64,000 nt of DNA from Faecalibacterium sp. UBA1771 (GCA_002315315.1 DCGT01000022.1:21122-85121), one strand, 5' to 3'. Numbered from the stretch's first letter, positions 1 to 64,000 are shown. The notes: generated from the sequence alone by a model not told the origin. Translations and numbers: made by a program.

Positions 1-720
1 ACTGCTGTTGCGTATAACGGCACCGAATGAATTTTCAATAGAGTTCTTGCGGCGATAGTTGGAGAAAAATCTGAATTCTATCGGGTCAATTTCGAGTACC
101 GCACCGTAATATCCCCTGCCGTATACAATGAAACCGTCTTTTATATCGGTAAAACCGATAATATCGTCCATACTGCTGCTCTTGCGCGAGCCCTCTATAG
201 CAAGCTTTCTCCTACGCTTGAGCTCGGCGTTGCGATGAGCCTGATCCTTCAGAATTTCCCTTTTCTGCTCCTCGGTAATATCATCGCTATTCAGCAGCTT
301 TTCATCGTTTTTGTCTTCTTTTTCAATTAGCTTTTTAAGCTTCTTGTAATCTTTTTTTGCTTTTTTTTGTTTTACATGGTCGGCTTCTCCGAAAAGCTGT
401 TCGATAGCCACTGCATCATATCCGCGTGATTTAATTGCGCGCAGAGTTTTATCGTCGACATCTCTGATAAAATGACGACGATAAGACAGATGAAGAATGA
501 TGTGAATGACATCCATATAAATCGGTTCATCATCAACTCTTGCAAGCAAAGTCAACGTAACTATGATATCAAGCGCCAAAACAACATATTTGGCGGGCAA
601 TGTCGACATAACTATAAGCGCAGCAAGACCTATACCGATAGTTCCTATAATCATATCGGCAAAAGTGATACCACGGAAAAGCTCTATTCCGACCTTTGTT
701 TTCCCGGGAATAATACGCAC
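1..720 (-). CDS. T4SS ATPase, 5' part only: PrgI/VirB3-like membrane module fused to a VirB4-like ATPase (gene runs off the window start)
   Basis: Absent from the ORF track because there is no stop in the window. The reverse frame is open from GTG at 720 (AGGAGG about 10 nt upstream) to nt 1, which is 240 codons. It encodes two TM helices (ITFADMIIGTIGIGLAALIV, VVLALDIIVTLTLLARV) with PrgI/VirB3 topology, then a ~70-aa Lys/Glu-rich linker. It ends with DDIIGFTDIKDGFIVYGRGYYGAVLEIDPIEFRFFS, which resembles the N-terminal entry segment of Firmicutes VirB4/TraE-type ATPases. The Walker motifs would lie outside the window. Confidence 0.65.
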   Translation of the reverse strand, partial: MRIIPGKTKVGIELFRGITFADMIIGTIGIGLAALIVMSTLPAKYVVLALDIIVTLTLLARVDDEPIYMDVIHIILHLSYRRHFIRDVDDKTLRAIKSRGYDAVAIEQLFGEADHVKQKKAKKDYKKLKKLIEKEDKNDEKLLNSDDITEEQKREILKDQAHRNAELKRRRKLAIEGSRKSSSMDDIIGFTDIKDGFIVYGRGYYGAVLEIDPIEFRFFSNYRRKNSIENSFGAVIRNSS

Positions 721-821
721 GCCGATTGTTCCTCCTATAAACAGATATGGGTTATTCCCCGCCGTTTTTCAGGCAGGGAATAACTTTGTTAATTTAAGCG
801 AATGTATGATGAGTCAGCCTA

Positions 822-2609
822 TTATTCATCATTATTGTCATTATCTCCGTTGTTAGCATTTTCCGGCAATTCGGCGTCCTGTTCGCCGGTGTCCTCACCG
901 TCACCATCTCCGCCTTCTCCTTCGCTGCCTCCGCCTCCACCTTGGTTCATAACACCTTGAACATCACCGACAACACCCATAGCCTGGCCGCCGAGCCAAG
1001 AAGCAGCACCGAGAATCTTGTCCTTGACGCCGCTGACGAGCTCTCCTGCCTCGCTCTCGAGGTCGCCGGAATGGATAGCTTCCATACCCGCGTTGTCGGC
1101 AAGAATACCAGTAACCATATTGTTTGCCTTCTGTACCACAAACGCGGTAGCGAGAATGAATATGACCTGTGCATACATATTCAGCTTAGACGAGCTGAAG
1201 AAGGTTACGTTGCTGTTGACCACTATCGGAACTATGATAGTGAACAATCTCATTGCAAGCACGGTACCGAACAAAGAGAAGGTCTGTATCAGGAAAGCTG
1301 TCGTCCACTGTTTGGTTTTGCCTCCGTCATCGAGCGGTGTAACCGCGAGGAACGGCGGTGCAATCAGATAGAGGAACGTCATATTAAACACACGCGCTGC
1401 GGCATTGAAGCACATACCCATATAGTGCTTAATGAACAAGAACAGTACATATATGCAGAGAAGGTGCTTGTACTTGAATATGAAGTAGTTAAAGTCCTTA
1501 TCAAACACTGCGTGAGTATAGATATCCTTCCAGCCATAGTAATAAGCCTGACGCAGACTGTCGGTAAAGCCCATATTCTGATTATATCTGCCCTTATAGG
1601 CGGCGCCCATTGTACCGAGCAGCATACAAATCCTGTCTACCGGAGCCATTGCAACCGAGTCATCCGCAACAAGGGTTATGGTGTAATGATCGAGAGGCTG
1701 CAGATTCTGGTCTGTCTTGATTACTTCCATCGCGTAGGATATCGAATCGGCAATAGTCTCGTTATTCGCGTCGAGATAAACATCGGTCGTGGTATCGGCG
1801 GCGGCAATATCGTAGAGAATCGACTGCCACGTATCCTCGCCCGACAGCTTAGTCACCTGCTCTCCCGATTTCGGGTCTGTTGTCGTATATTCAAGCCTAT
1901 AGGGGTAATCGAACTTTCCCCCCTCCTCGAGATACAGCAAATCCTTTCGTATCGCGTTAAAACACGAATTTAAGTTGAATCTGCTGTTATACGATTTATT
2001 TAACCCGTAGTTTGCGATGGTGTTAATACATCGCGCCATCGCCGCGTAATCCTCTTCCGAATACTTTATCGTATATACCGCGTCGGCATTACCGGCGTTA
2101 TCAAATACATATACAAACTGGTTAAGAAGAGTCTGTGAAGCCGTTAACGCTACATTCACGATAAGATTTAGCGACAGGATGAGGATAATTCCCTTTAGCG
2201 TACCGCCTATGATGTTGCCCATCGTGGTTTTCATCTTTTCCTCATGGTCAAACATCTTTTTCATAATCGCGAAGATTGCGAAGCCAAAACACATAACACA
2301 GCCGATAAGCGCCATGCCCCAATAAATCTTATTGATTGTGGAGTTGCCGAAAACAATTTCCAAAAGGGTAGTTTCCTTTGCGCCCTCCAAACCGCCGCTT
2401 ACGATTTTCATACCGCCGGTTGCAGCGTCATAAACATACTTTTTTGCCGTTTTGCTGAACATTACCGGCTTTACTCCGGCAAATATTTCAAAAGTCTTTT
2501 CCAGAAATTGAAGTAATTCGCCCAGCCTTTGCTCAATACCGTATAGAATGTCGGAAATCGAAGCGATAAATGCGGCAATAATTATTCCTTTAATCGCAAG
2601 TGTAATCAC
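822..2609 (-). CDS. VirB6-like polytopic membrane protein of the T4SS operon (595 aa)
   Basis: Track ORF with a GTG start preceded by GAGAGGGGG. Several hydrophobic helices (IYWGMALIGCVMCFGFAIFAI, GIILILSLNLIVNVALTA, LLCIYVLFLFIKHY, FLYLIAPPFLAV, FSLFGTVLAMRLFTIIVPIV, VIFILATAFVV) flank a ~200-aa soluble loop. The tail is Gly/Asp/Glu/Asn-rich. The call rests on topology and on its position directly upstream of virB3-virB4, not on a recognised motif. Confidence 0.5.
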   Translation of the reverse strand: MITLAIKGIIIAAFIASISDILYGIEQRLGELLQFLEKTFEIFAGVKPVMFSKTAKKYVYDAATGGMKIVSGGLEGAKETTLLEIVFGNSTINKIYWGMALIGCVMCFGFAIFAIMKKMFDHEEKMKTTMGNIIGGTLKGIILILSLNLIVNVALTASQTLLNQFVYVFDNAGNADAVYTIKYSEEDYAAMARCINTIANYGLNKSYNSRFNLNSCFNAIRKDLLYLEEGGKFDYPYRLEYTTTDPKSGEQVTKLSGEDTWQSILYDIAAADTTTDVYLDANNETIADSISYAMEVIKTDQNLQPLDHYTITLVADDSVAMAPVDRICMLLGTMGAAYKGRYNQNMGFTDSLRQAYYYGWKDIYTHAVFDKDFNYFIFKYKHLLCIYVLFLFIKHYMGMCFNAAARVFNMTFLYLIAPPFLAVTPLDDGGKTKQWTTAFLIQTFSLFGTVLAMRLFTIIVPIVVNSNVTFFSSSKLNMYAQVIFILATAFVVQKANNMVTGILADNAGMEAIHSGDLESEAGELVSGVKDKILGAASWLGGQAMGVVGDVQGVMNQGGGGGSEGEGGDGDGEDTGEQDAELPENANNGDNDNNDE

Positions 2610-2628
2610 TTAATTGTTTCCCCCTCTC

Positions 2629-3573
2629 TCAGTTTGATCTGAATTTTTTGCGTTTGAATATCGAATAGAAAAGAATTATCGCAAATATTGCCGTAACAGC
2701 CAAAATGAGAATCCATGTAATATTGCTCAGGTACTGCCTTATTGTAAAATCGTAATTCGTGTAGTTGCCCGCTCTGTCGGTTACTTTGAGCTTGTAATGA
2801 CCCGCCCTTGCGAGCACATCGCTGTAGACGGATTCGTAACCGTCTATCGTCATATAAACTTCCTCACCCTCGCCCAAACCGGTTACCGTTACCGGACCCT
2901 GCGCGTATCGGTTGTTGATAAGTCCCTCAAACTCGAGTGCGGGAGCGGTACGGTCGCTGTAAAAGTTAATGCTGAAGCTCTGACCCGTACTCGGACATGA
3001 ATAAACTATGTTGTATCTGCCGTCCTCCGTAATATAGACTCCCGACGATGTGTAATCAATATAGCTTCCGTCTAACGTTGCATAGGTTATTTCAAAATCA
3101 TCGGGAGGCACAAAGCTCGAGAACAGCGAGGTGTAATCATCGAGAATTCGAAAGGTAAAGAAAGGTGAATTGACATCACTGCCGTCGTCTACCATCAGTG
3201 TATATCCGCCCGGCTCGGTAATACAGCTGAAATCAGGCTCCTCAACCAGTTCACCGTCGCAGTAGAGCTGAGGCATAACCTCATTGGGTACATCAAGTAT
3301 CACCGTCTGCTGCACCGTTGCGCCGTCCGGCACCGTCGAGTAGACGTAAGAGCCGAGCTTATTGTTCACCTTGTAGCGGTACAAGCCTGTATCATGGTCG
3401 TATGTAGTGTCACCGGAGAGCGCGTAGACTCCCTCGGTAACACCTCCGATTTCCTCGCCGGTAAAGTTGTCGATTCTCACACCCTCTATGAGTGCGAATG
3501 ACTGAACCGACAGCGACATAAGCAGCACCGTGGCAGATGCGGCAGATATTATTTTTCTCAATGTGTTAGTCAT
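2629..3573 (-). CDS. Exported, C-terminally membrane-anchored surface protein with three small Ig-like modules (314 aa), function unknown
   Basis: Signal peptide (AASATVLLMSLSVQSFA). Three loosely repeated modules share a G-x-Y-x-hydrophobic...F-x-F/I strand pattern (GGYTLMVDD..FTFRI; DGRYNIVYS..FSINF; AGHYKLKVTDRAGNYTNYDFTI). A single C-terminal TM helix (ITWILILAVTAIFAIILFYSIF) is followed by a KRKKFRSN tail. No LPXTG. Confidence 0.6.
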   Translation of the reverse strand: MTNTLRKIISAASATVLLMSLSVQSFALIEGVRIDNFTGEEIGGVTEGVYALSGDTTYDHDTGLYRYKVNNKLGSYVYSTVPDGATVQQTVILDVPNEVMPQLYCDGELVEEPDFSCITEPGGYTLMVDDGSDVNSPFFTFRILDDYTSLFSSFVPPDDFEITYATLDGSYIDYTSSGVYITEDGRYNIVYSCPSTGQSFSINFYSDRTAPALEFEGLINNRYAQGPVTVTGLGEGEEVYMTIDGYESVYSDVLARAGHYKLKVTDRAGNYTNYDFTIRQYLSNITWILILAVTAIFAIILFYSIFKRKKFRSN

Positions 3574-3594
3574 ACTGTCCGTCCGTTTCGGTTA

Positions 3595-6021
3595 TCAGCA
3601 TCCGTCGTCGGACTTCGGCTTCGGGTCGTTATACTGAACAACTGTTCGATAGGTATTTTTCCATGTGTTATAATCCATCGTATTCAGCTTACCCGCGGCA
3701 TTTGCGTCCTGCGCAGTCTGGTATCCTATTAATACATAAGGGTTGTTACTGAATATGTCGAAACCTCTTACGGTATTGTTGTAATAGTTCTCGTCAAGCG
3801 TTTGATCGAAATCCTTGAAGGTCTTGCTGTCCATAATATTCTTTGTGACATAGTTATACGAGTCAGAGGTACCGTCGTTATACAGTGCAAGGTCGGAGTA
3901 AAACAGCGGGCGGTTGTTGCCGAGGAACATACTCTGAAGTGTCACCGAATCCTCTTTGTATTGGTCAAATACCATACCGCTGAAATTATAGTACATTCCG
4001 TTATTTCTGAATATAGAACCCACCAATACCGGCAATAAATAGCACGTATAGAAATCAGTTGGCGAAGCGGCTACCGGATAATCTGTACTATTATATATAT
4101 AGTTACCGTTATAGCAGATCATACCGTTGTCTACAATTGCCTTGCGCTCTTTTGCCGAGGGCAGCCCGCGCACAAATTTATATGCGGTAGTGATTGTATT
4201 GGCTGCATTCCTCAATCCTCCTCCGGTCATTACAACACCCGAGGAGCAGTTGTCAAAAATCGAGAGATACATATAGAAACCGTGATGGCATATAAATATT
4301 CCGTTGTTCTGAATATTTGTACCATACGTGAAGCATACGTTGTCGGAACGCTGATTCCTGCGGGTGTAAAATGTACCGTTTTTAGCAATAATAAGGCTTG
4401 CACCGGAGAAATAATAATTTCCGTAGCCGGAATCCTTCCTTCCGCCTAAATCAGCGTCGCATACAATTCCGCCATCCTCTATTATCAGCGTTCCGTAGCA
4501 AGTGAGATTCCCGGCAACCGCGATTTTTCCCTTGACGCGTACGGTACCGCCCTGATCTATAAGCAGAGTTTGACCATTGCTGATATTAAGAGTTTCACCC
4601 TGTACAACAAGTGTGCTGCCGTCTCCGACATATATAATGGAAGACTCTGTTTTCTCAAAGCCAATCATATAATACAAACCGACATTTAGCTTTAATCTTG
4701 TTTCATTCAATCTCGAGAACAGTACATGGGAGCTGTTTACAAGTCCGGACCAACCCTCTTCGGCAGAACCAATCCATGCAATAGCTCCGGCGCCATCAAT
4801 ATACGTACCGACTTTGCAGGTGGTCGGTGCGGTTTTTATTTTTGCAATACAGGCGTCGGCATACGCGGTTATCGAGCTGTCGATATTTTCTTTGTTCGCT
4901 TGATACCACTTCATAATCTGAGTATTGTTAAAGGTATTCTCGTTGTAGTCATAAACCGTATCGTTGGAAAAATAGTATAAATAATTGCTGTCTGCTGCCA
5001 GTGACCATTTGATGTTGCTGTTATCACTTACGGGGACCTCAAAGCACTCATCATTTGTTTCTACACCGTGCCATTTCGTTACGGTTACCGACTTGTCGCC
5101 GACCTTCCACTGACCGGTATAGTTTCCGACGGAATCCGTGTCCTCGGTGGGCCAGGCGTAGCGCTTCTGAAACATCTCAGGGTATTTCTTGTATTCGCTT
5201 GCGGTTACAAAGACCTGATTGTCGTATTCTGCACCGTTACCTACAATGTAATTTATATTGCACATAAGATGAAGCTGACCGTCATTGCCTCTGAATGCCA
5301 CATAGTAGAGCGGATTTTTACTGCTGTCAACACCGGCATATTTTAAGAAGATACAGTCTATGTTATCGTTTGTATAACCAGTCCCACCAAAGGCAAATAA
5401 ACTTGTAGGGGCACCTTCATAAAATGTTCCGGTATATGCTCTGGTTAATGTCGTTAAGACCTGTGGCTTGACATAATCCGAACCGAGAATCCCCGAGAGA
5501 TTTTTATTCCCGTCGTGGTCTATCATGGCATTCTTAAGCAGATAGTGCGGGTGAGCAAAACACTGCAGATATTCTGAATAACCGTTATCACTCACCTTGC
5601 CGCCTACTATACAAGCAAATCCATCTACATCCAAAATTGTGCTTGTTGCACCGGTTTGAAGATGCTCGGTATCATTAGGCATACAGTTACTCATATTACT
5701 ACCACTTGTCAAAATCAACCTAACCCAGCCCGTGTCGGTGTCATATCTCAAATCCGATGTTACTTTGTCGCAATCATCAAAAACATTGTAGGTTGCGGAG
5801 CCGATTCTGTTAAGCCGATCAGAGCCTGTTCTGTCGGTCCATTTAATTCTTTTATTACTGAGAGTATTCCCCTCTATCAAGTCGGTTTGAACCGTAGACA
5901 CCGCAGCGGAAACCTCTGCCACAGGAGCTATGGCAAGGATTGAAAATATAGACGCAATCGACAATGTGACGCCGATTATGCGCCGAATATGTATTTTGAA
6001 TTTGCGGAATATTTTTTTCAT
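3595..6021 (-). CDS. Secreted 808-aa Cys/Asn/Tyr-rich protein with a beta-solenoid-like central segment, function unknown
   Basis: The track ORF begins at TTG 6024. The ATG at 6021 has AAAGGAG 7 nt upstream. N-terminal signal/anchor (IIGVTLSIASIFSILAIAPVAEVSA). The segment IIYVGDGSTLVVQGETLNISNGQTLLIDQGGTVRVKGKIAVAGNLTCYGTLIIEDGGIV shows the short Gly/Asn strand periodicity of a beta-helix. There are 17 Cys and the protein ends in ...KSDDGC. No family recognised. Confidence 0.6.
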   Translation of the reverse strand: MKKIFRKFKIHIRRIIGVTLSIASIFSILAIAPVAEVSAAVSTVQTDLIEGNTLSNKRIKWTDRTGSDRLNRIGSATYNVFDDCDKVTSDLRYDTDTGWVRLILTSGSNMSNCMPNDTEHLQTGATSTILDVDGFACIVGGKVSDNGYSEYLQCFAHPHYLLKNAMIDHDGNKNLSGILGSDYVKPQVLTTLTRAYTGTFYEGAPTSLFAFGGTGYTNDNIDCIFLKYAGVDSSKNPLYYVAFRGNDGQLHLMCNINYIVGNGAEYDNQVFVTASEYKKYPEMFQKRYAWPTEDTDSVGNYTGQWKVGDKSVTVTKWHGVETNDECFEVPVSDNSNIKWSLAADSNYLYYFSNDTVYDYNENTFNNTQIMKWYQANKENIDSSITAYADACIAKIKTAPTTCKVGTYIDGAGAIAWIGSAEEGWSGLVNSSHVLFSRLNETRLKLNVGLYYMIGFEKTESSIIYVGDGSTLVVQGETLNISNGQTLLIDQGGTVRVKGKIAVAGNLTCYGTLIIEDGGIVCDADLGGRKDSGYGNYYFSGASLIIAKNGTFYTRRNQRSDNVCFTYGTNIQNNGIFICHHGFYMYLSIFDNCSSGVVMTGGGLRNAANTITTAYKFVRGLPSAKERKAIVDNGMICYNGNYIYNSTDYPVAASPTDFYTCYLLPVLVGSIFRNNGMYYNFSGMVFDQYKEDSVTLQSMFLGNNRPLFYSDLALYNDGTSDSYNYVTKNIMDSKTFKDFDQTLDENYYNNTVRGFDIFSNNPYVLIGYQTAQDANAAGKLNTMDYNTWKNTYRTVVQYNDPKPKSDDGC

Positions 6022-6204
6022 CAAAAAACTCCTTTGCTCTTTGGATTTTTTTCAAATCCGCTCAACCCCCGCGGCTGAAACGGCTTTCAGACTTCTCCGC
6101 TGATATTCTTCTTATGGTCTTATTATATATTATTACAAATCATAAGATGTGAAGAAACTGTTACGGAGCAGTAAAATATCTATTACAAAAAGGTTGTAGG
6201 AGAA

Positions 6205-7347
6205 TTATTCGCCGCTGTCCTGCGACTCATCCGCGTGTTCTTCTCCACCGCTAATGGGGACCGGCACCGGCTCGACATAATCGGGTGAATAGACTATGCG
6301 GTAAACTCCTTCCTCCTCATCGTAAACAATTTCATTTCCGGCATATACGGGGACATCGCCTTTGTATTTGCCGACTGTGCAGGATTTGACCGTGACAACA
6401 CCGTCGCTGTCTCTGTAAACCGAGAAGCGATAGGTCAAATTCGCCTTGTAGCTCGAAACGGTTAAAACGCCACTCTGCGTAGTATGGTACTCCTCTACTA
6501 ATGCGTCACGTTCGTCGAGCTGTTCCTCTGCTGCTGTTTCTTCTTCGGATTCCTCGCCCTCCGTCTCGGACTGCTCCGAATCCTCCGTTTCCCATTCCGA
6601 GGGGTCATAAAGTGTGGGGACGTCTTGAAGAACAGCCTCTCGCTGCTTCGCAGTTTCAGCCAGATATTCCTCATCACTCCATACATCGAGCACTGCTTCG
6701 ATATCGTCAGAGTACAATGCATCTATCTTTGATTGAACGTCCTCGGCAAAAACCGTAAACACGCCTGTTTCGTCACTATATTCAATTCCCGATGTCAGGA
6801 ATATATTATTGTCGCACTCGACAACCCAGTCGTTTGCGGTACCCTCGTTTGTTACATAAATCAGAACATCCCTACCGCTGCTAATCCAGCTGATAGGATA
6901 ATCTGTATCCCTGCCCAAAGTATTATATTCATCTCCGGTTTTACCGGTAAATGATTTGAACAGTAAATTTGCAAGTCTGTCGACTTCAAAATCACACAAA
7001 ATGGTATATTCCGTATGATTTACGCCCTTTTCGCTCACCAGAGCAAAGCTGACGGTATCTTCTCCGTTCATTTCCGCTGTGATTTTAAAGCTCGGTTTAC
7101 AGTCTTTATCAATGACAGGACCCTCTATAGCGCATATTCCGCTGCGCGAGGAAGCCTGCCAGCTGTAACCGTCCGGTATATCGTCTGTCAAAGTAATCAG
7201 ATAGCTACCGTTGTGTTTGTATTTCCATTCTATCGGATAGGTCAGCATCTGCGAAGTACCGGTGGTATTCGACTTGTCGCAGCCTGTCAAAACCGTCATG
7301 GAAAAAATAAGTATAAAAATTGTAATTATGCCGAAAAACCTTTTCAT
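6205..7347 (-). CDS. Lipoprotein of the T4SS operon (380 aa), function unknown
   Basis: GGAGG RBS and a lipobox LTG/C (FSMTVLTGCDKS). Two related modules (YPIEWKY...DGYSWQASS; YPISWIS...NDWVVECD) are followed by a polyacidic linker (EWETEDSEQSETEGEESEEETAAEEQLDERD) and a C-terminal beta-rich module. Confidence 0.65.
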   Translation of the reverse strand: MKRFFGIITIFILIFSMTVLTGCDKSNTTGTSQMLTYPIEWKYKHNGSYLITLTDDIPDGYSWQASSRSGICAIEGPVIDKDCKPSFKITAEMNGEDTVSFALVSEKGVNHTEYTILCDFEVDRLANLLFKSFTGKTGDEYNTLGRDTDYPISWISSGRDVLIYVTNEGTANDWVVECDNNIFLTSGIEYSDETGVFTVFAEDVQSKIDALYSDDIEAVLDVWSDEEYLAETAKQREAVLQDVPTLYDPSEWETEDSEQSETEGEESEEETAAEEQLDERDALVEEYHTTQSGVLTVSSYKANLTYRFSVYRDSDGVVTVKSCTVGKYKGDVPVYAGNEIVYDEEEGVYRIVYSPDYVEPVPVPISGGEEHADESQDSGE

Positions 7348-7408
7348 TATTCCTCCGGCTGACTACCGATATTTACCGGATAGCAAACTTTGTAATACTT
7401 GTGTTTAT

Positions 7409-7440
7409 TCCCGACCGGCTCTTAACCGAGCCGGTCGGGA
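7409..7440 (-). promoter_or_regulatory. Intra-operon 13-bp stem-loop between the giant gene and the lipoprotein gene
   Basis: tcccgaccggctc-ttaacc-gagccggtcggga is a perfect 13-bp stem lying 10 nt after the giant ORF stop. There is no clear U-tract on the transcribed (minus) strand. Confidence 0.45.
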
Positions 7441-7449
7441 TAATTTGAT

Positions 7450-10400
7450 TTACGAGCCCGAAGAGGGTGAAGTAACCTCGATTTCGAGCTTGACCGCGAG
7501 TGAACGGAGCGCATTCTTATCAGCTTCCGTTATCGCTGTCTTGGCGCGCGGGTAAATTGTAATAATGTATCTGCCGGTCGATGTGAGCGTGATAACCTTG
7601 GTGTTCGTATCAGCTCCGGACGCATTCTCAAGAACTTCTTCAAAGCTTGTGTTGCCGCTATCGGTAATTGTCTTCTTGGTATAGACCCACTCAATTCCGT
7701 TAATCGAAATATCGTTCATCTTGACAACTACGTTGACTTCGTTTTCAAAGTCCGTGATAGCCCAACCGTAGTTTCCGTTGTTATTAAGCTTCTCAGAGTT
7801 CGGGAATATCTCGCTGTGAGTACCGTACTCAAGTGTACCGCCGATTGCGAAGCCCGCAGATCCGCCGCCGAAGTTGACCATTAGCGGATTGCCCGTGGTG
7901 GTCAAGCCTGTATCACCGACGTATGTCTTTGCGTCGGGGCTTACCGTTGTCGCATCTACACCGACAGTGGTGGTGTACTTGCAAGAAGCAAGCTTCCAAG
8001 AGCCGAGTGCATCGCCCGACTTCTGAGGCTCGAACATTATCTGGTTGATTGCCTTGACCGACGTGAGCAACAGTGTAAGCTTTGCGGTAGCTCCGTTATC
8101 GAGCGAGCCTTCGTTGAGGAAGTTCGCTATATTGGACACATAGTAAGTTCTTAACTCATCGTTGTTGTCGGTGTAGCAGACTACCATATCAACTGCGGAG
8201 GTTGCCTTGCCATCGGGAGCCGTAACGATCTCCAAATCAAGACCGCTCAGACGGCTGATATCCGCCAAGCCCTCTTCCGCAGAGCCGTTCTTGGAGGTGA
8301 TGTACTGCATCTTAGTTGACAGAGTGACCGAATTGATACTCGAGCCGTTAAACCAGCCCTTTGTTTCGTTTTTGGTCTCGGCATCCTTCTTAATCTGCTC
8401 AACGGCGGATTTCTCAATGGAAACCTTCATAGCCTTGTTGGTAACCAATCCGCCGATGCTGTCGATGTAGTCGACCTTATCTGCTTCGAACGGAATCTTT
8501 ACGGTCATTCCGGCGTAAATCTCATTTATTCCGAGACTGCTGAGATAGACCGTACCTGCAGAGTAGAAGAATGTACTGGTATCGTCGACCATGTGATAGC
8601 GGAATGTAATTCCGACATCGTTGGTAGCATCAATGGCAACCTTATTCCAAGTCGTGCTTGTGGAAACGACGTTTCCGTCATCATCCTTATTTTCGGTTAC
8701 GACCTTACCGGTTTCTTCACCGAAGTAGATGTAGGCGTACTGATGGTAGTAATCCTCGTATTCAACGTCTACCGTATCGTATTTGATTGAGGTTTCTTCT
8801 CCGGCTTTAATTAATGATCCTTCGTCCTCAATGTCAAAGCTGGTAAAGGTACCGTTCTGAATTACCTCACCGTCGCGTACCTGGTTGAGCTGAATGTTGA
8901 GAATCTTGAGATCGACGCTCGAATTAATGTTGACCTCTGTCGGCAGACAGAACTTAGGTGTACTGAACCGAGTCGTGAATACACGGTTTGCAGACGAATA
9001 GTAGAGTCTGACCTTACCTGTCGTGGTGTCGTTGGGGTCATTCTGCAAAGTCTTGTAGCTCGGTCCGGGAACCTGGTTATTGTTGGCGTAAATATCATAG
9101 TATCTGACATTTACGTCAATGTACGAGCCGACGTTGAGAGTATCGGTGTTTCCGGGAACGATGGTCAGAACAAGCTCGTCATGCTCACTGACGTGAACAG
9201 GCTGTTCAATGACTATCTTACCGTCGTTGGCAATAGCATTAATCTTGTTGCCATCGGCGAAGCGAAGAACAACGGACGAATCGGAGGTGCTGCCTACCGA
9301 CACGCTCTTGGGCATCGTCTCGGATGTACTCTGTGTACACAGCTCAAGAACATTTCCGTTTCCGTAGTCGCGTTCGTACTCACCGAAGGTGTCGCCGGCA
9401 GAGCTGTTCTTTTTAAGTCTAAGCGTACCGTCAGTCGCAACCTGTCTTACCGACAGATTCTGTATATTCCAAACTCCTGCATCGGTTTCTGACTCTGCCT
9501 TGCATCTGAATGTAATATCAATCAGCGAGGAAATGTTATTGAACGAAATCTTAAAGCGGTTTACATGGTTCGCTACAAACATATAGCTGGGATCACTGAC
9601 CACCATGCCCTCTGAGTTTCCGCTCGAACGATTTGCGTAAGCCTCGATTTCCACAACGAGGTCGTTAATGTTTTTCTGTCTGATAAGACCCGAAGAATCG
9701 CGGTATCTGATGACGGCGGAATAGGTACCCTTAGGTGCCGCCTTGCTACCTGTCATTAGAGCAAATTCAAGGTCAATGGTATATGTGCTGTCGGTCACGG
9801 GGAATGTTCGTACAATCTGCGACTCCGGTCTGCCGACATAGTCGTCCTCGGCGTCATTGTATTCAATGTCAATCCAACCGACATCACCGATGATATACGA
9901 ATAACTCAATCCGCCCTGCGATGACTTCTTAACGATAATCTCTTTGATTTTCAGTTTATCGAACGATGTTTCCTGGTTGGAAATATCATCGGGCAGAATG
10001 TTTATTGCCGTCAGCTCGCCGTAGTCACCGTTCATATAGATGTAGAAGCTTTCCTCCTGTCCGCTTCGGAATCCGTCGGACAACATCTGCTGATTGGCGT
10101 TTACATAAGAGCTGGTGTACTTCTTGCCGTCCTTATCAAAGACAAGCTGGAAGTAGAATTGGTTGGTGGAACCGGTATCACCCATGGTCAGCGAGCTGTA
10201 AGCCTCTGAATCAACCTGAACCATAACATTATAGGTTACTCTGACCTTTGTAAGACCGTAGTTTACCTTAGCCTCGTCATAAGTCAGCTTGCGAACCTCA
10301 ATAATCTTGTTTTCGTCAACCTTGATTGTAGGCTCGGTTTCGGTGCCTTCACTGGTGTTGAACGAGAGCGAAACAGTATTGCCGGGCTGTACAAGGTAGC

Positions 10401-12921
10401 CCTTGGTATCGTCACCGAATGTAAACTTGGAGCTCTCATCAAACTCCATATTTACACGCTCGATGTATCTGTCAAGATAGCTGGCATTGGTACCTTCTCC
10501 CACTTTGATCCAGTCATTGCTGTTGCAGGAATAGTAGGTTTTCAGATCACCCATATCGGTAATCCTTTTAATCTCAACCTTTGTGAACTGATACTCGTCG
10601 TTGTTAAGAGCATCCTCCATGTGTATTTCCATACCGGTGAATTTTTTAACATCGGCAGCTGAGATTATAAAACTGATTGTCAGACCGCTTCTTGCGTACC
10701 AACGAAGTCCGCCGTAATACAGAGGACTGAGAGCAAGCTCGGACTCGGTCAAATACACACTGGCGGCAAGCTGAGACCCTGCGGGAACATCCTCTTCACC
10801 GAGTTTCGACACTGTGATCTTATACGGATCAATTCCAAATAACTTGTAAAACGGGTCGAGGGTCTTAAGAGCGGTAAAATAAGCTGCAGTTTCGGGAGAT
10901 ACCTGCAATCCATTTATATATGTTGACGTAACTACTTCAGGATCGTTATAGTCAAAGGTCTGACGAATCTTGGAAACATAGTCGCTATCGTCAAAAAGAA
11001 GATTCTCATCACGACCTGTATAGAATATCTCTTCATAAAGCTCTTTATATTTAAACGCAACATTACTTGCAAATTTGGTCTTATACCACTCGGCACGGTG
11101 AGCGTCGATCGAAGGCCAATAACCGTAGTTTTCGATAAGAGCCTCAATAAGATCTATTTTACCGGTTTCTACAATATATCCGTTGTTGTTTTCATAAGAA
11201 ATGTTAACATCCATTCTATTGACAGTACCTGCCTGGTCAATGGAATCGGTAGTAATTGAGACCAAATAGCTGTTTTCATCGCAGTCGGGGAGCAAATCCG
11301 CACTGCCGTTAGCGGGGTATTGTCTTATCTGGTCACTTCCCACCAAGTCAATTTGGTTATCAACCGAAAGAACCGTACCGTCGAAGGACTCCGATTTGTA
11401 GTAATAAAGCGGCGTGGTCGATGCATTTACTACTATTTCACGATTATAACCATCTACACTTACCGTCACACTACTCGGATCGTCTATTTTGCTTATGCTT
11501 ATTCCGGCGATTGAAATTGAGTCGCTGGTTCCCTCCGAGACATTGACTCTGTCAGTTACCGTTCCCAAACCGTTGAAGGTCGTCTGGCTGCTTTTTACAC
11601 GCTTGGTCTTAGCACTCACTCCGAAGCCGTTCTCCACTGTATTCATAATGACCGTGTTGCCATACATAACGAGAATCTCGGCAACCGAAACGAAATTCGG
11701 AAGGTTTACCGGGAATTTCAAGCTGTCTCCGCGCTGAGCAACCCAGGCAACAGAGTCCAAAATACTCTTGCCTGACGCTGCATCATCATATTTTTCCATC
11801 GCCCACGAGATATAACTCGTCGTGACGGGAATTAATACTCGCCGGTAAATTCCTTCGGTGTCTAAATATACCAGTACTGCGGCAAGCGACTCGGTATAAT
11901 CATTGCCGGTCAGTGAAGCACTGAGGAATGGATAAGAACCGAACAATGTGGTCATTGTCTCGATACCGCCGCCCAAAACATCGGCAATATCAAGCTCGAA
12001 CATATAGTTCTCTTCGGAGTTATTTGAAGAATAATTTACCGCATTGTTATAATCCGTTTCATTCTTATAACGCTTATAGGTAATATATCCGTCTGTATGG
12101 TCGGAACCCCATCTGGCATTGTAGTTTGAACTATTGGGGTAAACTATGAGCATCTGTCTGTCTGAGGTACCACCCTGCGGTATTTTTTGATTTGTATTAC
12201 CGAACGGGTTACCGAAGGTAATTACCGTTCCGGCGCCTTCAAGACTGAGAGTGATAAAACCCGTCACCGGAGCCGACTCGGCAATCTTGGTACCTTCAAA
12301 ATCAAGATAGGTGCTCGGAGATATGTAGCCGTACATTCCGCTTCCGTTAATTTTGGAAACCTTGTAGAGTCTGAACGACTTCAAATCCCAGTTACCGGTA
12401 CTAGTGGCACCGTGCATCTGTATAGACTGTATCTGACCGATTTCATAGAACAGGTTCAAAACATAGGTATCGGTACTCATTGAAGTCAAGGCATCCGAAG
12501 AAAGCTTCCACGAAGAAACGTCGAATCCGAGCTTTTTTGCATTTTGAACCTTCACATTATTTGTACTTACAACTGTGTATCTTGTCGAAAGGTTTAACTG
12601 TTCCTGCGGGAACACTGCCTGTGTTCTCGGTCTGCCGTCCACATCGTAATAGTCTATTGTAATAAAGGAAACGATGTTTGAGCCGTTGTTGCTGCCGGTA
12701 GTAACCTCGAGAACGTATGTTTGATTAAACGCACTCTCCTGTTTGGTGGTATTAAGGATATTCGTAAATCCGTTTCTGATGTTACCGACAGCGTTTTTCA
12801 CCGCAGGCACAACCTCTGCCGCCGCCGTGAAAACGCCGCACTGCGAAATAATCAGCAACGCAAACATCAGCGACAGAAGCTTTTTTGCTATTCTGTTCTT
12901 TTTTTCAGAGCGATGGAACAT
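7450..12921 (-). CDS. Giant secreted protein (1823 aa) built from divergent PLAT/LH2-like beta-sandwich modules; no cell-wall or membrane anchor
   Basis: One uninterrupted 5.5-kb ORF with an AAGGAG RBS and a signal peptide (LLSLMFALLIISQCGVFTAAAEV). At least six ~90-120-aa modules begin Y/L-x-L/V-x-I/V-x-T..G and end W/hydrophobic-x-L/I-x-x-hydrophobic-x-hydrophobic. Examples are YVLEVTTGSNNGSNIVSFITIDYYDVDG...GNWDLKSFRLYKV, YTIDLEFALMTG...GVWNIQNLSVRQV and LDLEIVTAPDGKATSAVDMVVCYTD...GSWKLASCKYTT. The C-terminus (...EIEVTSPSSGS) has no LPXTG and no TM helix. Confidence 0.7.
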   Translation of the reverse strand: MFHRSEKKNRIAKKLLSLMFALLIISQCGVFTAAAEVVPAVKNAVGNIRNGFTNILNTTKQESAFNQTYVLEVTTGSNNGSNIVSFITIDYYDVDGRPRTQAVFPQEQLNLSTRYTVVSTNNVKVQNAKKLGFDVSSWKLSSDALTSMSTDTYVLNLFYEIGQIQSIQMHGATSTGNWDLKSFRLYKVSKINGSGMYGYISPSTYLDFEGTKIAESAPVTGFITLSLEGAGTVITFGNPFGNTNQKIPQGGTSDRQMLIVYPNSSNYNARWGSDHTDGYITYKRYKNETDYNNAVNYSSNNSEENYMFELDIADVLGGGIETMTTLFGSYPFLSASLTGNDYTESLAAVLVYLDTEGIYRRVLIPVTTSYISWAMEKYDDAASGKSILDSVAWVAQRGDSLKFPVNLPNFVSVAEILVMYGNTVIMNTVENGFGVSAKTKRVKSSQTTFNGLGTVTDRVNVSEGTSDSISIAGISISKIDDPSSVTVSVDGYNREIVVNASTTPLYYYKSESFDGTVLSVDNQIDLVGSDQIRQYPANGSADLLPDCDENSYLVSITTDSIDQAGTVNRMDVNISYENNNGYIVETGKIDLIEALIENYGYWPSIDAHRAEWYKTKFASNVAFKYKELYEEIFYTGRDENLLFDDSDYVSKIRQTFDYNDPEVVTSTYINGLQVSPETAAYFTALKTLDPFYKLFGIDPYKITVSKLGEEDVPAGSQLAASVYLTESELALSPLYYGGLRWYARSGLTISFIISAADVKKFTGMEIHMEDALNNDEYQFTKVEIKRITDMGDLKTYYSCNSNDWIKVGEGTNASYLDRYIERVNMEFDESSKFTFGDDTKGYLVQPGNTVSLSFNTSEGTETEPTIKVDENKIIEVRKLTYDEAKVNYGLTKVRVTYNVMVQVDSEAYSSLTMGDTGSTNQFYFQLVFDKDGKKYTSSYVNANQQMLSDGFRSGQEESFYIYMNGDYGELTAINILPDDISNQETSFDKLKIKEIIVKKSSQGGLSYSYIIGDVGWIDIEYNDAEDDYVGRPESQIVRTFPVTDSTYTIDLEFALMTGSKAAPKGTYSAVIRYRDSSGLIRQKNINDLVVEIEAYANRSSGNSEGMVVSDPSYMFVANHVNRFKISFNNISSLIDITFRCKAESETDAGVWNIQNLSVRQVATDGTLRLKKNSSAGDTFGEYERDYGNGNVLELCTQSTSETMPKSVSVGSTSDSSVVLRFADGNKINAIANDGKIVIEQPVHVSEHDELVLTIVPGNTDTLNVGSYIDVNVRYYDIYANNNQVPGPSYKTLQNDPNDTTTGKVRLYYSSANRVFTTRFSTPKFCLPTEVNINSSVDLKILNIQLNQVRDGEVIQNGTFTSFDIEDEGSLIKAGEETSIKYDTVDVEYEDYYHQYAYIYFGEETGKVVTENKDDDGNVVSTSTTWNKVAIDATNDVGITFRYHMVDDTSTFFYSAGTVYLSSLGINEIYAGMTVKIPFEADKVDYIDSIGGLVTNKAMKVSIEKSAVEQIKKDAETKNETKGWFNGSSINSVTLSTKMQYITSKNGSAEEGLADISRLSGLDLEIVTAPDGKATSAVDMVVCYTDNNDELRTYYVSNIANFLNEGSLDNGATAKLTLLLTSVKAINQIMFEPQKSGDALGSWKLASCKYTTTVGVDATTVSPDAKTYVGDTGLTTTGNPLMVNFGGGSAGFAIGGTLEYGTHSEIFPNSEKLNNNGNYGWAITDFENEVNVVVKMNDISINGIEWVYTKKTITDSGNTSFEEVLENASGADTNTKVITLTSTGRYIITIYPRAKTAITEADKNALRSLAVKLEIEVTSPSSGS

Positions 12922-12981
12922 TGATATTCTCCTTGGTGCAGAATTTCGGTTGTGTCTTAAATCGAACTTATAACCGATAAA

Positions 12982-14988
12982 TTATGCTATGTCCTCGTCG
13001 TTATCCTCCGAATCGCCGAGCACGATGGCATTTCTTGCCTCGATATCGTAATACGATTCCTCGGCGTTGAACACGTTGCTTGAAATATCATCCATGTTCA
13101 TCTTACCGAATTGGTAGAAAGGACATTTGTAGGAAGGCGTATATTTTGTCTTTAGCGGGAAGTTACCGAATGTAACGATAATTGCGTTTCCGGTAGATTC
13201 CTTGTTGTTCAGCTTCTGCAGCTCACTCGGATAGATAAGCGGGCGCGTCTGGACCTGTGACGACATACTCAAATCGCCTTCCTTACTGCCGACCTGAGTA
13301 GATGTGGATGTTGTGCGGACCGATTTATTGCCGCACAGCTCACTGAATTCCTTGCAGGTACCTATATCGTTAGAGCCGATGAACATTTTCATACCGCAGT
13401 TGGACTTTACGATATCTGCAACGGTTTCACCGTAAACGTTGTTGAGCTGCGAATAGCTCTGTACAACCATATTGAACCAAATTTTTCTGGAACGTCCGAC
13501 TGTAATCATCTGACCGAACTTTTCAATTCGCGGCATATTGCCGAACTCGTCCATAATAAAGTAGACGTTTCTGGGCAGCGACAAATCCTCACGAGCGGAC
13601 GCAACCTTGATAAGAGCCTTGTATATGCTCAGTATAAACAGAGCTGCAAGTCCGTGACGGGTATCCTTTTCATCCGGAATCTTGAGGAACATCGCCGTAG
13701 GACGCTCTGCAAACTGCGAAGCGTGAATATCGGTCGCACTGGTCAGACCGCAAAGACCGCGGTCGTTGAACAGCGAGAGCTTGTCGAAGGTAATCGACAT
13801 ATAAGACGACATTGTCTGCTCGGCGGCGGCGAGAACCTGTCTCGACATAGAGACCGCCTGCGACAGCTTGTCACGTCCCTTAAAGAAGTCTTTAAGCACG
13901 GCGTAGTCATTGTCACTGTTGGTGAGTATTTTATTTAAACTGAAGAAATTGAACTTTTCCTTCGTCATATTAAGCTCGGGATTGGCACTATCCTCAAGCA
14001 TGGCGAGGCACGTTGCCATGACGATGGAGCGGGCACCCTTTTCCCACAGCGGGTCTTTATCGTTAGTAATAGGACAAATTCCCGCGATAAGGTCGTTCAA
14101 GTCTTCGTACATTTCATCGTAAATCTTTTGCTTTGCAACACTTATGTCGCTTTTACATTTCGGCAGGTCGGCATAAGCCTTGCCGCCCCATTCAACCCAC
14201 GGATCGCCGAATCCTGCAGGCTCACCCATTACCTTTAATTCGGGGTAATCGGACATATTGTCTCGGTGAATTTTCATTCCCTTATCGGCGGCGAGATATT
14301 CCTGATAGGCATCCCAAATACCGTCGAGGGGATTCCAGCGCGACGACTGGTAGGTATCTCTCAAGTCGAGAACGAGTACATCGTATCCGCGCGACTTTAA
14401 GAAAGCGGAGTGAAGGTCGAAAAGCTCGCCCTTCGGGTCGGTGCATATCATAGAGCTTCCGCAGTTGGTAGCACCGAGTAGCTGAATCATCGGATTAATA
14501 AAAGTGGTCGTTTTACCGGAGCCGGTAGCACCGATTATGAGTGAATGCGCTCCCGAAAGGAAGTTTACATCGAGCTTGCCCTTTTTGTCCAAGACGGCAC
14601 GGACCGGAACTCCGTCATTCTTACATTCGGTCAAGGTCTCATAATATGCGTGCGGGAAATATTTTTCTCTTTCCTTATCGGTAAGGAATCGACTGTTCTC
14701 AAGCACACTGTCAACGTCGTCGTCTTTTCCGCCCTTGAGAAGCTCAAAGCCGTTTGTTTTGAACAGACCGTTGCCAAGTCCGAAGACAAGCGCGAATACC
14801 ACGAAAAAGATGCCGCCGATAATCAACGTCATGGGATCGATAACCGAGTGCCAGTCAAATTTTACCTTTTCGTTCAGAATAAACGCGTCGGCATTGTCTA
14901 TGAGAAATGTCAGCAACGTTCCCACAATCCATGATGCAACGAGTGCAAACGTAACGAATATCAATACTTTTTTTGTTTTTTTGTTCAT
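12982..14988 (-). CDS. virD4: Type IV coupling protein (VirD4/TraG family ATPase), 668 aa
   Basis: Two N-terminal TM helices, Walker A GATGSGKTT, TDPKGEL, and a Walker B region VYFIMDEFGNMPRI. A T4CP-type C-terminal block is present: GRSRKIWFNMVVQSYSQLNNVYGETVADIVKSNCGMKMFIGSND. Confidence 0.85.
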   Translation of the reverse strand: MNKKTKKVLIFVTFALVASWIVGTLLTFLIDNADAFILNEKVKFDWHSVIDPMTLIIGGIFFVVFALVFGLGNGLFKTNGFELLKGGKDDDVDSVLENSRFLTDKEREKYFPHAYYETLTECKNDGVPVRAVLDKKGKLDVNFLSGAHSLIIGATGSGKTTTFINPMIQLLGATNCGSSMICTDPKGELFDLHSAFLKSRGYDVLVLDLRDTYQSSRWNPLDGIWDAYQEYLAADKGMKIHRDNMSDYPELKVMGEPAGFGDPWVEWGGKAYADLPKCKSDISVAKQKIYDEMYEDLNDLIAGICPITNDKDPLWEKGARSIVMATCLAMLEDSANPELNMTKEKFNFFSLNKILTNSDNDYAVLKDFFKGRDKLSQAVSMSRQVLAAAEQTMSSYMSITFDKLSLFNDRGLCGLTSATDIHASQFAERPTAMFLKIPDEKDTRHGLAALFILSIYKALIKVASAREDLSLPRNVYFIMDEFGNMPRIEKFGQMITVGRSRKIWFNMVVQSYSQLNNVYGETVADIVKSNCGMKMFIGSNDIGTCKEFSELCGNKSVRTTSTSTQVGSKEGDLSMSSQVQTRPLIYPSELQKLNNKESTGNAIIVTFGNFPLKTKYTPSYKCPFYQFGKMNMDDISSNVFNAEESYYDIEARNAIVLGDSEDNDEDIA

Positions 14989-15038
14989 AACAGCCGTTCC
15001 CCCATTTGAATTATTCGGTCTGCCCTAAGCTTTTTCGG

Positions 15039-15083
15039 CGGAATCCCGAATTAAACCGTCATATTCGGCAATTCGGGATTCCG
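15039..15083 (-). promoter_or_regulatory. 14-bp perfect stem-loop between the pilin-like gene and virD4
   Basis: cggaatcccgaatt-(17 nt)-aattcgggattccg sits in the 147-nt pilin-virD4 gap. There is no strong U-run after it on the minus strand. It may be a partial terminator or an RNA-stabilising hairpin. Confidence 0.5.
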
Positions 15084-15135
15084 AAAATTTTAATCGGGTC
15101 TCACTGACAAACCGTCCGATACATCAAAGCCGGAA

Positions 15136-15489
15136 TCAGGTTGTGGCGTTGGTTACCACGTACTTGTTTACCCACTCATTGAGGATAGGCATAAGCATCT
15201 TAAGGGCGAGCATAAGAACGAAGATAAGTACAAATCCGATGATGGCACTCTTGAGGTGCTGCTTTGCTTTTTCGCGTTCCTGCGGTTCCTCTGCTTTTGC
15301 ATACTTTACGCCGAGAATGATGCAGAACAGCGAGCCGAGTGCGCCGACAATGGCAAGCGCCGGAGTGACAAGGCTGTTGATAAGATCAACAATAGGCTTA
15401 TACATTTTCTCGAAATTGACTGAACCGCTGTCGGCTGTAAGGATCCTCGATGCGGAAGCAACCATAGTGCTGATGGTCGTGAATTTCAT
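15136..15489 (-). CDS. VirB2/TrbC-like pilin-type small membrane protein (118 aa), first gene of the T4SS operon
   Basis: The ATG at 15489 has AGGAGG 6 nt upstream, and the longer track ORF to 15567 lacks an RBS. Topology is an N-terminal leader, TM1 (LVTPALAIVGALGSLFCIILGV), a short charged loop (KYAKAEEPQEREKAKQHLKS) and TM2 (AIIGFVLIFVLMLALKMLMPIL). That is the VirB2/TrbC hairpin layout. Confidence 0.6.
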   Translation of the reverse strand: MKFTTISTMVASASRILTADSGSVNFEKMYKPIVDLINSLVTPALAIVGALGSLFCIILGVKYAKAEEPQEREKAKQHLKSAIIGFVLIFVLMLALKMLMPILNEWVNKYVVTNATT

Positions 15490-15595
15490 ATTTTCCTCCT
15501 GAATTACTTTTGCTTTTTTATTAGTACCGATTCCCGCAGCGTCCGTGTACCGCGTCAATCGGGACAATACATTTTGGCAATTGAATCTTATGTGT

Positions 15596-15622
15596 ATTAT
15601 AATATCACATTGTCGTTGTCAT
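15596..15622 (-). promoter_or_regulatory. Weak candidate sigma-A-type promoter for the T4SS operon
   Basis: The minus strand reads ATGACA-15 nt-TATAAT about 105 nt upstream of the pilin ATG. The spacer is too short and several other AT-rich -10-like boxes exist in 15570-15900, so the real promoter is unresolved. Confidence 0.25.
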
Positions 15623-15655
15623 TTCCACAGTTTTTACAAATTAAATTGTTAATAT

Positions 15656-15684
15656 TTGTTCATATTTTATCAAACTATGAACAA
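15656..15684. promoter_or_regulatory. Perfect 9-bp inverted repeat TTGTTCATA-N11-TATGAACAA (candidate operator)
   Basis: Read directly in the AT-rich divergent intergenic region between the T4SS operon and the DUF5684-like gene. Confidence 0.35.
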
Positions 15685-15830
15685 GCTTTGCCAAGACTCG
15701 GAAAAACATAACATATTGAATTTTTTACACTTATTTTGTAGTATTTTATCACATCTCAGCGGATATTTCTACATCGTTTTTATATAATAATTCACAAAAA
15801 CATATACAAAATTCGATATACGATATAATA

Positions 15831-15859
15831 TGGTAAAATTCAAAAGCTCATGTTATAAT
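15831..15859 (+). promoter_or_regulatory. Candidate extended -10 promoter (TGTTATAAT) for the DUF5684-like gene
   Basis: TGnTATAAT at 15851-15859, with a weak -35 (TGGTAA) 17 nt upstream. Confidence 0.4.
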
Positions 15860-15904
15860 ATTCGTATATCTCTTAAAGGTCGGTGATTTATACTGAAAGA
15901 GTTA

Positions 15905-23849: not shown

Positions 23850-24743
23850 TTATTTTGTTTCGGACTCGGTCGGATTCAGATGTATCATAATATGCTTAAC
23901 ATCGGGGAAGTTCTTTTCCACTGCATCGTGTACCCGCTCGGCTACGGAATGAGATTCACGCAGAGTCTTGTCGCCGTCGACGCATATTTCAAGGTCAATG
24001 TAGCTCTTACTTCCGAACATTCTCGTATGCAGCAGATCAACTCGGACAACATCATCCTGCTTTTCTATAAATTCACGAAGCTGTTGCTCCTTTGCCTTGT
24101 CAATCGAGGTATCAAGCAGACTGCGAAGCGCAATTCTCATAATATCGTATGAAACCTTGAGAATAAACAGACAAATGACAACGCTTGCAATGCTGTCCAT
24201 AACGGGATATCCGAGCATAGCACCGCCGATACCTATAAGCGAGCCGATAGACGACAGTGCATCGGAGCGATGATGCCACGCATCTGCCATAAAAGCATTA
24301 GACCCGATTTTCTCGGCATAGTACCTTGTGTACCAGTACATACCCTCCTTACCGACTATCGATGCCACGGCGGCAATAAGCGCAATAAAACCGGGAACGG
24401 CAACCTCCGTATTGCGTAAAAGGATATGCTCTACCCCCGCCTTTCCTATTCCGAGACCGGTTACGGCAAGAATAAGTCCGAGCAGTAACGAAGCGGCACT
24501 CTCTATGCGTTCATGTCCGTAAGGGTGGTCGGCGTCAGCCTCCTTCTGTGAAATTTTTGTGCCGAAAAATGCAATTACCGTGGTTATAACGTCGGACAAA
24601 GAATGTACGGCGTCAGACAGCATTGCGCCTGAATTGCCTGCGATTCCCGCAAACAGCTTAAAGCCTGAAAGCACTACATTTCCGACAATGCTCATAAGCG
24701 ACAGCTTGCGTATTATTTTTCTCTCTTCTTTTGCGTAATCCAT
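23850..24743 (-). CDS. Cation diffusion facilitator (CDF) family metal efflux transporter
   Basis: HSLSDVITTV...DADHPYGHERIES, AWHHRSDALSS, and a C-terminal cytoplasmic domain. The start is set at MDYAKEE; the upstream in-frame extension lacks an RBS. Confidence 0.85.
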   Translation of the reverse strand: MDYAKEERKIIRKLSLMSIVGNVVLSGFKLFAGIAGNSGAMLSDAVHSLSDVITTVIAFFGTKISQKEADADHPYGHERIESAASLLLGLILAVTGLGIGKAGVEHILLRNTEVAVPGFIALIAAVASIVGKEGMYWYTRYYAEKIGSNAFMADAWHHRSDALSSIGSLIGIGGAMLGYPVMDSIASVVICLFILKVSYDIMRIALRSLLDTSIDKAKEQQLREFIEKQDDVVRVDLLHTRMFGSKSYIDLEICVDGDKTLRESHSVAERVHDAVEKNFPDVKHIMIHLNPTESETK

Positions 24744-24879
24744 AAAAATCTCCGAAAATATATAAAAACAAGCATCTGTGGTCGTTACCACAGATGCTAT
24801 CTGCTGCCTTTCGGCTGACAATTACTTATTATATTTTGAGTATATCATAATACTTTTCGTATGTCAAACTATTCTTTAT

Positions 24880-24931
24880 AAAAAACGAACAAGGCACTTC
24901 CGATTGCTGAAGTTCATCGGAAATGCCTTGT
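24880..24931 (-). terminator. Rho-independent terminator after potD
   Basis: A 16-bp stem (acaaggcacttccgat / atcggaaatgccttgt, one mismatch) is followed on the minus strand by UCGUUUUUU. Confidence 0.7.
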
Positions 24932-24980
24932 TGACTTATTACAGACGCGGTCAAAATCGGCTTCGGAATTTACCGCATAA

Positions 24981-26198
24981 TCAGTACTGCTGTTCCTTTT
25001 CACGCTTTTTGGCGCGGAAAACAAGAATGAGAATGGAAGCAAACACCGCAACAATCATAAACGCGGGCATAATCCACTCATTAGGGCTTTCGTTGTAGCT
25101 GAGAACATCGGTCCACAGCGACGACATAATGGTATTTGTCTCCTCGGGCAACGTATTGAAAACCTCTGTGTTAGCGATAATCTCATCATCGGGATAGGAA
25201 ATCGCACGGGTTTCGTCATCGAGATCGAGCATATCATACGCCTTGTCAATCGGTGTCGAATAACCGATATATTCTGCATTGGCGGCGGAAATCTCCGGCT
25301 CGCACATAAAGTTGATAAACAGCTCAGCCGCAGCCTTATTTTCACATCCCTTGGGAATTACAAACGGGTCGACAAAAAAGTTGCAGCCCTCCTTGGGAAA
25401 TACGAATGCAAGGTCGGGATTCTCTGAAATCATAGTCAGAGCGTCGCCGGCATAATAAGGTGCAACAGCCGCTTCTCCGCCCTCCATCTTGTTGAAAATT
25501 TCATCCATAACATAGGCTTGAACGAGCATTTTCTGATTTTTCAGCTCCTCGGCAGCCTCGGCAAGCTCCTCCTCGTCGGTGGTGTTAAGTGAATAGCCGA
25601 GCCTAAGCTCCGATATACCGAAGGCATCCCGCGGATTGTTAAACATAAGTATGCTTCCGAGGTATTTGGTATCCCACAGTGCATTCCACGAGTCGATTTC
25701 ATCATCGACCATAGTTGTGTTATAAACTATGCCGACCGTTCCCCACATATACGGAACCGAATATTCGTTGTTCGGGTCATATTCGAGTGACTTGTATTTA
25801 TCATTTACAAGCGCGAAGTTTGGAATATTGTCATAGTCGAGCTTTTCGAGCATATCCTCGTTTGCCATCTTGCCCACCATATAGTCGGAGGGTATTATGA
25901 CGTCGTACTGAGCGCCGCCGTTCTTGATTTTGGCATACATATCCTCGTTGCTCGCAAAGGTTGTATAATGAACGGATATTCCGGTAAGCTTCTCAAACTC
26001 GCGGATAACGTCTAACGAGTCATCTGAGCCGTCCGAGATATATTCACCCCAATTATAGACATTGAGCGTAATGTTGTCGTTTTCAAATCGCTTATAAAAG
26101 CTCTCGTCGGTTTCAAGCTCAAGAGCCGAGCTGACAGGCAAAATAAAGGCAAATAAAACGGCAAACGCAAGAATGGTTACAGCTACCTTTTTCATCAT
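24981..26198 (-). CDS. potD: Spermidine/putrescine ABC transporter substrate-binding protein
   Basis: Signal peptide and PotD-like sequence (NVYNWGEYI, YDVIIPSDYM, VPYMWGTVGI). Last gene of the potABCD order. Confidence 0.85.
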   Translation of the reverse strand: MMKKVAVTILAFAVLFAFILPVSSALELETDESFYKRFENDNITLNVYNWGEYISDGSDDSLDVIREFEKLTGISVHYTTFASNEDMYAKIKNGGAQYDVIIPSDYMVGKMANEDMLEKLDYDNIPNFALVNDKYKSLEYDPNNEYSVPYMWGTVGIVYNTTMVDDEIDSWNALWDTKYLGSILMFNNPRDAFGISELRLGYSLNTTDEEELAEAAEELKNQKMLVQAYVMDEIFNKMEGGEAAVAPYYAGDALTMISENPDLAFVFPKEGCNFFVDPFVIPKGCENKAAAELFINFMCEPEISAANAEYIGYSTPIDKAYDMLDLDDETRAISYPDDEIIANTEVFNTLPEETNTIMSSLWTDVLSYNESPNEWIMPAFMIVAVFASILILVFRAKKREKEQQY

Positions 26199-27016
26199 CT
26201 TTCCTCCCTGCCGTGGCTGATTGCGTGTATATCCCTCGCGTTCATAATAACGAGAATGGTCATTACAACGACGAAAATGATGCAGGAAAGTGCGTTAATC
26301 TCAGGGCTTACCTTACGGCGTGTCATGGAATAAATCGCAAGTGACAGCGTTTGAGAGGTGCCCGAGGTGAAATAGCTGATTACGAAGTCGTCAATCGAGT
26401 ATGTCAGAGCCATCAAAAATCCCGTTACGATGCCGGGCATTATTTCGGGCACCACAACCTTGAAAAAAGCCTGTGTGCGGTTACAGCCGAGGTCAAGTGC
26501 CGCCTCGTACATATTCTGCGACATCTGACGAAGCTTGGGGTTGACCGACAGAATAACATACGGAATGTCAAATGTTATGTGTGACAGAATCAGTGTTCCT
26601 ACACCAAGCTCAAACTGCGCACCGACATTTGACAGAATAGTTCTGAAAACGATGAACAGAAGCAGCATCGAGATACCGGTTACTATTTCGGGATTGATGA
26701 CCGGCATATATGTGATGTTCATAATTACGAACTTCGGCCATTTTCTCATACTGTATATTCCGACCGATGCGAGCGTGCCGAGAATTGTGGAAACGACCGA
26801 CGCCACCAGCGCGACAATGAGCGAAACACCCAAAGCCTTGAGTATCATTTCGTTGTGGAAAAGCTGACGGTACCAATCGAGCGTAAATCCTGTGAATATG
26901 TTGCGGCTCTTTGATTTATTGAACGAGAAGAAAATCAAAACGAAAATCGGCAGATAGAGAAACAGAAAGATAAATGCAATATACCATTTTGAGGACCTTT
27001 TAAGCCGTGAATTCAT
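26195..27016 (-). CDS. potC: Spermidine/putrescine ABC transporter permease
   Basis: Six-TM permease with the EAA-type loop (YEAALDLGCNRTQAFFKVVVP). Start and stop overlap the neighbouring genes. Confidence 0.85.
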   Translation of the reverse strand: MNSRLKRSSKWYIAFIFLFLYLPIFVLIFFSFNKSKSRNIFTGFTLDWYRQLFHNEMILKALGVSLIVALVASVVSTILGTLASVGIYSMRKWPKFVIMNITYMPVINPEIVTGISMLLLFIVFRTILSNVGAQFELGVGTLILSHITFDIPYVILSVNPKLRQMSQNMYEAALDLGCNRTQAFFKVVVPEIMPGIVTGFLMALTYSIDDFVISYFTSGTSQTLSLAIYSMTRRKVSPEINALSCIIFVVVMTILVIMNARDIHAISHGREER

Positions 27017-27837
27017 ACCAGCATATCCCCCATTTCTTCATCATCAATACTACCGGCAATGCTCATACACAGCAGAACAATTACCATAAGCACGAGCGAC
27101 ATCGCCGAGCCGAGATGCGGGTTATAGGACGAACCGAGGAACTGCATCTCAATAAGGTCACCGATAAGCAGATTTCCGCCTCCGCCGAGCATTCTTGAAA
27201 TGATAAATGTACTGATTGACGGCACAAAAACCATTGTGATGCCGGTTGAAATACCGGGCACCGACAGCGGTATAAGCACTCTTGTAACGATATTTGCCGA
27301 ATTTGCGCCCAAATCCTGCGCCGCTTCGACAAGCGAATTGTCGATTTTGGTCATAACGGAATAAAGCGGCAGAATCATAAACGGAAGGTAGTTATAGACC
27401 ATTCCGAGCACAACGGCGCCCTGCGTATTGATAAGCTGAAACGGTCCGATACCGATGAGTCCCAAAAGCTTGTTGATAAGACCGTTATTTTCAAGCAGCG
27501 ACATCCATGCGTAGGTGCGAAGCAAAAAGTTCATCCACATCGGGAGCATTACGAGCATAAGCATAAAAGACTGAACCTGCTCATGCATACGGGAAATAAT
27601 ATATGCAATGGGGAATGCCAGAACAAGGCAGATGACGGTTGCTATCATAGCAAGCCATATCGAGCGGGCAAAGACAGGTGCGTACTGTCCCATACCGGAA
27701 AGGTTTGCAATGGTGAAGTGCCCCTCGGCATCGGTAAGTGCATAATAGCCTACCAGTATAAGAGGTACAACGATAAATATTACCATCCATACAAGATAAG
27801 GGACGGCGGCAACCTTAGTCTTGAACAATGTCGGCAC
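27013..27837 (-). CDS. potB: Spermidine/putrescine ABC transporter permease
   Basis: Permease with EAAQDLGANSANIVTRVLIP. Confidence 0.85.
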   Translation of the reverse strand: MPTLFKTKVAAVPYLVWMVIFIVVPLILVGYYALTDAEGHFTIANLSGMGQYAPVFARSIWLAMIATVICLVLAFPIAYIISRMHEQVQSFMLMLVMLPMWMNFLLRTYAWMSLLENNGLINKLLGLIGIGPFQLINTQGAVVLGMVYNYLPFMILPLYSVMTKIDNSLVEAAQDLGANSANIVTRVLIPLSVPGISTGITMVFVPSISTFIISRMLGGGGNLLIGDLIEMQFLGSSYNPHLGSAMSLVLMVIVLLCMSIAGSIDDEEMGDMLV

Positions 27838-28873
27838 CCCTTTTCATGATATGTATCTCGTTGGGACCTATTGTCATACCGACAACCGTGCCGAGCGGCT
27901 CAAACGATGTCGAGCGCACACGCCATTCATAGCCTGCCTGCTCAACTACCATTTCATAGTGAACACCCTTAAAAACAACATTTTTAACAACACCCGTAAG
28001 CTGTCCGTTAACGGCAGGAACGAGCTTGATATCCTCGGGGCGCACAACAACGTCGACAAACTCATCCTTATCAAAGCCTGAGTCGACACAGGTAAACTTC
28101 TCGCCGGCAAACTCGACATAAAAATCGGAATGCATTATGCCCTTGATTAAATTGCTCTCGCCGATAAAATCTGCGACAAATGCGTTGCTCGGCTCGTTGT
28201 AGATATCCTGAGGCGTACCTATCTGCTGAATCTGGCCCTTGTTCATTACCACGACGGTGTCCGACATGGTGAGGGCTTCCTCCTGGTCATGTGTTACATA
28301 GATAAATGTGATGTTAAGGCGCTGTTGAATCGCTTTTAACTCGGTCTGCATCTCCTTACGAAGCTTGAGGTCAAGCGCTCCGAGCGGCTCATCGAGCAAG
28401 AGAACGCGGGGCTTGTTGACAAGCGCCCTCGCAATGGCGACACGCTGCTGCTGTCCGCCCGACATACGGGCAACCTTTCTCGACTCAAAGCCCTCGAGGT
28501 TGACCAGCTTGAGCATCTCGTTTACGCTGTCCTTTATTTCGTTTTCGGGAAGCTTTTTGATTCTCAGCCCGAACGCAATGTTGTCAAAAACATTCAAGTG
28601 CGGGAAAAGTGCATAGCGCTGAAATACGGTGTTTACTTCTCGCTTGTAGGGAGGCAGTGCCGTAATATCTTTTCCACCAAAAAAGACCCTGCCGCCATCA
28701 GGATATAAAAATCCTCCGATGACACGTAGAGTTGTGGTTTTTCCGCATCCCGACGGTCCGAGCAGAGTAACGAATTCTCTGTCGTGAATGTCGAGGCAGA
28801 AGTTGTTGAGCACCTCCTCTCCTTCAAATGCTACATTGATGTTCTCGAGGCGCACAATAACATTATTTTCCAT
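27815..28873 (-). CDS. potA: Spermidine/putrescine ABC transporter ATP-binding protein
   Basis: Walker A GPSGCGKTT, signature MSGGQQQRVAIARAL, Walker B LLLDEP, and a C-terminal TOBE-like domain. Confidence 0.9.
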   Translation of the reverse strand: MENNVIVRLENINVAFEGEEVLNNFCLDIHDREFVTLLGPSGCGKTTTLRVIGGFLYPDGGRVFFGGKDITALPPYKREVNTVFQRYALFPHLNVFDNIAFGLRIKKLPENEIKDSVNEMLKLVNLEGFESRKVARMSGGQQQRVAIARALVNKPRVLLLDEPLGALDLKLRKEMQTELKAIQQRLNITFIYVTHDQEEALTMSDTVVVMNKGQIQQIGTPQDIYNEPSNAFVADFIGESNLIKGIMHSDFYVEFAGEKFTCVDSGFDKDEFVDVVVRPEDIKLVPAVNGQLTGVVKNVVFKGVHYEMVVEQAGYEWRVRSTSFEPLGTVVGMTIGPNEIHIMKRGADIVQD

Positions 28874-29040
28874 TTTTACCCCTTTGCGGTCGCGGTGTTC
28901 CTTTTCACCGCTTTAAAATAAATTCCGCCTTATGACGGTCGACATCGGGCGGATACCCCGCAAAAGGTTTGTTACACCGCCGTATTCGGCGGTTACAGCG
29001 TCCGTTCCGGTGTCGGGTTTCTTACTGTCGTAATATGTAT

Positions 29041-29069
29041 AATATAAAATAATGCACGATTTATGTCAA
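29041..29069 (-). promoter_or_regulatory. Near-consensus sigma-A promoter of the pot operon
   Basis: The minus strand reads TTGACA-17 nt-TATATT. This implies a ~160-nt 5' leader before potA. Confidence 0.55.
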
Positions 29070-29104
29070 CAACAATAAACCGTGCAATTTTCGATATTTT
29101 TTGT

Positions 29105-29665
29105 TCAATATTTTAATAGAATACCTATCGCGGCACCTGCGGCGATATATACAATGGGGTGAAGCTTGAATTTTTTTATTGCAAAATATGCGACAACAAA
29201 CAATATTAAATATTTCAGATCACTTGTGAGCGAAACTGCGGTACCGCTGAGCGAAACATTTGACAAAAAAACCTTGTATGAAAGCTGAATACACGCCGCG
29301 GCAATCAATCCGGTAACAGCGGGACGCAAACCGTAAAATGCATTCTGAACAAGCGGCTTTTTGTAATAAATCTGAAGCAGCTTGCTGACTGCGAGTATTA
29401 TGAGCAGCGACGGGAACATAAAACCGAGCGTAGCCAAAATTCCACCCGGTATTCCGGCAGCATTGTATCCGGCAAAGGTCGCGGCATTGACGGCTATCGG
29501 ACCCGGGGTGCTCTCGGCAACGGCTATCATATCGGTGATTTGGTCGGTGGTAAACCAATCGTATTTACCGCACAGCTCATAAAGGTACGGTAGCGAAGCA
29601 AGACCGCCGCCGATTGTGAAAAAACCGATTTTACAGAATTCGAGGAAAAGCTTCAGATAAATCAT
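29105..29665 (-). CDS. Chromate transporter (CHR) family protein, half-size
   Basis: FTIGGGLASLPYL...W and PGPIAVNAATFAGY are typical CHR motifs. Confidence 0.8.
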   Translation of the reverse strand: MIYLKLFLEFCKIGFFTIGGGLASLPYLYELCGKYDWFTTDQITDMIAVAESTPGPIAVNAATFAGYNAAGIPGGILATLGFMFPSLLIILAVSKLLQIYYKKPLVQNAFYGLRPAVTGLIAAACIQLSYKVFLSNVSLSGTAVSLTSDLKYLILFVVAYFAIKKFKLHPIVYIAAGAAIGILLKY

Positions 29666-30252
29666 TTGTTTTCCTCCTTTGCTTTATCGGACGGTTTATT
29701 TGCAATTTTAGCCTTGATAAGTCCCGATGCTATTCCTATACAGGCAGCAACAATAATATAGATAAACGGTGTAATGTCGAGCACGACGCACATAACGGTG
29801 ACGGCGACAAAGATTATTTTCGTCATCGTATCAATCGCACTCGACTTGTAAAATTTAACTACCGAGCTGAGTATAAGCGCACAAACAACAACCGAAATCC
29901 CGGCAAATGCCGACTCGATTATCGCATTGCCCCATACTGCCTGCAAAAGAGCTGCAATGACCGAAATAATGATAACCGACGGTGTTACCGCTCCAAGCGC
30001 GGCACATATACCGCCGAACGCTCCCTTTTTGCGAAAACCGACCTGAGCCGCGGTATTGATGGCGATAGCGCCCGGCAGACATTGTGAAACGGCATAGATA
30101 TCCAAAACCTCCGGCATCGTACACCAGCCGCGGCGATTAACTATTTCTCGCTCTATCATCGGCATCATGGCATACCCGCCGCCGAAGGTCAAAGCGCCGA
30201 CTTTAAAAAATGAGACAAAGAGTTGAAACAACATTTTAAAACCTTCAATCAA
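29662..30252 (-). CDS. Chromate transporter (CHR) family protein, half-size
   Basis: LTFGGGYAMMPMIEREIVNRRGW and LPGAIAINTAA. Paired with 29105..29665. Confidence 0.8.
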   Translation of the reverse strand: MIEGFKMLFQLFVSFFKVGALTFGGGYAMMPMIEREIVNRRGWCTMPEVLDIYAVSQCLPGAIAINTAAQVGFRKKGAFGGICAALGAVTPSVIIISVIAALLQAVWGNAIIESAFAGISVVVCALILSSVVKFYKSSAIDTMTKIIFVAVTVMCVVLDITPFIYIIVAACIGIASGLIKAKIANKPSDKAKEENK

Positions 30253-30290
30253 ATTTAAATCAAATAATAAATTAATAACATTATTGTATT

Positions 30291-32117
30291 TTATGCATCA
30301 TAGCTTACGGCATTCTCACCGAAATTGCGGCTGTAAAACGGGTCACATCCGTCGGGAGGATAATACTTCTTCCACTTTTCCACAAGAATTGCCTTCTCGC
30401 GTTCCATTCGTTCCTTCTTTTCACCCTTATTGTCGTAGCCTCTCGACAGCGATTCGTGGTGGTAACATTCACAGACGGGATTGAAAACGATATAATAACC
30501 TTTTTCTCGTAGCTTTAAGCATAAATCGACATCGTTGAACGAAACTGCGAGCGTTTCATCAAATCCGCCCACCTCCTCAAAGGTATCACGGCGCACCATA
30601 AGACAGGCGGCGGTACAGGCGGACATATCGGAAACAATGGCAAGTCGGTCGAGGTATCCGTCATTGTCTCTCGGGAACAGCGGGCACAGATTGGCGGCAG
30701 AGCCTCCGACACCGACCGCGATTCCTCCATGCTGAACGGTATCGTTAGGGTAAAGAAGCTTAACTCCGCAGGCGGCGACATCACTCCGCTGAGTGAACAT
30801 AACCATTTCTTCAAGCCAATTGGGAGTAATAACCTCGATATCATTGTTGAGGAACAAAAGCTGCTCTCCGTGAGCGAATTTTACGGCATAATTGTTGATT
30901 GCCGAGAAATTGAAAGCGCCGTCCCAAAAAACGATGCTTATCTTTTCATCGCTTTTGAGTGTTTCATAGTAGTCAAAGGTTTCCTTCTGCCTGCTGTTGT
31001 TCTCGACTACCAGAATTTCGTAGTTCCCGTATGTAGTTTTCTCTTTTATAGAATCAATGCACCTTTTCAGCACATCGGCGTGGTCACAGGTTGGAATAAT
31101 TATCGAAATAAGAGGATTGTTCTCTATTTCATATTCGACATGGAGCATAGGAACGGCTCTTGAAAACTCTACCCGTCCCTTTAAGCCGACGCGTTCAAGA
31201 TGAGCCTCGACCGAACGCTTGGCGGCATCAAGTGCATAGGGCTTGGCACCGATACCCGAGGCAACCGAGCCGGCGTGTACGCGCCAGAAATACAGCGGAA
31301 TATCGATATGCTCGATTCTCTCCGCCTGTTCTGTTACACGCAAAGTAAAGTCATAGTCCTGACTGCCGTCGTACTCATGACGATAAAGACCAACCTTATC
31401 GAGAAGCGTGCGTTTAATAACCGACAGGTGACATATATAGTTACAGCATCTTAAAAAGTCGGGTGAAAAACAAGGCTTAAAATGTATCGAATTGCTGTCA
31501 CTCGGAGTATTATTGAAAATTGCCTCATCGGAATAGAGGAAATCGGCACCCGTTTCGTTTATTCGCTCAACAACGGTATACAGTGCGCGGTGACTGAGCA
31601 GATCGTCGTGATCGACAAGCGCAATATAGTTTCCACTCGAAAGTAATATTGCCGCGTTTGTGTTCTCGGCTATACCCTTGTTCTCGTCCAGCTTTTTGTA
31701 GATAATCCTGCTGTCCGACGCCGCCAATCCTCTGACATACTCACCGACATCGGTATGAGCACCGTCACTCCCATCAGCAAGGCAAACCTCATAGTTCCCG
31801 TAGGACTGCTTTGCAATCGAGTTAAACAGTTCTTTAAGGAAACGCATCGGAGTATTATAAAGCGGAATAATAATGCTGATTTTCGGCGAATAATCAAAGA
31901 CGCGGCTTGACTGCTGCTGTCTTTCCTCATCGGTAAGATAAAAACCTTTTCGAAGCTTGGAATATATTTTATAGCGCCGAATGACATATTTTATCGCAAA
32001 CAGCGTCTTATCAAGTCCCTCATCACGGAGCATTCTGAAAGTTTTATAGGTCATCTCAAACAGCTTGTTCGACATAGCCCAGCTTGGTATAGGGTTAGAG
32101 CCCTGCATCGTCATCAT
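30291..32117 (-). CDS. Glycosyltransferase with two GT2 domains (608 aa)
   Basis: Two copies of the GT2 start motif (ISIIIPLYNTPMRFLKELFNSI...; ISIIIPTCDHADVLKRCIDSI...) plus DxD-type motifs (VDHDD, NNDIE). Confidence 0.8.
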   Translation of the reverse strand: MMTMQGSNPIPSWAMSNKLFEMTYKTFRMLRDEGLDKTLFAIKYVIRRYKIYSKLRKGFYLTDEERQQQSSRVFDYSPKISIIIPLYNTPMRFLKELFNSIAKQSYGNYEVCLADGSDGAHTDVGEYVRGLAASDSRIIYKKLDENKGIAENTNAAILLSSGNYIALVDHDDLLSHRALYTVVERINETGADFLYSDEAIFNNTPSDSNSIHFKPCFSPDFLRCCNYICHLSVIKRTLLDKVGLYRHEYDGSQDYDFTLRVTEQAERIEHIDIPLYFWRVHAGSVASGIGAKPYALDAAKRSVEAHLERVGLKGRVEFSRAVPMLHVEYEIENNPLISIIIPTCDHADVLKRCIDSIKEKTTYGNYEILVVENNSRQKETFDYYETLKSDEKISIVFWDGAFNFSAINNYAVKFAHGEQLLFLNNDIEVITPNWLEEMVMFTQRSDVAACGVKLLYPNDTVQHGGIAVGVGGSAANLCPLFPRDNDGYLDRLAIVSDMSACTAACLMVRRDTFEEVGGFDETLAVSFNDVDLCLKLREKGYYIVFNPVCECYHHESLSRGYDNKGEKKERMEREKAILVEKWKKYYPPDGCDPFYSRNFGENAVSYDA

Positions 32118-32180
32118 CCTTTCATTGTCAGTTGTATATTACCATATTTTACGAAGCAAGACAACCCGAACGAATATAAA

Positions 32181-32220
32181 ATACCGCCCCGCTCGGCTTT
32201 CATTCCGTTTGAGGCGGTAT
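32181..32220 (-). terminator. Possible terminator after spoIVA
   Basis: An 8-bp outer stem ataccgcc/ggcggtat with a structured 24-nt loop is followed on the minus strand by UUUUAUAUU. Confidence 0.4.
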
Positions 32221-32223
32221 ATT

Positions 32224-33696
32224 TTACAGAATCAGACAAAGCAGACCGTTACAGCCGTCGTTGATAATTCTCTCAAGCGTCTGCTGCAGCTTCGTTCGTG
32301 CTTCCGGAGGCATAAGGTATAGCTTATTCTGCAAGCCCTCATTTACCAAATCGTTGAGCGACTTACCGAAAATATCAGATTGCCACAGCTTAACGGGGTC
32401 ATCTTCAAATTCCTTCATCAGATAATCCATTAGCTCACGGGACTGACGCTCTGAGCCGACTATGGGATTCACGGTAGTAGTGATATCGGCGCGCATAAGA
32501 TGTATTGACGGTGCCGATGCTCTGAGCTTTACTCCGAATCTTCCGCCCTGCCGTATAATTTCAGGTTCCTCAAGAGTAAGCTCATCGCCGGTCGGCATTA
32601 CTATTCCGTATCCTGTCGCATCGACCTCGTCAAGTGCCTTTTTTATACGGCGATACTCGTTGCGAATTTTGACCAGCTCGGCTACGCACGGCAATAGCGA
32701 CGATTCATCGACAAAATCAAGTCCCGTCACCTCTCCTATCACCTTGAAGAACAGCTCGGGCAACAGCGCAACCGATACCGATGCCGTTCCGCTGCCGAGA
32801 TCGGCATTTTTTCTTTCCGCCGACTGTACAAATTCGTTTGCGGAAATACGGTCAAGTTCTCCTGACGTATCACTCACCCTCTTAACCGAAGCGGCATATT
32901 CCGCAAGTGAAGCATATACGGATTCCTTCAGACCGTGACCGTCAGGAAGCGTATTAATCCATTTCGGAAGCTCGATATATATTTTTGAAATCGGAAACTC
33001 CTCGGTAACTGCGGTGAGAATGTCTGCTATTTGGCTTTCATCCATCGTGAGACAGTTTACCGGCAGAACGGGTACCTCATATCGCAGCGACAGCTCCTTT
33101 GCCAGTGCCTTGCTGTCCTTGCTGTCGGAGTTTACACAGTTAAGCAGTACCGCGAACGGCTTACCGAGCGCCTTCAGCTCGTCTATTACCCTCTTTTCCG
33201 CTTGCTCGTACTGTCGACGCGGTATGTTGCTTATTGAGCCGTCGGTCGTTACAACGATACCCACGGTAGAGTGCTCCTCAATAACCTTTTTAGTACCCGT
33301 TTCGGCGGCAACATCAAAAGCAACCGGTTCCTCATACCACGGCGATACAACCATTCTCGGCTGTTCGTCCTCGATATGACCGAGTGCACCGTCCACTATA
33401 TATCCCACGCAGTCGATAAGCCGCACCCTCATTCCGACTCCGTCCTCGGTCACTATGTTCACAGCCTGCTCCGGAATAAATTTAGGCTCGTTTGTCATTA
33501 TCGTTTTGCCCGATGCCGATTGCGGAAGCTCATCGGTGGCACGCTCACGACGAAGTTCCTCCTTGATGTTGGGCAGAACAAGTGACTGCATAAATCGCTT
33601 GATAAACGTTGATTTACCAGTTCTGACCGGACCGACAACTCCGATATAAATTTCACCCGATGTGCGTGCGGCAATGTCCTTGTAAATGTTACTCAT
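32224..33696 (-). CDS. spoIVA: Stage IV sporulation protein A (coat basement-layer ATPase)
   Basis: MSNIYKDIAARTSGEIYIGVVGPVRTGKSTFIKRFM (Walker A) and full-length colinearity with SpoIVA. Confidence 0.9.
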   Translation of the reverse strand: MSNIYKDIAARTSGEIYIGVVGPVRTGKSTFIKRFMQSLVLPNIKEELRRERATDELPQSASGKTIMTNEPKFIPEQAVNIVTEDGVGMRVRLIDCVGYIVDGALGHIEDEQPRMVVSPWYEEPVAFDVAAETGTKKVIEEHSTVGIVVTTDGSISNIPRRQYEQAEKRVIDELKALGKPFAVLLNCVNSDSKDSKALAKELSLRYEVPVLPVNCLTMDESQIADILTAVTEEFPISKIYIELPKWINTLPDGHGLKESVYASLAEYAASVKRVSDTSGELDRISANEFVQSAERKNADLGSGTASVSVALLPELFFKVIGEVTGLDFVDESSLLPCVAELVKIRNEYRRIKKALDEVDATGYGIVMPTGDELTLEEPEIIRQGGRFGVKLRASAPSIHLMRADITTTVNPIVGSERQSRELMDYLMKEFEDDPVKLWQSDIFGKSLNDLVNEGLQNKLYLMPPEARTKLQQTLERIINDGCNGLLCLIL

Positions 33697-33707
33697 AGTT
33701 CACCTCT

Positions 33708-35141
33708 TTATATCAACGGAATAATCAGCGGAGCGCCGTCGACCGCGGTAATACCACGCTCCGACAGCATACGATATGAAGCGCGACAGCTTTTGGCAAT
33801 CTCAAATAAATCCTCTCCCTCATCGGGGTAGTAAATCACTATCGAATGACCCTCGTTCGGCAGTGCTCTGCTCTCATCCGTTTTGATATCGGTAACCGCA
33901 ACTGCGGTAGCAGCTCTTATTAAGGTGCCCGACGCTCTGCCGGTTATGTTCACTACACTGCCGATATTCTCGACCGTATCGACAAATACATTTGCTCTGA
34001 CAATATCATTTTGTCCCGCCGAAAGGTCTATCGGTACGTTTATATCGACTTCATTACAAGAAATATCATCATCGCAGGCGGTAACGGTGCAAAGCAACGC
34101 GCTGACCGAAGAATTATCCGACCAATTCGCGACAATCGACCCTGCAAAGCAGTCGATAATATTTCCGCTCTCCGATTGAATGGTATACGCAAACGGAACA
34201 TTGAAGTTTTCGACAGACGAAATTACCGACATCTCACGCTTTTCGATTTCGGTTTCATACGCCGTTCCGTATGCATCGGACATTACGGTATACTGACTCT
34301 TACCGTAAAAATCCACCGTTAACATACATGATGCTTCAACCTCTATCGAGCCGTCATCATCGGGAGTTACGGTACAGGAAACAAGAGATGCATCAGCCGA
34401 GGCAACATCAAAATCATCATCCGAATCAATCATGCGTCTGAACGGAAGTGTGAAGCCTCTGCGTGTCACAGCGTCATCGGAATCACCCGCCAAGACAGTC
34501 GATACAAAAATATTTCCCTGCACCACAACACCGTCCTGCGAAATCTCGACCGAGTCGACCGCAGGTGCGGCATTGATTCTTAAAATCTCTGCGTTTTTCC
34601 CGAAAGGGAAAGCGTCGTTTATAGTAAATCTTGTCTGCTTATGCACCGACGATCCGAGCATATCCGATGTAACAGTGCGATATTCTATTCCCGTTTCCGC
34701 TTGCTCTGCCGAAAACGTTTCGGCTTCACCGAAAGACGTGACGGAAATATTAAAAGTTATTTCGCCCGAAGCTTCTATTCGTCGCTTACCGACAACCCTG
34801 CAGTTGAGATAATCAGTCACAGAGTCACAACTGATAATGTATCGTTCTCCGACCGGTTCCTTCAGCTCAAGTTGTTTGGAAAAGGGTATTCTGCCCGAAA
34901 TACCGCAGTATTCGCCGTTGCCCGACAGATACAGTACCGTTATCTTTAACAGCCCCTCAACCGTCGCCTTGTTCTTCATAGCAAGCGTTTGCACTATTAT
35001 CGGTTCGCCGTATGCTTTAACTATCTTGAAAAGCTCCGGTTTATAGTCGGGAACAGGTACATCGCCCTCTACCGTATGCCGAACCGATGAATCAAATACC
35101 CTGTTCAGCACCGGTATTCCCGTTTTTTTATTTGTATCCAT
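33708..35141 (-). CDS. sipL: SipL-like coat morphogenetic protein (DUF3794/SPOCS repeats plus a LysM-like C-terminus)
   Basis: AGGAGG RBS before MDTNKK. The DUF3794-type start is VEGDVPVPDYKPELFKIVKAYGEPIIV. The C-terminal segment IVIYYPDEGEDLFEIAKSCRASYRMLSERGI...GAPLIIP is LysM-like. It lies immediately upstream of spoIVA, as in Clostridioides. Confidence 0.55.
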   Translation of the reverse strand: MDTNKKTGIPVLNRVFDSSVRHTVEGDVPVPDYKPELFKIVKAYGEPIIVQTLAMKNKATVEGLLKITVLYLSGNGEYCGISGRIPFSKQLELKEPVGERYIISCDSVTDYLNCRVVGKRRIEASGEITFNISVTSFGEAETFSAEQAETGIEYRTVTSDMLGSSVHKQTRFTINDAFPFGKNAEILRINAAPAVDSVEISQDGVVVQGNIFVSTVLAGDSDDAVTRRGFTLPFRRMIDSDDDFDVASADASLVSCTVTPDDDGSIEVEASCMLTVDFYGKSQYTVMSDAYGTAYETEIEKREMSVISSVENFNVPFAYTIQSESGNIIDCFAGSIVANWSDNSSVSALLCTVTACDDDISCNEVDINVPIDLSAGQNDIVRANVFVDTVENIGSVVNITGRASGTLIRAATAVAVTDIKTDESRALPNEGHSIVIYYPDEGEDLFEIAKSCRASYRMLSERGITAVDGAPLIIPLI

Positions 35142-35252
35142 AACAATCCTCCTCACTGACATATAATGTCATTGCTTTTCTGTTTGGTTTCGTTGCCTGC
35201 GCAATGCTTTATACGAAACTATATTCAATTTCAAATATTGATATTCCGATTG

Positions 35253-35308
35253 AAAAAAATAAGCGGATACCCTTACGGTATTTGTACCGCAGGGGTATCC
35301 CGCTTTTT
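35253..35308 (-). terminator. Rho-independent terminator after spoVM
   Basis: The stem aagcggataccc / gggtatcccgctt has an A-run before and a T-run after. On the minus strand it is followed by UUAUUUUUUUC. Confidence 0.7.
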
Positions 35309-35341
35309 ATACTGCTTTTCCGCGCGAATCTTACACCAGAA

Positions 35342-35428
35342 TTACCGATTTTCGGTTTTTCTTATGCCGAAAACAAGCCGAAGCAGACCGCTGATTATCT
35401 TCGGACTTTTGACCACCACTATCTGCAT
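35342..35428 (-). CDS. spoVM: Stage V sporulation protein M (28 aa), not in the ORF track
   Basis: GGAGG lies 7 nt before the ATG. The product is MQIVVVKSPKIISGLLRLVFGIRKTENR. It has the length, amphipathic helix and V-K-x-PK-hydrophobic...G..R pattern of SpoVM (B. subtilis MKFYTIKLPKFLGGIVRAMLGSFRKD, quoted from memory). Confidence 0.6.
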   Translation of the reverse strand: MQIVVVKSPKIISGLLRLVFGIRKTENR

Positions 35429-35447
35429 TGTCAAGCCTCCTTACCTG

Positions 35448-35582
35448 TTAAGACAAATCGCCAGCACGAAAAGTGAAACAGCTGTCAGCAGGAGCACCTT
35501 TACCGGTAAAATGAAACAGATTATTATCCCGCTTCCGAATGCGCCCGCCACCGCCGACAGCATATTACGGTTATTTTTCATT
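35448..35582 (-). CDS. Small ORF (44 aa) with a strong RBS upstream of spoVM; possibly frameshifted 2-TM peptide
   Basis: GGGAGGGGAG lies 4 nt before the ATG. The product is MKNNRNMLSAVAGAFGSGIIILFHFTGKGAPADSCFTFRAGDLS. The +1 frame from ~35520 encodes a clean TM helix, FCFILPVKVLLLTAVSLFVLAICLNR. Confidence 0.35.
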
Positions 35583-35658
35583 TTCTCCCCTCCCGCCGTC
35601 AGCCTTATATCACAGTATATACACTGCTCCGAAATTGGTTACAAACGGTCTGAATGCA

Positions 35659-35694
35659 AAAAGTCACGGTCGACAATATCTATCGACCGTGACA
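35659..35694 (-). terminator. Rho-independent terminator after the PPK2 gene
   Basis: gtcacggtcga-caatatcta-tcgaccgtgac is followed on the minus strand by UUUUUGC. Confidence 0.75.
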
Positions 35695-35711
35695 TTGTTA
35701 TTATTGCAGTA

Positions 35712-37337
35712 TTATTCTTCGGAAATAACCGCATCGGCAGTAACGGGTTCAAGCTCCTGCTCTGCTTCTTCAAGCTCCTGCACTTCTGCGATTTCTTCCT
35801 CGGCATCGACATAGCTCGGCTCTGCGATGACCGCTTCTTCTTCGGTCAATTCCTCAAGTGGGCAGAAAGCCTTTCCGAGCTCGGTGTATCTAATGCTGAG
35901 ATCTGACAGCTCCTTTTCGGCGTCATCTCTGTGAGCGGAAACAGCGGTACGGTGAGCATCAAATGCAACGCGAATTTTCTGCTCATAATCATTCAGAGCA
36001 TCCTCTGGGTCGGCATTATCGGAGCCGACGGAAATCTCATATTCCATCATAAGCTGCTTTAAAGTGTCCTCATAATGAGAATACGCGATGTTTATTTCAT
36101 CGGAAAACGCGTCAATAACGCCCTTTGACTGCTTTTTATAGCGTTCAAACAGCTTACGTGCTTCCTTTCCGTACCCATCCAGTGATTCCTTGAGAATAAC
36201 CTTTTCGGTGCCGTAGAGATTTTTTAATACCTTAATATCGTCTGCCTCTGCCTTTGCTTCGATCTCTTCGTAATCAAGATATATTCTGCCGAGCTGACGC
36301 TGTGTTTCTTCACTTACGCCAAAGCGTTCGCTGAAGTTCTCAAACACACTCTTTTTCAATATCTTACGGAACTTTTTCTCAGATAATGCCATACGGTCGC
36401 TCTTAAGCGCAATACCTACGGCGGTAGCTGAGGGTTTGACCTTCAAGTCCGGCTCGTCCTTTTCCGGCTCGGCAAGCTCTATGCCCTCATTCATAAGCAT
36501 TTCGCGGTAGCTCACCAAACGCTGCTTTTCCTCATCGCTGAGGACAGGCCACTGCGGGTCCATAGCACGAAGCTCGTCAAGAACTATACGGGAGATAATA
36601 AGTCTTGCATACCACTTGTGGTCGGCAGGTACAACGTACCACGGGGTACTTTTGCGAGCCGTGCGGTTAATGCAGATCTCGTATGCCTCCATATAATCGT
36701 CCCAATATGCACGCTCGTCAATATCGCTCGATGAGAACTTCCAATTCTTTTTCTGCGTATCAATGCGGGAAATAAAGCGGTTTGCCTGTTCATTTTTACT
36801 TACATTGAGGAAAATTTTGATAACGCGGATACTGTTATCATACAGATACTTTTCGAAATTGCGAATTTCCTCATACCGTTTGTCGATCATGGTGTCGAGG
36901 TCGATTCTGTCGGCATATCTGTTCTTTTCGTAATACTTGTGCACCCTCTGTACCAAAACATCCTCATAATAGCTGCGGTTAAGAATGCTGATACTGCCCT
37001 TTTCGGGAATGGAACTCCAGAATCTCCACAGATAATCGTGGCGGTTTTCTTCCGCACTCGGAACCTTGAAGCTGTGCTCCGAAACACCCTGAGGACTAAG
37101 ACAGCTGAGTACGGCACGAACAGCACCATCTTTGCCGGCAGCATCCATTGCCTGAAATACGAAAATAATTCCTTCCTTTTGATCGGCGAAAAGACGCTGT
37201 TGATATTCATTTATCTTTTCGAGATTTTCGGTGAATTCACGTATAGCTTCATGACGCTCGTTCAGATTTCCCGTATCTGCACAATCAAAGGTCTTGATAT
37301 TGAATTTCTTAGAACCGTCATATTTATAGCTCTGCAT
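35712..37337 (-). CDS. Polyphosphate kinase 2 (PPK2) family protein with a ~270-aa acidic helical C-terminal extension
   Basis: GGGAGG RBS before MQSYKYDG. The PPK2 core includes IIFVFQAMDAAGKDGAVR (Walker A-like), RHDYLWRFW, ILNRSYYEDVLV and PWYVVPADHKWYARL. Residues ~280-541 have no recognised motif. Confidence 0.8.
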   Translation of the reverse strand: MQSYKYDGSKKFNIKTFDCADTGNLNERHEAIREFTENLEKINEYQQRLFADQKEGIIFVFQAMDAAGKDGAVRAVLSCLSPQGVSEHSFKVPSAEENRHDYLWRFWSSIPEKGSISILNRSYYEDVLVQRVHKYYEKNRYADRIDLDTMIDKRYEEIRNFEKYLYDNSIRVIKIFLNVSKNEQANRFISRIDTQKKNWKFSSSDIDERAYWDDYMEAYEICINRTARKSTPWYVVPADHKWYARLIISRIVLDELRAMDPQWPVLSDEEKQRLVSYREMLMNEGIELAEPEKDEPDLKVKPSATAVGIALKSDRMALSEKKFRKILKKSVFENFSERFGVSEETQRQLGRIYLDYEEIEAKAEADDIKVLKNLYGTEKVILKESLDGYGKEARKLFERYKKQSKGVIDAFSDEINIAYSHYEDTLKQLMMEYEISVGSDNADPEDALNDYEQKIRVAFDAHRTAVSAHRDDAEKELSDLSIRYTELGKAFCPLEELTEEEAVIAEPSYVDAEEEIAEVQELEEAEQELEPVTADAVISEE

Positions 37338-37516
37338 ATAATAACCTCCCGTGTGACACAAGTTTTTTTACAGAAAACCGTTATTATTAATCATATTATC
37401 ACAGTGCTTTGCATAAGTAAATAAATTTCTGTGACATTCGACAACATAATTTGCATTTATGTCTGTTTTATTAATACGAATTGAGAATTACAATTTCACG
37501 CGGAAAAAGTTTGTAA

Positions 37517-37543
37517 CAAAAAATACCGCAATAACTGCGGTAT
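37517..37543 (-). terminator. Rho-independent terminator after rsgA
   Basis: ataccgc-aataact-gcggtat is followed on the minus strand by UUUUUUG. Confidence 0.65.
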
Positions 37544-37552
37544 TTCGGATTG

Positions 37553-38434
37553 TTATTTTCGGATTTCCCACTCGTTAAGCTCCTTTGCCGCTTCATACAG
37601 TGCAACATAGTCCTCGTGTCGCGAAGCAGCTATCCTTCCGCTTTTGACAGCTTCGATAACAGCACACCCGCGCTCTACGGTATGCGAGCAGTCACGAAAC
37701 TCACAGCAGTCAATATACGGTGCAAAATCAGTAAAAAGCGATGCAAGCTCGTCCTTCATAATAGGTTCGGAGCGTTCAAGGTCAAGCGACGAAAACCCCG
37801 GAGTGTCGGCAACATAACCGCCGAAAATCTCATAGATTTCGACACTTCGCGTCGTATGCTTGCCGCGCCCGAGCTTTTTGCTTGTCTGCTGAGTTTCAAG
37901 GCCCTCTATCCCAAGCGATGTGAGTAACGTAGACTTGCCAACACCGCTGTTGCCCGAAAAGACGGAGAGGCTTCCGTTTATTTCGTCTTTTATCTTGTCA
38001 AGCGAATTCGGCTCACCGTGCAGGTCAATTACATCAAAACCGCTCTTTCGGTAATCGGCAATCAACTCATTGCAGTGCTTGATATCCGTTTTTGTTATCA
38101 CGATAACCGGCTTTGCCGACTTTTTCTCGGCTACAGCCAACAGTTTGTCGATAACGAGCAAATTCGGGTCGGGGTCGACTGAGGAGACAACGAGAAACAG
38201 CTTGTCAACATTCGCCGCAGGCGGGCGTACAAAATAATTGCTTCGCTCGTAGATATGCGAAACAACATAGTCTCCGTTGGATTCCTCTATTTCAACCCTA
38301 TCGCCGGCAAGAGGAGTTATCCCCATCTTTCGGAATATACCCTTTGCCCTTGTCTCGACAATGCCGTCGGCGGTTCTTACATAGTAAAAACCGCCGATGC
38401 CTTTTAGAATAATTTTTTCGTCTTTATTGAACAT
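37553..38434 (-). CDS. rsgA: Ribosome small-subunit-dependent GTPase A
   Basis: GGFYYV OB-fold start, circularly permuted GTPase (ITKTD, GNSGVGKSTL), and the Zn-finger CEFRDCSH..ERGCAV. Confidence 0.9.
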   Translation of the reverse strand: MFNKDEKIILKGIGGFYYVRTADGIVETRAKGIFRKMGITPLAGDRVEIEESNGDYVVSHIYERSNYFVRPPAANVDKLFLVVSSVDPDPNLLVIDKLLAVAEKKSAKPVIVITKTDIKHCNELIADYRKSGFDVIDLHGEPNSLDKIKDEINGSLSVFSGNSGVGKSTLLTSLGIEGLETQQTSKKLGRGKHTTRSVEIYEIFGGYVADTPGFSSLDLERSEPIMKDELASLFTDFAPYIDCCEFRDCSHTVERGCAVIEAVKSGRIAASRHEDYVALYEAAKELNEWEIRK

Positions 38435-38440
38435 ATCACA

Positions 38441-40654
38441 TTATGGCAACGGTTTACGTTCGCCGGCAAACTTGTCTATCGCAACTTGCAGAGCACTCGA
38501 AGCGGCATCTATATCAGATTGTGACGCGGAAGGATTAGCTGAAACACCGTTCGCCGCATCCCTTGTGTTTTTCAATGCGTCTATTTCTGCCTGTTTTGCA
38601 ACATATTGTCCCGAAACCAGTCCCGCTGTTCCCTCAGCATATGTGTTGTTCAGATAGTCGTTAGCTGTCGCAATCCTTGAATTGAGTCCCGACTTATCGG
38701 CAGGAGCCACATAATCATCAACATAATTGCTTACGAGCAGTGTCTGTGTCTGTTCGGCATAGTTTATCTGGAACGAATACATCAGAACATTTGCACAGTA
38801 AATATTGAGAACACCGGGTGTCGTACCCTCGGTGGTTATCGACCAGTCAACGGGACCGCTCGATACCGTTACGGGACTGCCTACCTGTCCACCTTCAAGT
38901 GTAGCGCTCACATTGTAAGTGGTGCTGCCGTTTACACTTCTCGGAAGCTTGACGGTAACGGTATAGGTTTTCTTCGGCTTGCCGGTGCTGAGCACGATAT
39001 CAATGCGTTCGCCCTGATTAACCAATGCGCCCTCAACCTTGCTTTGACCTATAATAATTCCCTTGTCATAGGTTTCGCTCTCACCCTCGGTTATATCACC
39101 GAGTACAAGACCGTTTACGGCAAGCGTTGTCTTAGCCTCGCTGTATGTCAAGCCAACAAGCTTGGGAACATAGGTTGTCGTGGTGGATGTGAGAGAGTTT
39201 ATATAAACGATTACAACTGTACCGGTCTTGACCTCTTCACCCTGTGCAGGCTCGGTCTTGACGACCTTATTATCGCCCTGCGTCTCATCGCTCGTTGTTT
39301 CGAGCATTACGACAAGTCCCATATCCTGAAGCATTGTTACCGCTTCACCGTTGGACAGACCAACAACCGGAGGAATCTGAATTATTTCGGTGCCCTTGCT
39401 GACATAAAGCGTAACTTCTCCGTCCTCTTTTATCTGCTTGCCGTCTACGGGACTCTGGCTGTAAATCACGCCCACATCGTAATTGATGTTGTAATCCTCG
39501 ATAACGGTGAACTTAAAATCGGAACCACTGTTGACAACATCATTTACATTTTCTCCGACGAAATTCGGCAAATCTACATCGACCTTCTGAGCAAACAGAG
39601 AATTGCCGCCGAGGTTGAAAACCATATAAATGAGCACACCTGCGCCAATTACGCAGGCAAGCGTAATGCCCATCATAAGCCATATTGAGAAGCCGCCGCC
39701 TTTTTTTCCGCCGTTTGAACGGCGCACCGAGCCGGAATTGCCCGAAGTACCCTTAACCTGCTCAATCGTGTCGATATACTTGGTCGGGGCATTATCGGAA
39801 AAATATTTATACTCAAATTTTATACTCGGATTTTTCTTGAATTCCTCGATATCATCGAGCATACGCTGTGCCGACTGATAGCGGTCGGAGGGGTTCTTAG
39901 CCATTGCCTTAAAGGTAATTTCTTCAAGTCCCTCGGGAATATTGGGGTCAATCTCACGCAGGCCTGTCGGCTGGTCGGAAATCTGCTTGATAGCGACCGA
40001 CACGGGACTGTCCGATTCAAACGGAAGTCTGCCGGTCAGCATTTCATACAGCATTACGCCGGTCGAGTAGATATCCGCTTTGGCGTCGGTTACGTCTCCC
40101 TTTGCCTGTTCAGGGCTGATATAGTGTACCGAGCCGATAGCCTTATCGGTTATCGTTCTCGTTTCACTGCGGGAGAATCTCGCAATGCCGAAATCCATTA
40201 CCTTTATCGAGCCGTCGGGAAGCAGCATAATGTTCTGCGGCTTAATATCGCGGTGAACAATTCCTCTGCTGTGAGCGTGCTGTAAAGCCTTGAGAACCTG
40301 AGTGGTGAAATGGACTGCGTCCTTCCACGTCAGCTTCTTCTGACGCTCAATGTATTCCTTGAGCGTAATACCGTCAATATATTCCATAACAATACATTGA
40401 ATATTATCGGAAAAATTGACGTCGTAAACCTTTACGATATTTGGGTGCGAAAGCATACTGATAGCCTTCGATTCGTTCTTAAAGCGCCGCACGAATTCTT
40501 CGTTTGTCAAAAACTCCTCACGGAGAATCTTGACAGCGACAATGGAATCCTCCAGCCTGTCGTATGCCTTGTAAACATTGGCCATTCCGCCGACACCGAT
40601 AAGCTCGAGAATCTCATACCTTCCGTCGAGTCGTTTGCCGAGAAAATTATCCAT
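38441..40654 (-). CDS. prkC: Ser/Thr protein kinase with PASTA repeats (PrkC/Stk1-like)
   Basis: Hanks kinase motifs (GVGGMANVYKA, HRDIKPQN, DFGIA, SPEQA), one TM helix, three PASTA-like repeats, and an extra C-terminal domain. Confidence 0.9.
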   Translation of the reverse strand: MDNFLGKRLDGRYEILELIGVGGMANVYKAYDRLEDSIVAVKILREEFLTNEEFVRRFKNESKAISMLSHPNIVKVYDVNFSDNIQCIVMEYIDGITLKEYIERQKKLTWKDAVHFTTQVLKALQHAHSRGIVHRDIKPQNIMLLPDGSIKVMDFGIARFSRSETRTITDKAIGSVHYISPEQAKGDVTDAKADIYSTGVMLYEMLTGRLPFESDSPVSVAIKQISDQPTGLREIDPNIPEGLEEITFKAMAKNPSDRYQSAQRMLDDIEEFKKNPSIKFEYKYFSDNAPTKYIDTIEQVKGTSGNSGSVRRSNGGKKGGGFSIWLMMGITLACVIGAGVLIYMVFNLGGNSLFAQKVDVDLPNFVGENVNDVVNSGSDFKFTVIEDYNINYDVGVIYSQSPVDGKQIKEDGEVTLYVSKGTEIIQIPPVVGLSNGEAVTMLQDMGLVVMLETTSDETQGDNKVVKTEPAQGEEVKTGTVVIVYINSLTSTTTTYVPKLVGLTYSEAKTTLAVNGLVLGDITEGESETYDKGIIIGQSKVEGALVNQGERIDIVLSTGKPKKTYTVTVKLPRSVNGSTTYNVSATLEGGQVGSPVTVSSGPVDWSITTEGTTPGVLNIYCANVLMYSFQINYAEQTQTLLVSNYVDDYVAPADKSGLNSRIATANDYLNNTYAEGTAGLVSGQYVAKQAEIDALKNTRDAANGVSANPSASQSDIDAASSALQVAIDKFAGERKPLP

Positions 40655-40672
40655 CTTTTCCTCCTAAAGAGT

Positions 40673-41422
40673 CTATTCAAGCAACAAAATTGCGGTTATG
40701 TTGTCAAAGCCGCCCTCATCGACAGCGCGCTTTATAAGTGCATCGGCACTGCGGTAAAAGTCGTTTTCTTTGACTATATTAACAATATCCTCCTCCGAGA
40801 CCATATTATACAGTCCGTCGGTACAGATAAGGAGTATGTCGCCTTTTCTTATTCTGAACTCGTTGAAGTCGGTCTTTAGCTTTTCCTCGACTCCGAGCGC
40901 ACTTGTAATAATATTCTTGTTGGGGTGATTTTTCGCCTGCTGAGGCGTAATCTTGCCGCTGTCAAGCAGCTCCTGAACCACCGAGTGATCACGTGTAATC
41001 TGTTTTATTACCCGTTTGGATATGGAATATGCCCTGCTGTCGCCTGCGTGCACGATCTGCACGACACCGTTGCGAACTATGGCAAGAACTATGGTAGTAC
41101 CCATCGTGATTCTGTTGTTTTCGTCTCTGCTGAGGGTATAAACGACGCTGTTGCAGCGCTGAACGGTATCTATCATAAAATCCTTAACATCGCTGGATGA
41201 GGTGATTTCGGTCAACGACTCGGTAATCGCATCCTCGATGTAATTAACGGCGACGAAGCTTGCCTCGCCTCCTGCCGATACGCCGCCCATACCGTCGCAC
41301 AGTACAGCCCAATAGGTATCGTCCGACAATCTGCCCGCCTTGTAGCAATCCTGATTCTGCTTGCTTCTGCAGCCGACATCGGTTGCGGCGGTTATTTTCA
41401 AATCGTTCACCCTCTTTCGCAC
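40673..41422 (-). CDS. stp: PP2C-family Ser/Thr phosphatase (Stp/PrpC)
   Basis: TDVGCRSKQNQD, LCDGMGG, HAGDSRAY, CTDGL and DNITAILL. Confidence 0.9.
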   Translation of the reverse strand: MRKRVNDLKITAATDVGCRSKQNQDCYKAGRLSDDTYWAVLCDGMGGVSAGGEASFVAVNYIEDAITESLTEITSSSDVKDFMIDTVQRCNSVVYTLSRDENNRITMGTTIVLAIVRNGVVQIVHAGDSRAYSISKRVIKQITRDHSVVQELLDSGKITPQQAKNHPNKNIITSALGVEEKLKTDFNEFRIRKGDILLICTDGLYNMVSEEDIVNIVKENDFYRSADALIKRAVDEGGFDNITAILLLE

Positions 41423-41440
41423 TTGATATGGAGAAATCCT

Positions 41441-42475
41441 TTACTGCTTCTCCGAAACGGTATCGCGCCGCAGCTGACCGCAGGCGGCGGAAATATCGTT
41501 GCCGAGTGTTCTTCTTATCGTGGCATTTATTCCCTTTGCCGTGAGCTTGTCGCAAAAGCTCTGCGCCTGCTCTCTTGTGGCGGTAAAATTCCTGTTTGCG
41601 GCAGGGTTAACGGGTATAAGGTTAACGTGTGCCGTCATTCCCTTTAAAAGCCCGTAAATCTCGTCGGCATCCTGCTGAGAATCATTGACTCCCGAAATTA
41701 CGGCGTATTCAAAAGAAATTCTTCTGCCCGTTTCGGCAAAATATTTTTTACAGCTGTCCATAAGCCGCTCGATGCTATACCGCTTGTTTATCGGCATTAT
41801 CTCGGAACGCTTTTCATCGGTAGCGGCGTGAAGTGATATCGAAAGCGTGAGCGGCAGTTTAAGCTCGGCAAGCTCGTCGATACGGTCACAAAGACCGCAG
41901 GTAGACAGCGAAACCGAACGGCGGCTCAGCGCATAACCCCTACTATCGGTAATAATATCATAAAAGTCACATACATTGCAATAATTGTCGAGCGGTTCTC
42001 CGATACCCATAAGCACGAGTGAATCCGCACGCTCGCCTATCTGTCGCTCAGTTTCGTAAACCTCGAGCAATATTTCGGATGCGGAAAGATTGCGGACCAG
42101 ACCGTTTTGCGTGGAAGCGCAGAACCTGCAACCCATTCGACACCCGACCTGAGAGGATACACAGACCGACATTCCGTGCTTGTAAAACATAGCTACGGTT
42201 TCGATACAGTTGCCGTCGGCAAAGGCGTAGAGGAACTTCACGGTGCCGTCCGACGATTTCTGACGTTTCATAACCGAAATTGACGGTATGAACGCGGCTT
42301 CGTCCAGCTTAACCCTCAGTGCCTTGGATAGGTTGGTCATTTCGTCAAACGATTTTACACGTTTATTGTGAAGCCAGTCGAAAATCTGTGTCGAGCGGAA
42401 TTTCGGCTCGCCAATTGACTGCACAAACTCCGAAAGCTTATCGGCAGTAAGTGACAATATATCTATCTTTCCCAT
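41441..42475 (-). CDS. rlmN: 23S rRNA (adenine2503-C2)-methyltransferase, radical SAM
   Basis: FRSTQIFDWLH, CVSSQVGCRMGCRFCAS, and a C-terminal ACGQL. Confidence 0.9.
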   Translation of the reverse strand: MGKIDILSLTADKLSEFVQSIGEPKFRSTQIFDWLHNKRVKSFDEMTNLSKALRVKLDEAAFIPSISVMKRQKSSDGTVKFLYAFADGNCIETVAMFYKHGMSVCVSSQVGCRMGCRFCASTQNGLVRNLSASEILLEVYETERQIGERADSLVLMGIGEPLDNYCNVCDFYDIITDSRGYALSRRSVSLSTCGLCDRIDELAELKLPLTLSISLHAATDEKRSEIMPINKRYSIERLMDSCKKYFAETGRRISFEYAVISGVNDSQQDADEIYGLLKGMTAHVNLIPVNPAANRNFTATREQAQSFCDKLTAKGINATIRRTLGNDISAACGQLRRDTVSEKQ

Positions 42476-42479
42476 TATT

Positions 42480-43775
42480 TTAACACATTCTTTCGAAAGT
42501 TGCTATAAAAAAGCCTTCACTTCCGGTCAAACCCGGCATAAAAATTCGATAATTTCCGTCCGAAATGCCGGTTGTGAGACCTGAAAGCGATTTCGGCTTA
42601 AAATCCGTGTGATCTTTAAGGAATTTTTCCGCAACCTCGGCGTTCTCACAACGGTCTATCGAGCAGGTACAGTAAACAAGCGTTCCTCCGGATTTGACAA
42701 ACGAAGCGGCATTGTTCAAAATTTCAAGCTGCTTTTCGGACAGCTTGCCGTCAGGCTTGCGCAGACGAAGCTCCGGTTTGGAAGAAATCTCGCCGAGATT
42801 GGAGCAGGGAACATCACACAGCACCCTGTCCGCCTGTACAAACGCTATGTCTGCCGAGGCGTCGAAAACCTTGGTTTCTATGCATAAAGCGCCCTCGGAA
42901 GCCGAGGAAGAAGCGACGAGCGAAAGTCTGCTTTCACTTATATCGCAGGCATAGATTTTACCCTGTGCGCTCATAAGCTGTGCGGCGGTCAATGCCTTGC
43001 CGCCCGGAGCCGAGCAAAGGTCGACTACGGTATCTCCCTTTTGAGGGTCGAGCGCCTTAACAGCCGTCTGCGCCGCAAGGCTTTGTATTCTGACTGCGCC
43101 GTTTTTAAACGGCTTTGTACCTATTACATTTCCCTTCGTCACCTCAAGACAACCGTCAAGCTCGGTTTTTTGAACAGTTATATTTTCCGCTGCGAGCGCA
43201 GTTATTGCCTCATCTGCCGTCATTTTCAGCGTATTTACACGAATGTACTGTGTTTTATGCTCAAAATACCCGTTCATAATTCTGTCGGCATCATCGGGAT
43301 ATTCCCCTTTAATCAATGAAACTATTTCGGGGCAAAGAGAATATTTCACGCTGTCTCTCTCGGACTCGTCCTCGATTTTGCCGATAAGTCCGAGGTCAAA
43401 ATTCCTTGCTTTTCGCAGTACGGCGTTGACAAGTGATGAGGCAGAGCTTTTTTTGAAGACTCGGCACAGCGACACGCTCTCGTTGACGGCGGCGTGAGCC
43501 GGAACGGAATCGAGATACAATATCTGATACAATCCGCTTCTTAGTATCGCCCTGACCTCTCTGTCCAGCTTTTTGGAGCCGACAAAGTGAGCAAGAATCC
43601 AATCGAGAGTGATGAGCCGCTCAAGTGTGCCGTAAAATATTGCGGCGGCAAAGGAGATTTCCTGCGAACCAAGTCCCGTCCTCTCCGTTCTCTGCTTGAA
43701 CGAAAGGTTGGAAAATGCGCCCATATCGCAGTCAACAAGGCATTTTACCGCAAGTGCTCTTGCAGTGTCAGTCAT
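42480..43775 (-). CDS. rsmB: 16S rRNA (cytosine967-C5)-methyltransferase
   Basis: NusB-like N-terminal domain plus DLCSAPGGK, DVPCS and TCS motifs. The start at MTDTAR overlaps the stop of the upstream gene (ATGACTGA). Confidence 0.85.
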   Translation of the reverse strand: MTDTARALAVKCLVDCDMGAFSNLSFKQRTERTGLGSQEISFAAAIFYGTLERLITLDWILAHFVGSKKLDREVRAILRSGLYQILYLDSVPAHAAVNESVSLCRVFKKSSASSLVNAVLRKARNFDLGLIGKIEDESERDSVKYSLCPEIVSLIKGEYPDDADRIMNGYFEHKTQYIRVNTLKMTADEAITALAAENITVQKTELDGCLEVTKGNVIGTKPFKNGAVRIQSLAAQTAVKALDPQKGDTVVDLCSAPGGKALTAAQLMSAQGKIYACDISESRLSLVASSSASEGALCIETKVFDASADIAFVQADRVLCDVPCSNLGEISSKPELRLRKPDGKLSEKQLEILNNAASFVKSGGTLVYCTCSIDRCENAEVAEKFLKDHTDFKPKSLSGLTTGISDGNYRIFMPGLTGSEGFFIATFERMC

Positions 43776-44481
43776 TTTTTCTGCGGCCTCCGAATATGGA
43801 AATAAGTCTGAGCAGTTGGGCAATCGAGGTGAACAGAGCCGCAACATAGGTCATCGCGGCGGCACGAAGCATATGCTTTGCTCCGATAAGCTCGTCATCG
43901 TTGAGCATCTCACAGTTTTCCAATGCTTTCACCGCACGGCGGCTTGCATTGAACTCGACGGGGAGTGTAACAAGCTGAAAGACAACGGCAAGGGAAAACA
44001 GAGCTATTCCGACCGTGACAAGCTGCGAAATACTGAGAAAATAGCCGGCAACAACCAGTGGTAAAGCAATTTTAGAGCCTAAATTGGTAGCGGGAATGAT
44101 TGCCGCGCGAAGCTTGATCGGAAAATAATTCTGAGCATACTGAACAGCGTGACCCGCCTCGTGAGCCGCTACGCCCGCCGCCGCTATGCTTGTTCCCGCG
44201 TAAACATCGTGCGACAGCACGATTTCATTATTTCTCGGGTCAAAATGGTCAGTCAGCTCTCCCTGTGTTGCGGTAACAACAACATCGTAAACACCGTTTT
44301 CATTCAGTACTCTGCGAGCTGTCTCCGCTCCGGTAAGTCCCGCCGCATTCGCTCTTTTGATGTATTTCGCATAAGTGAGTTTTACCCTTATCTGCGCAAT
44401 ATATGTTATGAGCATTGCAAGAGCAAGAATAATAAGGTCGGAATATTCATTTATATAGTAGGATAAATTGTAATAGTTCAT
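43768..44481 (-). CDS. Membrane zinc metallopeptidase (Zn_peptidase_2 family)
   Basis: AHEAGHAVQ HExxH motif and TM helices at both ends. The start is set at MNYYNL, which has an AGGGGA RBS. Confidence 0.75.
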   Translation of the reverse strand: MNYYNLSYYINEYSDLIILALAMLITYIAQIRVKLTYAKYIKRANAAGLTGAETARRVLNENGVYDVVVTATQGELTDHFDPRNNEIVLSHDVYAGTSIAAAGVAAHEAGHAVQYAQNYFPIKLRAAIIPATNLGSKIALPLVVAGYFLSISQLVTVGIALFSLAVVFQLVTLPVEFNASRRAVKALENCEMLNDDELIGAKHMLRAAAMTYVAALFTSIAQLLRLISIFGGRRKND

Positions 44482-44500
44482 CTTTTCCCCTGTTAGGCAT

Positions 44501-45427
44501 TTATTGTTCAGCGGCAAGAATATTGTCGCCCTTTTTAAGTCTTGCACCTGCGGAGTATGCCGCGCCTGTCATACGCTTGCGTCCGGCTGGCATCATCTCT
44601 TTTATTTCGACTGCTCCGTTATTTGCCGCAATAACGAGCGGGTTTGTCGAAACAACAGTCCCCGCCTCGGCGTTTGATTCCGAGTATGCCGCTTTGAAAA
44701 CCTTTATATTCACACCGTTCAGCTCAAAAAAAGCATTAGGCCAAACACTGAAGGCGCGAACCTTGTTGACAATGCTCTTTGCATCGTCGGCGAAGGAAAA
44801 CAGTGCCATACTCTTGTCTATAATAGGTGCATAGGTCGCCTCGTCGTTGTTTTGCGGAACACGCACGGCAGTGCCGCTTTCAAGCTTTTTTAATGTATCG
44901 CAGAGAAGCTGTGCTCCGACAGGCGCAAGCTTTTCAAACATCGACTGCTCATCGTCTTCGGGCAAAATATCAACCGATATGCTTCCCATCATATCACCGG
45001 TATCCATTCCCTCGTCCATCAGCATGGCGGTTACTCCCGTCACCGTTTCACCGCACAGAATGGCGTGCTGTATAGGCGATGCACCTCTGTATTTCGGCAA
45101 AAGAGATGCGTGAGCATTTATGCAACCGAATTTCGGAGTTTCCAAAACCTCCTTCGGCAACAGCTTGCCGTAGGCTTTAAGACAAATTACATCTGGATTA
45201 AGGTCCTTAATAAGCTGTTTTGAAGCGTCGGTACGCAGTGACTTCGGCTGAAAAACCGGTATACCGAGCTTTTCTGCAGCAAGCTTGACAGGCGGAGGGG
45301 TCATAATCATCTTTCTGCCCTGCGGCTTGTCCGGCTGACAAAACGCACCTATTACCTCGTGTTCCGCTGCAAGTGCTTCGAGTGCCGCCACTGCGATTTC
45401 GGGCGTACCCATAAACAATACTCTCAT
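44501..45427 (-). CDS. fmt: Methionyl-tRNA formyltransferase
   Basis: MRVLFMGTPEIAV, INAHASLLPKYRGASPIQ. Confidence 0.92.
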   Translation of the reverse strand: MRVLFMGTPEIAVAALEALAAEHEVIGAFCQPDKPQGRKMIMTPPPVKLAAEKLGIPVFQPKSLRTDASKQLIKDLNPDVICLKAYGKLLPKEVLETPKFGCINAHASLLPKYRGASPIQHAILCGETVTGVTAMLMDEGMDTGDMMGSISVDILPEDDEQSMFEKLAPVGAQLLCDTLKKLESGTAVRVPQNNDEATYAPIIDKSMALFSFADDAKSIVNKVRAFSVWPNAFFELNGVNIKVFKAAYSESNAEAGTVVSTNPLVIAANNGAVEIKEMMPAGRKRMTGAAYSAGARLKKGDNILAAEQ

Positions 45428-45538
45428 ATAATCGCTCCCTTCTACGGCGAAAAACCATCAAAGACGTCGATTCCGAACAAAACGAAACGACTTTATTACG
45501 GCTTCATCGGCTGACGGTTGTTTGTGCGTATGCGCCGT

Positions 45539-46012
45539 TTATTCTTCACCGTCCTCCTCATCCTCGTAATGCAGGACGGAGGCAATGTCTATAAACAGCG
45601 TACCGTCAAGGTGGTCAAGCTCATGGCAAGCGGCGCGTGCCGCCATATCGGTACACTCAATGGAGAATTTCTCTCCGTGGCGGTCATAGGCTTCTACCGT
45701 AACCTTGCGCGGACGGGTAACCTCGCCGCTTACTCCGGGGCAGGAAAGGCATGCCTCCTCCAGCGTGACCTCGCCGCTTTTCTCGACAATGTTCGGGTTG
45801 ATAAGCTCTACTATTTCATCGTCGCGCACGATTACGACGGCTCTGCGGAGAATACCGACCTGCGGTGCGGCGAGTCCGAGACCGTTTGCGTCGATAAGTG
45901 TCTCGCGAAGATCGTCCATAAGAGCGGCTGTTTTGTCCGAAAAATCGGTTACCTCACGGCATTTTTTGCGAAGCTGAGGGTCTCCCTCTATAAGTATATT
46001 GCGAAGTGCCAT
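45539..46012 (-). CDS. def: Peptide deformylase
   Basis: GLAAPQVG, EACLSCPG, HELDHLDG. Confidence 0.92.
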   Translation of the reverse strand: MALRNILIEGDPQLRKKCREVTDFSDKTAALMDDLRETLIDANGLGLAAPQVGILRRAVVIVRDDEIVELINPNIVEKSGEVTLEEACLSCPGVSGEVTRPRKVTVEAYDRHGEKFSIECTDMAARAACHELDHLDGTLFIDIASVLHYEDEEDGEE

Positions 46013-46028
46013 AGCTGATTATCTCCTT

Positions 46029-48266
46029 TTATTGTTCACTGTCGCCGACCAAATCGACAAACAGCGTTATATCCCTGAATCTTTTATCGTTGCCAAACTT
46101 ATATACCGCATCTGACAGAATTTCCTTAAATTCTCTGCCTCCGTTATATTTTACAGTCAGCTTATAACGGTACATATCGTTGGCAAAAGCTATTCGCATA
46201 GGTACCGGTCCAAGCACGCGTACGGCTATTTTCTTGCCCTCCACGCCGCTTTTGAGCAGCTCTACAAACTGCTGTGCCGCCGCAAGAGCATCCTGCTCCT
46301 TTGCCGCAACAAACCCCACGGTGCCTACTGCACAGTACGGCGGATAAAGGTGTACCTTACGGCTGACGATTTCGTCATTATAAAATGCATTGTAGTCCTG
46401 CTTTGCGGCGAGACGGATTATGGGATTGTCGGGGTCAACTGTCTGAATGACAGCCTCGCCCTCCTTGTCGCCTCTTCCCGCTCGCCCGATAACCTGTGTG
46501 AGCATAGAAAAGGTATGCTCGTTTGCTCTGAAGCTCGGCATAAGCATAAGCCGGTCTATGCCGAGAACCCCCACCAGCGTAACATTGCCGAAATCCAGAC
46601 CTTTGGCAATCATCTGCGTACCGATTATTATATCGTATTCGCCCCTCGAAAAAGCTCCGAGAAGCTGTTCTATACTGTGTTTGCCTCCGGTGGAATCAAG
46701 GTCGATTCTGAGTACCCTTGCCGTCGGAAAAAGTGCGGTAAGCTCCTCCTCGACCCGTTGTGTACCTATACCCGTCCTGCGTATCTGTCCGCCGCAGTCG
46801 GGGCATTCATCGCTTATCGGATAAACCGCTCCGCAGCAGTGGCAGATATATCGGTTGATGTTTTTATGATAGACAAGCGCCGTGTCGCAGCTTTTGCATT
46901 TTAATATTTTTTTGCAGTCAACACATATCGAAACGGTGCGATAACCACGGCGATTGAGCAGAAGTATACTCTGCTCCTTGCGGTCAAGCCTCATCTGTAT
47001 CTCTCGCCTGAGATGCTCGCTTATGCCGGAGGTATTGCCGGCGAAAAGCTCCTTGCGCATATCGACGACCCTGACCGAAGGAAGCGGCATATCCATATAT
47101 CTTCTGTCGAGCGTGACAAGATTTATTGAACCGCTGACTGCCTTATAATAACTCTCAACCGACGGCGTAGCGCTGGCAAGCAACAGATGCGCAGAATGTT
47201 TTGATGCGCGAAAGGCGGCTATCGGTATAGCGGAATATCTCGGTGTTCTGTCTGAGCAGTAGCTCTGCTCCTGTTCCTCATCTACTATTATAATTCCTAT
47301 ATTCAACAGCGGAGCAAAAACCGCCGAGCGTGTACCGATAACGACATCGTATTCGCCGTCTCGGATTTTGCGCCACTGAAGCTGCCGTTCGGTATCCGAC
47401 AGAGCGCTGTGAATAACTCCGACCCTCTCGCCGAAGCGCTCCTTAAAGCGATAAATCATCTGTGTGGCAATGGCGATTTCCGGAACGAGCACCATAGCGG
47501 AATGACCCTCGGCAAGGGTATCGAGGCAAAGCTGTTCATAGATAACCGTTTTGCCGCTCGACGTGACCCCGTGCAGAAGCGTTGCGGCAGGAGAGCCTTT
47601 TTTTATACATTGTCTGATTTCGTCAAGCGCGCTTTGCTGCGGCTCGGTAAGTTCGATTTCATTGCCGGCGATTCGGTAAGAGCTGTACAGCTCAACCTTC
47701 TTCTCAATTTCGACCTTTTCAAGTATGTTTTTACCGATAAGACGATTGACTATGTCTCTCGATGCACCGATTTTTTCGTTCAGCTCCGAAAAGCTCATCG
47801 GCTCGTTCAAGGCGTCGTAAACCTCACGCTGACGATCGGTAAGCCTCGGAACTACGCCGTCAACACGGCGTATTGCGGTGACAAGATGAGACGTCGAATA
47901 ATTACCGATAGTCGATTCATCGCCGTTTTTTGCCACAAGACGGCTGTTTTTCGGAAGCACAGTACGAACGGCATCGTAATATGTGCATAACGTCTGGCGC
48001 TTTAAATAAAAAATAAGCTCAACCATCTCCGGTGACAATGAAGGTTCACCCTTTTCGCAGTCGATAATCGACCTTAAGCCGTCGGCCGAATCCTGCTCCG
48101 AAAACTCAAGCACAACACCCATTCTCGGTGCCGCCGCCCCAAAAGGAACAAGAACGCGACTGCCGACTCTGACTGTACGAGACAGCACATCCGGCACGGT
48201 GTAGCTGTAGAGTCTGTCAAATTTAAAAGCGGCGTTGTCTACCGCCACCTGTGCGCAGTAAGGCAT
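46029..48266 (-). CDS. priA: Primosomal replication protein N' (PriA helicase)
   Basis: LLHGVTSSGKT, DEEQE, the Cys-rich Zn-binding insert (CVDCKKILKCKSCDTALVYH...CHCCG...CPDCGG), and QVIGRAGRG. Confidence 0.92.
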   Translation of the reverse strand: MPYCAQVAVDNAAFKFDRLYSYTVPDVLSRTVRVGSRVLVPFGAAAPRMGVVLEFSEQDSADGLRSIIDCEKGEPSLSPEMVELIFYLKRQTLCTYYDAVRTVLPKNSRLVAKNGDESTIGNYSTSHLVTAIRRVDGVVPRLTDRQREVYDALNEPMSFSELNEKIGASRDIVNRLIGKNILEKVEIEKKVELYSSYRIAGNEIELTEPQQSALDEIRQCIKKGSPAATLLHGVTSSGKTVIYEQLCLDTLAEGHSAMVLVPEIAIATQMIYRFKERFGERVGVIHSALSDTERQLQWRKIRDGEYDVVIGTRSAVFAPLLNIGIIIVDEEQEQSYCSDRTPRYSAIPIAAFRASKHSAHLLLASATPSVESYYKAVSGSINLVTLDRRYMDMPLPSVRVVDMRKELFAGNTSGISEHLRREIQMRLDRKEQSILLLNRRGYRTVSICVDCKKILKCKSCDTALVYHKNINRYICHCCGAVYPISDECPDCGGQIRRTGIGTQRVEEELTALFPTARVLRIDLDSTGGKHSIEQLLGAFSRGEYDIIIGTQMIAKGLDFGNVTLVGVLGIDRLMLMPSFRANEHTFSMLTQVIGRAGRGDKEGEAVIQTVDPDNPIIRLAAKQDYNAFYNDEIVSRKVHLYPPYCAVGTVGFVAAKEQDALAAAQQFVELLKSGVEGKKIAVRVLGPVPMRIAFANDMYRYKLTVKYNGGREFKEILSDAVYKFGNDKRFRDITLFVDLVGDSEQ

Positions 48267-48304
48267 ATAACGCCGCCTCCGTAAATGAAGTATTAATGCG
48301 CCAA

Positions 48305-48502
48305 TCAGTCCTCGTCGGCGACCTTGACACGCTTGGCACAGAATTCGTCGATGGCGATATTGACCGCCTTATCATCGAGACTGCGCTTTTCCTCAAGCGC
48401 TTCCTCGGAAATATCGCGGGAGCGCTTGGCAACCGCAACAACAAGGCGATAGGGACTTTTCGTTTCTTCAAGAAGCTTGGAAATTTCGGGTTTGAGCATC
48501 AT
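48305..48502 (-). CDS. rpoZ: DNA-directed RNA polymerase subunit omega
   Basis: A 65-aa protein with SPYRLVVAVAKRSRDI. Located upstream of priA and downstream of gmk. Confidence 0.85.
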   Translation of the reverse strand: MMLKPEISKLLEETKSPYRLVVAVAKRSRDISEEALEEKRSLDDKAVNIAIDEFCAKRVKVADED

Positions 48503-48518
48503 AATCGGTTACCTCTTT

Positions 48519-49097
48519 TTAATCTTTCTGCCATTCTTCGATAATATCGGCAAGCATACCTGCACAATGCTCGACGGTATCGTTCTGTATAACCTCGTCG
48601 TAGGATGCGAGGTGCTTAAGCTCCTCCTCGGCTATTGCGAGTCGGCGCTCTATCTCCTCTTTGGTTTCGGTATTTCGGTTGAAAAGACGCCTTTCCAGCT
48701 CTTCTATGGAGGGCGGAACAATGAAAACAAGCAACGAATTCGGGTATCGCTCCTTGACGTTGCGCGCACCGTTGACCTCTATGACAAGCACAACGGTATT
48801 ACGGTCGGCAAGCTTATTCTCCAGCTCATCGAGCGGGGTGCCGTACATATTGCCGTTATATTCGGTGTACTCAAGCATTCTGTTGTCGGCAATTCGCTTT
48901 TCAAACTGTTCGCGGTTAATGAAGTAGTAATCCTTGCCGTCTATTTCGTAGTCTCGCTTGCTTCTCGTAGTACAGGAAACGGCAAGCGATGCATCGCTCT
49001 TTCTTCTCAAAAGCTCCTTAACCACCGTATCCTTGCCGCATCCGGATGGTCCGGACACTACTACAAGATATCGCTCGTCGAAATCAATCATCATCAA
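48519..49097 (-). CDS. gmk: Guanylate kinase
   Basis: SGPSGCGKDT, TTRSKRDYEIDGKDYYF, EYTEYNGNMYGT. Confidence 0.92.
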   Translation of the reverse strand: MMMIDFDERYLVVVSGPSGCGKDTVVKELLRRKSDASLAVSCTTRSKRDYEIDGKDYYFINREQFEKRIADNRMLEYTEYNGNMYGTPLDELENKLADRNTVVLVIEVNGARNVKERYPNSLLVFIVPPSIEELERRLFNRNTETKEEIERRLAIAEEELKHLASYDEVIQNDTVEHCAGMLADIIEEWQKD

Positions 49098-49341
49098 CCT
49101 CCGTAAGCTGTGAAATATTCAGACCCGACACCTTATCGAGCGATACCGCCGAAAGAATCACATGGTCGGAGTCCATAACCAATACCGTTTTGGTTTTGCG
49201 TCCGAAGGTCGCATCTATGAGCCTGCCGCTCTGTGAGGCTTCTTTAATTATCCTCTTGACGGGCGCCGACTCGGGTCCTACTGCCGCAATTATCCTGTCC
49301 TCGGCAACAAGGTTGCCGAATCCTATACTGATAAGTCTCAT
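49084..49341 (-). CDS. remA: DUF370 / RemA-family regulator
   Basis: MRLISIGFGNLVAEDRIIAAVGPESAPVKRI...GRLIDATFGRKT. Confidence 0.85.
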   Translation of the reverse strand: MRLISIGFGNLVAEDRIIAAVGPESAPVKRIIKEASQSGRLIDATFGRKTKTVLVMDSDHVILSAVSLDKVSGLNISQLTEVDDD

Positions 49342-49343
49342 AT

Positions 49344-50222
49344 TTACTCTATGTTCTGTATCTGCTCTCTGATTTTCTCAATCTCCGCCTTCATATCGAC
49401 AAGCGTAGCGGTAGAATTTATATCGTCGGTTTTGGAGGCAATGGTGTTTACCTCTCTGTTCATTTCCTGAACGAGGAAATCAAGCTTTCTGCCCACGGCT
49501 CCGCCGCCGTTCACTATCCCTCTGAACTGCGCAAAATGACTGTGCAGACGTACTGTTTCTTCGTCGACCGCCGATTTATCGGCATAAAGAGCCGCTTCAA
49601 GCAAAATGCGGCTTTCGTCTATGTTTTTGTCCTCAAGCACCGACTTCATTCTGTTGAAAAGCCGCTCACGATATTTGCTGACGGTGTCGGTTGAGCTTTT
49701 CTCTATCACGGCTAACATATTCTCGAGTGAATCTACTCTCGAAAGCACATCGGTCCGCATCTTGTCGCCCTCCGTCGCTCTCATGGCGGCAAAGCCGGCA
49801 AGTGCCTTATCCAAAACCTGCGTTACCTCGCTCCAAATCTCAGCCTCGTCCGGCTGTTCGGTAACAACCGAAAAAACGTCGGGGAAACGGGAAATCGCAA
49901 CCGCACCGACATCATTTTTTATGCCGAGCTCATCGGCAATAGTCTGAAGCGCCGCGGCGTATCCCCTTGCAACCTGAACATTCGGGGTAATCTGCACCGT
50001 CTGTCCCGCTGTTTCTCTTATCGTAACGCCGACATCAAGCTTACCTCTTGACACGACATTCTGTATGTACGGTTTAAGGCGATCCTCGACAAATGAATAT
50101 GCACGGCTTACCCTCGATGAAAACTCGAAATACCGATGATTGACACAGCGAAGCTCAACCGATACCTCGCGGGTACCGAACATCTCACTTGCCCTGCCGA
50201 AGCCGGTCATACTGTTTATCAT
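49344..50222 (-). CDS. yicC: YicC-family stress-induced protein
   Basis: The start is set at MINSMTGFGRA, which has an AAGGGG RBS. The C-terminus LVQEMNREVNTIASKT is typical of YicC. Confidence 0.85.
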   Translation of the reverse strand: MINSMTGFGRASEMFGTREVSVELRCVNHRYFEFSSRVSRAYSFVEDRLKPYIQNVVSRGKLDVGVTIRETAGQTVQITPNVQVARGYAAALQTIADELGIKNDVGAVAISRFPDVFSVVTEQPDEAEIWSEVTQVLDKALAGFAAMRATEGDKMRTDVLSRVDSLENMLAVIEKSSTDTVSKYRERLFNRMKSVLEDKNIDESRILLEAALYADKSAVDEETVRLHSHFAQFRGIVNGGGAVGRKLDFLVQEMNREVNTIASKTDDINSTATLVDMKAEIEKIREQIQNIE

Positions 50223-50385
50223 AATTATCGCCCCTTTACACGCACTTTTAAGCCGCAAGACCGTTGATACCGCAATACATAAGCACATACACAGTATCAA
50301 AATTATATTTTATATCCTAATGCCGTCTGTGTCAACAATGTGCAGTCGTTACATTTTACCGTGTCAAAAAAATGTCATAAAAGCT

Positions 50386-50745
50386 TTATTCCGTTAAGCT
50401 ATGTCCGCAACAACCGGAAAGAATTTTATCTATCTCGGCTTCACTGCCGATAAATTTCCCGGTCAGATTTGCAAAGCAATCAAGCTCGTCACAGCCGTCC
50501 GCTATCCTTACACGGTCGACAATGCTTCGGCATCCGTCCAGCACCGTCCTCGCAATTCCGTCGGCGAGCGCAATGTCCCCCGGCTCCGTGTGCAGATATT
50601 GAAGCGTCACCGTTCCGACTCCGAGCGTAAACAGACAATATCCGAGCAGTTTACCGTCCTGTACCGCCGAGAATGCAAACATTTCTCTTTGCTCATCAGT
50701 GAGCGGCAGCGATGATTTATCCTCGACAAAGCTTATTTTTACCAT
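50386..50745 (-). CDS. Hypothetical protein (119 aa)
   Basis: Track ORF packed 2 nt from rluB. No confident motif; the fold is possibly GNAT-like. The C-terminus contains GCCGH. Confidence 0.45.
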   Translation of the reverse strand: MVKISFVEDKSSLPLTDEQREMFAFSAVQDGKLLGYCLFTLGVGTVTLQYLHTEPGDIALADGIARTVLDGCRSIVDRVRIADGCDELDCFANLTGKFIGSEAEIDKILSGCCGHSLTE

Positions 50746-50747
50746 AT

Positions 50748-51479
50748 TTATTTCCTCGCGGTGCCTACGGCGCGCAGAGCCGAGATTTCCTGTTTTGTCA
50801 GCTCGCGGTACTGACCGGCGGGGAGATTTCCGAGCTTCACGGGACCGTATGATGTACGTTTAAGACGAGTTACGGTCAGACCCACCGCCTCGCACATACG
50901 GCGAATTTCGCGGTTTCTGCCCTCACGCATCACCATCTCCATAACAGTTTTGTCGCTGTCATCGCTTGTAACCCGCAAGCTTGCCGGACGAGCAAAGCCG
51001 TCCTCCAGCTGCACACCGCCCGCAAGCTCGGTGATCTGCCGTTCGCTTGCCTTTGGCGATACCGACACGCGGTAAACCTTGGCGATTCCTTTTGACGGGT
51101 GAGTCAGATTATTGGCAAGCGCACCGTCATTGGTCATAATGAGCAGACCCTCTGAGTCCTTATCAAGACGACCGACGGGAAAAAGCCTCACACCGATATC
51201 CTCCATCAGCTCCACAACCGTCTTTTTGGCGTGTTCGTCGCCCATAGTGGTAACAACACCTCTCGGCTTGTTCAAAATATAATAGTATTTTTCGGGTCTT
51301 TTCTCCATTCGAACACGACTGCCCTCGACATGAATAACGTCTCTGCCCACCTCCATGGTGTCACCGAGTATTGCACGTCGTCCGTTCAAAAAAACCTTGC
51401 CCTGCCTTATAAGCTCCTCTGCGGCACGGCGGGAGCAGTACCCCTGTGCCGACAGCACCTTTTGTATTCTTTCTTTCAT
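50748..51479 (-). CDS. rluB: rRNA pseudouridine synthase (RluB/RsuA family) with S4 domain
   Basis: RIQKVLSAQGYCSRRAAE (S4 domain), and GRLDKDSEGLLIMTNDG containing the catalytic Asp. Confidence 0.88.
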   Translation of the reverse strand: MKERIQKVLSAQGYCSRRAAEELIRQGKVFLNGRRAILGDTMEVGRDVIHVEGSRVRMEKRPEKYYYILNKPRGVVTTMGDEHAKKTVVELMEDIGVRLFPVGRLDKDSEGLLIMTNDGALANNLTHPSKGIAKVYRVSVSPKASERQITELAGGVQLEDGFARPASLRVTSDDSDKTVMEMVMREGRNREIRRMCEAVGLTVTRLKRTSYGPVKLGNLPAGQYRELTKQEISALRAVGTARK

Positions 51480-51481
51480 AA

Positions 51482-51898
51482 TCAGTCCTTGCTTCCCTGC
51501 TCTTTACCTTTTTTTACGCCAAACGATTCGGTCATTGCCATAACCTTGTCTATAACCTCGGGCACAGTGCGAAGAACATTGCCGACACCGGAGCCGGAAA
51601 TATCCAGCTGAAGCAGCCTGACGCCGTTGCCCGCAGTTACGAGAAAAGCCACCGGAACAATCGACACACCGCCTCCCGCACCGCCGCCGAAGCCGGTTTT
51701 CTGCTCCGATTTGGGCAAATCGGCACCACCCGACGCAAAGCCGAAGCTGACCTTGCTTACCGGCACGGCAGTAGCTCCGTTAGGCAAAACTATCGGCTCA
51801 CCTATTATTGTTTCCGAGCCTACCATATTTTTCAGCTTGTCCATCGCGGTTTCCATTATTGTGTTGATCGGATGTTCATTTGACATATTGCTTGACAC
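51482..51898 (-). CDS. ytfJ: Sporulation protein YtfJ (GerW family)
   Basis: HPINTIMETAMDKLKNMV, IIGEPI, VPVSKVSFGFASGG, and a GGGAGGGVSIVPVAFLV Gly-rich core. Confidence 0.85.
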   Translation of the reverse strand: MSSNMSNEHPINTIMETAMDKLKNMVGSETIIGEPIVLPNGATAVPVSKVSFGFASGGADLPKSEQKTGFGGGAGGGVSIVPVAFLVTAGNGVRLLQLDISGSGVGNVLRTVPEVIDKVMAMTESFGVKKGKEQGSKD

Positions 51899-51901
51899 CT
51901 T

Positions 51902-52483
51902 TCAATGCATATTTTTTAAAAATACCATTCCCGCAACGGCAAGGAATATTACCCTTGTCTTTACGTCAAAACCGATACGAACGAGATCCTCATCGGAAAG
52001 GCTTTGGTCGAAATCGGGTACAATCTCAACTGATTCATACCGTGCGCGGAAAAGATTGTTTACAACCGATGTTACGACACCTGTCACCGCCCACATCTCT
52101 CCTACTGCTATTCCTGTTTCGGAGGGGTCGTCTCCGCAGACGATTATACGAACGGAAATATTGCAGACCGTTATTCTCTTAAACAGCTTTACTGCCGCTT
52201 TGCCTGCGACACGCGCTGTTTCGACAATATCCGCAAGCGACATTTTTCGGCTTTTTTCGGTTTTGTTATTGCTCTCGGATATTTTCTTTTTTTCTTTTCT
52301 CTTTCTGTTTTTTAAACTCTTATCCTTATACAGATTGATTTTTACAAACCAAATCTCAGGATATACGCGCAGCTTCCCGTCGATGTACTCAACTCTTGCC
52401 GAAACAGGCGATGCGAGTACAAACAGTAGCAGTACGATAACCGAGCCGATAATAACGGCAATTATTCTGAGAATTGTAAGCAT
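51902..52483 (-). CDS. DUF2953 (YtfI-like) sporulation-associated membrane protein
   Basis: N-terminal TM helix, a Lys-rich segment, and a position immediately upstream of ytfJ. Confidence 0.6.
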   Translation of the reverse strand: MLTILRIIAVIIGSVIVLLLFVLASPVSARVEYIDGKLRVYPEIWFVKINLYKDKSLKNRKRKEKKKISESNNKTEKSRKMSLADIVETARVAGKAAVKLFKRITVCNISVRIIVCGDDPSETGIAVGEMWAVTGVVTSVVNNLFRARYESVEIVPDFDQSLSDEDLVRIGFDVKTRVIFLAVAGMVFLKNMH

Positions 52484-52509
52484 TGCCGCCTCCTGTCGGA
52501 TAAATACCG

Positions 52510-53061
52510 TTATATATCCCCTGTCTCATCAGAATCCTCGTCATCACTCCCGCGCTCGATATGAGGCAGGTCGGCAAGCGATGACAGCGCATAGGAGCGC
52601 AGAAACAAATCGGTTGTGCCGTAGCCTATCGGTCTGCCCGGCAAATCAAGCCGACCCGTTTCGGAAACCAAGCCCCTCGCAACAAGACTTGACACCGCCG
52701 ATGCCGAATCGACACCTCTTATCTGGTCAATAAACGAGCGCGTTACCGGCTGATTGTAGGCTATTATGGCAAGCACCTCATTTGCCGCCTGCGACAACGG
52801 CTGACTTCGGCGGCTGACAAGAGCGTGCTCTACCGTTTCGGAATAAATTTTGCGAGTTGCGAACTGGTATCTGTCCTCTAACCTCAGCAGCTCTATTCCG
52901 CTGTCACGTTCATCTAAACGAGCGGATATTTCATCGAGTATCGACACAATCTCCGTTCTGCCGATACCTGTCAGCTCACTCAGCTTTTGAGCCGAAAGCG
53001 GCTGTGCAACGGCAAACAGCACTGCTTCAACGACACCGATTGCCGAATTGACATTGTTCAT
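52510..53061 (-). CDS. scpB: Segregation and condensation protein B
   Basis: VEAVLFAVAQPLS, AIIAYNQPVTRSFIDQIRGV, GRLDLPGRPIGYGTT. Confidence 0.9.
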   Translation of the reverse strand: MNNVNSAIGVVEAVLFAVAQPLSAQKLSELTGIGRTEIVSILDEISARLDERDSGIELLRLEDRYQFATRKIYSETVEHALVSRRSQPLSQAANEVLAIIAYNQPVTRSFIDQIRGVDSASAVSSLVARGLVSETGRLDLPGRPIGYGTTDLFLRSYALSSLADLPHIERGSDDEDSDETGDI

Positions 53062-53089
53062 CAGTTATTCTCCCCGACTTAATACGCCG

Positions 53090-53797
53090 TTAAACCGCGG
53101 CGCGTGCTTTTTCTTCTATGGAGCCGTCTGCGCCGACGCAGACACGCCCTGCCCGTATCAATTCCAAAATACCCAAAAATGTGGCGACAAGCTCGCTTCT
53201 GGATTTACATTCCGCTACGAGTCGGTCAACCGATTTAATGCGTCCCTTTCGCAGACCTCTCAAAATTCCGATAACCCTCGACGACACCGATACAACAGGT
53301 GCGACAACTATTTCTTCGAGTGCCTCAACCTTGGGATGGGAATTGAAGCGCACTCGCTCAAGCAACCCGGAGTAAGCCTCGGCAAGTCTCACAAGCTCAC
53401 CGGAACGGTCGATAATCGGCTGCATCTCGAGCTTTTGCGGTTCCCGTACCGCAACGTATATATCCTTTGAAGCCTCGCTCAGTATCACAGCCGCCTGCTT
53501 GCACAGACTGTATTCGATAAGCTGACCGACCAGCTCCCGTTGCAGCTTCCGAGACTCCTCTTCGCTTCTCGGCAGCAACGCAAGCGATTTCATTTCCACA
53601 AGTCTCGCAGCCATTTCTATAAACTCGCTTGCACCGTCCAGCTCCGATTCACTCAGTTCTCCGATTGTCTCGAGGTATTTGTCGATAAGCTCGTTGATTC
53701 TGATATCATAAAGGCTCATTCTGCGTTTTGCGACAAGATGCAGCAACAGATCAAGCGGTCCTTCAAAGTTTGTTATGCTGAAGCTGACATTTTCCAT
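53090..53797 (-). CDS. scpA: Segregation and condensation protein A
   Basis: FEGPLDLLLHLV and the C-terminal ATFLGILELIR. Confidence 0.9.
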   Translation of the reverse strand: MENVSFSITNFEGPLDLLLHLVAKRRMSLYDIRINELIDKYLETIGELSESELDGASEFIEMAARLVEMKSLALLPRSEEESRKLQRELVGQLIEYSLCKQAAVILSEASKDIYVAVREPQKLEMQPIIDRSGELVRLAEAYSGLLERVRFNSHPKVEALEEIVVAPVVSVSSRVIGILRGLRKGRIKSVDRLVAECKSRSELVATFLGILELIRAGRVCVGADGSIEEKARAAV

Positions 53798-54474
53798 TAA
53801 ACGATACCTGTTGCTCCGCCAGACGACAGCACTGCTCCCGAAGTAAAGATAAGATCGATAAATGACGTCATTCTGTCAAAAGCCGATTGGGTAACGCGCA
53901 CCAAAAAATCAAGCGGAAGCGTCAGCAATCCGGTAAGCATCAGTATCCAGACTCCTATCATTATGTAGCGTTCGTAACGCATAAGCTTGAAATAGGTCCT
54001 CTCGGGCAGCCACACGAGAAAAATTCTCGACCCGTCAAACGGCGGGAACGGAAGCAGGTTGAAAATTCCGAGGACTATATTTACGGAAGCAATATAATAA
54101 AAAAGTATGCAGACCCACTGCGCAGCACAGGTATATGCGGTAATCTTATAAATTACTGTGCAGATATATGCAAGCAGAAGATTCGATGCGGGTCCCGCAA
54201 GCGCCGACAGCGCCATTCCGCCCTTACGATCGCGGAAATATCTCGGGTCTACCGGTACCGGCTTTGCCCAGCCGAAACCGGCAAGCAACAGGCACAGCGT
54301 TCCGAACAGGTCAAAATGCGCAAAGGGATTGAGCGTCATTCTTCCCGCATATTTGGCAGTGGAATCTCCCAGCTTATCCGACGCCCAAGCGTGAGCACAT
54401 TCGTGTATGGGAATAGCGGTGAATAAAACGATAAGTCTTGAAACATATTTAAGCAATGTATATAATGTTGTCAT
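53797..54474 (-). CDS. Site-2 protease (peptidase M50) family membrane protein
   Basis: HECAHAW (HExxH), LNPFAHFD, NLLPFPPFDGSRI. Confidence 0.85.
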   Translation of the reverse strand: MTTLYTLLKYVSRLIVLFTAIPIHECAHAWASDKLGDSTAKYAGRMTLNPFAHFDLFGTLCLLLAGFGWAKPVPVDPRYFRDRKGGMALSALAGPASNLLLAYICTVIYKITAYTCAAQWVCILFYYIASVNIVLGIFNLLPFPPFDGSRIFLVWLPERTYFKLMRYERYIMIGVWILMLTGLLTLPLDFLVRVTQSAFDRMTSFIDLIFTSGAVLSSGGATGIV

Positions 54475-54570
54475 AGGTCACACTCTCCTATATAGTATTA
54501 TACAGTTTGACCACAAAAAATACAACAATAAGACACTTTTGACAAATTGCAAAAAAAGTTGAAATATCAC

Positions 54571-54599
54571 TTGATTTTATCGACAATATCTGTTATTAT
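54571..54599 (+). promoter_or_regulatory. Candidate sigma-A promoter of rpmB
   Basis: TTGATT-17 nt-TATTAT, 37 nt upstream of the rpmB ATG. Confidence 0.55.
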
Positions 54600-54635
54600 A
54601 TCAGTCGTGACTTTAATAGCAAGGAGGTGCAGAAG

Positions 54636-54824
54636 ATGGCAAAATGTGATTTCTGCGGCAAGGAAGTTGCTTTCGGTATTCAGGTTTCTCACTCGCACAG
54701 GCGTTCCAACAGGACTTTTAAGCCCAATGTGAGGCGCGTAAAAGCAATGGTGGACGGTACGCCCAAACATGTCTACGCCTGCACCCGCTGCCTGCGCTCG
54801 GGTAAGGTTACCCGCGCTATCTGA
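54636..54824 (+). CDS. rpmB: 50S ribosomal protein L28
   Basis: AAGGAGG lies 8 nt before the ATG. The product is MAKCDFCGKEVAFGIQVSHSHRRSNRTFKPNVRRV. Confidence 0.92.
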   Translation: MAKCDFCGKEVAFGIQVSHSHRRSNRTFKPNVRRVKAMVDGTPKHVYACTRCLRSGKVTRAI

Positions 54825-54839
54825 GCAATAGCAATAATT

Positions 54840-54871
54840 AACCGACAACCTTTAACGGTTGTCGGTTTTTT
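54840..54871 (+). terminator. Rho-independent terminator after rpmB
   Basis: aaccgacaacc-tttaac-ggttgtcggtt followed by TTTTTT. Confidence 0.85.
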
Positions 54872-54931
54872 GTGTTACATCGGATAAGCAAGTAGATAAT
54901 CTTACAAATATCTTTCCTTACGGAGTTTAAT

Positions 54932-55700
54932 ATGGATATTAATTTTATCACTTGCAAGCGACTATAAAAAATCTCAAATCCGCGTGTTTTGACAGAATCT
55001 CGGATTTCAAAAATATGTTCTGTACCAAATGCGAAAATCCGCATATTTCTCATTTTGAAAATAATCGACCCGTTGCCGATTTTTTCTGCCGTGAATGAAA
55101 AAATGAATTTGAATTGAAAAGCAAAAACGGTTCTTTTGGCAATAAGATTACAGACGGTGCTTACGATACAACGGTTTCAGGAATAACGAGCAATCAAAAC
55201 CCCGATTTTTTGTTTATGAGTTATACAATGACTTTTGCCGCAGTTACAAACCTTGTATTTATCCCAAAACACTTTATGACTCCGTCAATTATAGAAAAAA
55301 GAAAGCCTTTATCGGAAACGGCACGACGCGCAGGTTGGACAGGCTGCCGATATATTAATTGATAAAATTCCCCGGCAAGGCAGAATTTCAATCATTACAA
55401 ACGGTATTATCCAAGACAAAAACCATCACTCTTCAATCTGCAGCCCGTTTGGAAAATAACAATCCTGATTTACGCTGTTGGCTACTTGATGGTTTAAACT
55501 GTGTAAATAATATTCAGCACAATGAATTTATGCTTGATGAAGTATATCAATATGGAATGAAATTAAAAAATCCACACCAGAGCAATAATAATATTCGTGC
55601 AAAAATCAGGCAACAGCTTCAAATACTCAGAGATGCGGGAATAACCGAATTTAAAGGAAGAGGATGCTATAAAAAAGTTCAGACAGCAAAACTCAAATAA
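54932..55700 (+). pseudogene. DpnI-family (methyl-directed GmATC-type) restriction endonuclease, disrupted by one nonsense codon and several frameshifts
   Basis: The pieces are spread over three frames but are colinear with DpnI as I remember it. In order they are FCTKCENPHISHFENNRPVADFFCRE, TGA at 55096, KNEFELKSKNGSFGNKITDGAYDT...PDFLFMSYT...IEKRKPLSETARRAGWTGC, a frameshift near 55350, IDKIPRQGRISIITNGIIQDK, a frameshift near the A-run at 55419, and ...LLDGLNCVNNIQHNEFMLDEVYQY...IRAKIRQQLQILRDAGITEFKGRGCYKK. The first ~60 nt also change frame. The total span of 769 nt is roughly the full-length gene. Confidence 0.75.
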
Positions 55701-55727
55701 GTTTATCGTCTGAACATATTTTATATT

Positions 55728-57053
55728 TTATTTTCCCTCTCCGCGCTCTCGTATAAGCAGTCGGACGGGGGTTCCTTCCAAGCCGAAGGTTTCTCTTATC
55801 TGATTCTCGATATACCTTTGATACGAGAAATGGAACAGCTCGGCGGAATTGCAGAAAAGCACAAACGTCGGCGGGCGGATGGACGGCTGAGTAATATAGT
55901 AAATTTTCAGCCTTCTGCCCTTATCGGACGGCGGCTGTACCTTGGCAGTTGCACGCGCGAGCACCTCATTGAGCATACCTGTCGATATCCTCATAGCATT
56001 CTGCTCGTCTACAAACTTTATCAGCTCATACAGACGGTCGATACGGATTTTTTCCTTTGCGGAAATAAATATAATCGGTGCATAGGACATAAACGAAAAA
56101 TCGTTCATATACTTTTTGCGCTGAACATCCATGGTCTTGCCGTCTTTTTCAACGGCATCCCACTTATTCACCGCAATAATACATCCCTTGCCCTGCTCGT
56201 GGGCATAACCGGCTATCTTGCTGTCCTGCTCCGCAAAGCCCTCCGCAGCGTCTATCATTATTACGCATACATCGGCTCGGTCGACTGCGGCAAGCGCTCT
56301 GACGGCACTGAAACGTTCTATATCGTCCTCTATCTTGCCTCTTTTGCGCAGTCCCGCCGTATCAATAAAGATGAAATGACCGTATTCGTTCTCTATCTCG
56401 GCATCTACTGCATCTCTTGTAGTACCGGCTATATTGGAAACTATCATTCGCTGTTCGCCGAGGACACAGTTGATGAGGGTTGATTTTCCCACATTCGGTC
56501 TGCCGATAACGGCAACCTTTATGGCATCGTTATCCTCTTCCTCTTGTGCTTTTTCGTCAAAATATGAGCAGACGGTGTCGAGCAAATCACCAGTTCCGTG
56601 ACCGTGAACCGACGATACCGCTATCGGGTCGCCGATTCCCAAATCGTAGAACTCATAAATATCAACGGGCGTAGCGCCGATGCTGTCACATTTATTTACA
56701 CAAAGCACTACCGGTCGACCGCTCTTTTGCAGAAGCGATGCAACCTCATGGTCGGCAGCGGTAACTCCGGAGCGTATATCGGTGACAAATATGATGACAT
56801 CCGCCATATCTATCGCCAGCTTAGCCTGCGCGCGAATATGACTTGTGATGACCTCGTCACTCTCCATTTCGATACCCCCGGTGTCGATGAGCGAAAATCT
56901 GTAATTGAGCCATTCGCAGTCACCGAAAAGCCGGTCTCTCGTAACGCCGGGCGTGTCATCGACTATCGCTCTGCGTTCTCCTATCAGCTTGTTGAATAAA
57001 GTCGATTTACCCACATTGGGGCGACCGACTATTGCCACTATCGGTTTAGACAT
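55728..57053 (-). CDS. der: Ribosome-associated GTPase Der (EngA)
   Basis: Two GTPase domains (GRPNVGKSTLFN; GRPNVGKSTLIN) plus a KH-like C-terminal domain. Confidence 0.92.
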   Translation of the reverse strand: MSKPIVAIVGRPNVGKSTLFNKLIGERRAIVDDTPGVTRDRLFGDCEWLNYRFSLIDTGGIEMESDEVITSHIRAQAKLAIDMADVIIFVTDIRSGVTAADHEVASLLQKSGRPVVLCVNKCDSIGATPVDIYEFYDLGIGDPIAVSSVHGHGTGDLLDTVCSYFDEKAQEEEDNDAIKVAVIGRPNVGKSTLINCVLGEQRMIVSNIAGTTRDAVDAEIENEYGHFIFIDTAGLRKRGKIEDDIERFSAVRALAAVDRADVCVIMIDAAEGFAEQDSKIAGYAHEQGKGCIIAVNKWDAVEKDGKTMDVQRKKYMNDFSFMSYAPIIFISAKEKIRIDRLYELIKFVDEQNAMRISTGMLNEVLARATAKVQPPSDKGRRLKIYYITQPSIRPPTFVLFCNSAELFHFSYQRYIENQIRETFGLEGTPVRLLIRERGEGK

Positions 57054-57056
57054 TCA

Positions 57057-58361
57057 TTACCTCGAAAAGATACCTGCAAGCAATGCCGACGCATCGTCAC
57101 ACGGCGTAATTTTGGCTTTCAGCTCATATTCTGCCTGAGCGGGGGTTATGTCATCGAGGAAGATATCTCCCTCTCTGCGGAGCATATTGGACGGTATCAG
57201 GAGATGCTCGGAGTTTAACTTACCCTTGAGCTGACTTATCAGATCGCGACCGGTGACAAGACCCGATACCGTAATGCGTTCTCCGAAAAATTCATTGCAA
57301 ATCGTATGCACCGTCACCGTAATATTATGATACTTTTTATTGACTTCATTCGCAAGACGCTCAATCGTCGGAGCGGCGGCGGCACCGGTTGCAATGTCGA
57401 CACGGTGACGGCGAAGCACTATTCTTCGCGATGCATCAAGCTCTCTGCGGAAATCACTCTCAAACAGCGCCAGCATACCTACTCCGTTTTCAAGCTGCAG
57501 CAGCTCACCGTAATAATCAAGCGCGGGAATTCCACGTCCGCTCATAAGGAAAAATTCGTCAGCGGGGTAAAGCATCCGAATACCGTAATTTTTTTCACAT
57601 TCATCGGCGATTTCGTCTATAATATCTATCGTTTCACCTGCACTGTGTGAATCGAAGGGCTTGAGCTTTTCAAGTCCGTCCCTGTGGTCGGTAAGTCCTA
57701 CCGGCACAACGGCAACACTTCTGACCGACGGCCACAGCGCGGCAAGATCTTTGAGCGACGAACGAAGCTTTTCGCCGTCGTTCCAATCTCTGCAAAGAAC
57801 AATCTGACAGTTTATCTCTATACCCGCTTCGGCAAGGCGATAAAGATACTTGAGCTTTTCTCCCGCAAACCGGTTCCGCATCATACGGCACCGAAGCTCG
57901 GGGTCGGTTGTGTGTACCGAGATATTGACGGGCGAAATATGCATTTCTATTATGCGTTCAACATCGGCGTCATCGAGATTGGTCAGCGTTATGTAGTTTC
58001 CGAAAAGATAGGAAAGTCGCTCATCGTCATCCTTAAAATACAGCGGCTCGCGCAGTCCCTTCGGAAGCTGGTCGATAAAACAGAAAATACAGTTGTTTCG
58101 GCAATGATGGCTCTCATCCATCAAAAAGCTGTCAAAGGTCAAGCCGATATCCTCGTACTCGTCGCCCTTATGAACGCTGTATCGACACAGCTCACCGCCA
58201 TATTCGATATCAAGCACCGTGTCGGTGCCGGCACACAGAAAGCCGTAGTCCAAAAAGTCCTTTACCGGCTTACCGTTTACCGCCAATAGCCTGCCCCCGG
58301 CGGAAATTCCCTCTCGCTCGGCAGGTGAGCCGGACGAAACACTCTGAATAATTGCAGACAT
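57057..58361 (-). CDS. DUF512 / PDZ-radical-SAM-like protein
   Basis: N-terminal PDZ-like segment (GSPAEREGISAGGRLLAVNGKPV) and a CRNNCIFCF Cys cluster. Its position upstream of der is typical for Clostridia. Confidence 0.7.
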   Translation of the reverse strand: MSAIIQSVSSGSPAEREGISAGGRLLAVNGKPVKDFLDYGFLCAGTDTVLDIEYGGELCRYSVHKGDEYEDIGLTFDSFLMDESHHCRNNCIFCFIDQLPKGLREPLYFKDDDERLSYLFGNYITLTNLDDADVERIIEMHISPVNISVHTTDPELRCRMMRNRFAGEKLKYLYRLAEAGIEINCQIVLCRDWNDGEKLRSSLKDLAALWPSVRSVAVVPVGLTDHRDGLEKLKPFDSHSAGETIDIIDEIADECEKNYGIRMLYPADEFFLMSGRGIPALDYYGELLQLENGVGMLALFESDFRRELDASRRIVLRRHRVDIATGAAAAPTIERLANEVNKKYHNITVTVHTICNEFFGERITVSGLVTGRDLISQLKGKLNSEHLLIPSNMLRREGDIFLDDITPAQAEYELKAKITPCDDASALLAGIFSR

Positions 58362-58389
58362 AATTCACGACCTAAACTTCGGAAAATAG

Positions 58390-58418
58390 AAAAAAGAGGA
58401 GGTTGCGCCTCCTCTTTT
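58390..58418 (-). terminator. Rho-independent terminator after rpmF
   Basis: agaggagg-ttgcg-cctcctct is followed on the minus strand by UUUUUU. Confidence 0.75.
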
Positions 58419-58422
58419 GAAG

Positions 58423-58605
58423 TCATATCTCTTTCTTGATAACTTCTCTGCCGTTGTAATAACCGCAGTTGCCGCATACTCTGTGGGGAACCATCAGCTC
58501 GCCGCACTGCGAACACTTTGCAAAAGCAGGAGCGGGAATCTTCCACACCGAGGAGCGCCGCTTGTCTCTTCTTGCTTTTGAAACTCTTCTTTTCGGTACT
58601 GCCAT
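58423..58605 (-). CDS. rpmF: 50S ribosomal protein L32
   Basis: GAGGAGG RBS. The product starts MAVPKRRVSKARRDKRRS and carries the CxxC...CxxC Zn ribbon. Confidence 0.92.
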   Translation of the reverse strand: MAVPKRRVSKARRDKRRSSVWKIPAPAFAKCSQCGELMVPHRVCGNCGYYNGREVIKKEI

Positions 58606-58683
58606 CTTTAGCACCTCCTCTTAGATGTTGAAGATAAATTCAAAGTTTTTTGACAAACTTTAATTTCGTTGACGCAATTAAAG

Positions 58684-58711
58684 ATTATAGCATAAATGTC
58701 TTGTTTGTCAA
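58684..58711 (-). promoter_or_regulatory. Near-consensus sigma-A promoter of rpmF
   Basis: The minus strand reads TTGACA-16 nt-(TGc)TATAAT, about 75 nt upstream of the rpmF ATG. Confidence 0.6.
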
Positions 58712-58763
58712 TACCTTTTGCGAATTGCATCGGATTTTTGCCGAAAAAGTTTCGATATCTATA

Positions 58764-59168
58764 TTACAGATACTTTTTTACGGAATCGGGAAGGTCATCC
58801 GTGTCGGCGGAAACGGTTACGGTGAACTTTATTCCGTCGCCGCTGAGCTTATTGAATTTGTCGAGCATATCGCCAAGCAGCTCGGTATCGCGGTTGAGAA
58901 TACGAAGAATACCGTCGATATAAACATCGGAGATATCGTAGTTGCTGGCAAGAATTCCCGACACGAAGCCGTAGAACATATCCCCTCCCTCGATACCGTA
59001 CTCGTCAACGTCGATAAGACGAACGGAATGGTCAATATCGTATGTCAGCTTCATCTGCTTTTCGATGCAGATTATATTTCCTCTCGTGTCCTTGACCGAG
59101 TTGTTAATCATATCAATCATTGTCTTGGTCTTGCCGGAGCCCTTATGTCCTACAATTAAACGAATCAT
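58764..59168 (-). CDS. Small P-loop NTPase-like protein (134 aa), function unknown
   Basis: GGGAGG RBS, Walker A GHKGSGKT at residues 7-14, and a possible Walker B in VRLIDVDE. Confidence 0.55.
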   Translation of the reverse strand: MIRLIVGHKGSGKTKTMIDMINNSVKDTRGNIICIEKQMKLTYDIDHSVRLIDVDEYGIEGGDMFYGFVSGILASNYDISDVYIDGILRILNRDTELLGDMLDKFNKLSGDGIKFTVTVSADTDDLPDSVKKYL

Positions 59169-59211
59169 TTCGGTAATCCTCCCTATTTCGGAAAATATTT
59201 TTTAAATCTTT

Positions 59212-60552
59212 TCAGATAAGTCCCTTTGTTTTTTCACGGAGCATTTCGGTTATCTTCTCATATCCGGGCTTTTCCATAAGCGCGAACATATTGCTCTTAT
59301 AAAATTCCACGCCCGGCTGATTGAACGGATTTACGCCCAACAGCAGTCCCGAAACGGCGCACGCCTTCTCAAAGAAGTATATCAGCTCTCCGAGACTGTG
59401 CTCGTCGATTGTTTCCGCTTCAATAACAAGGTTGGGTACACCGCCCTCAACATGTGCCGCAAGCGTGGCGGCAAAAGCGCTGTCGCACACATAGGATATT
59501 TTACGACCAGCTATATAATTCAGTCCGTCGAAATTGTCCGCATCGGATTGAAGCACAAAGTCGGTTACCGGCTTTTTGAACCTTACAATCGTCTCGAACA
59601 TAAGACGGCTACCGTCCTGAATATACTGTCCCATCGAATGAAGGTCTGTGGTAAAGATGGTGGAAATAGGCAGCAGACCTTTATTCTGCTTGCCCTCACT
59701 CTCACCGAACAATTGCTTATACCATTCGCACATCATCACGAAATCCGGCTCATAGCTCGACATAAGCTCGACCGTCTTGCCCTTTTTGTACATAAGATAA
59801 CGCGCGGCGGCATAGGCTGCGGGAGTATTGACCGTCAAATCCTTGGACGTGAACGCCTCCATTGCGTCTCTCGCTCCCGTCATAAGAGCGTCAATATTAA
59901 ATCCCGCGGCGGCGATAGGCAGAAGACCCACCGCAGTCAGCACGGAATATCGTCCTCCGACATCATCAGGTACCACAAAGCACTCATAGCCCTCTATGTC
60001 GGCAAGCTTTTTGAGACTGCCCTTGGCGCGGTCGGTTGTAGCGTAGATGCGCTTGGCGGCTTCCTCTCTGCCATATCTCTCCTCGAGATAGCTTTTGAAA
60101 ATTCTGAACGCGAGCGCCGGCTCAAGTGTCGTTCCCGATTTGGAAACCACATTGACCGAAACATTTTTACCCTCGCACATACGCAGAGTTCGCTCGATAG
60201 ACGATGCGGAAATATTGTTGCCTGCAAAATAAATTTTTAAATCGGAAAGGTCGTTGTAATACCGGCTGCCGAGCAGCTCTATAACCGCTCTCGCTCCGAG
60301 ATACGAGCCGCCGATTCCGATAACTATGAGGACATCCGAGTCGGAGCGGATTTTTCGTGCCGCCGCCTTGATTCGGTCGAATTCCTCTTTATCGTAATCT
60401 CTCGGCAGTGTAAGCCACCCGAGATAATCGGAGCCCTCGCAGGTACCGGTGGACAGTGTTCCCTCAACGAGAGAAACATCATCGGTTATCGACGAAAAGT
60501 CATCCGATGTAACAAAGCCGTCAAGATAGTCGGTAATAAGCTTGACAGACAT
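59212..60552 (-). CDS. pgi: Glucose-6-phosphate isomerase
   Basis: The start is set at MSVKLI, which has an AGGAGG RBS. Motifs: [35 protein letters not shown]. Confidence 0.9.
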
Positions 60553-60694
60553 AGCATTTATCCTCCTGGGGTAAAAATACCGTATTGCTGTCGAACAAGG
60601 CAAAAAGCACAAAAATCGGCAAGCGAAAATCTTATTTCTAATATAATATATTACCGACTGCACTATGTCAAGGCAAAAAGCCCCTTTGAAAGAT

Positions 60695-61921
60695 TTATTC
60701 GATGCCTAAAAGAGCTCGGGCAAGCAAAGTAAAAGCACTGCCGACGGTCAGCTTTTCCACCGTCTCGGCTGCCTTGATTTCATAGCTCCCGAGAATTTCT
60801 CCCTCACACATAATATTTATTTCACCTACCGTCTGTCCTTGAATTACGGGAGCGTCGAGCGTTTCACTCAGCACAACATCACAATCAACGGCAGACGCTC
60901 TGCCTGCCGAAACGACTATGCTCTCCGGAACATCGAAGTACAGCGGACAATACTGCTTTTCACCGAGCCGCACCGAAACACGGCTGAGGCGATCGCTCGA
61001 CACGGTTACCGGTGCAAGCTCATAGTTGGCAAAGCCGTAGTCGAGCAGGTCGGTCGCCGCCTGCAAACGCCCTGCCGAGTCGGATGAGCCGAGTACAACG
61101 GCTATTATCTCCATATCGTTCCGTATAGCCGAAGCGCTTATACATACACCCGCCTTGCTTGTCGTGCCGGTTTTAAGTCCCGTAATACCGCTGTAGCTCT
61201 TGAGCAGCTTATTGGTATTGACAAGCTGTGTTTCACCGCCGCGCAGTTCGTCCGTCCATATAGTGACATATTTTCTTATCAAATTGTGCCTGAGCAGCTC
61301 TCTTGACATTACTGCAACGTCACGCGCCGTCGACAGATGACCGTCCTCGTCAAGACCGCAGGCGTTCTTAAAGGTCGTGTCCTTCATACCGAGCTGTTCT
61401 GCTTTGTCGTTCATCATACCGACAAATGCCGCTTCACTGCCGCCCACATACTCGCCGAGCAGTACCGCGGCATCGTTTGCCGACGCGACACAGACGGCGC
61501 GCAGCAGCTCATCTACCGTCATAATCTCACCCGGTTCGAGCCAAATCTGAGACCCTCCCATAGAATATGCGTGTATGCTCGTTTCCACTCTGTCATCGAG
61601 CGAAATATCGCCCCGCTCGATTGCCTCCATAACGAGGATAAGTGTCATCACCTTTGTTATGGATGCTATCGGTCGGCGCTCGTCGGCATTGTCCTCGTAC
61701 AGCACCGTTCCGGTTGAGCCTTCAACGAGTATCACCGAACCGGCATCGAGTGTCTTGCCTATTTCGGCATAGGTTGCCTCTACCGGCTGTTCAAAGCCGA
61801 ATCTGCCTGTAATGAGCGCAGTATCGTCGTTTATACCGTATTCAAACGCCGACGATATCGGACAGAGTAAAATCGCAAAAACCGACGCGGCTGACAGCAC
61901 CGCAGTAATAAACCGTTTCAT
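60695..61921 (-). CDS. D-alanyl-D-alanine carboxypeptidase (peptidase S11, PBP5/DacB-like)
   Basis: The start is set at MKRFIT, which has a GGAGG RBS. Signal peptide present. Active-site motifs SITK (SxxK), SAND (SxN) and KTGT. Confidence 0.88.
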
Positions 61922-62072
61922 ATTATACCTCCGTAAATAAATGCCGTTCACGGCACACCGCATTATCACTATTAAAAGATATATGCCGGCTATTTTATTT
62001 TTTTGACGAATAAAATATTTTGTTTTAAAATGTTATTTTGAAAAAAATTTAAATTCAAGCCGTGAGGATAGT

Positions 62073-63356
62073 ATGAAGGTTTTTTATTATACATTCGGAT
62101 GCAAGGTCAACAGTTTTGAAACAGCCGCCATGCAGCAGCTTCTCTCACAAAACGGTTATCTGACCGCCGATTCCGCCGCCGATGCAGATATTGCCGTTAT
62201 CAATTCCTGCTCCGTTACTGCCAACGCCGACCGCAAGGTAAGGCAATATATGCGCCGTCTGCGCCGTGAGAATCCCGATATAATCATTCTGCTTTCCGGC
62301 TGTCTGCCTCAGGCTCAGTCGGACAACGCCGAAGTGTTTAACGAGGCGGATATCGTGGTAGGCAACACAAACAGAGGTAAAATTGCCGAAATAATCGACA
62401 ATTATATGCAGGAACGAGCTCACCGAATAAGCATCGTGCCGCACACGGCGGGAGAAAAGTTCGATGAATTTGACGTCGATTTGATAGAAGGCCACACAAG
62501 GGCTTTTTTGAAAATACAGGACGGCTGTGACCGCTACTGTGCCTACTGCATAGTACCGTACTCGAGAGGGCATCTGCGCTCGTCATCGCTCGAATACATC
62601 GAACGCTCCGCCGAGAGATTTGCACACAACGGTTACCGCGAAATTGTTCTGAGCGGCATTAATCTTGCATCTTACGGTCACGGCACCGGGCTTGACCTTG
62701 CCGACGCGGTAAAGGCGGCGGCTTCGGCAAACGGAATAGAGCGAGTAAGAATAAGCTCGGTCGAGCCGGATTTGATGAGCGGGGCTATTCTCGAAAAGCT
62801 TGCAGCAATACCCGAATTCTGTCCGCATTTTCATATGTCGCTGCAAAGCGGATGTGACGCAACACTCGCAAGAATGGGGAGAAAATACAGCACTGCGGAA
62901 TACTCCGAAACCGCTGAACGCATAAAACGGATTTTCGATTCACCTACGTTCACAACCGACGTTATGGTCGGATTTGTCGGAGAAACCGATGCGGAATTTG
63001 CCGAAAGCATGGATTTTATCCGCAATTTCGGATTTATAAAATGTCATATATTCCCGTATTCAAAGCGCCCCGGTACGAGGGCGGCGGCAATGAGCGGACA
63101 TGTTTCGCGCGAGGTTAAGGACGCGAGGGCGTCGGCAATGGCGCGAGCCGCCGAGCAGTCGAGGGATAAAATCTATGACACTTTTATCGGCAAAAACGTG
63201 CGGGTAATAGTCGAACACGGAAAACGCGACGGCTACCTTACCGGCTACACCGACCGATATATTCCCGTTGAATTTCCCTGCCGTGATCTGAATACCGGCG
63301 ACATTGCCGTTATGACCGTCACAGGTCACTTCGGAGAATACTGCACGGCGGAATAA
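62073..63356 (+). CDS. mtaB: tRNA t6A37 methylthiotransferase MtaB (radical SAM)
   Basis: FGCKVNSFE, the CDRYCAYC radical-SAM cluster, and a C-terminal TRAM-like end. Confidence 0.88.
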   Translation: MKVFYYTFGCKVNSFETAAMQQLLSQNGYLTADSAADADIAVINSCSVTANADRKVRQYMRRLRRENPDIIILLSGCLPQAQSDNAEVFNEADIVVGNTNRGKIAEIIDNYMQERAHRISIVPHTAGEKFDEFDVDLIEGHTRAFLKIQDGCDRYCAYCIVPYSRGHLRSSSLEYIERSAERFAHNGYREIVLSGINLASYGHGTGLDLADAVKAAASANGIERVRISSVEPDLMSGAILEKLAAIPEFCPHFHMSLQSGCDATLARMGRKYSTAEYSETAERIKRIFDSPTFTTDVMVGFVGETDAEFAESMDFIRNFGFIKCHIFPYSKRPGTRAAAMSGHVSREVKDARASAMARAAEQSRDKIYDTFIGKNVRVIVEHGKRDGYLTGYTDRYIPVEFPCRDLNTGDIAVMTVTGHFGEYCTAE

Positions 63357-63366
63357 AGACAGTAAA

Positions 63367-63404
63367 AGGGCACTCTCATTGTTTTTTTACGATGAGAGTG
63401 CCCT
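63367..63404. terminator. Bidirectional terminator between mtaB and the DUF3006 gene
   Basis: agggcactctcat-(12 nt)-atgagagtgccct followed by a T-rich run. Confidence 0.75.
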
Positions 63405-63411
63405 GTTTCTT

Positions 63412-63621
63412 TTATTTGTCGGTCAGCTTATCGAGAAGGTCATTGTTTCTTTTGCGGGTTATCTCGGCATCAAAATCGAACGGGTGCATAACGCCGCCGA
63501 TTTCCTTTACCATATCTCCTTCTTTTACATCAAATCCGATATCCTCTATTGTGACTATGCTCTCGTCCTCACCTATGAGCCGCACGACATTTTCATAAAC
63601 CGAATCAACTATATAAAACAT
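63412..63621 (-). CDS. DUF3006-family small protein
   Basis: MFYIVDSVYENVVRLIGEDES...VKEGDMV pattern. It lies downstream of a ComEC-like MBL gene, as is common. Confidence 0.65.
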   Translation of the reverse strand: MFYIVDSVYENVVRLIGEDESIVTIEDIGFDVKEGDMVKEIGGVMHPFDFDAEITRKRNNDLLDKLTDK

Positions 63622-63636
63622 ATTTCACCTCATATT

Positions 63637-64000
63637 TTATGCCGCCGCATCAAGATCGTTCGGGCAATAGTAAACATCAACTCCGTCGCTTACGAAAGAA
63701 ACGTTGCCGCAGATATCGGTGCGCAGGAGCCTCGCCCCGCATTTTTCGACACGCTCCAAATATTCCCTGCGCGGAAAATCGTAGTCGTTTCCGACGCCGC
63801 AGGAGCAGACCACATAATCGGGCGAAACGGCATTCAGAAACTCGGTAGAGGTCGATTCGGCAGAGCCGTGATGACCCGACTTGAGAACATTGACGTGACC
63901 GAGCATACCGTTTTCCAAAAGGTTATTCTCTGCGTCGAAAACCGCATCACCCATAAACAGAAACGAGGTTTCACCGTAGTCAAGACGAATAACAATCGAG
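63637..64000 (-). CDS. ComEC/Rec2-related metallo-beta-lactamase-fold protein, 3' part only (continues past the window end)
   Basis: VLKSGHHGSAESTSTEFLNAVSPDYVV and GARLLRTDICGNV. The reading frame stays open to nt 64000. Confidence 0.75.
   Translation of the reverse strand, partial: SIVIRLDYGETSFLFMGDAVFDAENNLLENGMLGHVNVLKSGHHGSAESTSTEFLNAVSPDYVVCSCGVGNDYDFPRREYLERVEKCGARLLRTDICGNVSFVSDGVDVYYCPNDLDAAA

What the first reader, a model, noticed from the sequence alone, without database searches (positions are those of the whole stretch)
7450..12921. 1823-aa secreted protein made of divergent PLAT/LH2-like modules, embedded in a T4SS operon
The protein has a signal peptide but no LPXTG, no C-terminal TM helix and no lipobox.

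Reading the sequence, I see at least six (probably about eight) modules of ~90-120 aa. Each opens with Y/L-x-L/V-x-V/I-x-T-x(2-6)-G-[ST] and an 'x-V-x-I-x-Y' strand. Each closes with W-x-L/I-x-x-hydrophobic-x-hydrophobic-x-x-V. Examples:
- YVLEVTTGSNNGSNIVSFITIDYYDVDG ... GNWDLKSFRLYKV
- YLVSITTDSIDQAGTVNRMDVNISYENNNG ... DEYQFTKVEIKRI
- YNVMVQVDS...FYFQLVFDKDG ... SFDKLKIKEIIVKK
- YTIDLEFALMTG...AVIRYRDSSG ... GVWNIQNLSVRQV
- LVLTIVPGNTD...DVNVRYYD ... DLKILNIQLNQV
- LDLEIVTAPDGKATSAVDMVVCYTDNND ... GSWKLASCKYTT

This skeleton is that of PLAT/LH2 beta-sandwiches, the lipid- and membrane-associating domains of lipoxygenase, alpha-toxin, polycystin-1 and LOXHD1. The modules share no nucleotide-level repetition, so they are old and divergent.

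A tandem PLAT array in a bacterial T4SS locus would be unusual. It suggests a function in membrane or target-cell contact.
Basis: inference. Interest (0 to 1): 0.75.

Follow-up and report, generated by a model that had tools for sequence, protein, structure and literature searches.

The report
Secreted PLAT-repeat protein of clostridial T4SS
This gene encodes a giant secreted protein built from about eight very old copies of a lipid-binding PLAT-type domain. It belongs to an unnamed protein family that sits inside a type IV secretion gene cluster in many rumen and gut Clostridia, where it probably acts as the cluster's contact arm.

Summary

**The gene.** ORF 7450-12921(-) encodes 1823 aa. It has a good ribosome-binding site and an N-terminal signal sequence. 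It has no LPXTG, no C-terminal TM helix and no DNA-level repeats.

**The family.** An exhaustive HMMER search found 328 clusters at 50% identity, all unnamed. None of 146 long members has a sorting signal.

**The repeats.** Profile-profile comparison shows real internal repeats:
- M1, M1b, M2, M4 and M6 match each other at 86-97% probability.
- M5 is moderate; M5b is weak.

**The PLAT link.**
- The best-conserved module, M3 (aa 878-1025), hits Pfam PLAT in 30 of 44 orthologues (best E 2.3e-7). The query itself scores 18.6 bits, below the cut-off of 23.
- Confident Foldseek matches of both AlphaFold models are almost all PLAT-bearing proteins: lipoxygenases, lipases and alpha-toxin.
- A merged M1/M2/M4/M6 profile aligns full-length to lipoxygenase PLAT domains (78%; reversed control 0.3%).

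**The context.** Synteny is strong. VirB4 and a STAS gene lie just upstream in 50 of 53 informative genomes, and RsbW-like kinase and SpoIIE-like phosphatase genes often follow. The T4SS is of the Mycoplasma-ICE type, chromosomal, with no relaxase seen.

**Function.** Its function (target-cell or membrane contact) remains an inference.

The parts
7450..12921 (-). Whole gene: 1823-aa secreted multi-module protein (called BIG here)
   Evidence: ORF. Shine-Dalgarno AAGGAG lies 8 nt upstream. The family has 328 clusters at 50% identity.
12817..12921 (-). aa 1-35: Sec-type signal sequence (basic n-region, hydrophobic core, AAA|E)
   Evidence: Read from the translation. 136 of 146 family members have an N-terminal hydrophobic segment. 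Cleavage is not tested.
12274..12726 (-). aa 66-216: module M1, a PLAT-like beta-sandwich with a helical insert after strand 3
   Evidence: hhalign M1~M4 96.5% and M1~M2 92%. AF2 pLDDT is mostly about 85-94 and the module is all-beta.
   Evidence: hhalign M1b~M6 91%, M1b~M4 60%, and merged profile~M1b 76%. AF2 pLDDT is about 85-96.
11278..11526 (-). aa 466-548: small beta domain X, not related to the repeats
   Evidence: AF2 pLDDT 87-96 with strands only. No hhalign link to any module.
10522..11277 (-). aa 549-800: module M2, split by a 141-aa low-confidence helical insertion (aa 605-745) specific to this protein
   Evidence: hhalign M2~M4 96.9% and M2~lipoxygenase PLAT 40% over 86 columns. 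The insertion is 141 aa against a family median of 14. pLDDT is below 50 in the insertion.
9847..10290 (-). aa 878-1025: module M3, the PLAT/LH2 domain proper and the most conserved part of the family (ANQQ...DGFR, FDKL and GW motifs)
   Evidence: Pfam PF01477: query 18.6 bits; 30 of 44 orthologues hit, best E 2.3e-7. Mean pairwise identity is 0.52 against 0.25-0.32 elsewhere. pLDDT is about 85-94 in both models.
9367..9804 (-). aa 1040-1185: module M4, PLAT-like
   Evidence: hhalign M4~M1, M4~M2 and M4~M6 at 96-97%, and M4~M3 at 46-52%. PLAT is the only recurrent Pfam family, in 3 of 45 members. pLDDT 84-95.
8836..9186 (-). aa 1246-1362: module M5, probably PLAT-like
   Evidence: hhalign M4~M5 72% over 94 columns, but no link to the merged profile. 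AF2 is all-beta with pLDDT 52-82.
8326..8754 (-). aa 1390-1532: module M5b, possibly PLAT-like
   Evidence: hhalign M5b~M6 43% and merged profile~M5b 34%. AF2 is all-beta with pLDDT 52-88.
7936..8259 (-). aa 1555-1662: module M6, PLAT-like
   Evidence: hhalign M6~M4 96.4%, M6~M2 86%, and M6~M3 42-62% over 53-83 columns. pLDDT 84-93.
7453..7935 (-). aa 1663-1823: variable C-terminal beta region of unknown fold
   Evidence: pLDDT 29-64. Mean pairwise identity 0.21. In relatives this end carries extra repeats (P0003).
12982..14988 (-). VirD4-like coupling protein immediately upstream
   Evidence: Pfam T4SS-DNA_transf E 1e-50. NCBIfam conju_CD1115 scores 291.6 bits against a cut-off of 250.
15136..15567 (-). 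VirB2-like T4SS pilin gene at the head of the cluster
   Evidence: Pfam T4SS_pilin 53.5 bits. NCBIfam Mbov_0395 family 58.4 bits against a cut-off of 40.
822..2609 (-). VirB6-like polytopic membrane protein
   Evidence: NCBIfam MMCAP2_0566 and Mbov_0396 families. Homologous to the 849-aa gene of locus L001 (E 6e-91).
2629..3573 (-). 314-aa conserved T4SS-cluster protein with a signal sequence and a C-terminal TM helix
   Evidence: Homologous to the 323-aa gene next to VirD4 in L001 (E 6e-48). The two queries together hit roughly 35 of 83 loci.
1..768 (-). N-terminal part of a VirB4-like ATPase gene, cut by the window edge
   Evidence: phmmer with the L001 VirB4 gives E 2.3e-55. The L001 VirB4 matches NCBIfam Mbov_0397 VirB4_plasma at 544 bits.
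16480..16779 (+). STAS (anti-sigma-antagonist-like) gene, the window's copy of the gene that sits directly upstream of BIG in other genomes
   Evidence: Pfam STAS E 5e-10. phmmer with the L001 STAS gives E 5.7e-27. STAS lies upstream of BIG in 50 of 53 loci.
6205..7347 (-). 380-aa lipoprotein gene (LTGC lipobox), downstream neighbour
   Evidence: Read from the translation. Homologues in only 3 of 83 loci.
3595..6024 (-). 809-aa secreted protein, specific to this locus
   Evidence: Translation. No Pfam or NCBIfam hit. No homologue in the 83 loci.

Best explanation
**What is shown.**
- The gene encodes a Sec-exported extracellular protein that is not covalently anchored.
- It is a string of about eight anciently duplicated PLAT/LH2-type beta-sandwich modules: M1, M1b, M2, M3, M4, M5, M5b and M6.
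- Small unrelated beta domains (X, Y, Z) separate the modules, and a variable tail ends the protein.
- It belongs to a large unnamed family that is a fixed accessory gene of a chromosomal, Mycoplasma-ICE-type T4SS in rumen and gut Clostridia.
- That T4SS has a VirB2-like pilin, VirD4, a VirB6-like protein and a long VirB4.

**What is inferred.**
- The protein is secreted through Sec and associates non-covalently with the T4SS or the cell surface.
- It probably does so through the strongly conserved M3 module (52% mean pairwise identity against 25-32% for the rest).
- It extends as an elongated arm.
- Its more variable PLAT-like modules bind the envelope of the partner cell (membrane lipid or another surface component).
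- In this reading it supplies the contact or adhesin function that LPXTG adhesins such as PrgB supply in other Gram-positive T4SSs.
- The adjacent STAS, RsbW-like kinase and SpoIIE-like phosphatase genes suggest that the machine is switched by phosphorylation-dependent partner switching.
For: **Architecture.**
- Internal repeats at 86-97% hhalign probability.
- Both AF2 models are all-beta, with mean pLDDT 70.6 and 73.2.

**PLAT identity.**
- Pfam hits in the query and in 30 of 44 orthologues.
- Foldseek probability-1.00 matches almost only to PLAT-bearing lipoxygenases, lipases and alpha-toxin.
- Merged repeat profile against lipoxygenase PLAT: 78%, with a reversed control at 0.3%.

**Export without an anchor.**
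- Signal sequence present.
- 0 of 146 family members have an LPXTG-like motif plus TM tail.

**Link to the T4SS.**
- In 53 genomes with enough upstream sequence, 50 have VirB4 and 50 have STAS on the same strand just upstream. The median STAS-to-BIG gap is 62 nt.
- The neighbouring genes are identified.

**Conserved core against variable periphery.** Per-module identities are.

**Background.**
- Gram-positive T4SSs typically rely on surface adhesins for mating-pair formation (PMC12857230, section 14).
- From established knowledge: PLAT domains mediate membrane or protein association in lipoxygenases, lipases and alpha-toxin.
Against: - No experiment bears on localisation or binding.
- The query's own M3 is below Pfam's gathering score (18.6 against 23 bits).
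- M1 and M6 give essentially no direct Pfam PLAT signal.
- Foldseek E-values are modest (3e-3 to 5e-2) and carry no query coordinates.
- There is no recognisable cell-wall-binding or anchoring domain, so retention at the surface is assumed, not shown.
- In this window the gene order differs from the family norm. BIG follows VirD4 rather than VirB4-STAS, and STAS is 3.5 kb away on the other strand.
- No relaxase was seen, so the T4SS may not be conjugative, and 'mating-pair' contact may be the wrong frame.
Confidence: 0.55

Rival explanations
1. Structural fibre or tip subunit. The protein is part of the extracellular conduit itself: a stalk through the thick wall, or the tip adhesin of a pilus built from the cluster's VirB2-like pilin (a functional analogue of VirB5). 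It would not be a free-standing adhesin.
For: A VirB2-like pilin gene heads the cluster. There is no anchor motif in the whole family. M3 is strongly conserved, as expected for a docking module. The gene sits tightly next to VirB4 in 50 of 53 genomes.
Against: There is no similarity to VirB5 or any pilus subunit in Pfam, NCBIfam or Foldseek. Nothing indicates polymerisation. Gene order relative to the pilin gene is variable.
Confidence: 0.2
2. Secreted membrane-targeting toxin or effector. The PLAT modules act like the C-terminal domain of clostridial alpha-toxin and deliver an unrecognised activity to target membranes. The T4SS linkage would reflect co-regulation only.
For: Alpha-toxin PLAT domains are among the structural matches (1olp_A). 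The protein is Sec-exported and unanchored.
Against: No catalytic or pore-forming domain is detected in 1823 aa by Pfam, NCBIfam or Foldseek. The non-repeat segments are short beta domains. Conserved operon position next to VirB4 across families argues for a machine part.
Confidence: 0.1
3. General surface or substrate-binding protein of rumen Clostridia (for example attachment to plant fibre or host mucus) that merely rides in the T4SS locus.
For: Carriers are almost all rumen and gut fibre-associated Clostridia. The peripheral modules and the C-terminal end are variable.
Against: No CBM, dockerin, SLH or other carbohydrate- or wall-binding family is detected. Same-strand adjacency to VirB4-STAS in 94% of informative genomes is hard to explain without functional coupling.
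Confidence: 0.1
4. The repeat and PLAT resemblance is a chance pattern in a beta-rich, Ser/Thr/Asn-rich sequence.
For: Individual modules share little identity. Several single-module tests are weak.
Against: Multiple in-register profile matches at E 1e-9 to 1e-10. Reversed-sequence control 0.3%. Independent Pfam and Foldseek agreement.
Confidence: 0.02

Closest known systems
PLAT/LH2 domain (Pfam PF01477) of lipoxygenases, pancreatic and lipoprotein lipases, and clostridial alpha-toxin
   Same: Same beta-sandwich fold by Foldseek (probability 1.00; the cleanest matches have rmsd about 3 A over about 125-150 columns). Same strand-by-strand sequence skeleton: Y-x-V-x-V-x-T-G, F-x-x-G-x-x-D-x-F, and W-x-I-x-x-I-x-V. 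M3 reaches or nears the Pfam threshold across the family.
   Different: Known PLAT domains are mostly single accessory domains fused to an enzyme. Here there is no enzyme and about eight copies. In M3 the strand-6 Trp is replaced by an invariant F-D-K-L motif, and there is a family-specific A-N-Q-Q...D-G-F-R motif. Most modules carry a helical insert after strand 3. Lipid or Ca2+ binding is untested.
LOXHD1 (vertebrate stereocilia protein made of 15 tandem PLAT domains) and the PLAT repeats of other eukaryotic proteins
   Same: An array of tandem PLAT modules with no catalytic domain, thought to link a membrane to other structures (own knowledge; LOXHD1 papers listed).
   Different: LOXHD1 is eukaryotic and cytoplasmic or membrane-associated, and its repeats are easily recognised by Pfam. 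This protein is bacterial, Sec-secreted and T4SS-linked, its repeats are far more diverged, and they are interleaved with other beta domains. Common descent of the array architecture is unlikely.
PrgB-type aggregation substance and other LPXTG adhesins of Gram-positive conjugative T4SSs
   Same: A large extracellular protein encoded inside a Gram-positive T4SS cluster. It is proposed to make contact with the partner cell (PMC12857230, section 14).
   Different: No LPXTG or sortase signal in the query or in 146 relatives. No polymer-adhesin (GbpC/PAD) domain. Different fold. The host T4SS is of the Mycoplasma-ICE type with a VirB2-like pilin, not the pCF10 type.
Mycoplasma ICE-type T4SS module (Mbov_0395 pilin-like, Mbov_0396 membrane protein, Mbov_0397 VirB4) and the related monoderm and Patescibacteria T4SSs
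   Same: The neighbouring genes match these NCBIfam families. As in most Patescibacteria clusters, no relaxase is seen next to the machine genes (PMC12102498).
   Different: The searched literature describes neither a PLAT-repeat giant protein nor a partner-switching module of STAS, RsbW-like kinase and SpoIIE phosphatase as part of those systems. VirB4 here is unusually long (1287 to about 1500 aa).

Membership tests
PLAT/LH2 domain (PF01477) | The query sequence scores at or above Pfam's gathering threshold (23 bits) | tested here: not met
   Query M3 scores 16.8 bits (whole protein) and 18.6 bits (slice), E 0.011 and 0.003. PLAT is the only family reported at E up to 10 for the whole protein.
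PLAT/LH2 domain (PF01477) | Orthologous modules in the family are recognised by the Pfam model | tested here: met
   30 of 44 M3 orthologues hit PLAT at E <= 0.01, best E 2.3e-7. P0003 scores 23.0 bits, equal to the gathering score.
PLAT/LH2 domain (PF01477) | Beta-sandwich fold superposable on solved PLAT domains | tested here: met
   Foldseek of both AF2 models gives probability-1.00 matches almost only to lipoxygenases, lipases and alpha-toxin. The cleanest cover about 125-150 columns at rmsd about 3 A, with E 3e-3 to 5e-2. Which module or modules matched is not reported by the tool.
PLAT/LH2 domain (PF01477) | The other repeat modules (M1, M1b, M2, M4, M6) are homologous to PLAT | tested here: inconclusive
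   Merged M4+M1+M2+M6 profile against three PDB lipoxygenase PLAT domains: 78%, E 1.8e-5, 92 columns; reversed control 0.3%. Merged profile against M3: 76%. Single-module Pfam hits are sparse: M4 3 of 45, M6 1 of 26, M1 0 of 32.
PLAT/LH2 domain (PF01477) | Binds membranes, lipids or a protein partner through loops at one end of the sandwich | not testable with these tools
   Needs liposome or cell binding assays with and without Ca2+.
Sortase-anchored Gram-positive T4SS adhesins (PrgB type) | C-terminal LPXTG sorting signal with a hydrophobic tail | tested here: not met
   Absent in the query and in 146 of 146 long family members.
Sortase-anchored Gram-positive T4SS adhesins (PrgB type) | Polymer-adhesin (GbpC/PAD) or other known adhesin domains (Cna-B, Big, SpaA) | tested here: not met
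   No such Pfam hit at E up to 10 on the whole protein or on 9 slices. No such fold among the confident Foldseek matches.
Sortase-anchored Gram-positive T4SS adhesins (PrgB type) | Encoded within a T4SS gene cluster | tested here: met
   Flanked by VirD4, a pilin gene, a VirB6-like gene and VirB4. Synteny holds in 50 of 53 genomes.
Conjugative (DNA-transfer) T4SS | Relaxase and oriT associated with the VirB4/VirD4 cluster | not tested
   No relaxase family appeared among the neighbours that were scanned. No dedicated MOB search was run, one side of the window cluster is cut off, and whole genomes were not searched.
Mycoplasma-ICE-type T4SS (Mbov_0395/0396/0397) | Pilin-like, polytopic membrane and VirB4 proteins match the NCBIfam models | tested here: met
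   Pilin 58.4 bits (cut-off 40). VirB6-like 115.9 bits (cut-off 90) and 69.4 bits (cut-off 70, just below). L001 VirB4 544 bits (cut-off 590, just below).

The most novel reading that the evidence does not exclude
The PLAT-repeat protein marks an undescribed, chromosomally fixed, non-conjugative T4SS of rumen and gut Clostridia. A Mycoplasma-ICE-type VirB4/VirD4/VirB6/pilin machine would be gated post-translationally by a partner-switching module of STAS, RsbW-like kinase and SpoIIE phosphatase. It would use a Sec-secreted chain of PLAT domains as a lipid-engaging arm to dock onto, or insert into, the membrane of a neighbouring cell. The purpose would be protein or DNA delivery, or killing, rather than plasmid or ICE transfer.
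Probability: 0.2. Interest if true: 0.85.

Novelty: new variant of a known kind. Interest (0 to 1): 0.68.

Why it matters
Gram-positive type IV secretion systems are poorly understood outside a few plasmids. How they reach and engage a partner cell without an outer-membrane complex is an open question. The accepted answer is sortase-anchored adhesins.

This gene points to a different solution:
- It defines a large family (at least 328 clusters at 50% identity, in at least 127 species genomes). Neither Pfam nor NCBIfam has a model for the whole family, and the one member that carries an NCBI name is called a hypothetical protein.
- The family consists of unanchored, secreted proteins made of tandem PLAT domains.
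- It is locked next to VirB4 in abundant rumen and gut Clostridia.
- It is accompanied by partner-switching regulators.

It is also a rare bacterial case of a tandem PLAT array, an architecture otherwise known from eukaryotic proteins such as LOXHD1.

Cultured Hungate-collection carriers exist, so the idea is directly testable.

Tried and rejected
- **Word-indexed homologue searches** returned only the query and two relatives, even when seeded with a 63-sequence alignment. The exhaustive HMMER search showed this was a sensitivity limit, not rarity.
- **A first alignment for the N-terminal AF2 job** (A5) mis-aligned the query's M2 insertion onto M3 of the relatives and was discarded. It was rebuilt with M3 included (A6).
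- **The M3 profile against PDB sequences** gave no hit at E <= 1.
- **Single-module Pfam scans** were weak. M1 gave 0 of 32 PLAT hits, M6 gave 1 of 26 and M4 gave 3 of 45. Single-module hhalign against lipoxygenase PLAT domains gave low probabilities for M1, M4 and M6 (0.9-1.6%), although in register.
- **Segments X, Y, Z and C** showed no relation to the repeats or to PLAT.
- **tblastn against 72,556 plasmids** found no match.
- **Rfam and tRNA scans of the window** found nothing.
- **The lipoprotein downstream** is not related to the conserved '242' gene of other loci.
- **Literature searches** for PLAT with T4SS, and for partner switching with VirB4, found nothing relevant. The 'Hodor' megaplasmid preprint concerns a different system.
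- **SigK and the SrtB-like gene upstream** were considered as part of the system. SigK is the core sporulation sigma factor. The sortase has no visible substrate here, because BIG lacks a sorting signal.
Full report
**1. The observation**

- The minus-strand ORF 7450-12921 is real and encodes 1823 aa.
- A strong Shine-Dalgarno sequence (AAGGAG) lies 8 nt before the ATG.
- The gene is co-directional with its neighbours. It starts 60 nt after VirD4 and ends 102 nt before a lipoprotein gene.
- The N-terminus has a basic n-region, a hydrophobic core and an AAA|E site.
- There is no LPXTG, no C-terminal hydrophobic tail and no canonical lipobox.
- There are no tandem or dispersed DNA repeats in the gene.

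**2. The family**

- The word-indexed protein search found only two relatives, P0002 and P0003. Both are 25-26% identical and colinear with the query.
- An exhaustive HMMER search with a profile of aa 60-1200 found 328 representatives at 50% identity (267 at E <= 1e-30). The listed members are mostly 1200-3300 aa.
- Pfam and NCBIfam have no model for the family. The one member with an NCBI name is called 'hypothetical protein'.
- A pattern scan of one genome per species found 127 carriers. Nearly all are rumen or gut Lachnospiraceae, Ruminococcus, Eubacterium, Oscillospiraceae and Acutalibacteraceae.
- The carriers include cultured Hungate strains: NE2001, NC2004, AC2029, LC2019, FC2018 and E. 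ruminantium FB3002.
- None of 146 long members has a sorting signal. 136 have an N-terminal hydrophobic segment.
- There is no homologue on any of 72,556 plasmids.

**3. The internal repeats are real**

With only three sequences the signal was marginal. With sub-alignments cut from a 63-sequence alignment (A3), hhalign gave in-register matches:

| Pair | Probability |
|---|---|
| M1~M4 | 96.5% |
| M2~M4 | 96.9% |
| M4~M6 | 96.4% |
| M1~M2 | 92% |
| M1b~M6 | 91% |
| M2~M6 | 86% |
| M4~M5 | 72% |
| M3~M6 | 62% |
| M1b~M4 | 60% |
| M3~M4 | 46-52% |
| M5b~M6 | 43% |

- Five modules are therefore firmly homologous. M3 and M5 are moderately tied in, and M5b weakly.
- This matches 'at least six, probably eight'.
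- Segments X (466-548), Y, Z and the C-terminal 160 aa are unrelated beta regions.

**4. The PLAT identity**

- *Pfam.* PLAT is the only Pfam family that touches the protein, at aa 913-1018 (16.8-18.6 bits, below the 23-bit cut-off).
- *Orthologues.* The orthologous module hits PLAT in P0002 and in P0003, the latter at 23.0 bits. It also hits in 30 of 44 family members, with best E 2.3e-7.
- *AlphaFold2.* With 63-sequence alignments, the models of aa 836-1823 and aa 36-1035 are all-beta, with mean pLDDT 70.6 and 73.2. M1, M1b, M3, M4 and M6 are mostly at pLDDT 84-96. The well-predicted modules show three strands, a helical insert, then four or five more strands.
- *Foldseek against the PDB.* The probability-1.00 matches are almost only PLAT-bearing proteins:
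  - 5-, 15- and 8R-lipoxygenases, and soybean lipoxygenase;
  - lipoprotein and pancreatic lipases;
  - C. absonum alpha-toxin.

  The cleanest cover about 125-150 columns at rmsd about 3 A. Low-probability matches (complement, ferlins) are long spurious alignments.
- *Different modules?* Alignment lengths and identities to the same targets differ between the two models. This hints that different modules matched. The tool gives no query coordinates, so it is not proven.
- *Direct test of the diverged modules.*
  - I took real lipoxygenase PLAT sequences from the PDB search.
  - A merged M4+M1+M2+M6 profile aligns to them at 78% probability (E 1.8e-5), over 92 columns from strand 1 to strand 6.
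  - On the same small profile, M3 gives 38% and M2 gives 40%. The reversed control gives 0.3%.
  - The merged profile matches M3 at 76%.
- No Cna-B, Big, SpaA or other adhesin family appears anywhere.

**5. The context**

Gene order in the window, all on the minus strand:
1. VirB2-like pilin (15136-15567; Mbov_0395 family)
2. VirD4 (CD1115 family)
3. BIG
4. Lipoprotein
5. 809-aa secreted protein
6. 314-aa protein
7. VirB6-like protein (Mbov_0396 family)
8. VirB4, cut by the window edge at 1-768

The rest of the window is core chromosome of a spore-forming Clostridium-class organism: SigK, SpoIVA, SipL, a PASTA kinase, RsmB, PriA, Der and PGI.

Across 83 related loci the usual order is: VirD4, 323-aa gene, VirB6-like gene, VirB4 (about 1300-1500 aa, Mbov_0397 type), STAS, BIG, '242' gene, RsbW-like kinase, SpoIIE-type phosphatase, '535' gene.

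- Of 53 loci with enough upstream DNA, 50 have VirB4 and 50 have STAS on the same strand just upstream. The median STAS-to-BIG gap is 62 nt.
- Of 66 loci with downstream DNA, 48 have the '242' gene, 36 the kinase and 30 the phosphatase.
- The window has its STAS gene at 16480-16779 on the plus strand. Its gene order is a rearranged variant.
- No relaxase or integrase was seen in the parts visible (window upstream side, L001 downstream side, L003). No dedicated search was possible.

**6. How it most likely works**

Shown:
- The protein is Sec-exported and unanchored.
- It is a chain of PLAT-type sandwiches.
- It is a fixed accessory of this T4SS type.
- M3 is far more conserved (0.52 mean pairwise identity) than the other modules (0.25-0.32).

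Inferred:
- M3 docks the protein to a conserved partner, probably a T4SS component.
- The more variable PLAT modules and the variable C-terminal end engage the partner cell's envelope.
- The protein thereby fills the contact role that LPXTG adhesins play in other Gram-positive systems (PMC12857230).

Rivals, ranked in the Rival explanations section: a pilus-tip or stalk subunit, a membrane-targeting toxin, and an unrelated surface protein.

**7. Novelty**

- PLAT domains and T4SS adhesins are both known. The searched literature describes neither a tandem PLAT array as a T4SS accessory nor the association of this T4SS type with a partner-switching module.
- I rate it a new variant of a known kind.
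- The most novel reading still open is an undescribed, non-conjugative, phosphorylation-gated contact machine.

**8. Limits**

- The pLDDT values are moderate.
- There are no per-module structure searches.
- The PLAT assignment of M5 and M5b is weak.
- The function is entirely inferred.
- One flank of the cluster lies outside the window.

Noticed in passing
window 16480-16779 (+); loci L003-L083: In other genomes a partner-switching set accompanies the T4SS cluster. A STAS gene lies directly upstream of BIG in 50 of 53 informative loci. An RsbW-like HATPase_c_2 kinase and a SpoIIE-type phosphatase lie downstream in 36 and 30 of 66 loci. The window keeps only the STAS gene, on the opposite strand. 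This suggests phosphorylation-gated control of a T4SS, which I did not find described.
   Followed up: partly
window 7409-7440: A 13-bp stem (10 G-C pairs) with a 6-nt loop lies 10 nt after the BIG stop codon and before the lipoprotein gene. On the coding (minus) strand it is followed by ATAAACAC, not a U-tract. It looks more like an mRNA-stabilising or processing hairpin, or a partial terminator, than a canonical intrinsic terminator.
   Followed up: partly
window 10687-11109 (aa 605-745 of the protein): A 141-aa insertion, predicted helical and low-confidence (pLDDT < 50), splits module M2. The family median at this position is 14 aa, so it is a lineage-specific addition of unknown role.
   Followed up: partly
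window 1-768 (-); L001 5707-9570: The VirB4 homologues of this T4SS type are unusually long (1287 to about 1500 aa against about 800 aa for typical VirB4). In L001 the NCBIfam VirB4 match begins at about residue 170 and the Pfam P-loop domain at about residue 586. The best NCBIfam match is the Mycoplasma ICE VirB4 (Mbov_0397 family).
   Followed up: partly
window 18599-19822 (-): A class-B-sortase-like protein carries a roughly 200-aa acidic N-terminal extension and a TM segment. It scores below the NCBIfam SrtB cut-off (116 against 154 bits). No protein with a sorting signal was seen nearby, and BIG lacks one.
   Followed up: no
window 3595-6024 (-) and 6205-7347 (-): Two extra exported proteins lie between BIG and the conserved 314-aa gene. 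One is an 809-aa secreted protein with a Gly/Asn-rich repetitive C-terminal half. The other is a 380-aa lipoprotein with an acidic linker. The 809-aa protein has no homologue in 83 related loci, and the lipoprotein has one in only 3.
   Followed up: partly
loci L022, L023, L037, L043, L060, L079: Several carrier contigs are labelled Bacteroidaceae or Paludibacteraceae in their MAG records, although the gene content is of the same clostridial T4SS type. This is probably mis-binning, but horizontal transfer was not excluded.
   Followed up: no
P0003 (L003 3916-10653), aa ~1700-2245: Some family members extend the C-terminus with several extra tandem modules of about 110 aa (for example repeated '...ITLKT...V...NG...G..VSD...' units in P0003). 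The distal end of the protein is therefore modular and variable between species.
   Followed up: no
method note: The word-indexed homologue search returned 3 proteins even with a 63-sequence query alignment, while the exhaustive HMMER search found 328 family representatives. Apparent rarity in the first tool was an artefact of its candidate cap.
   Followed up: yes
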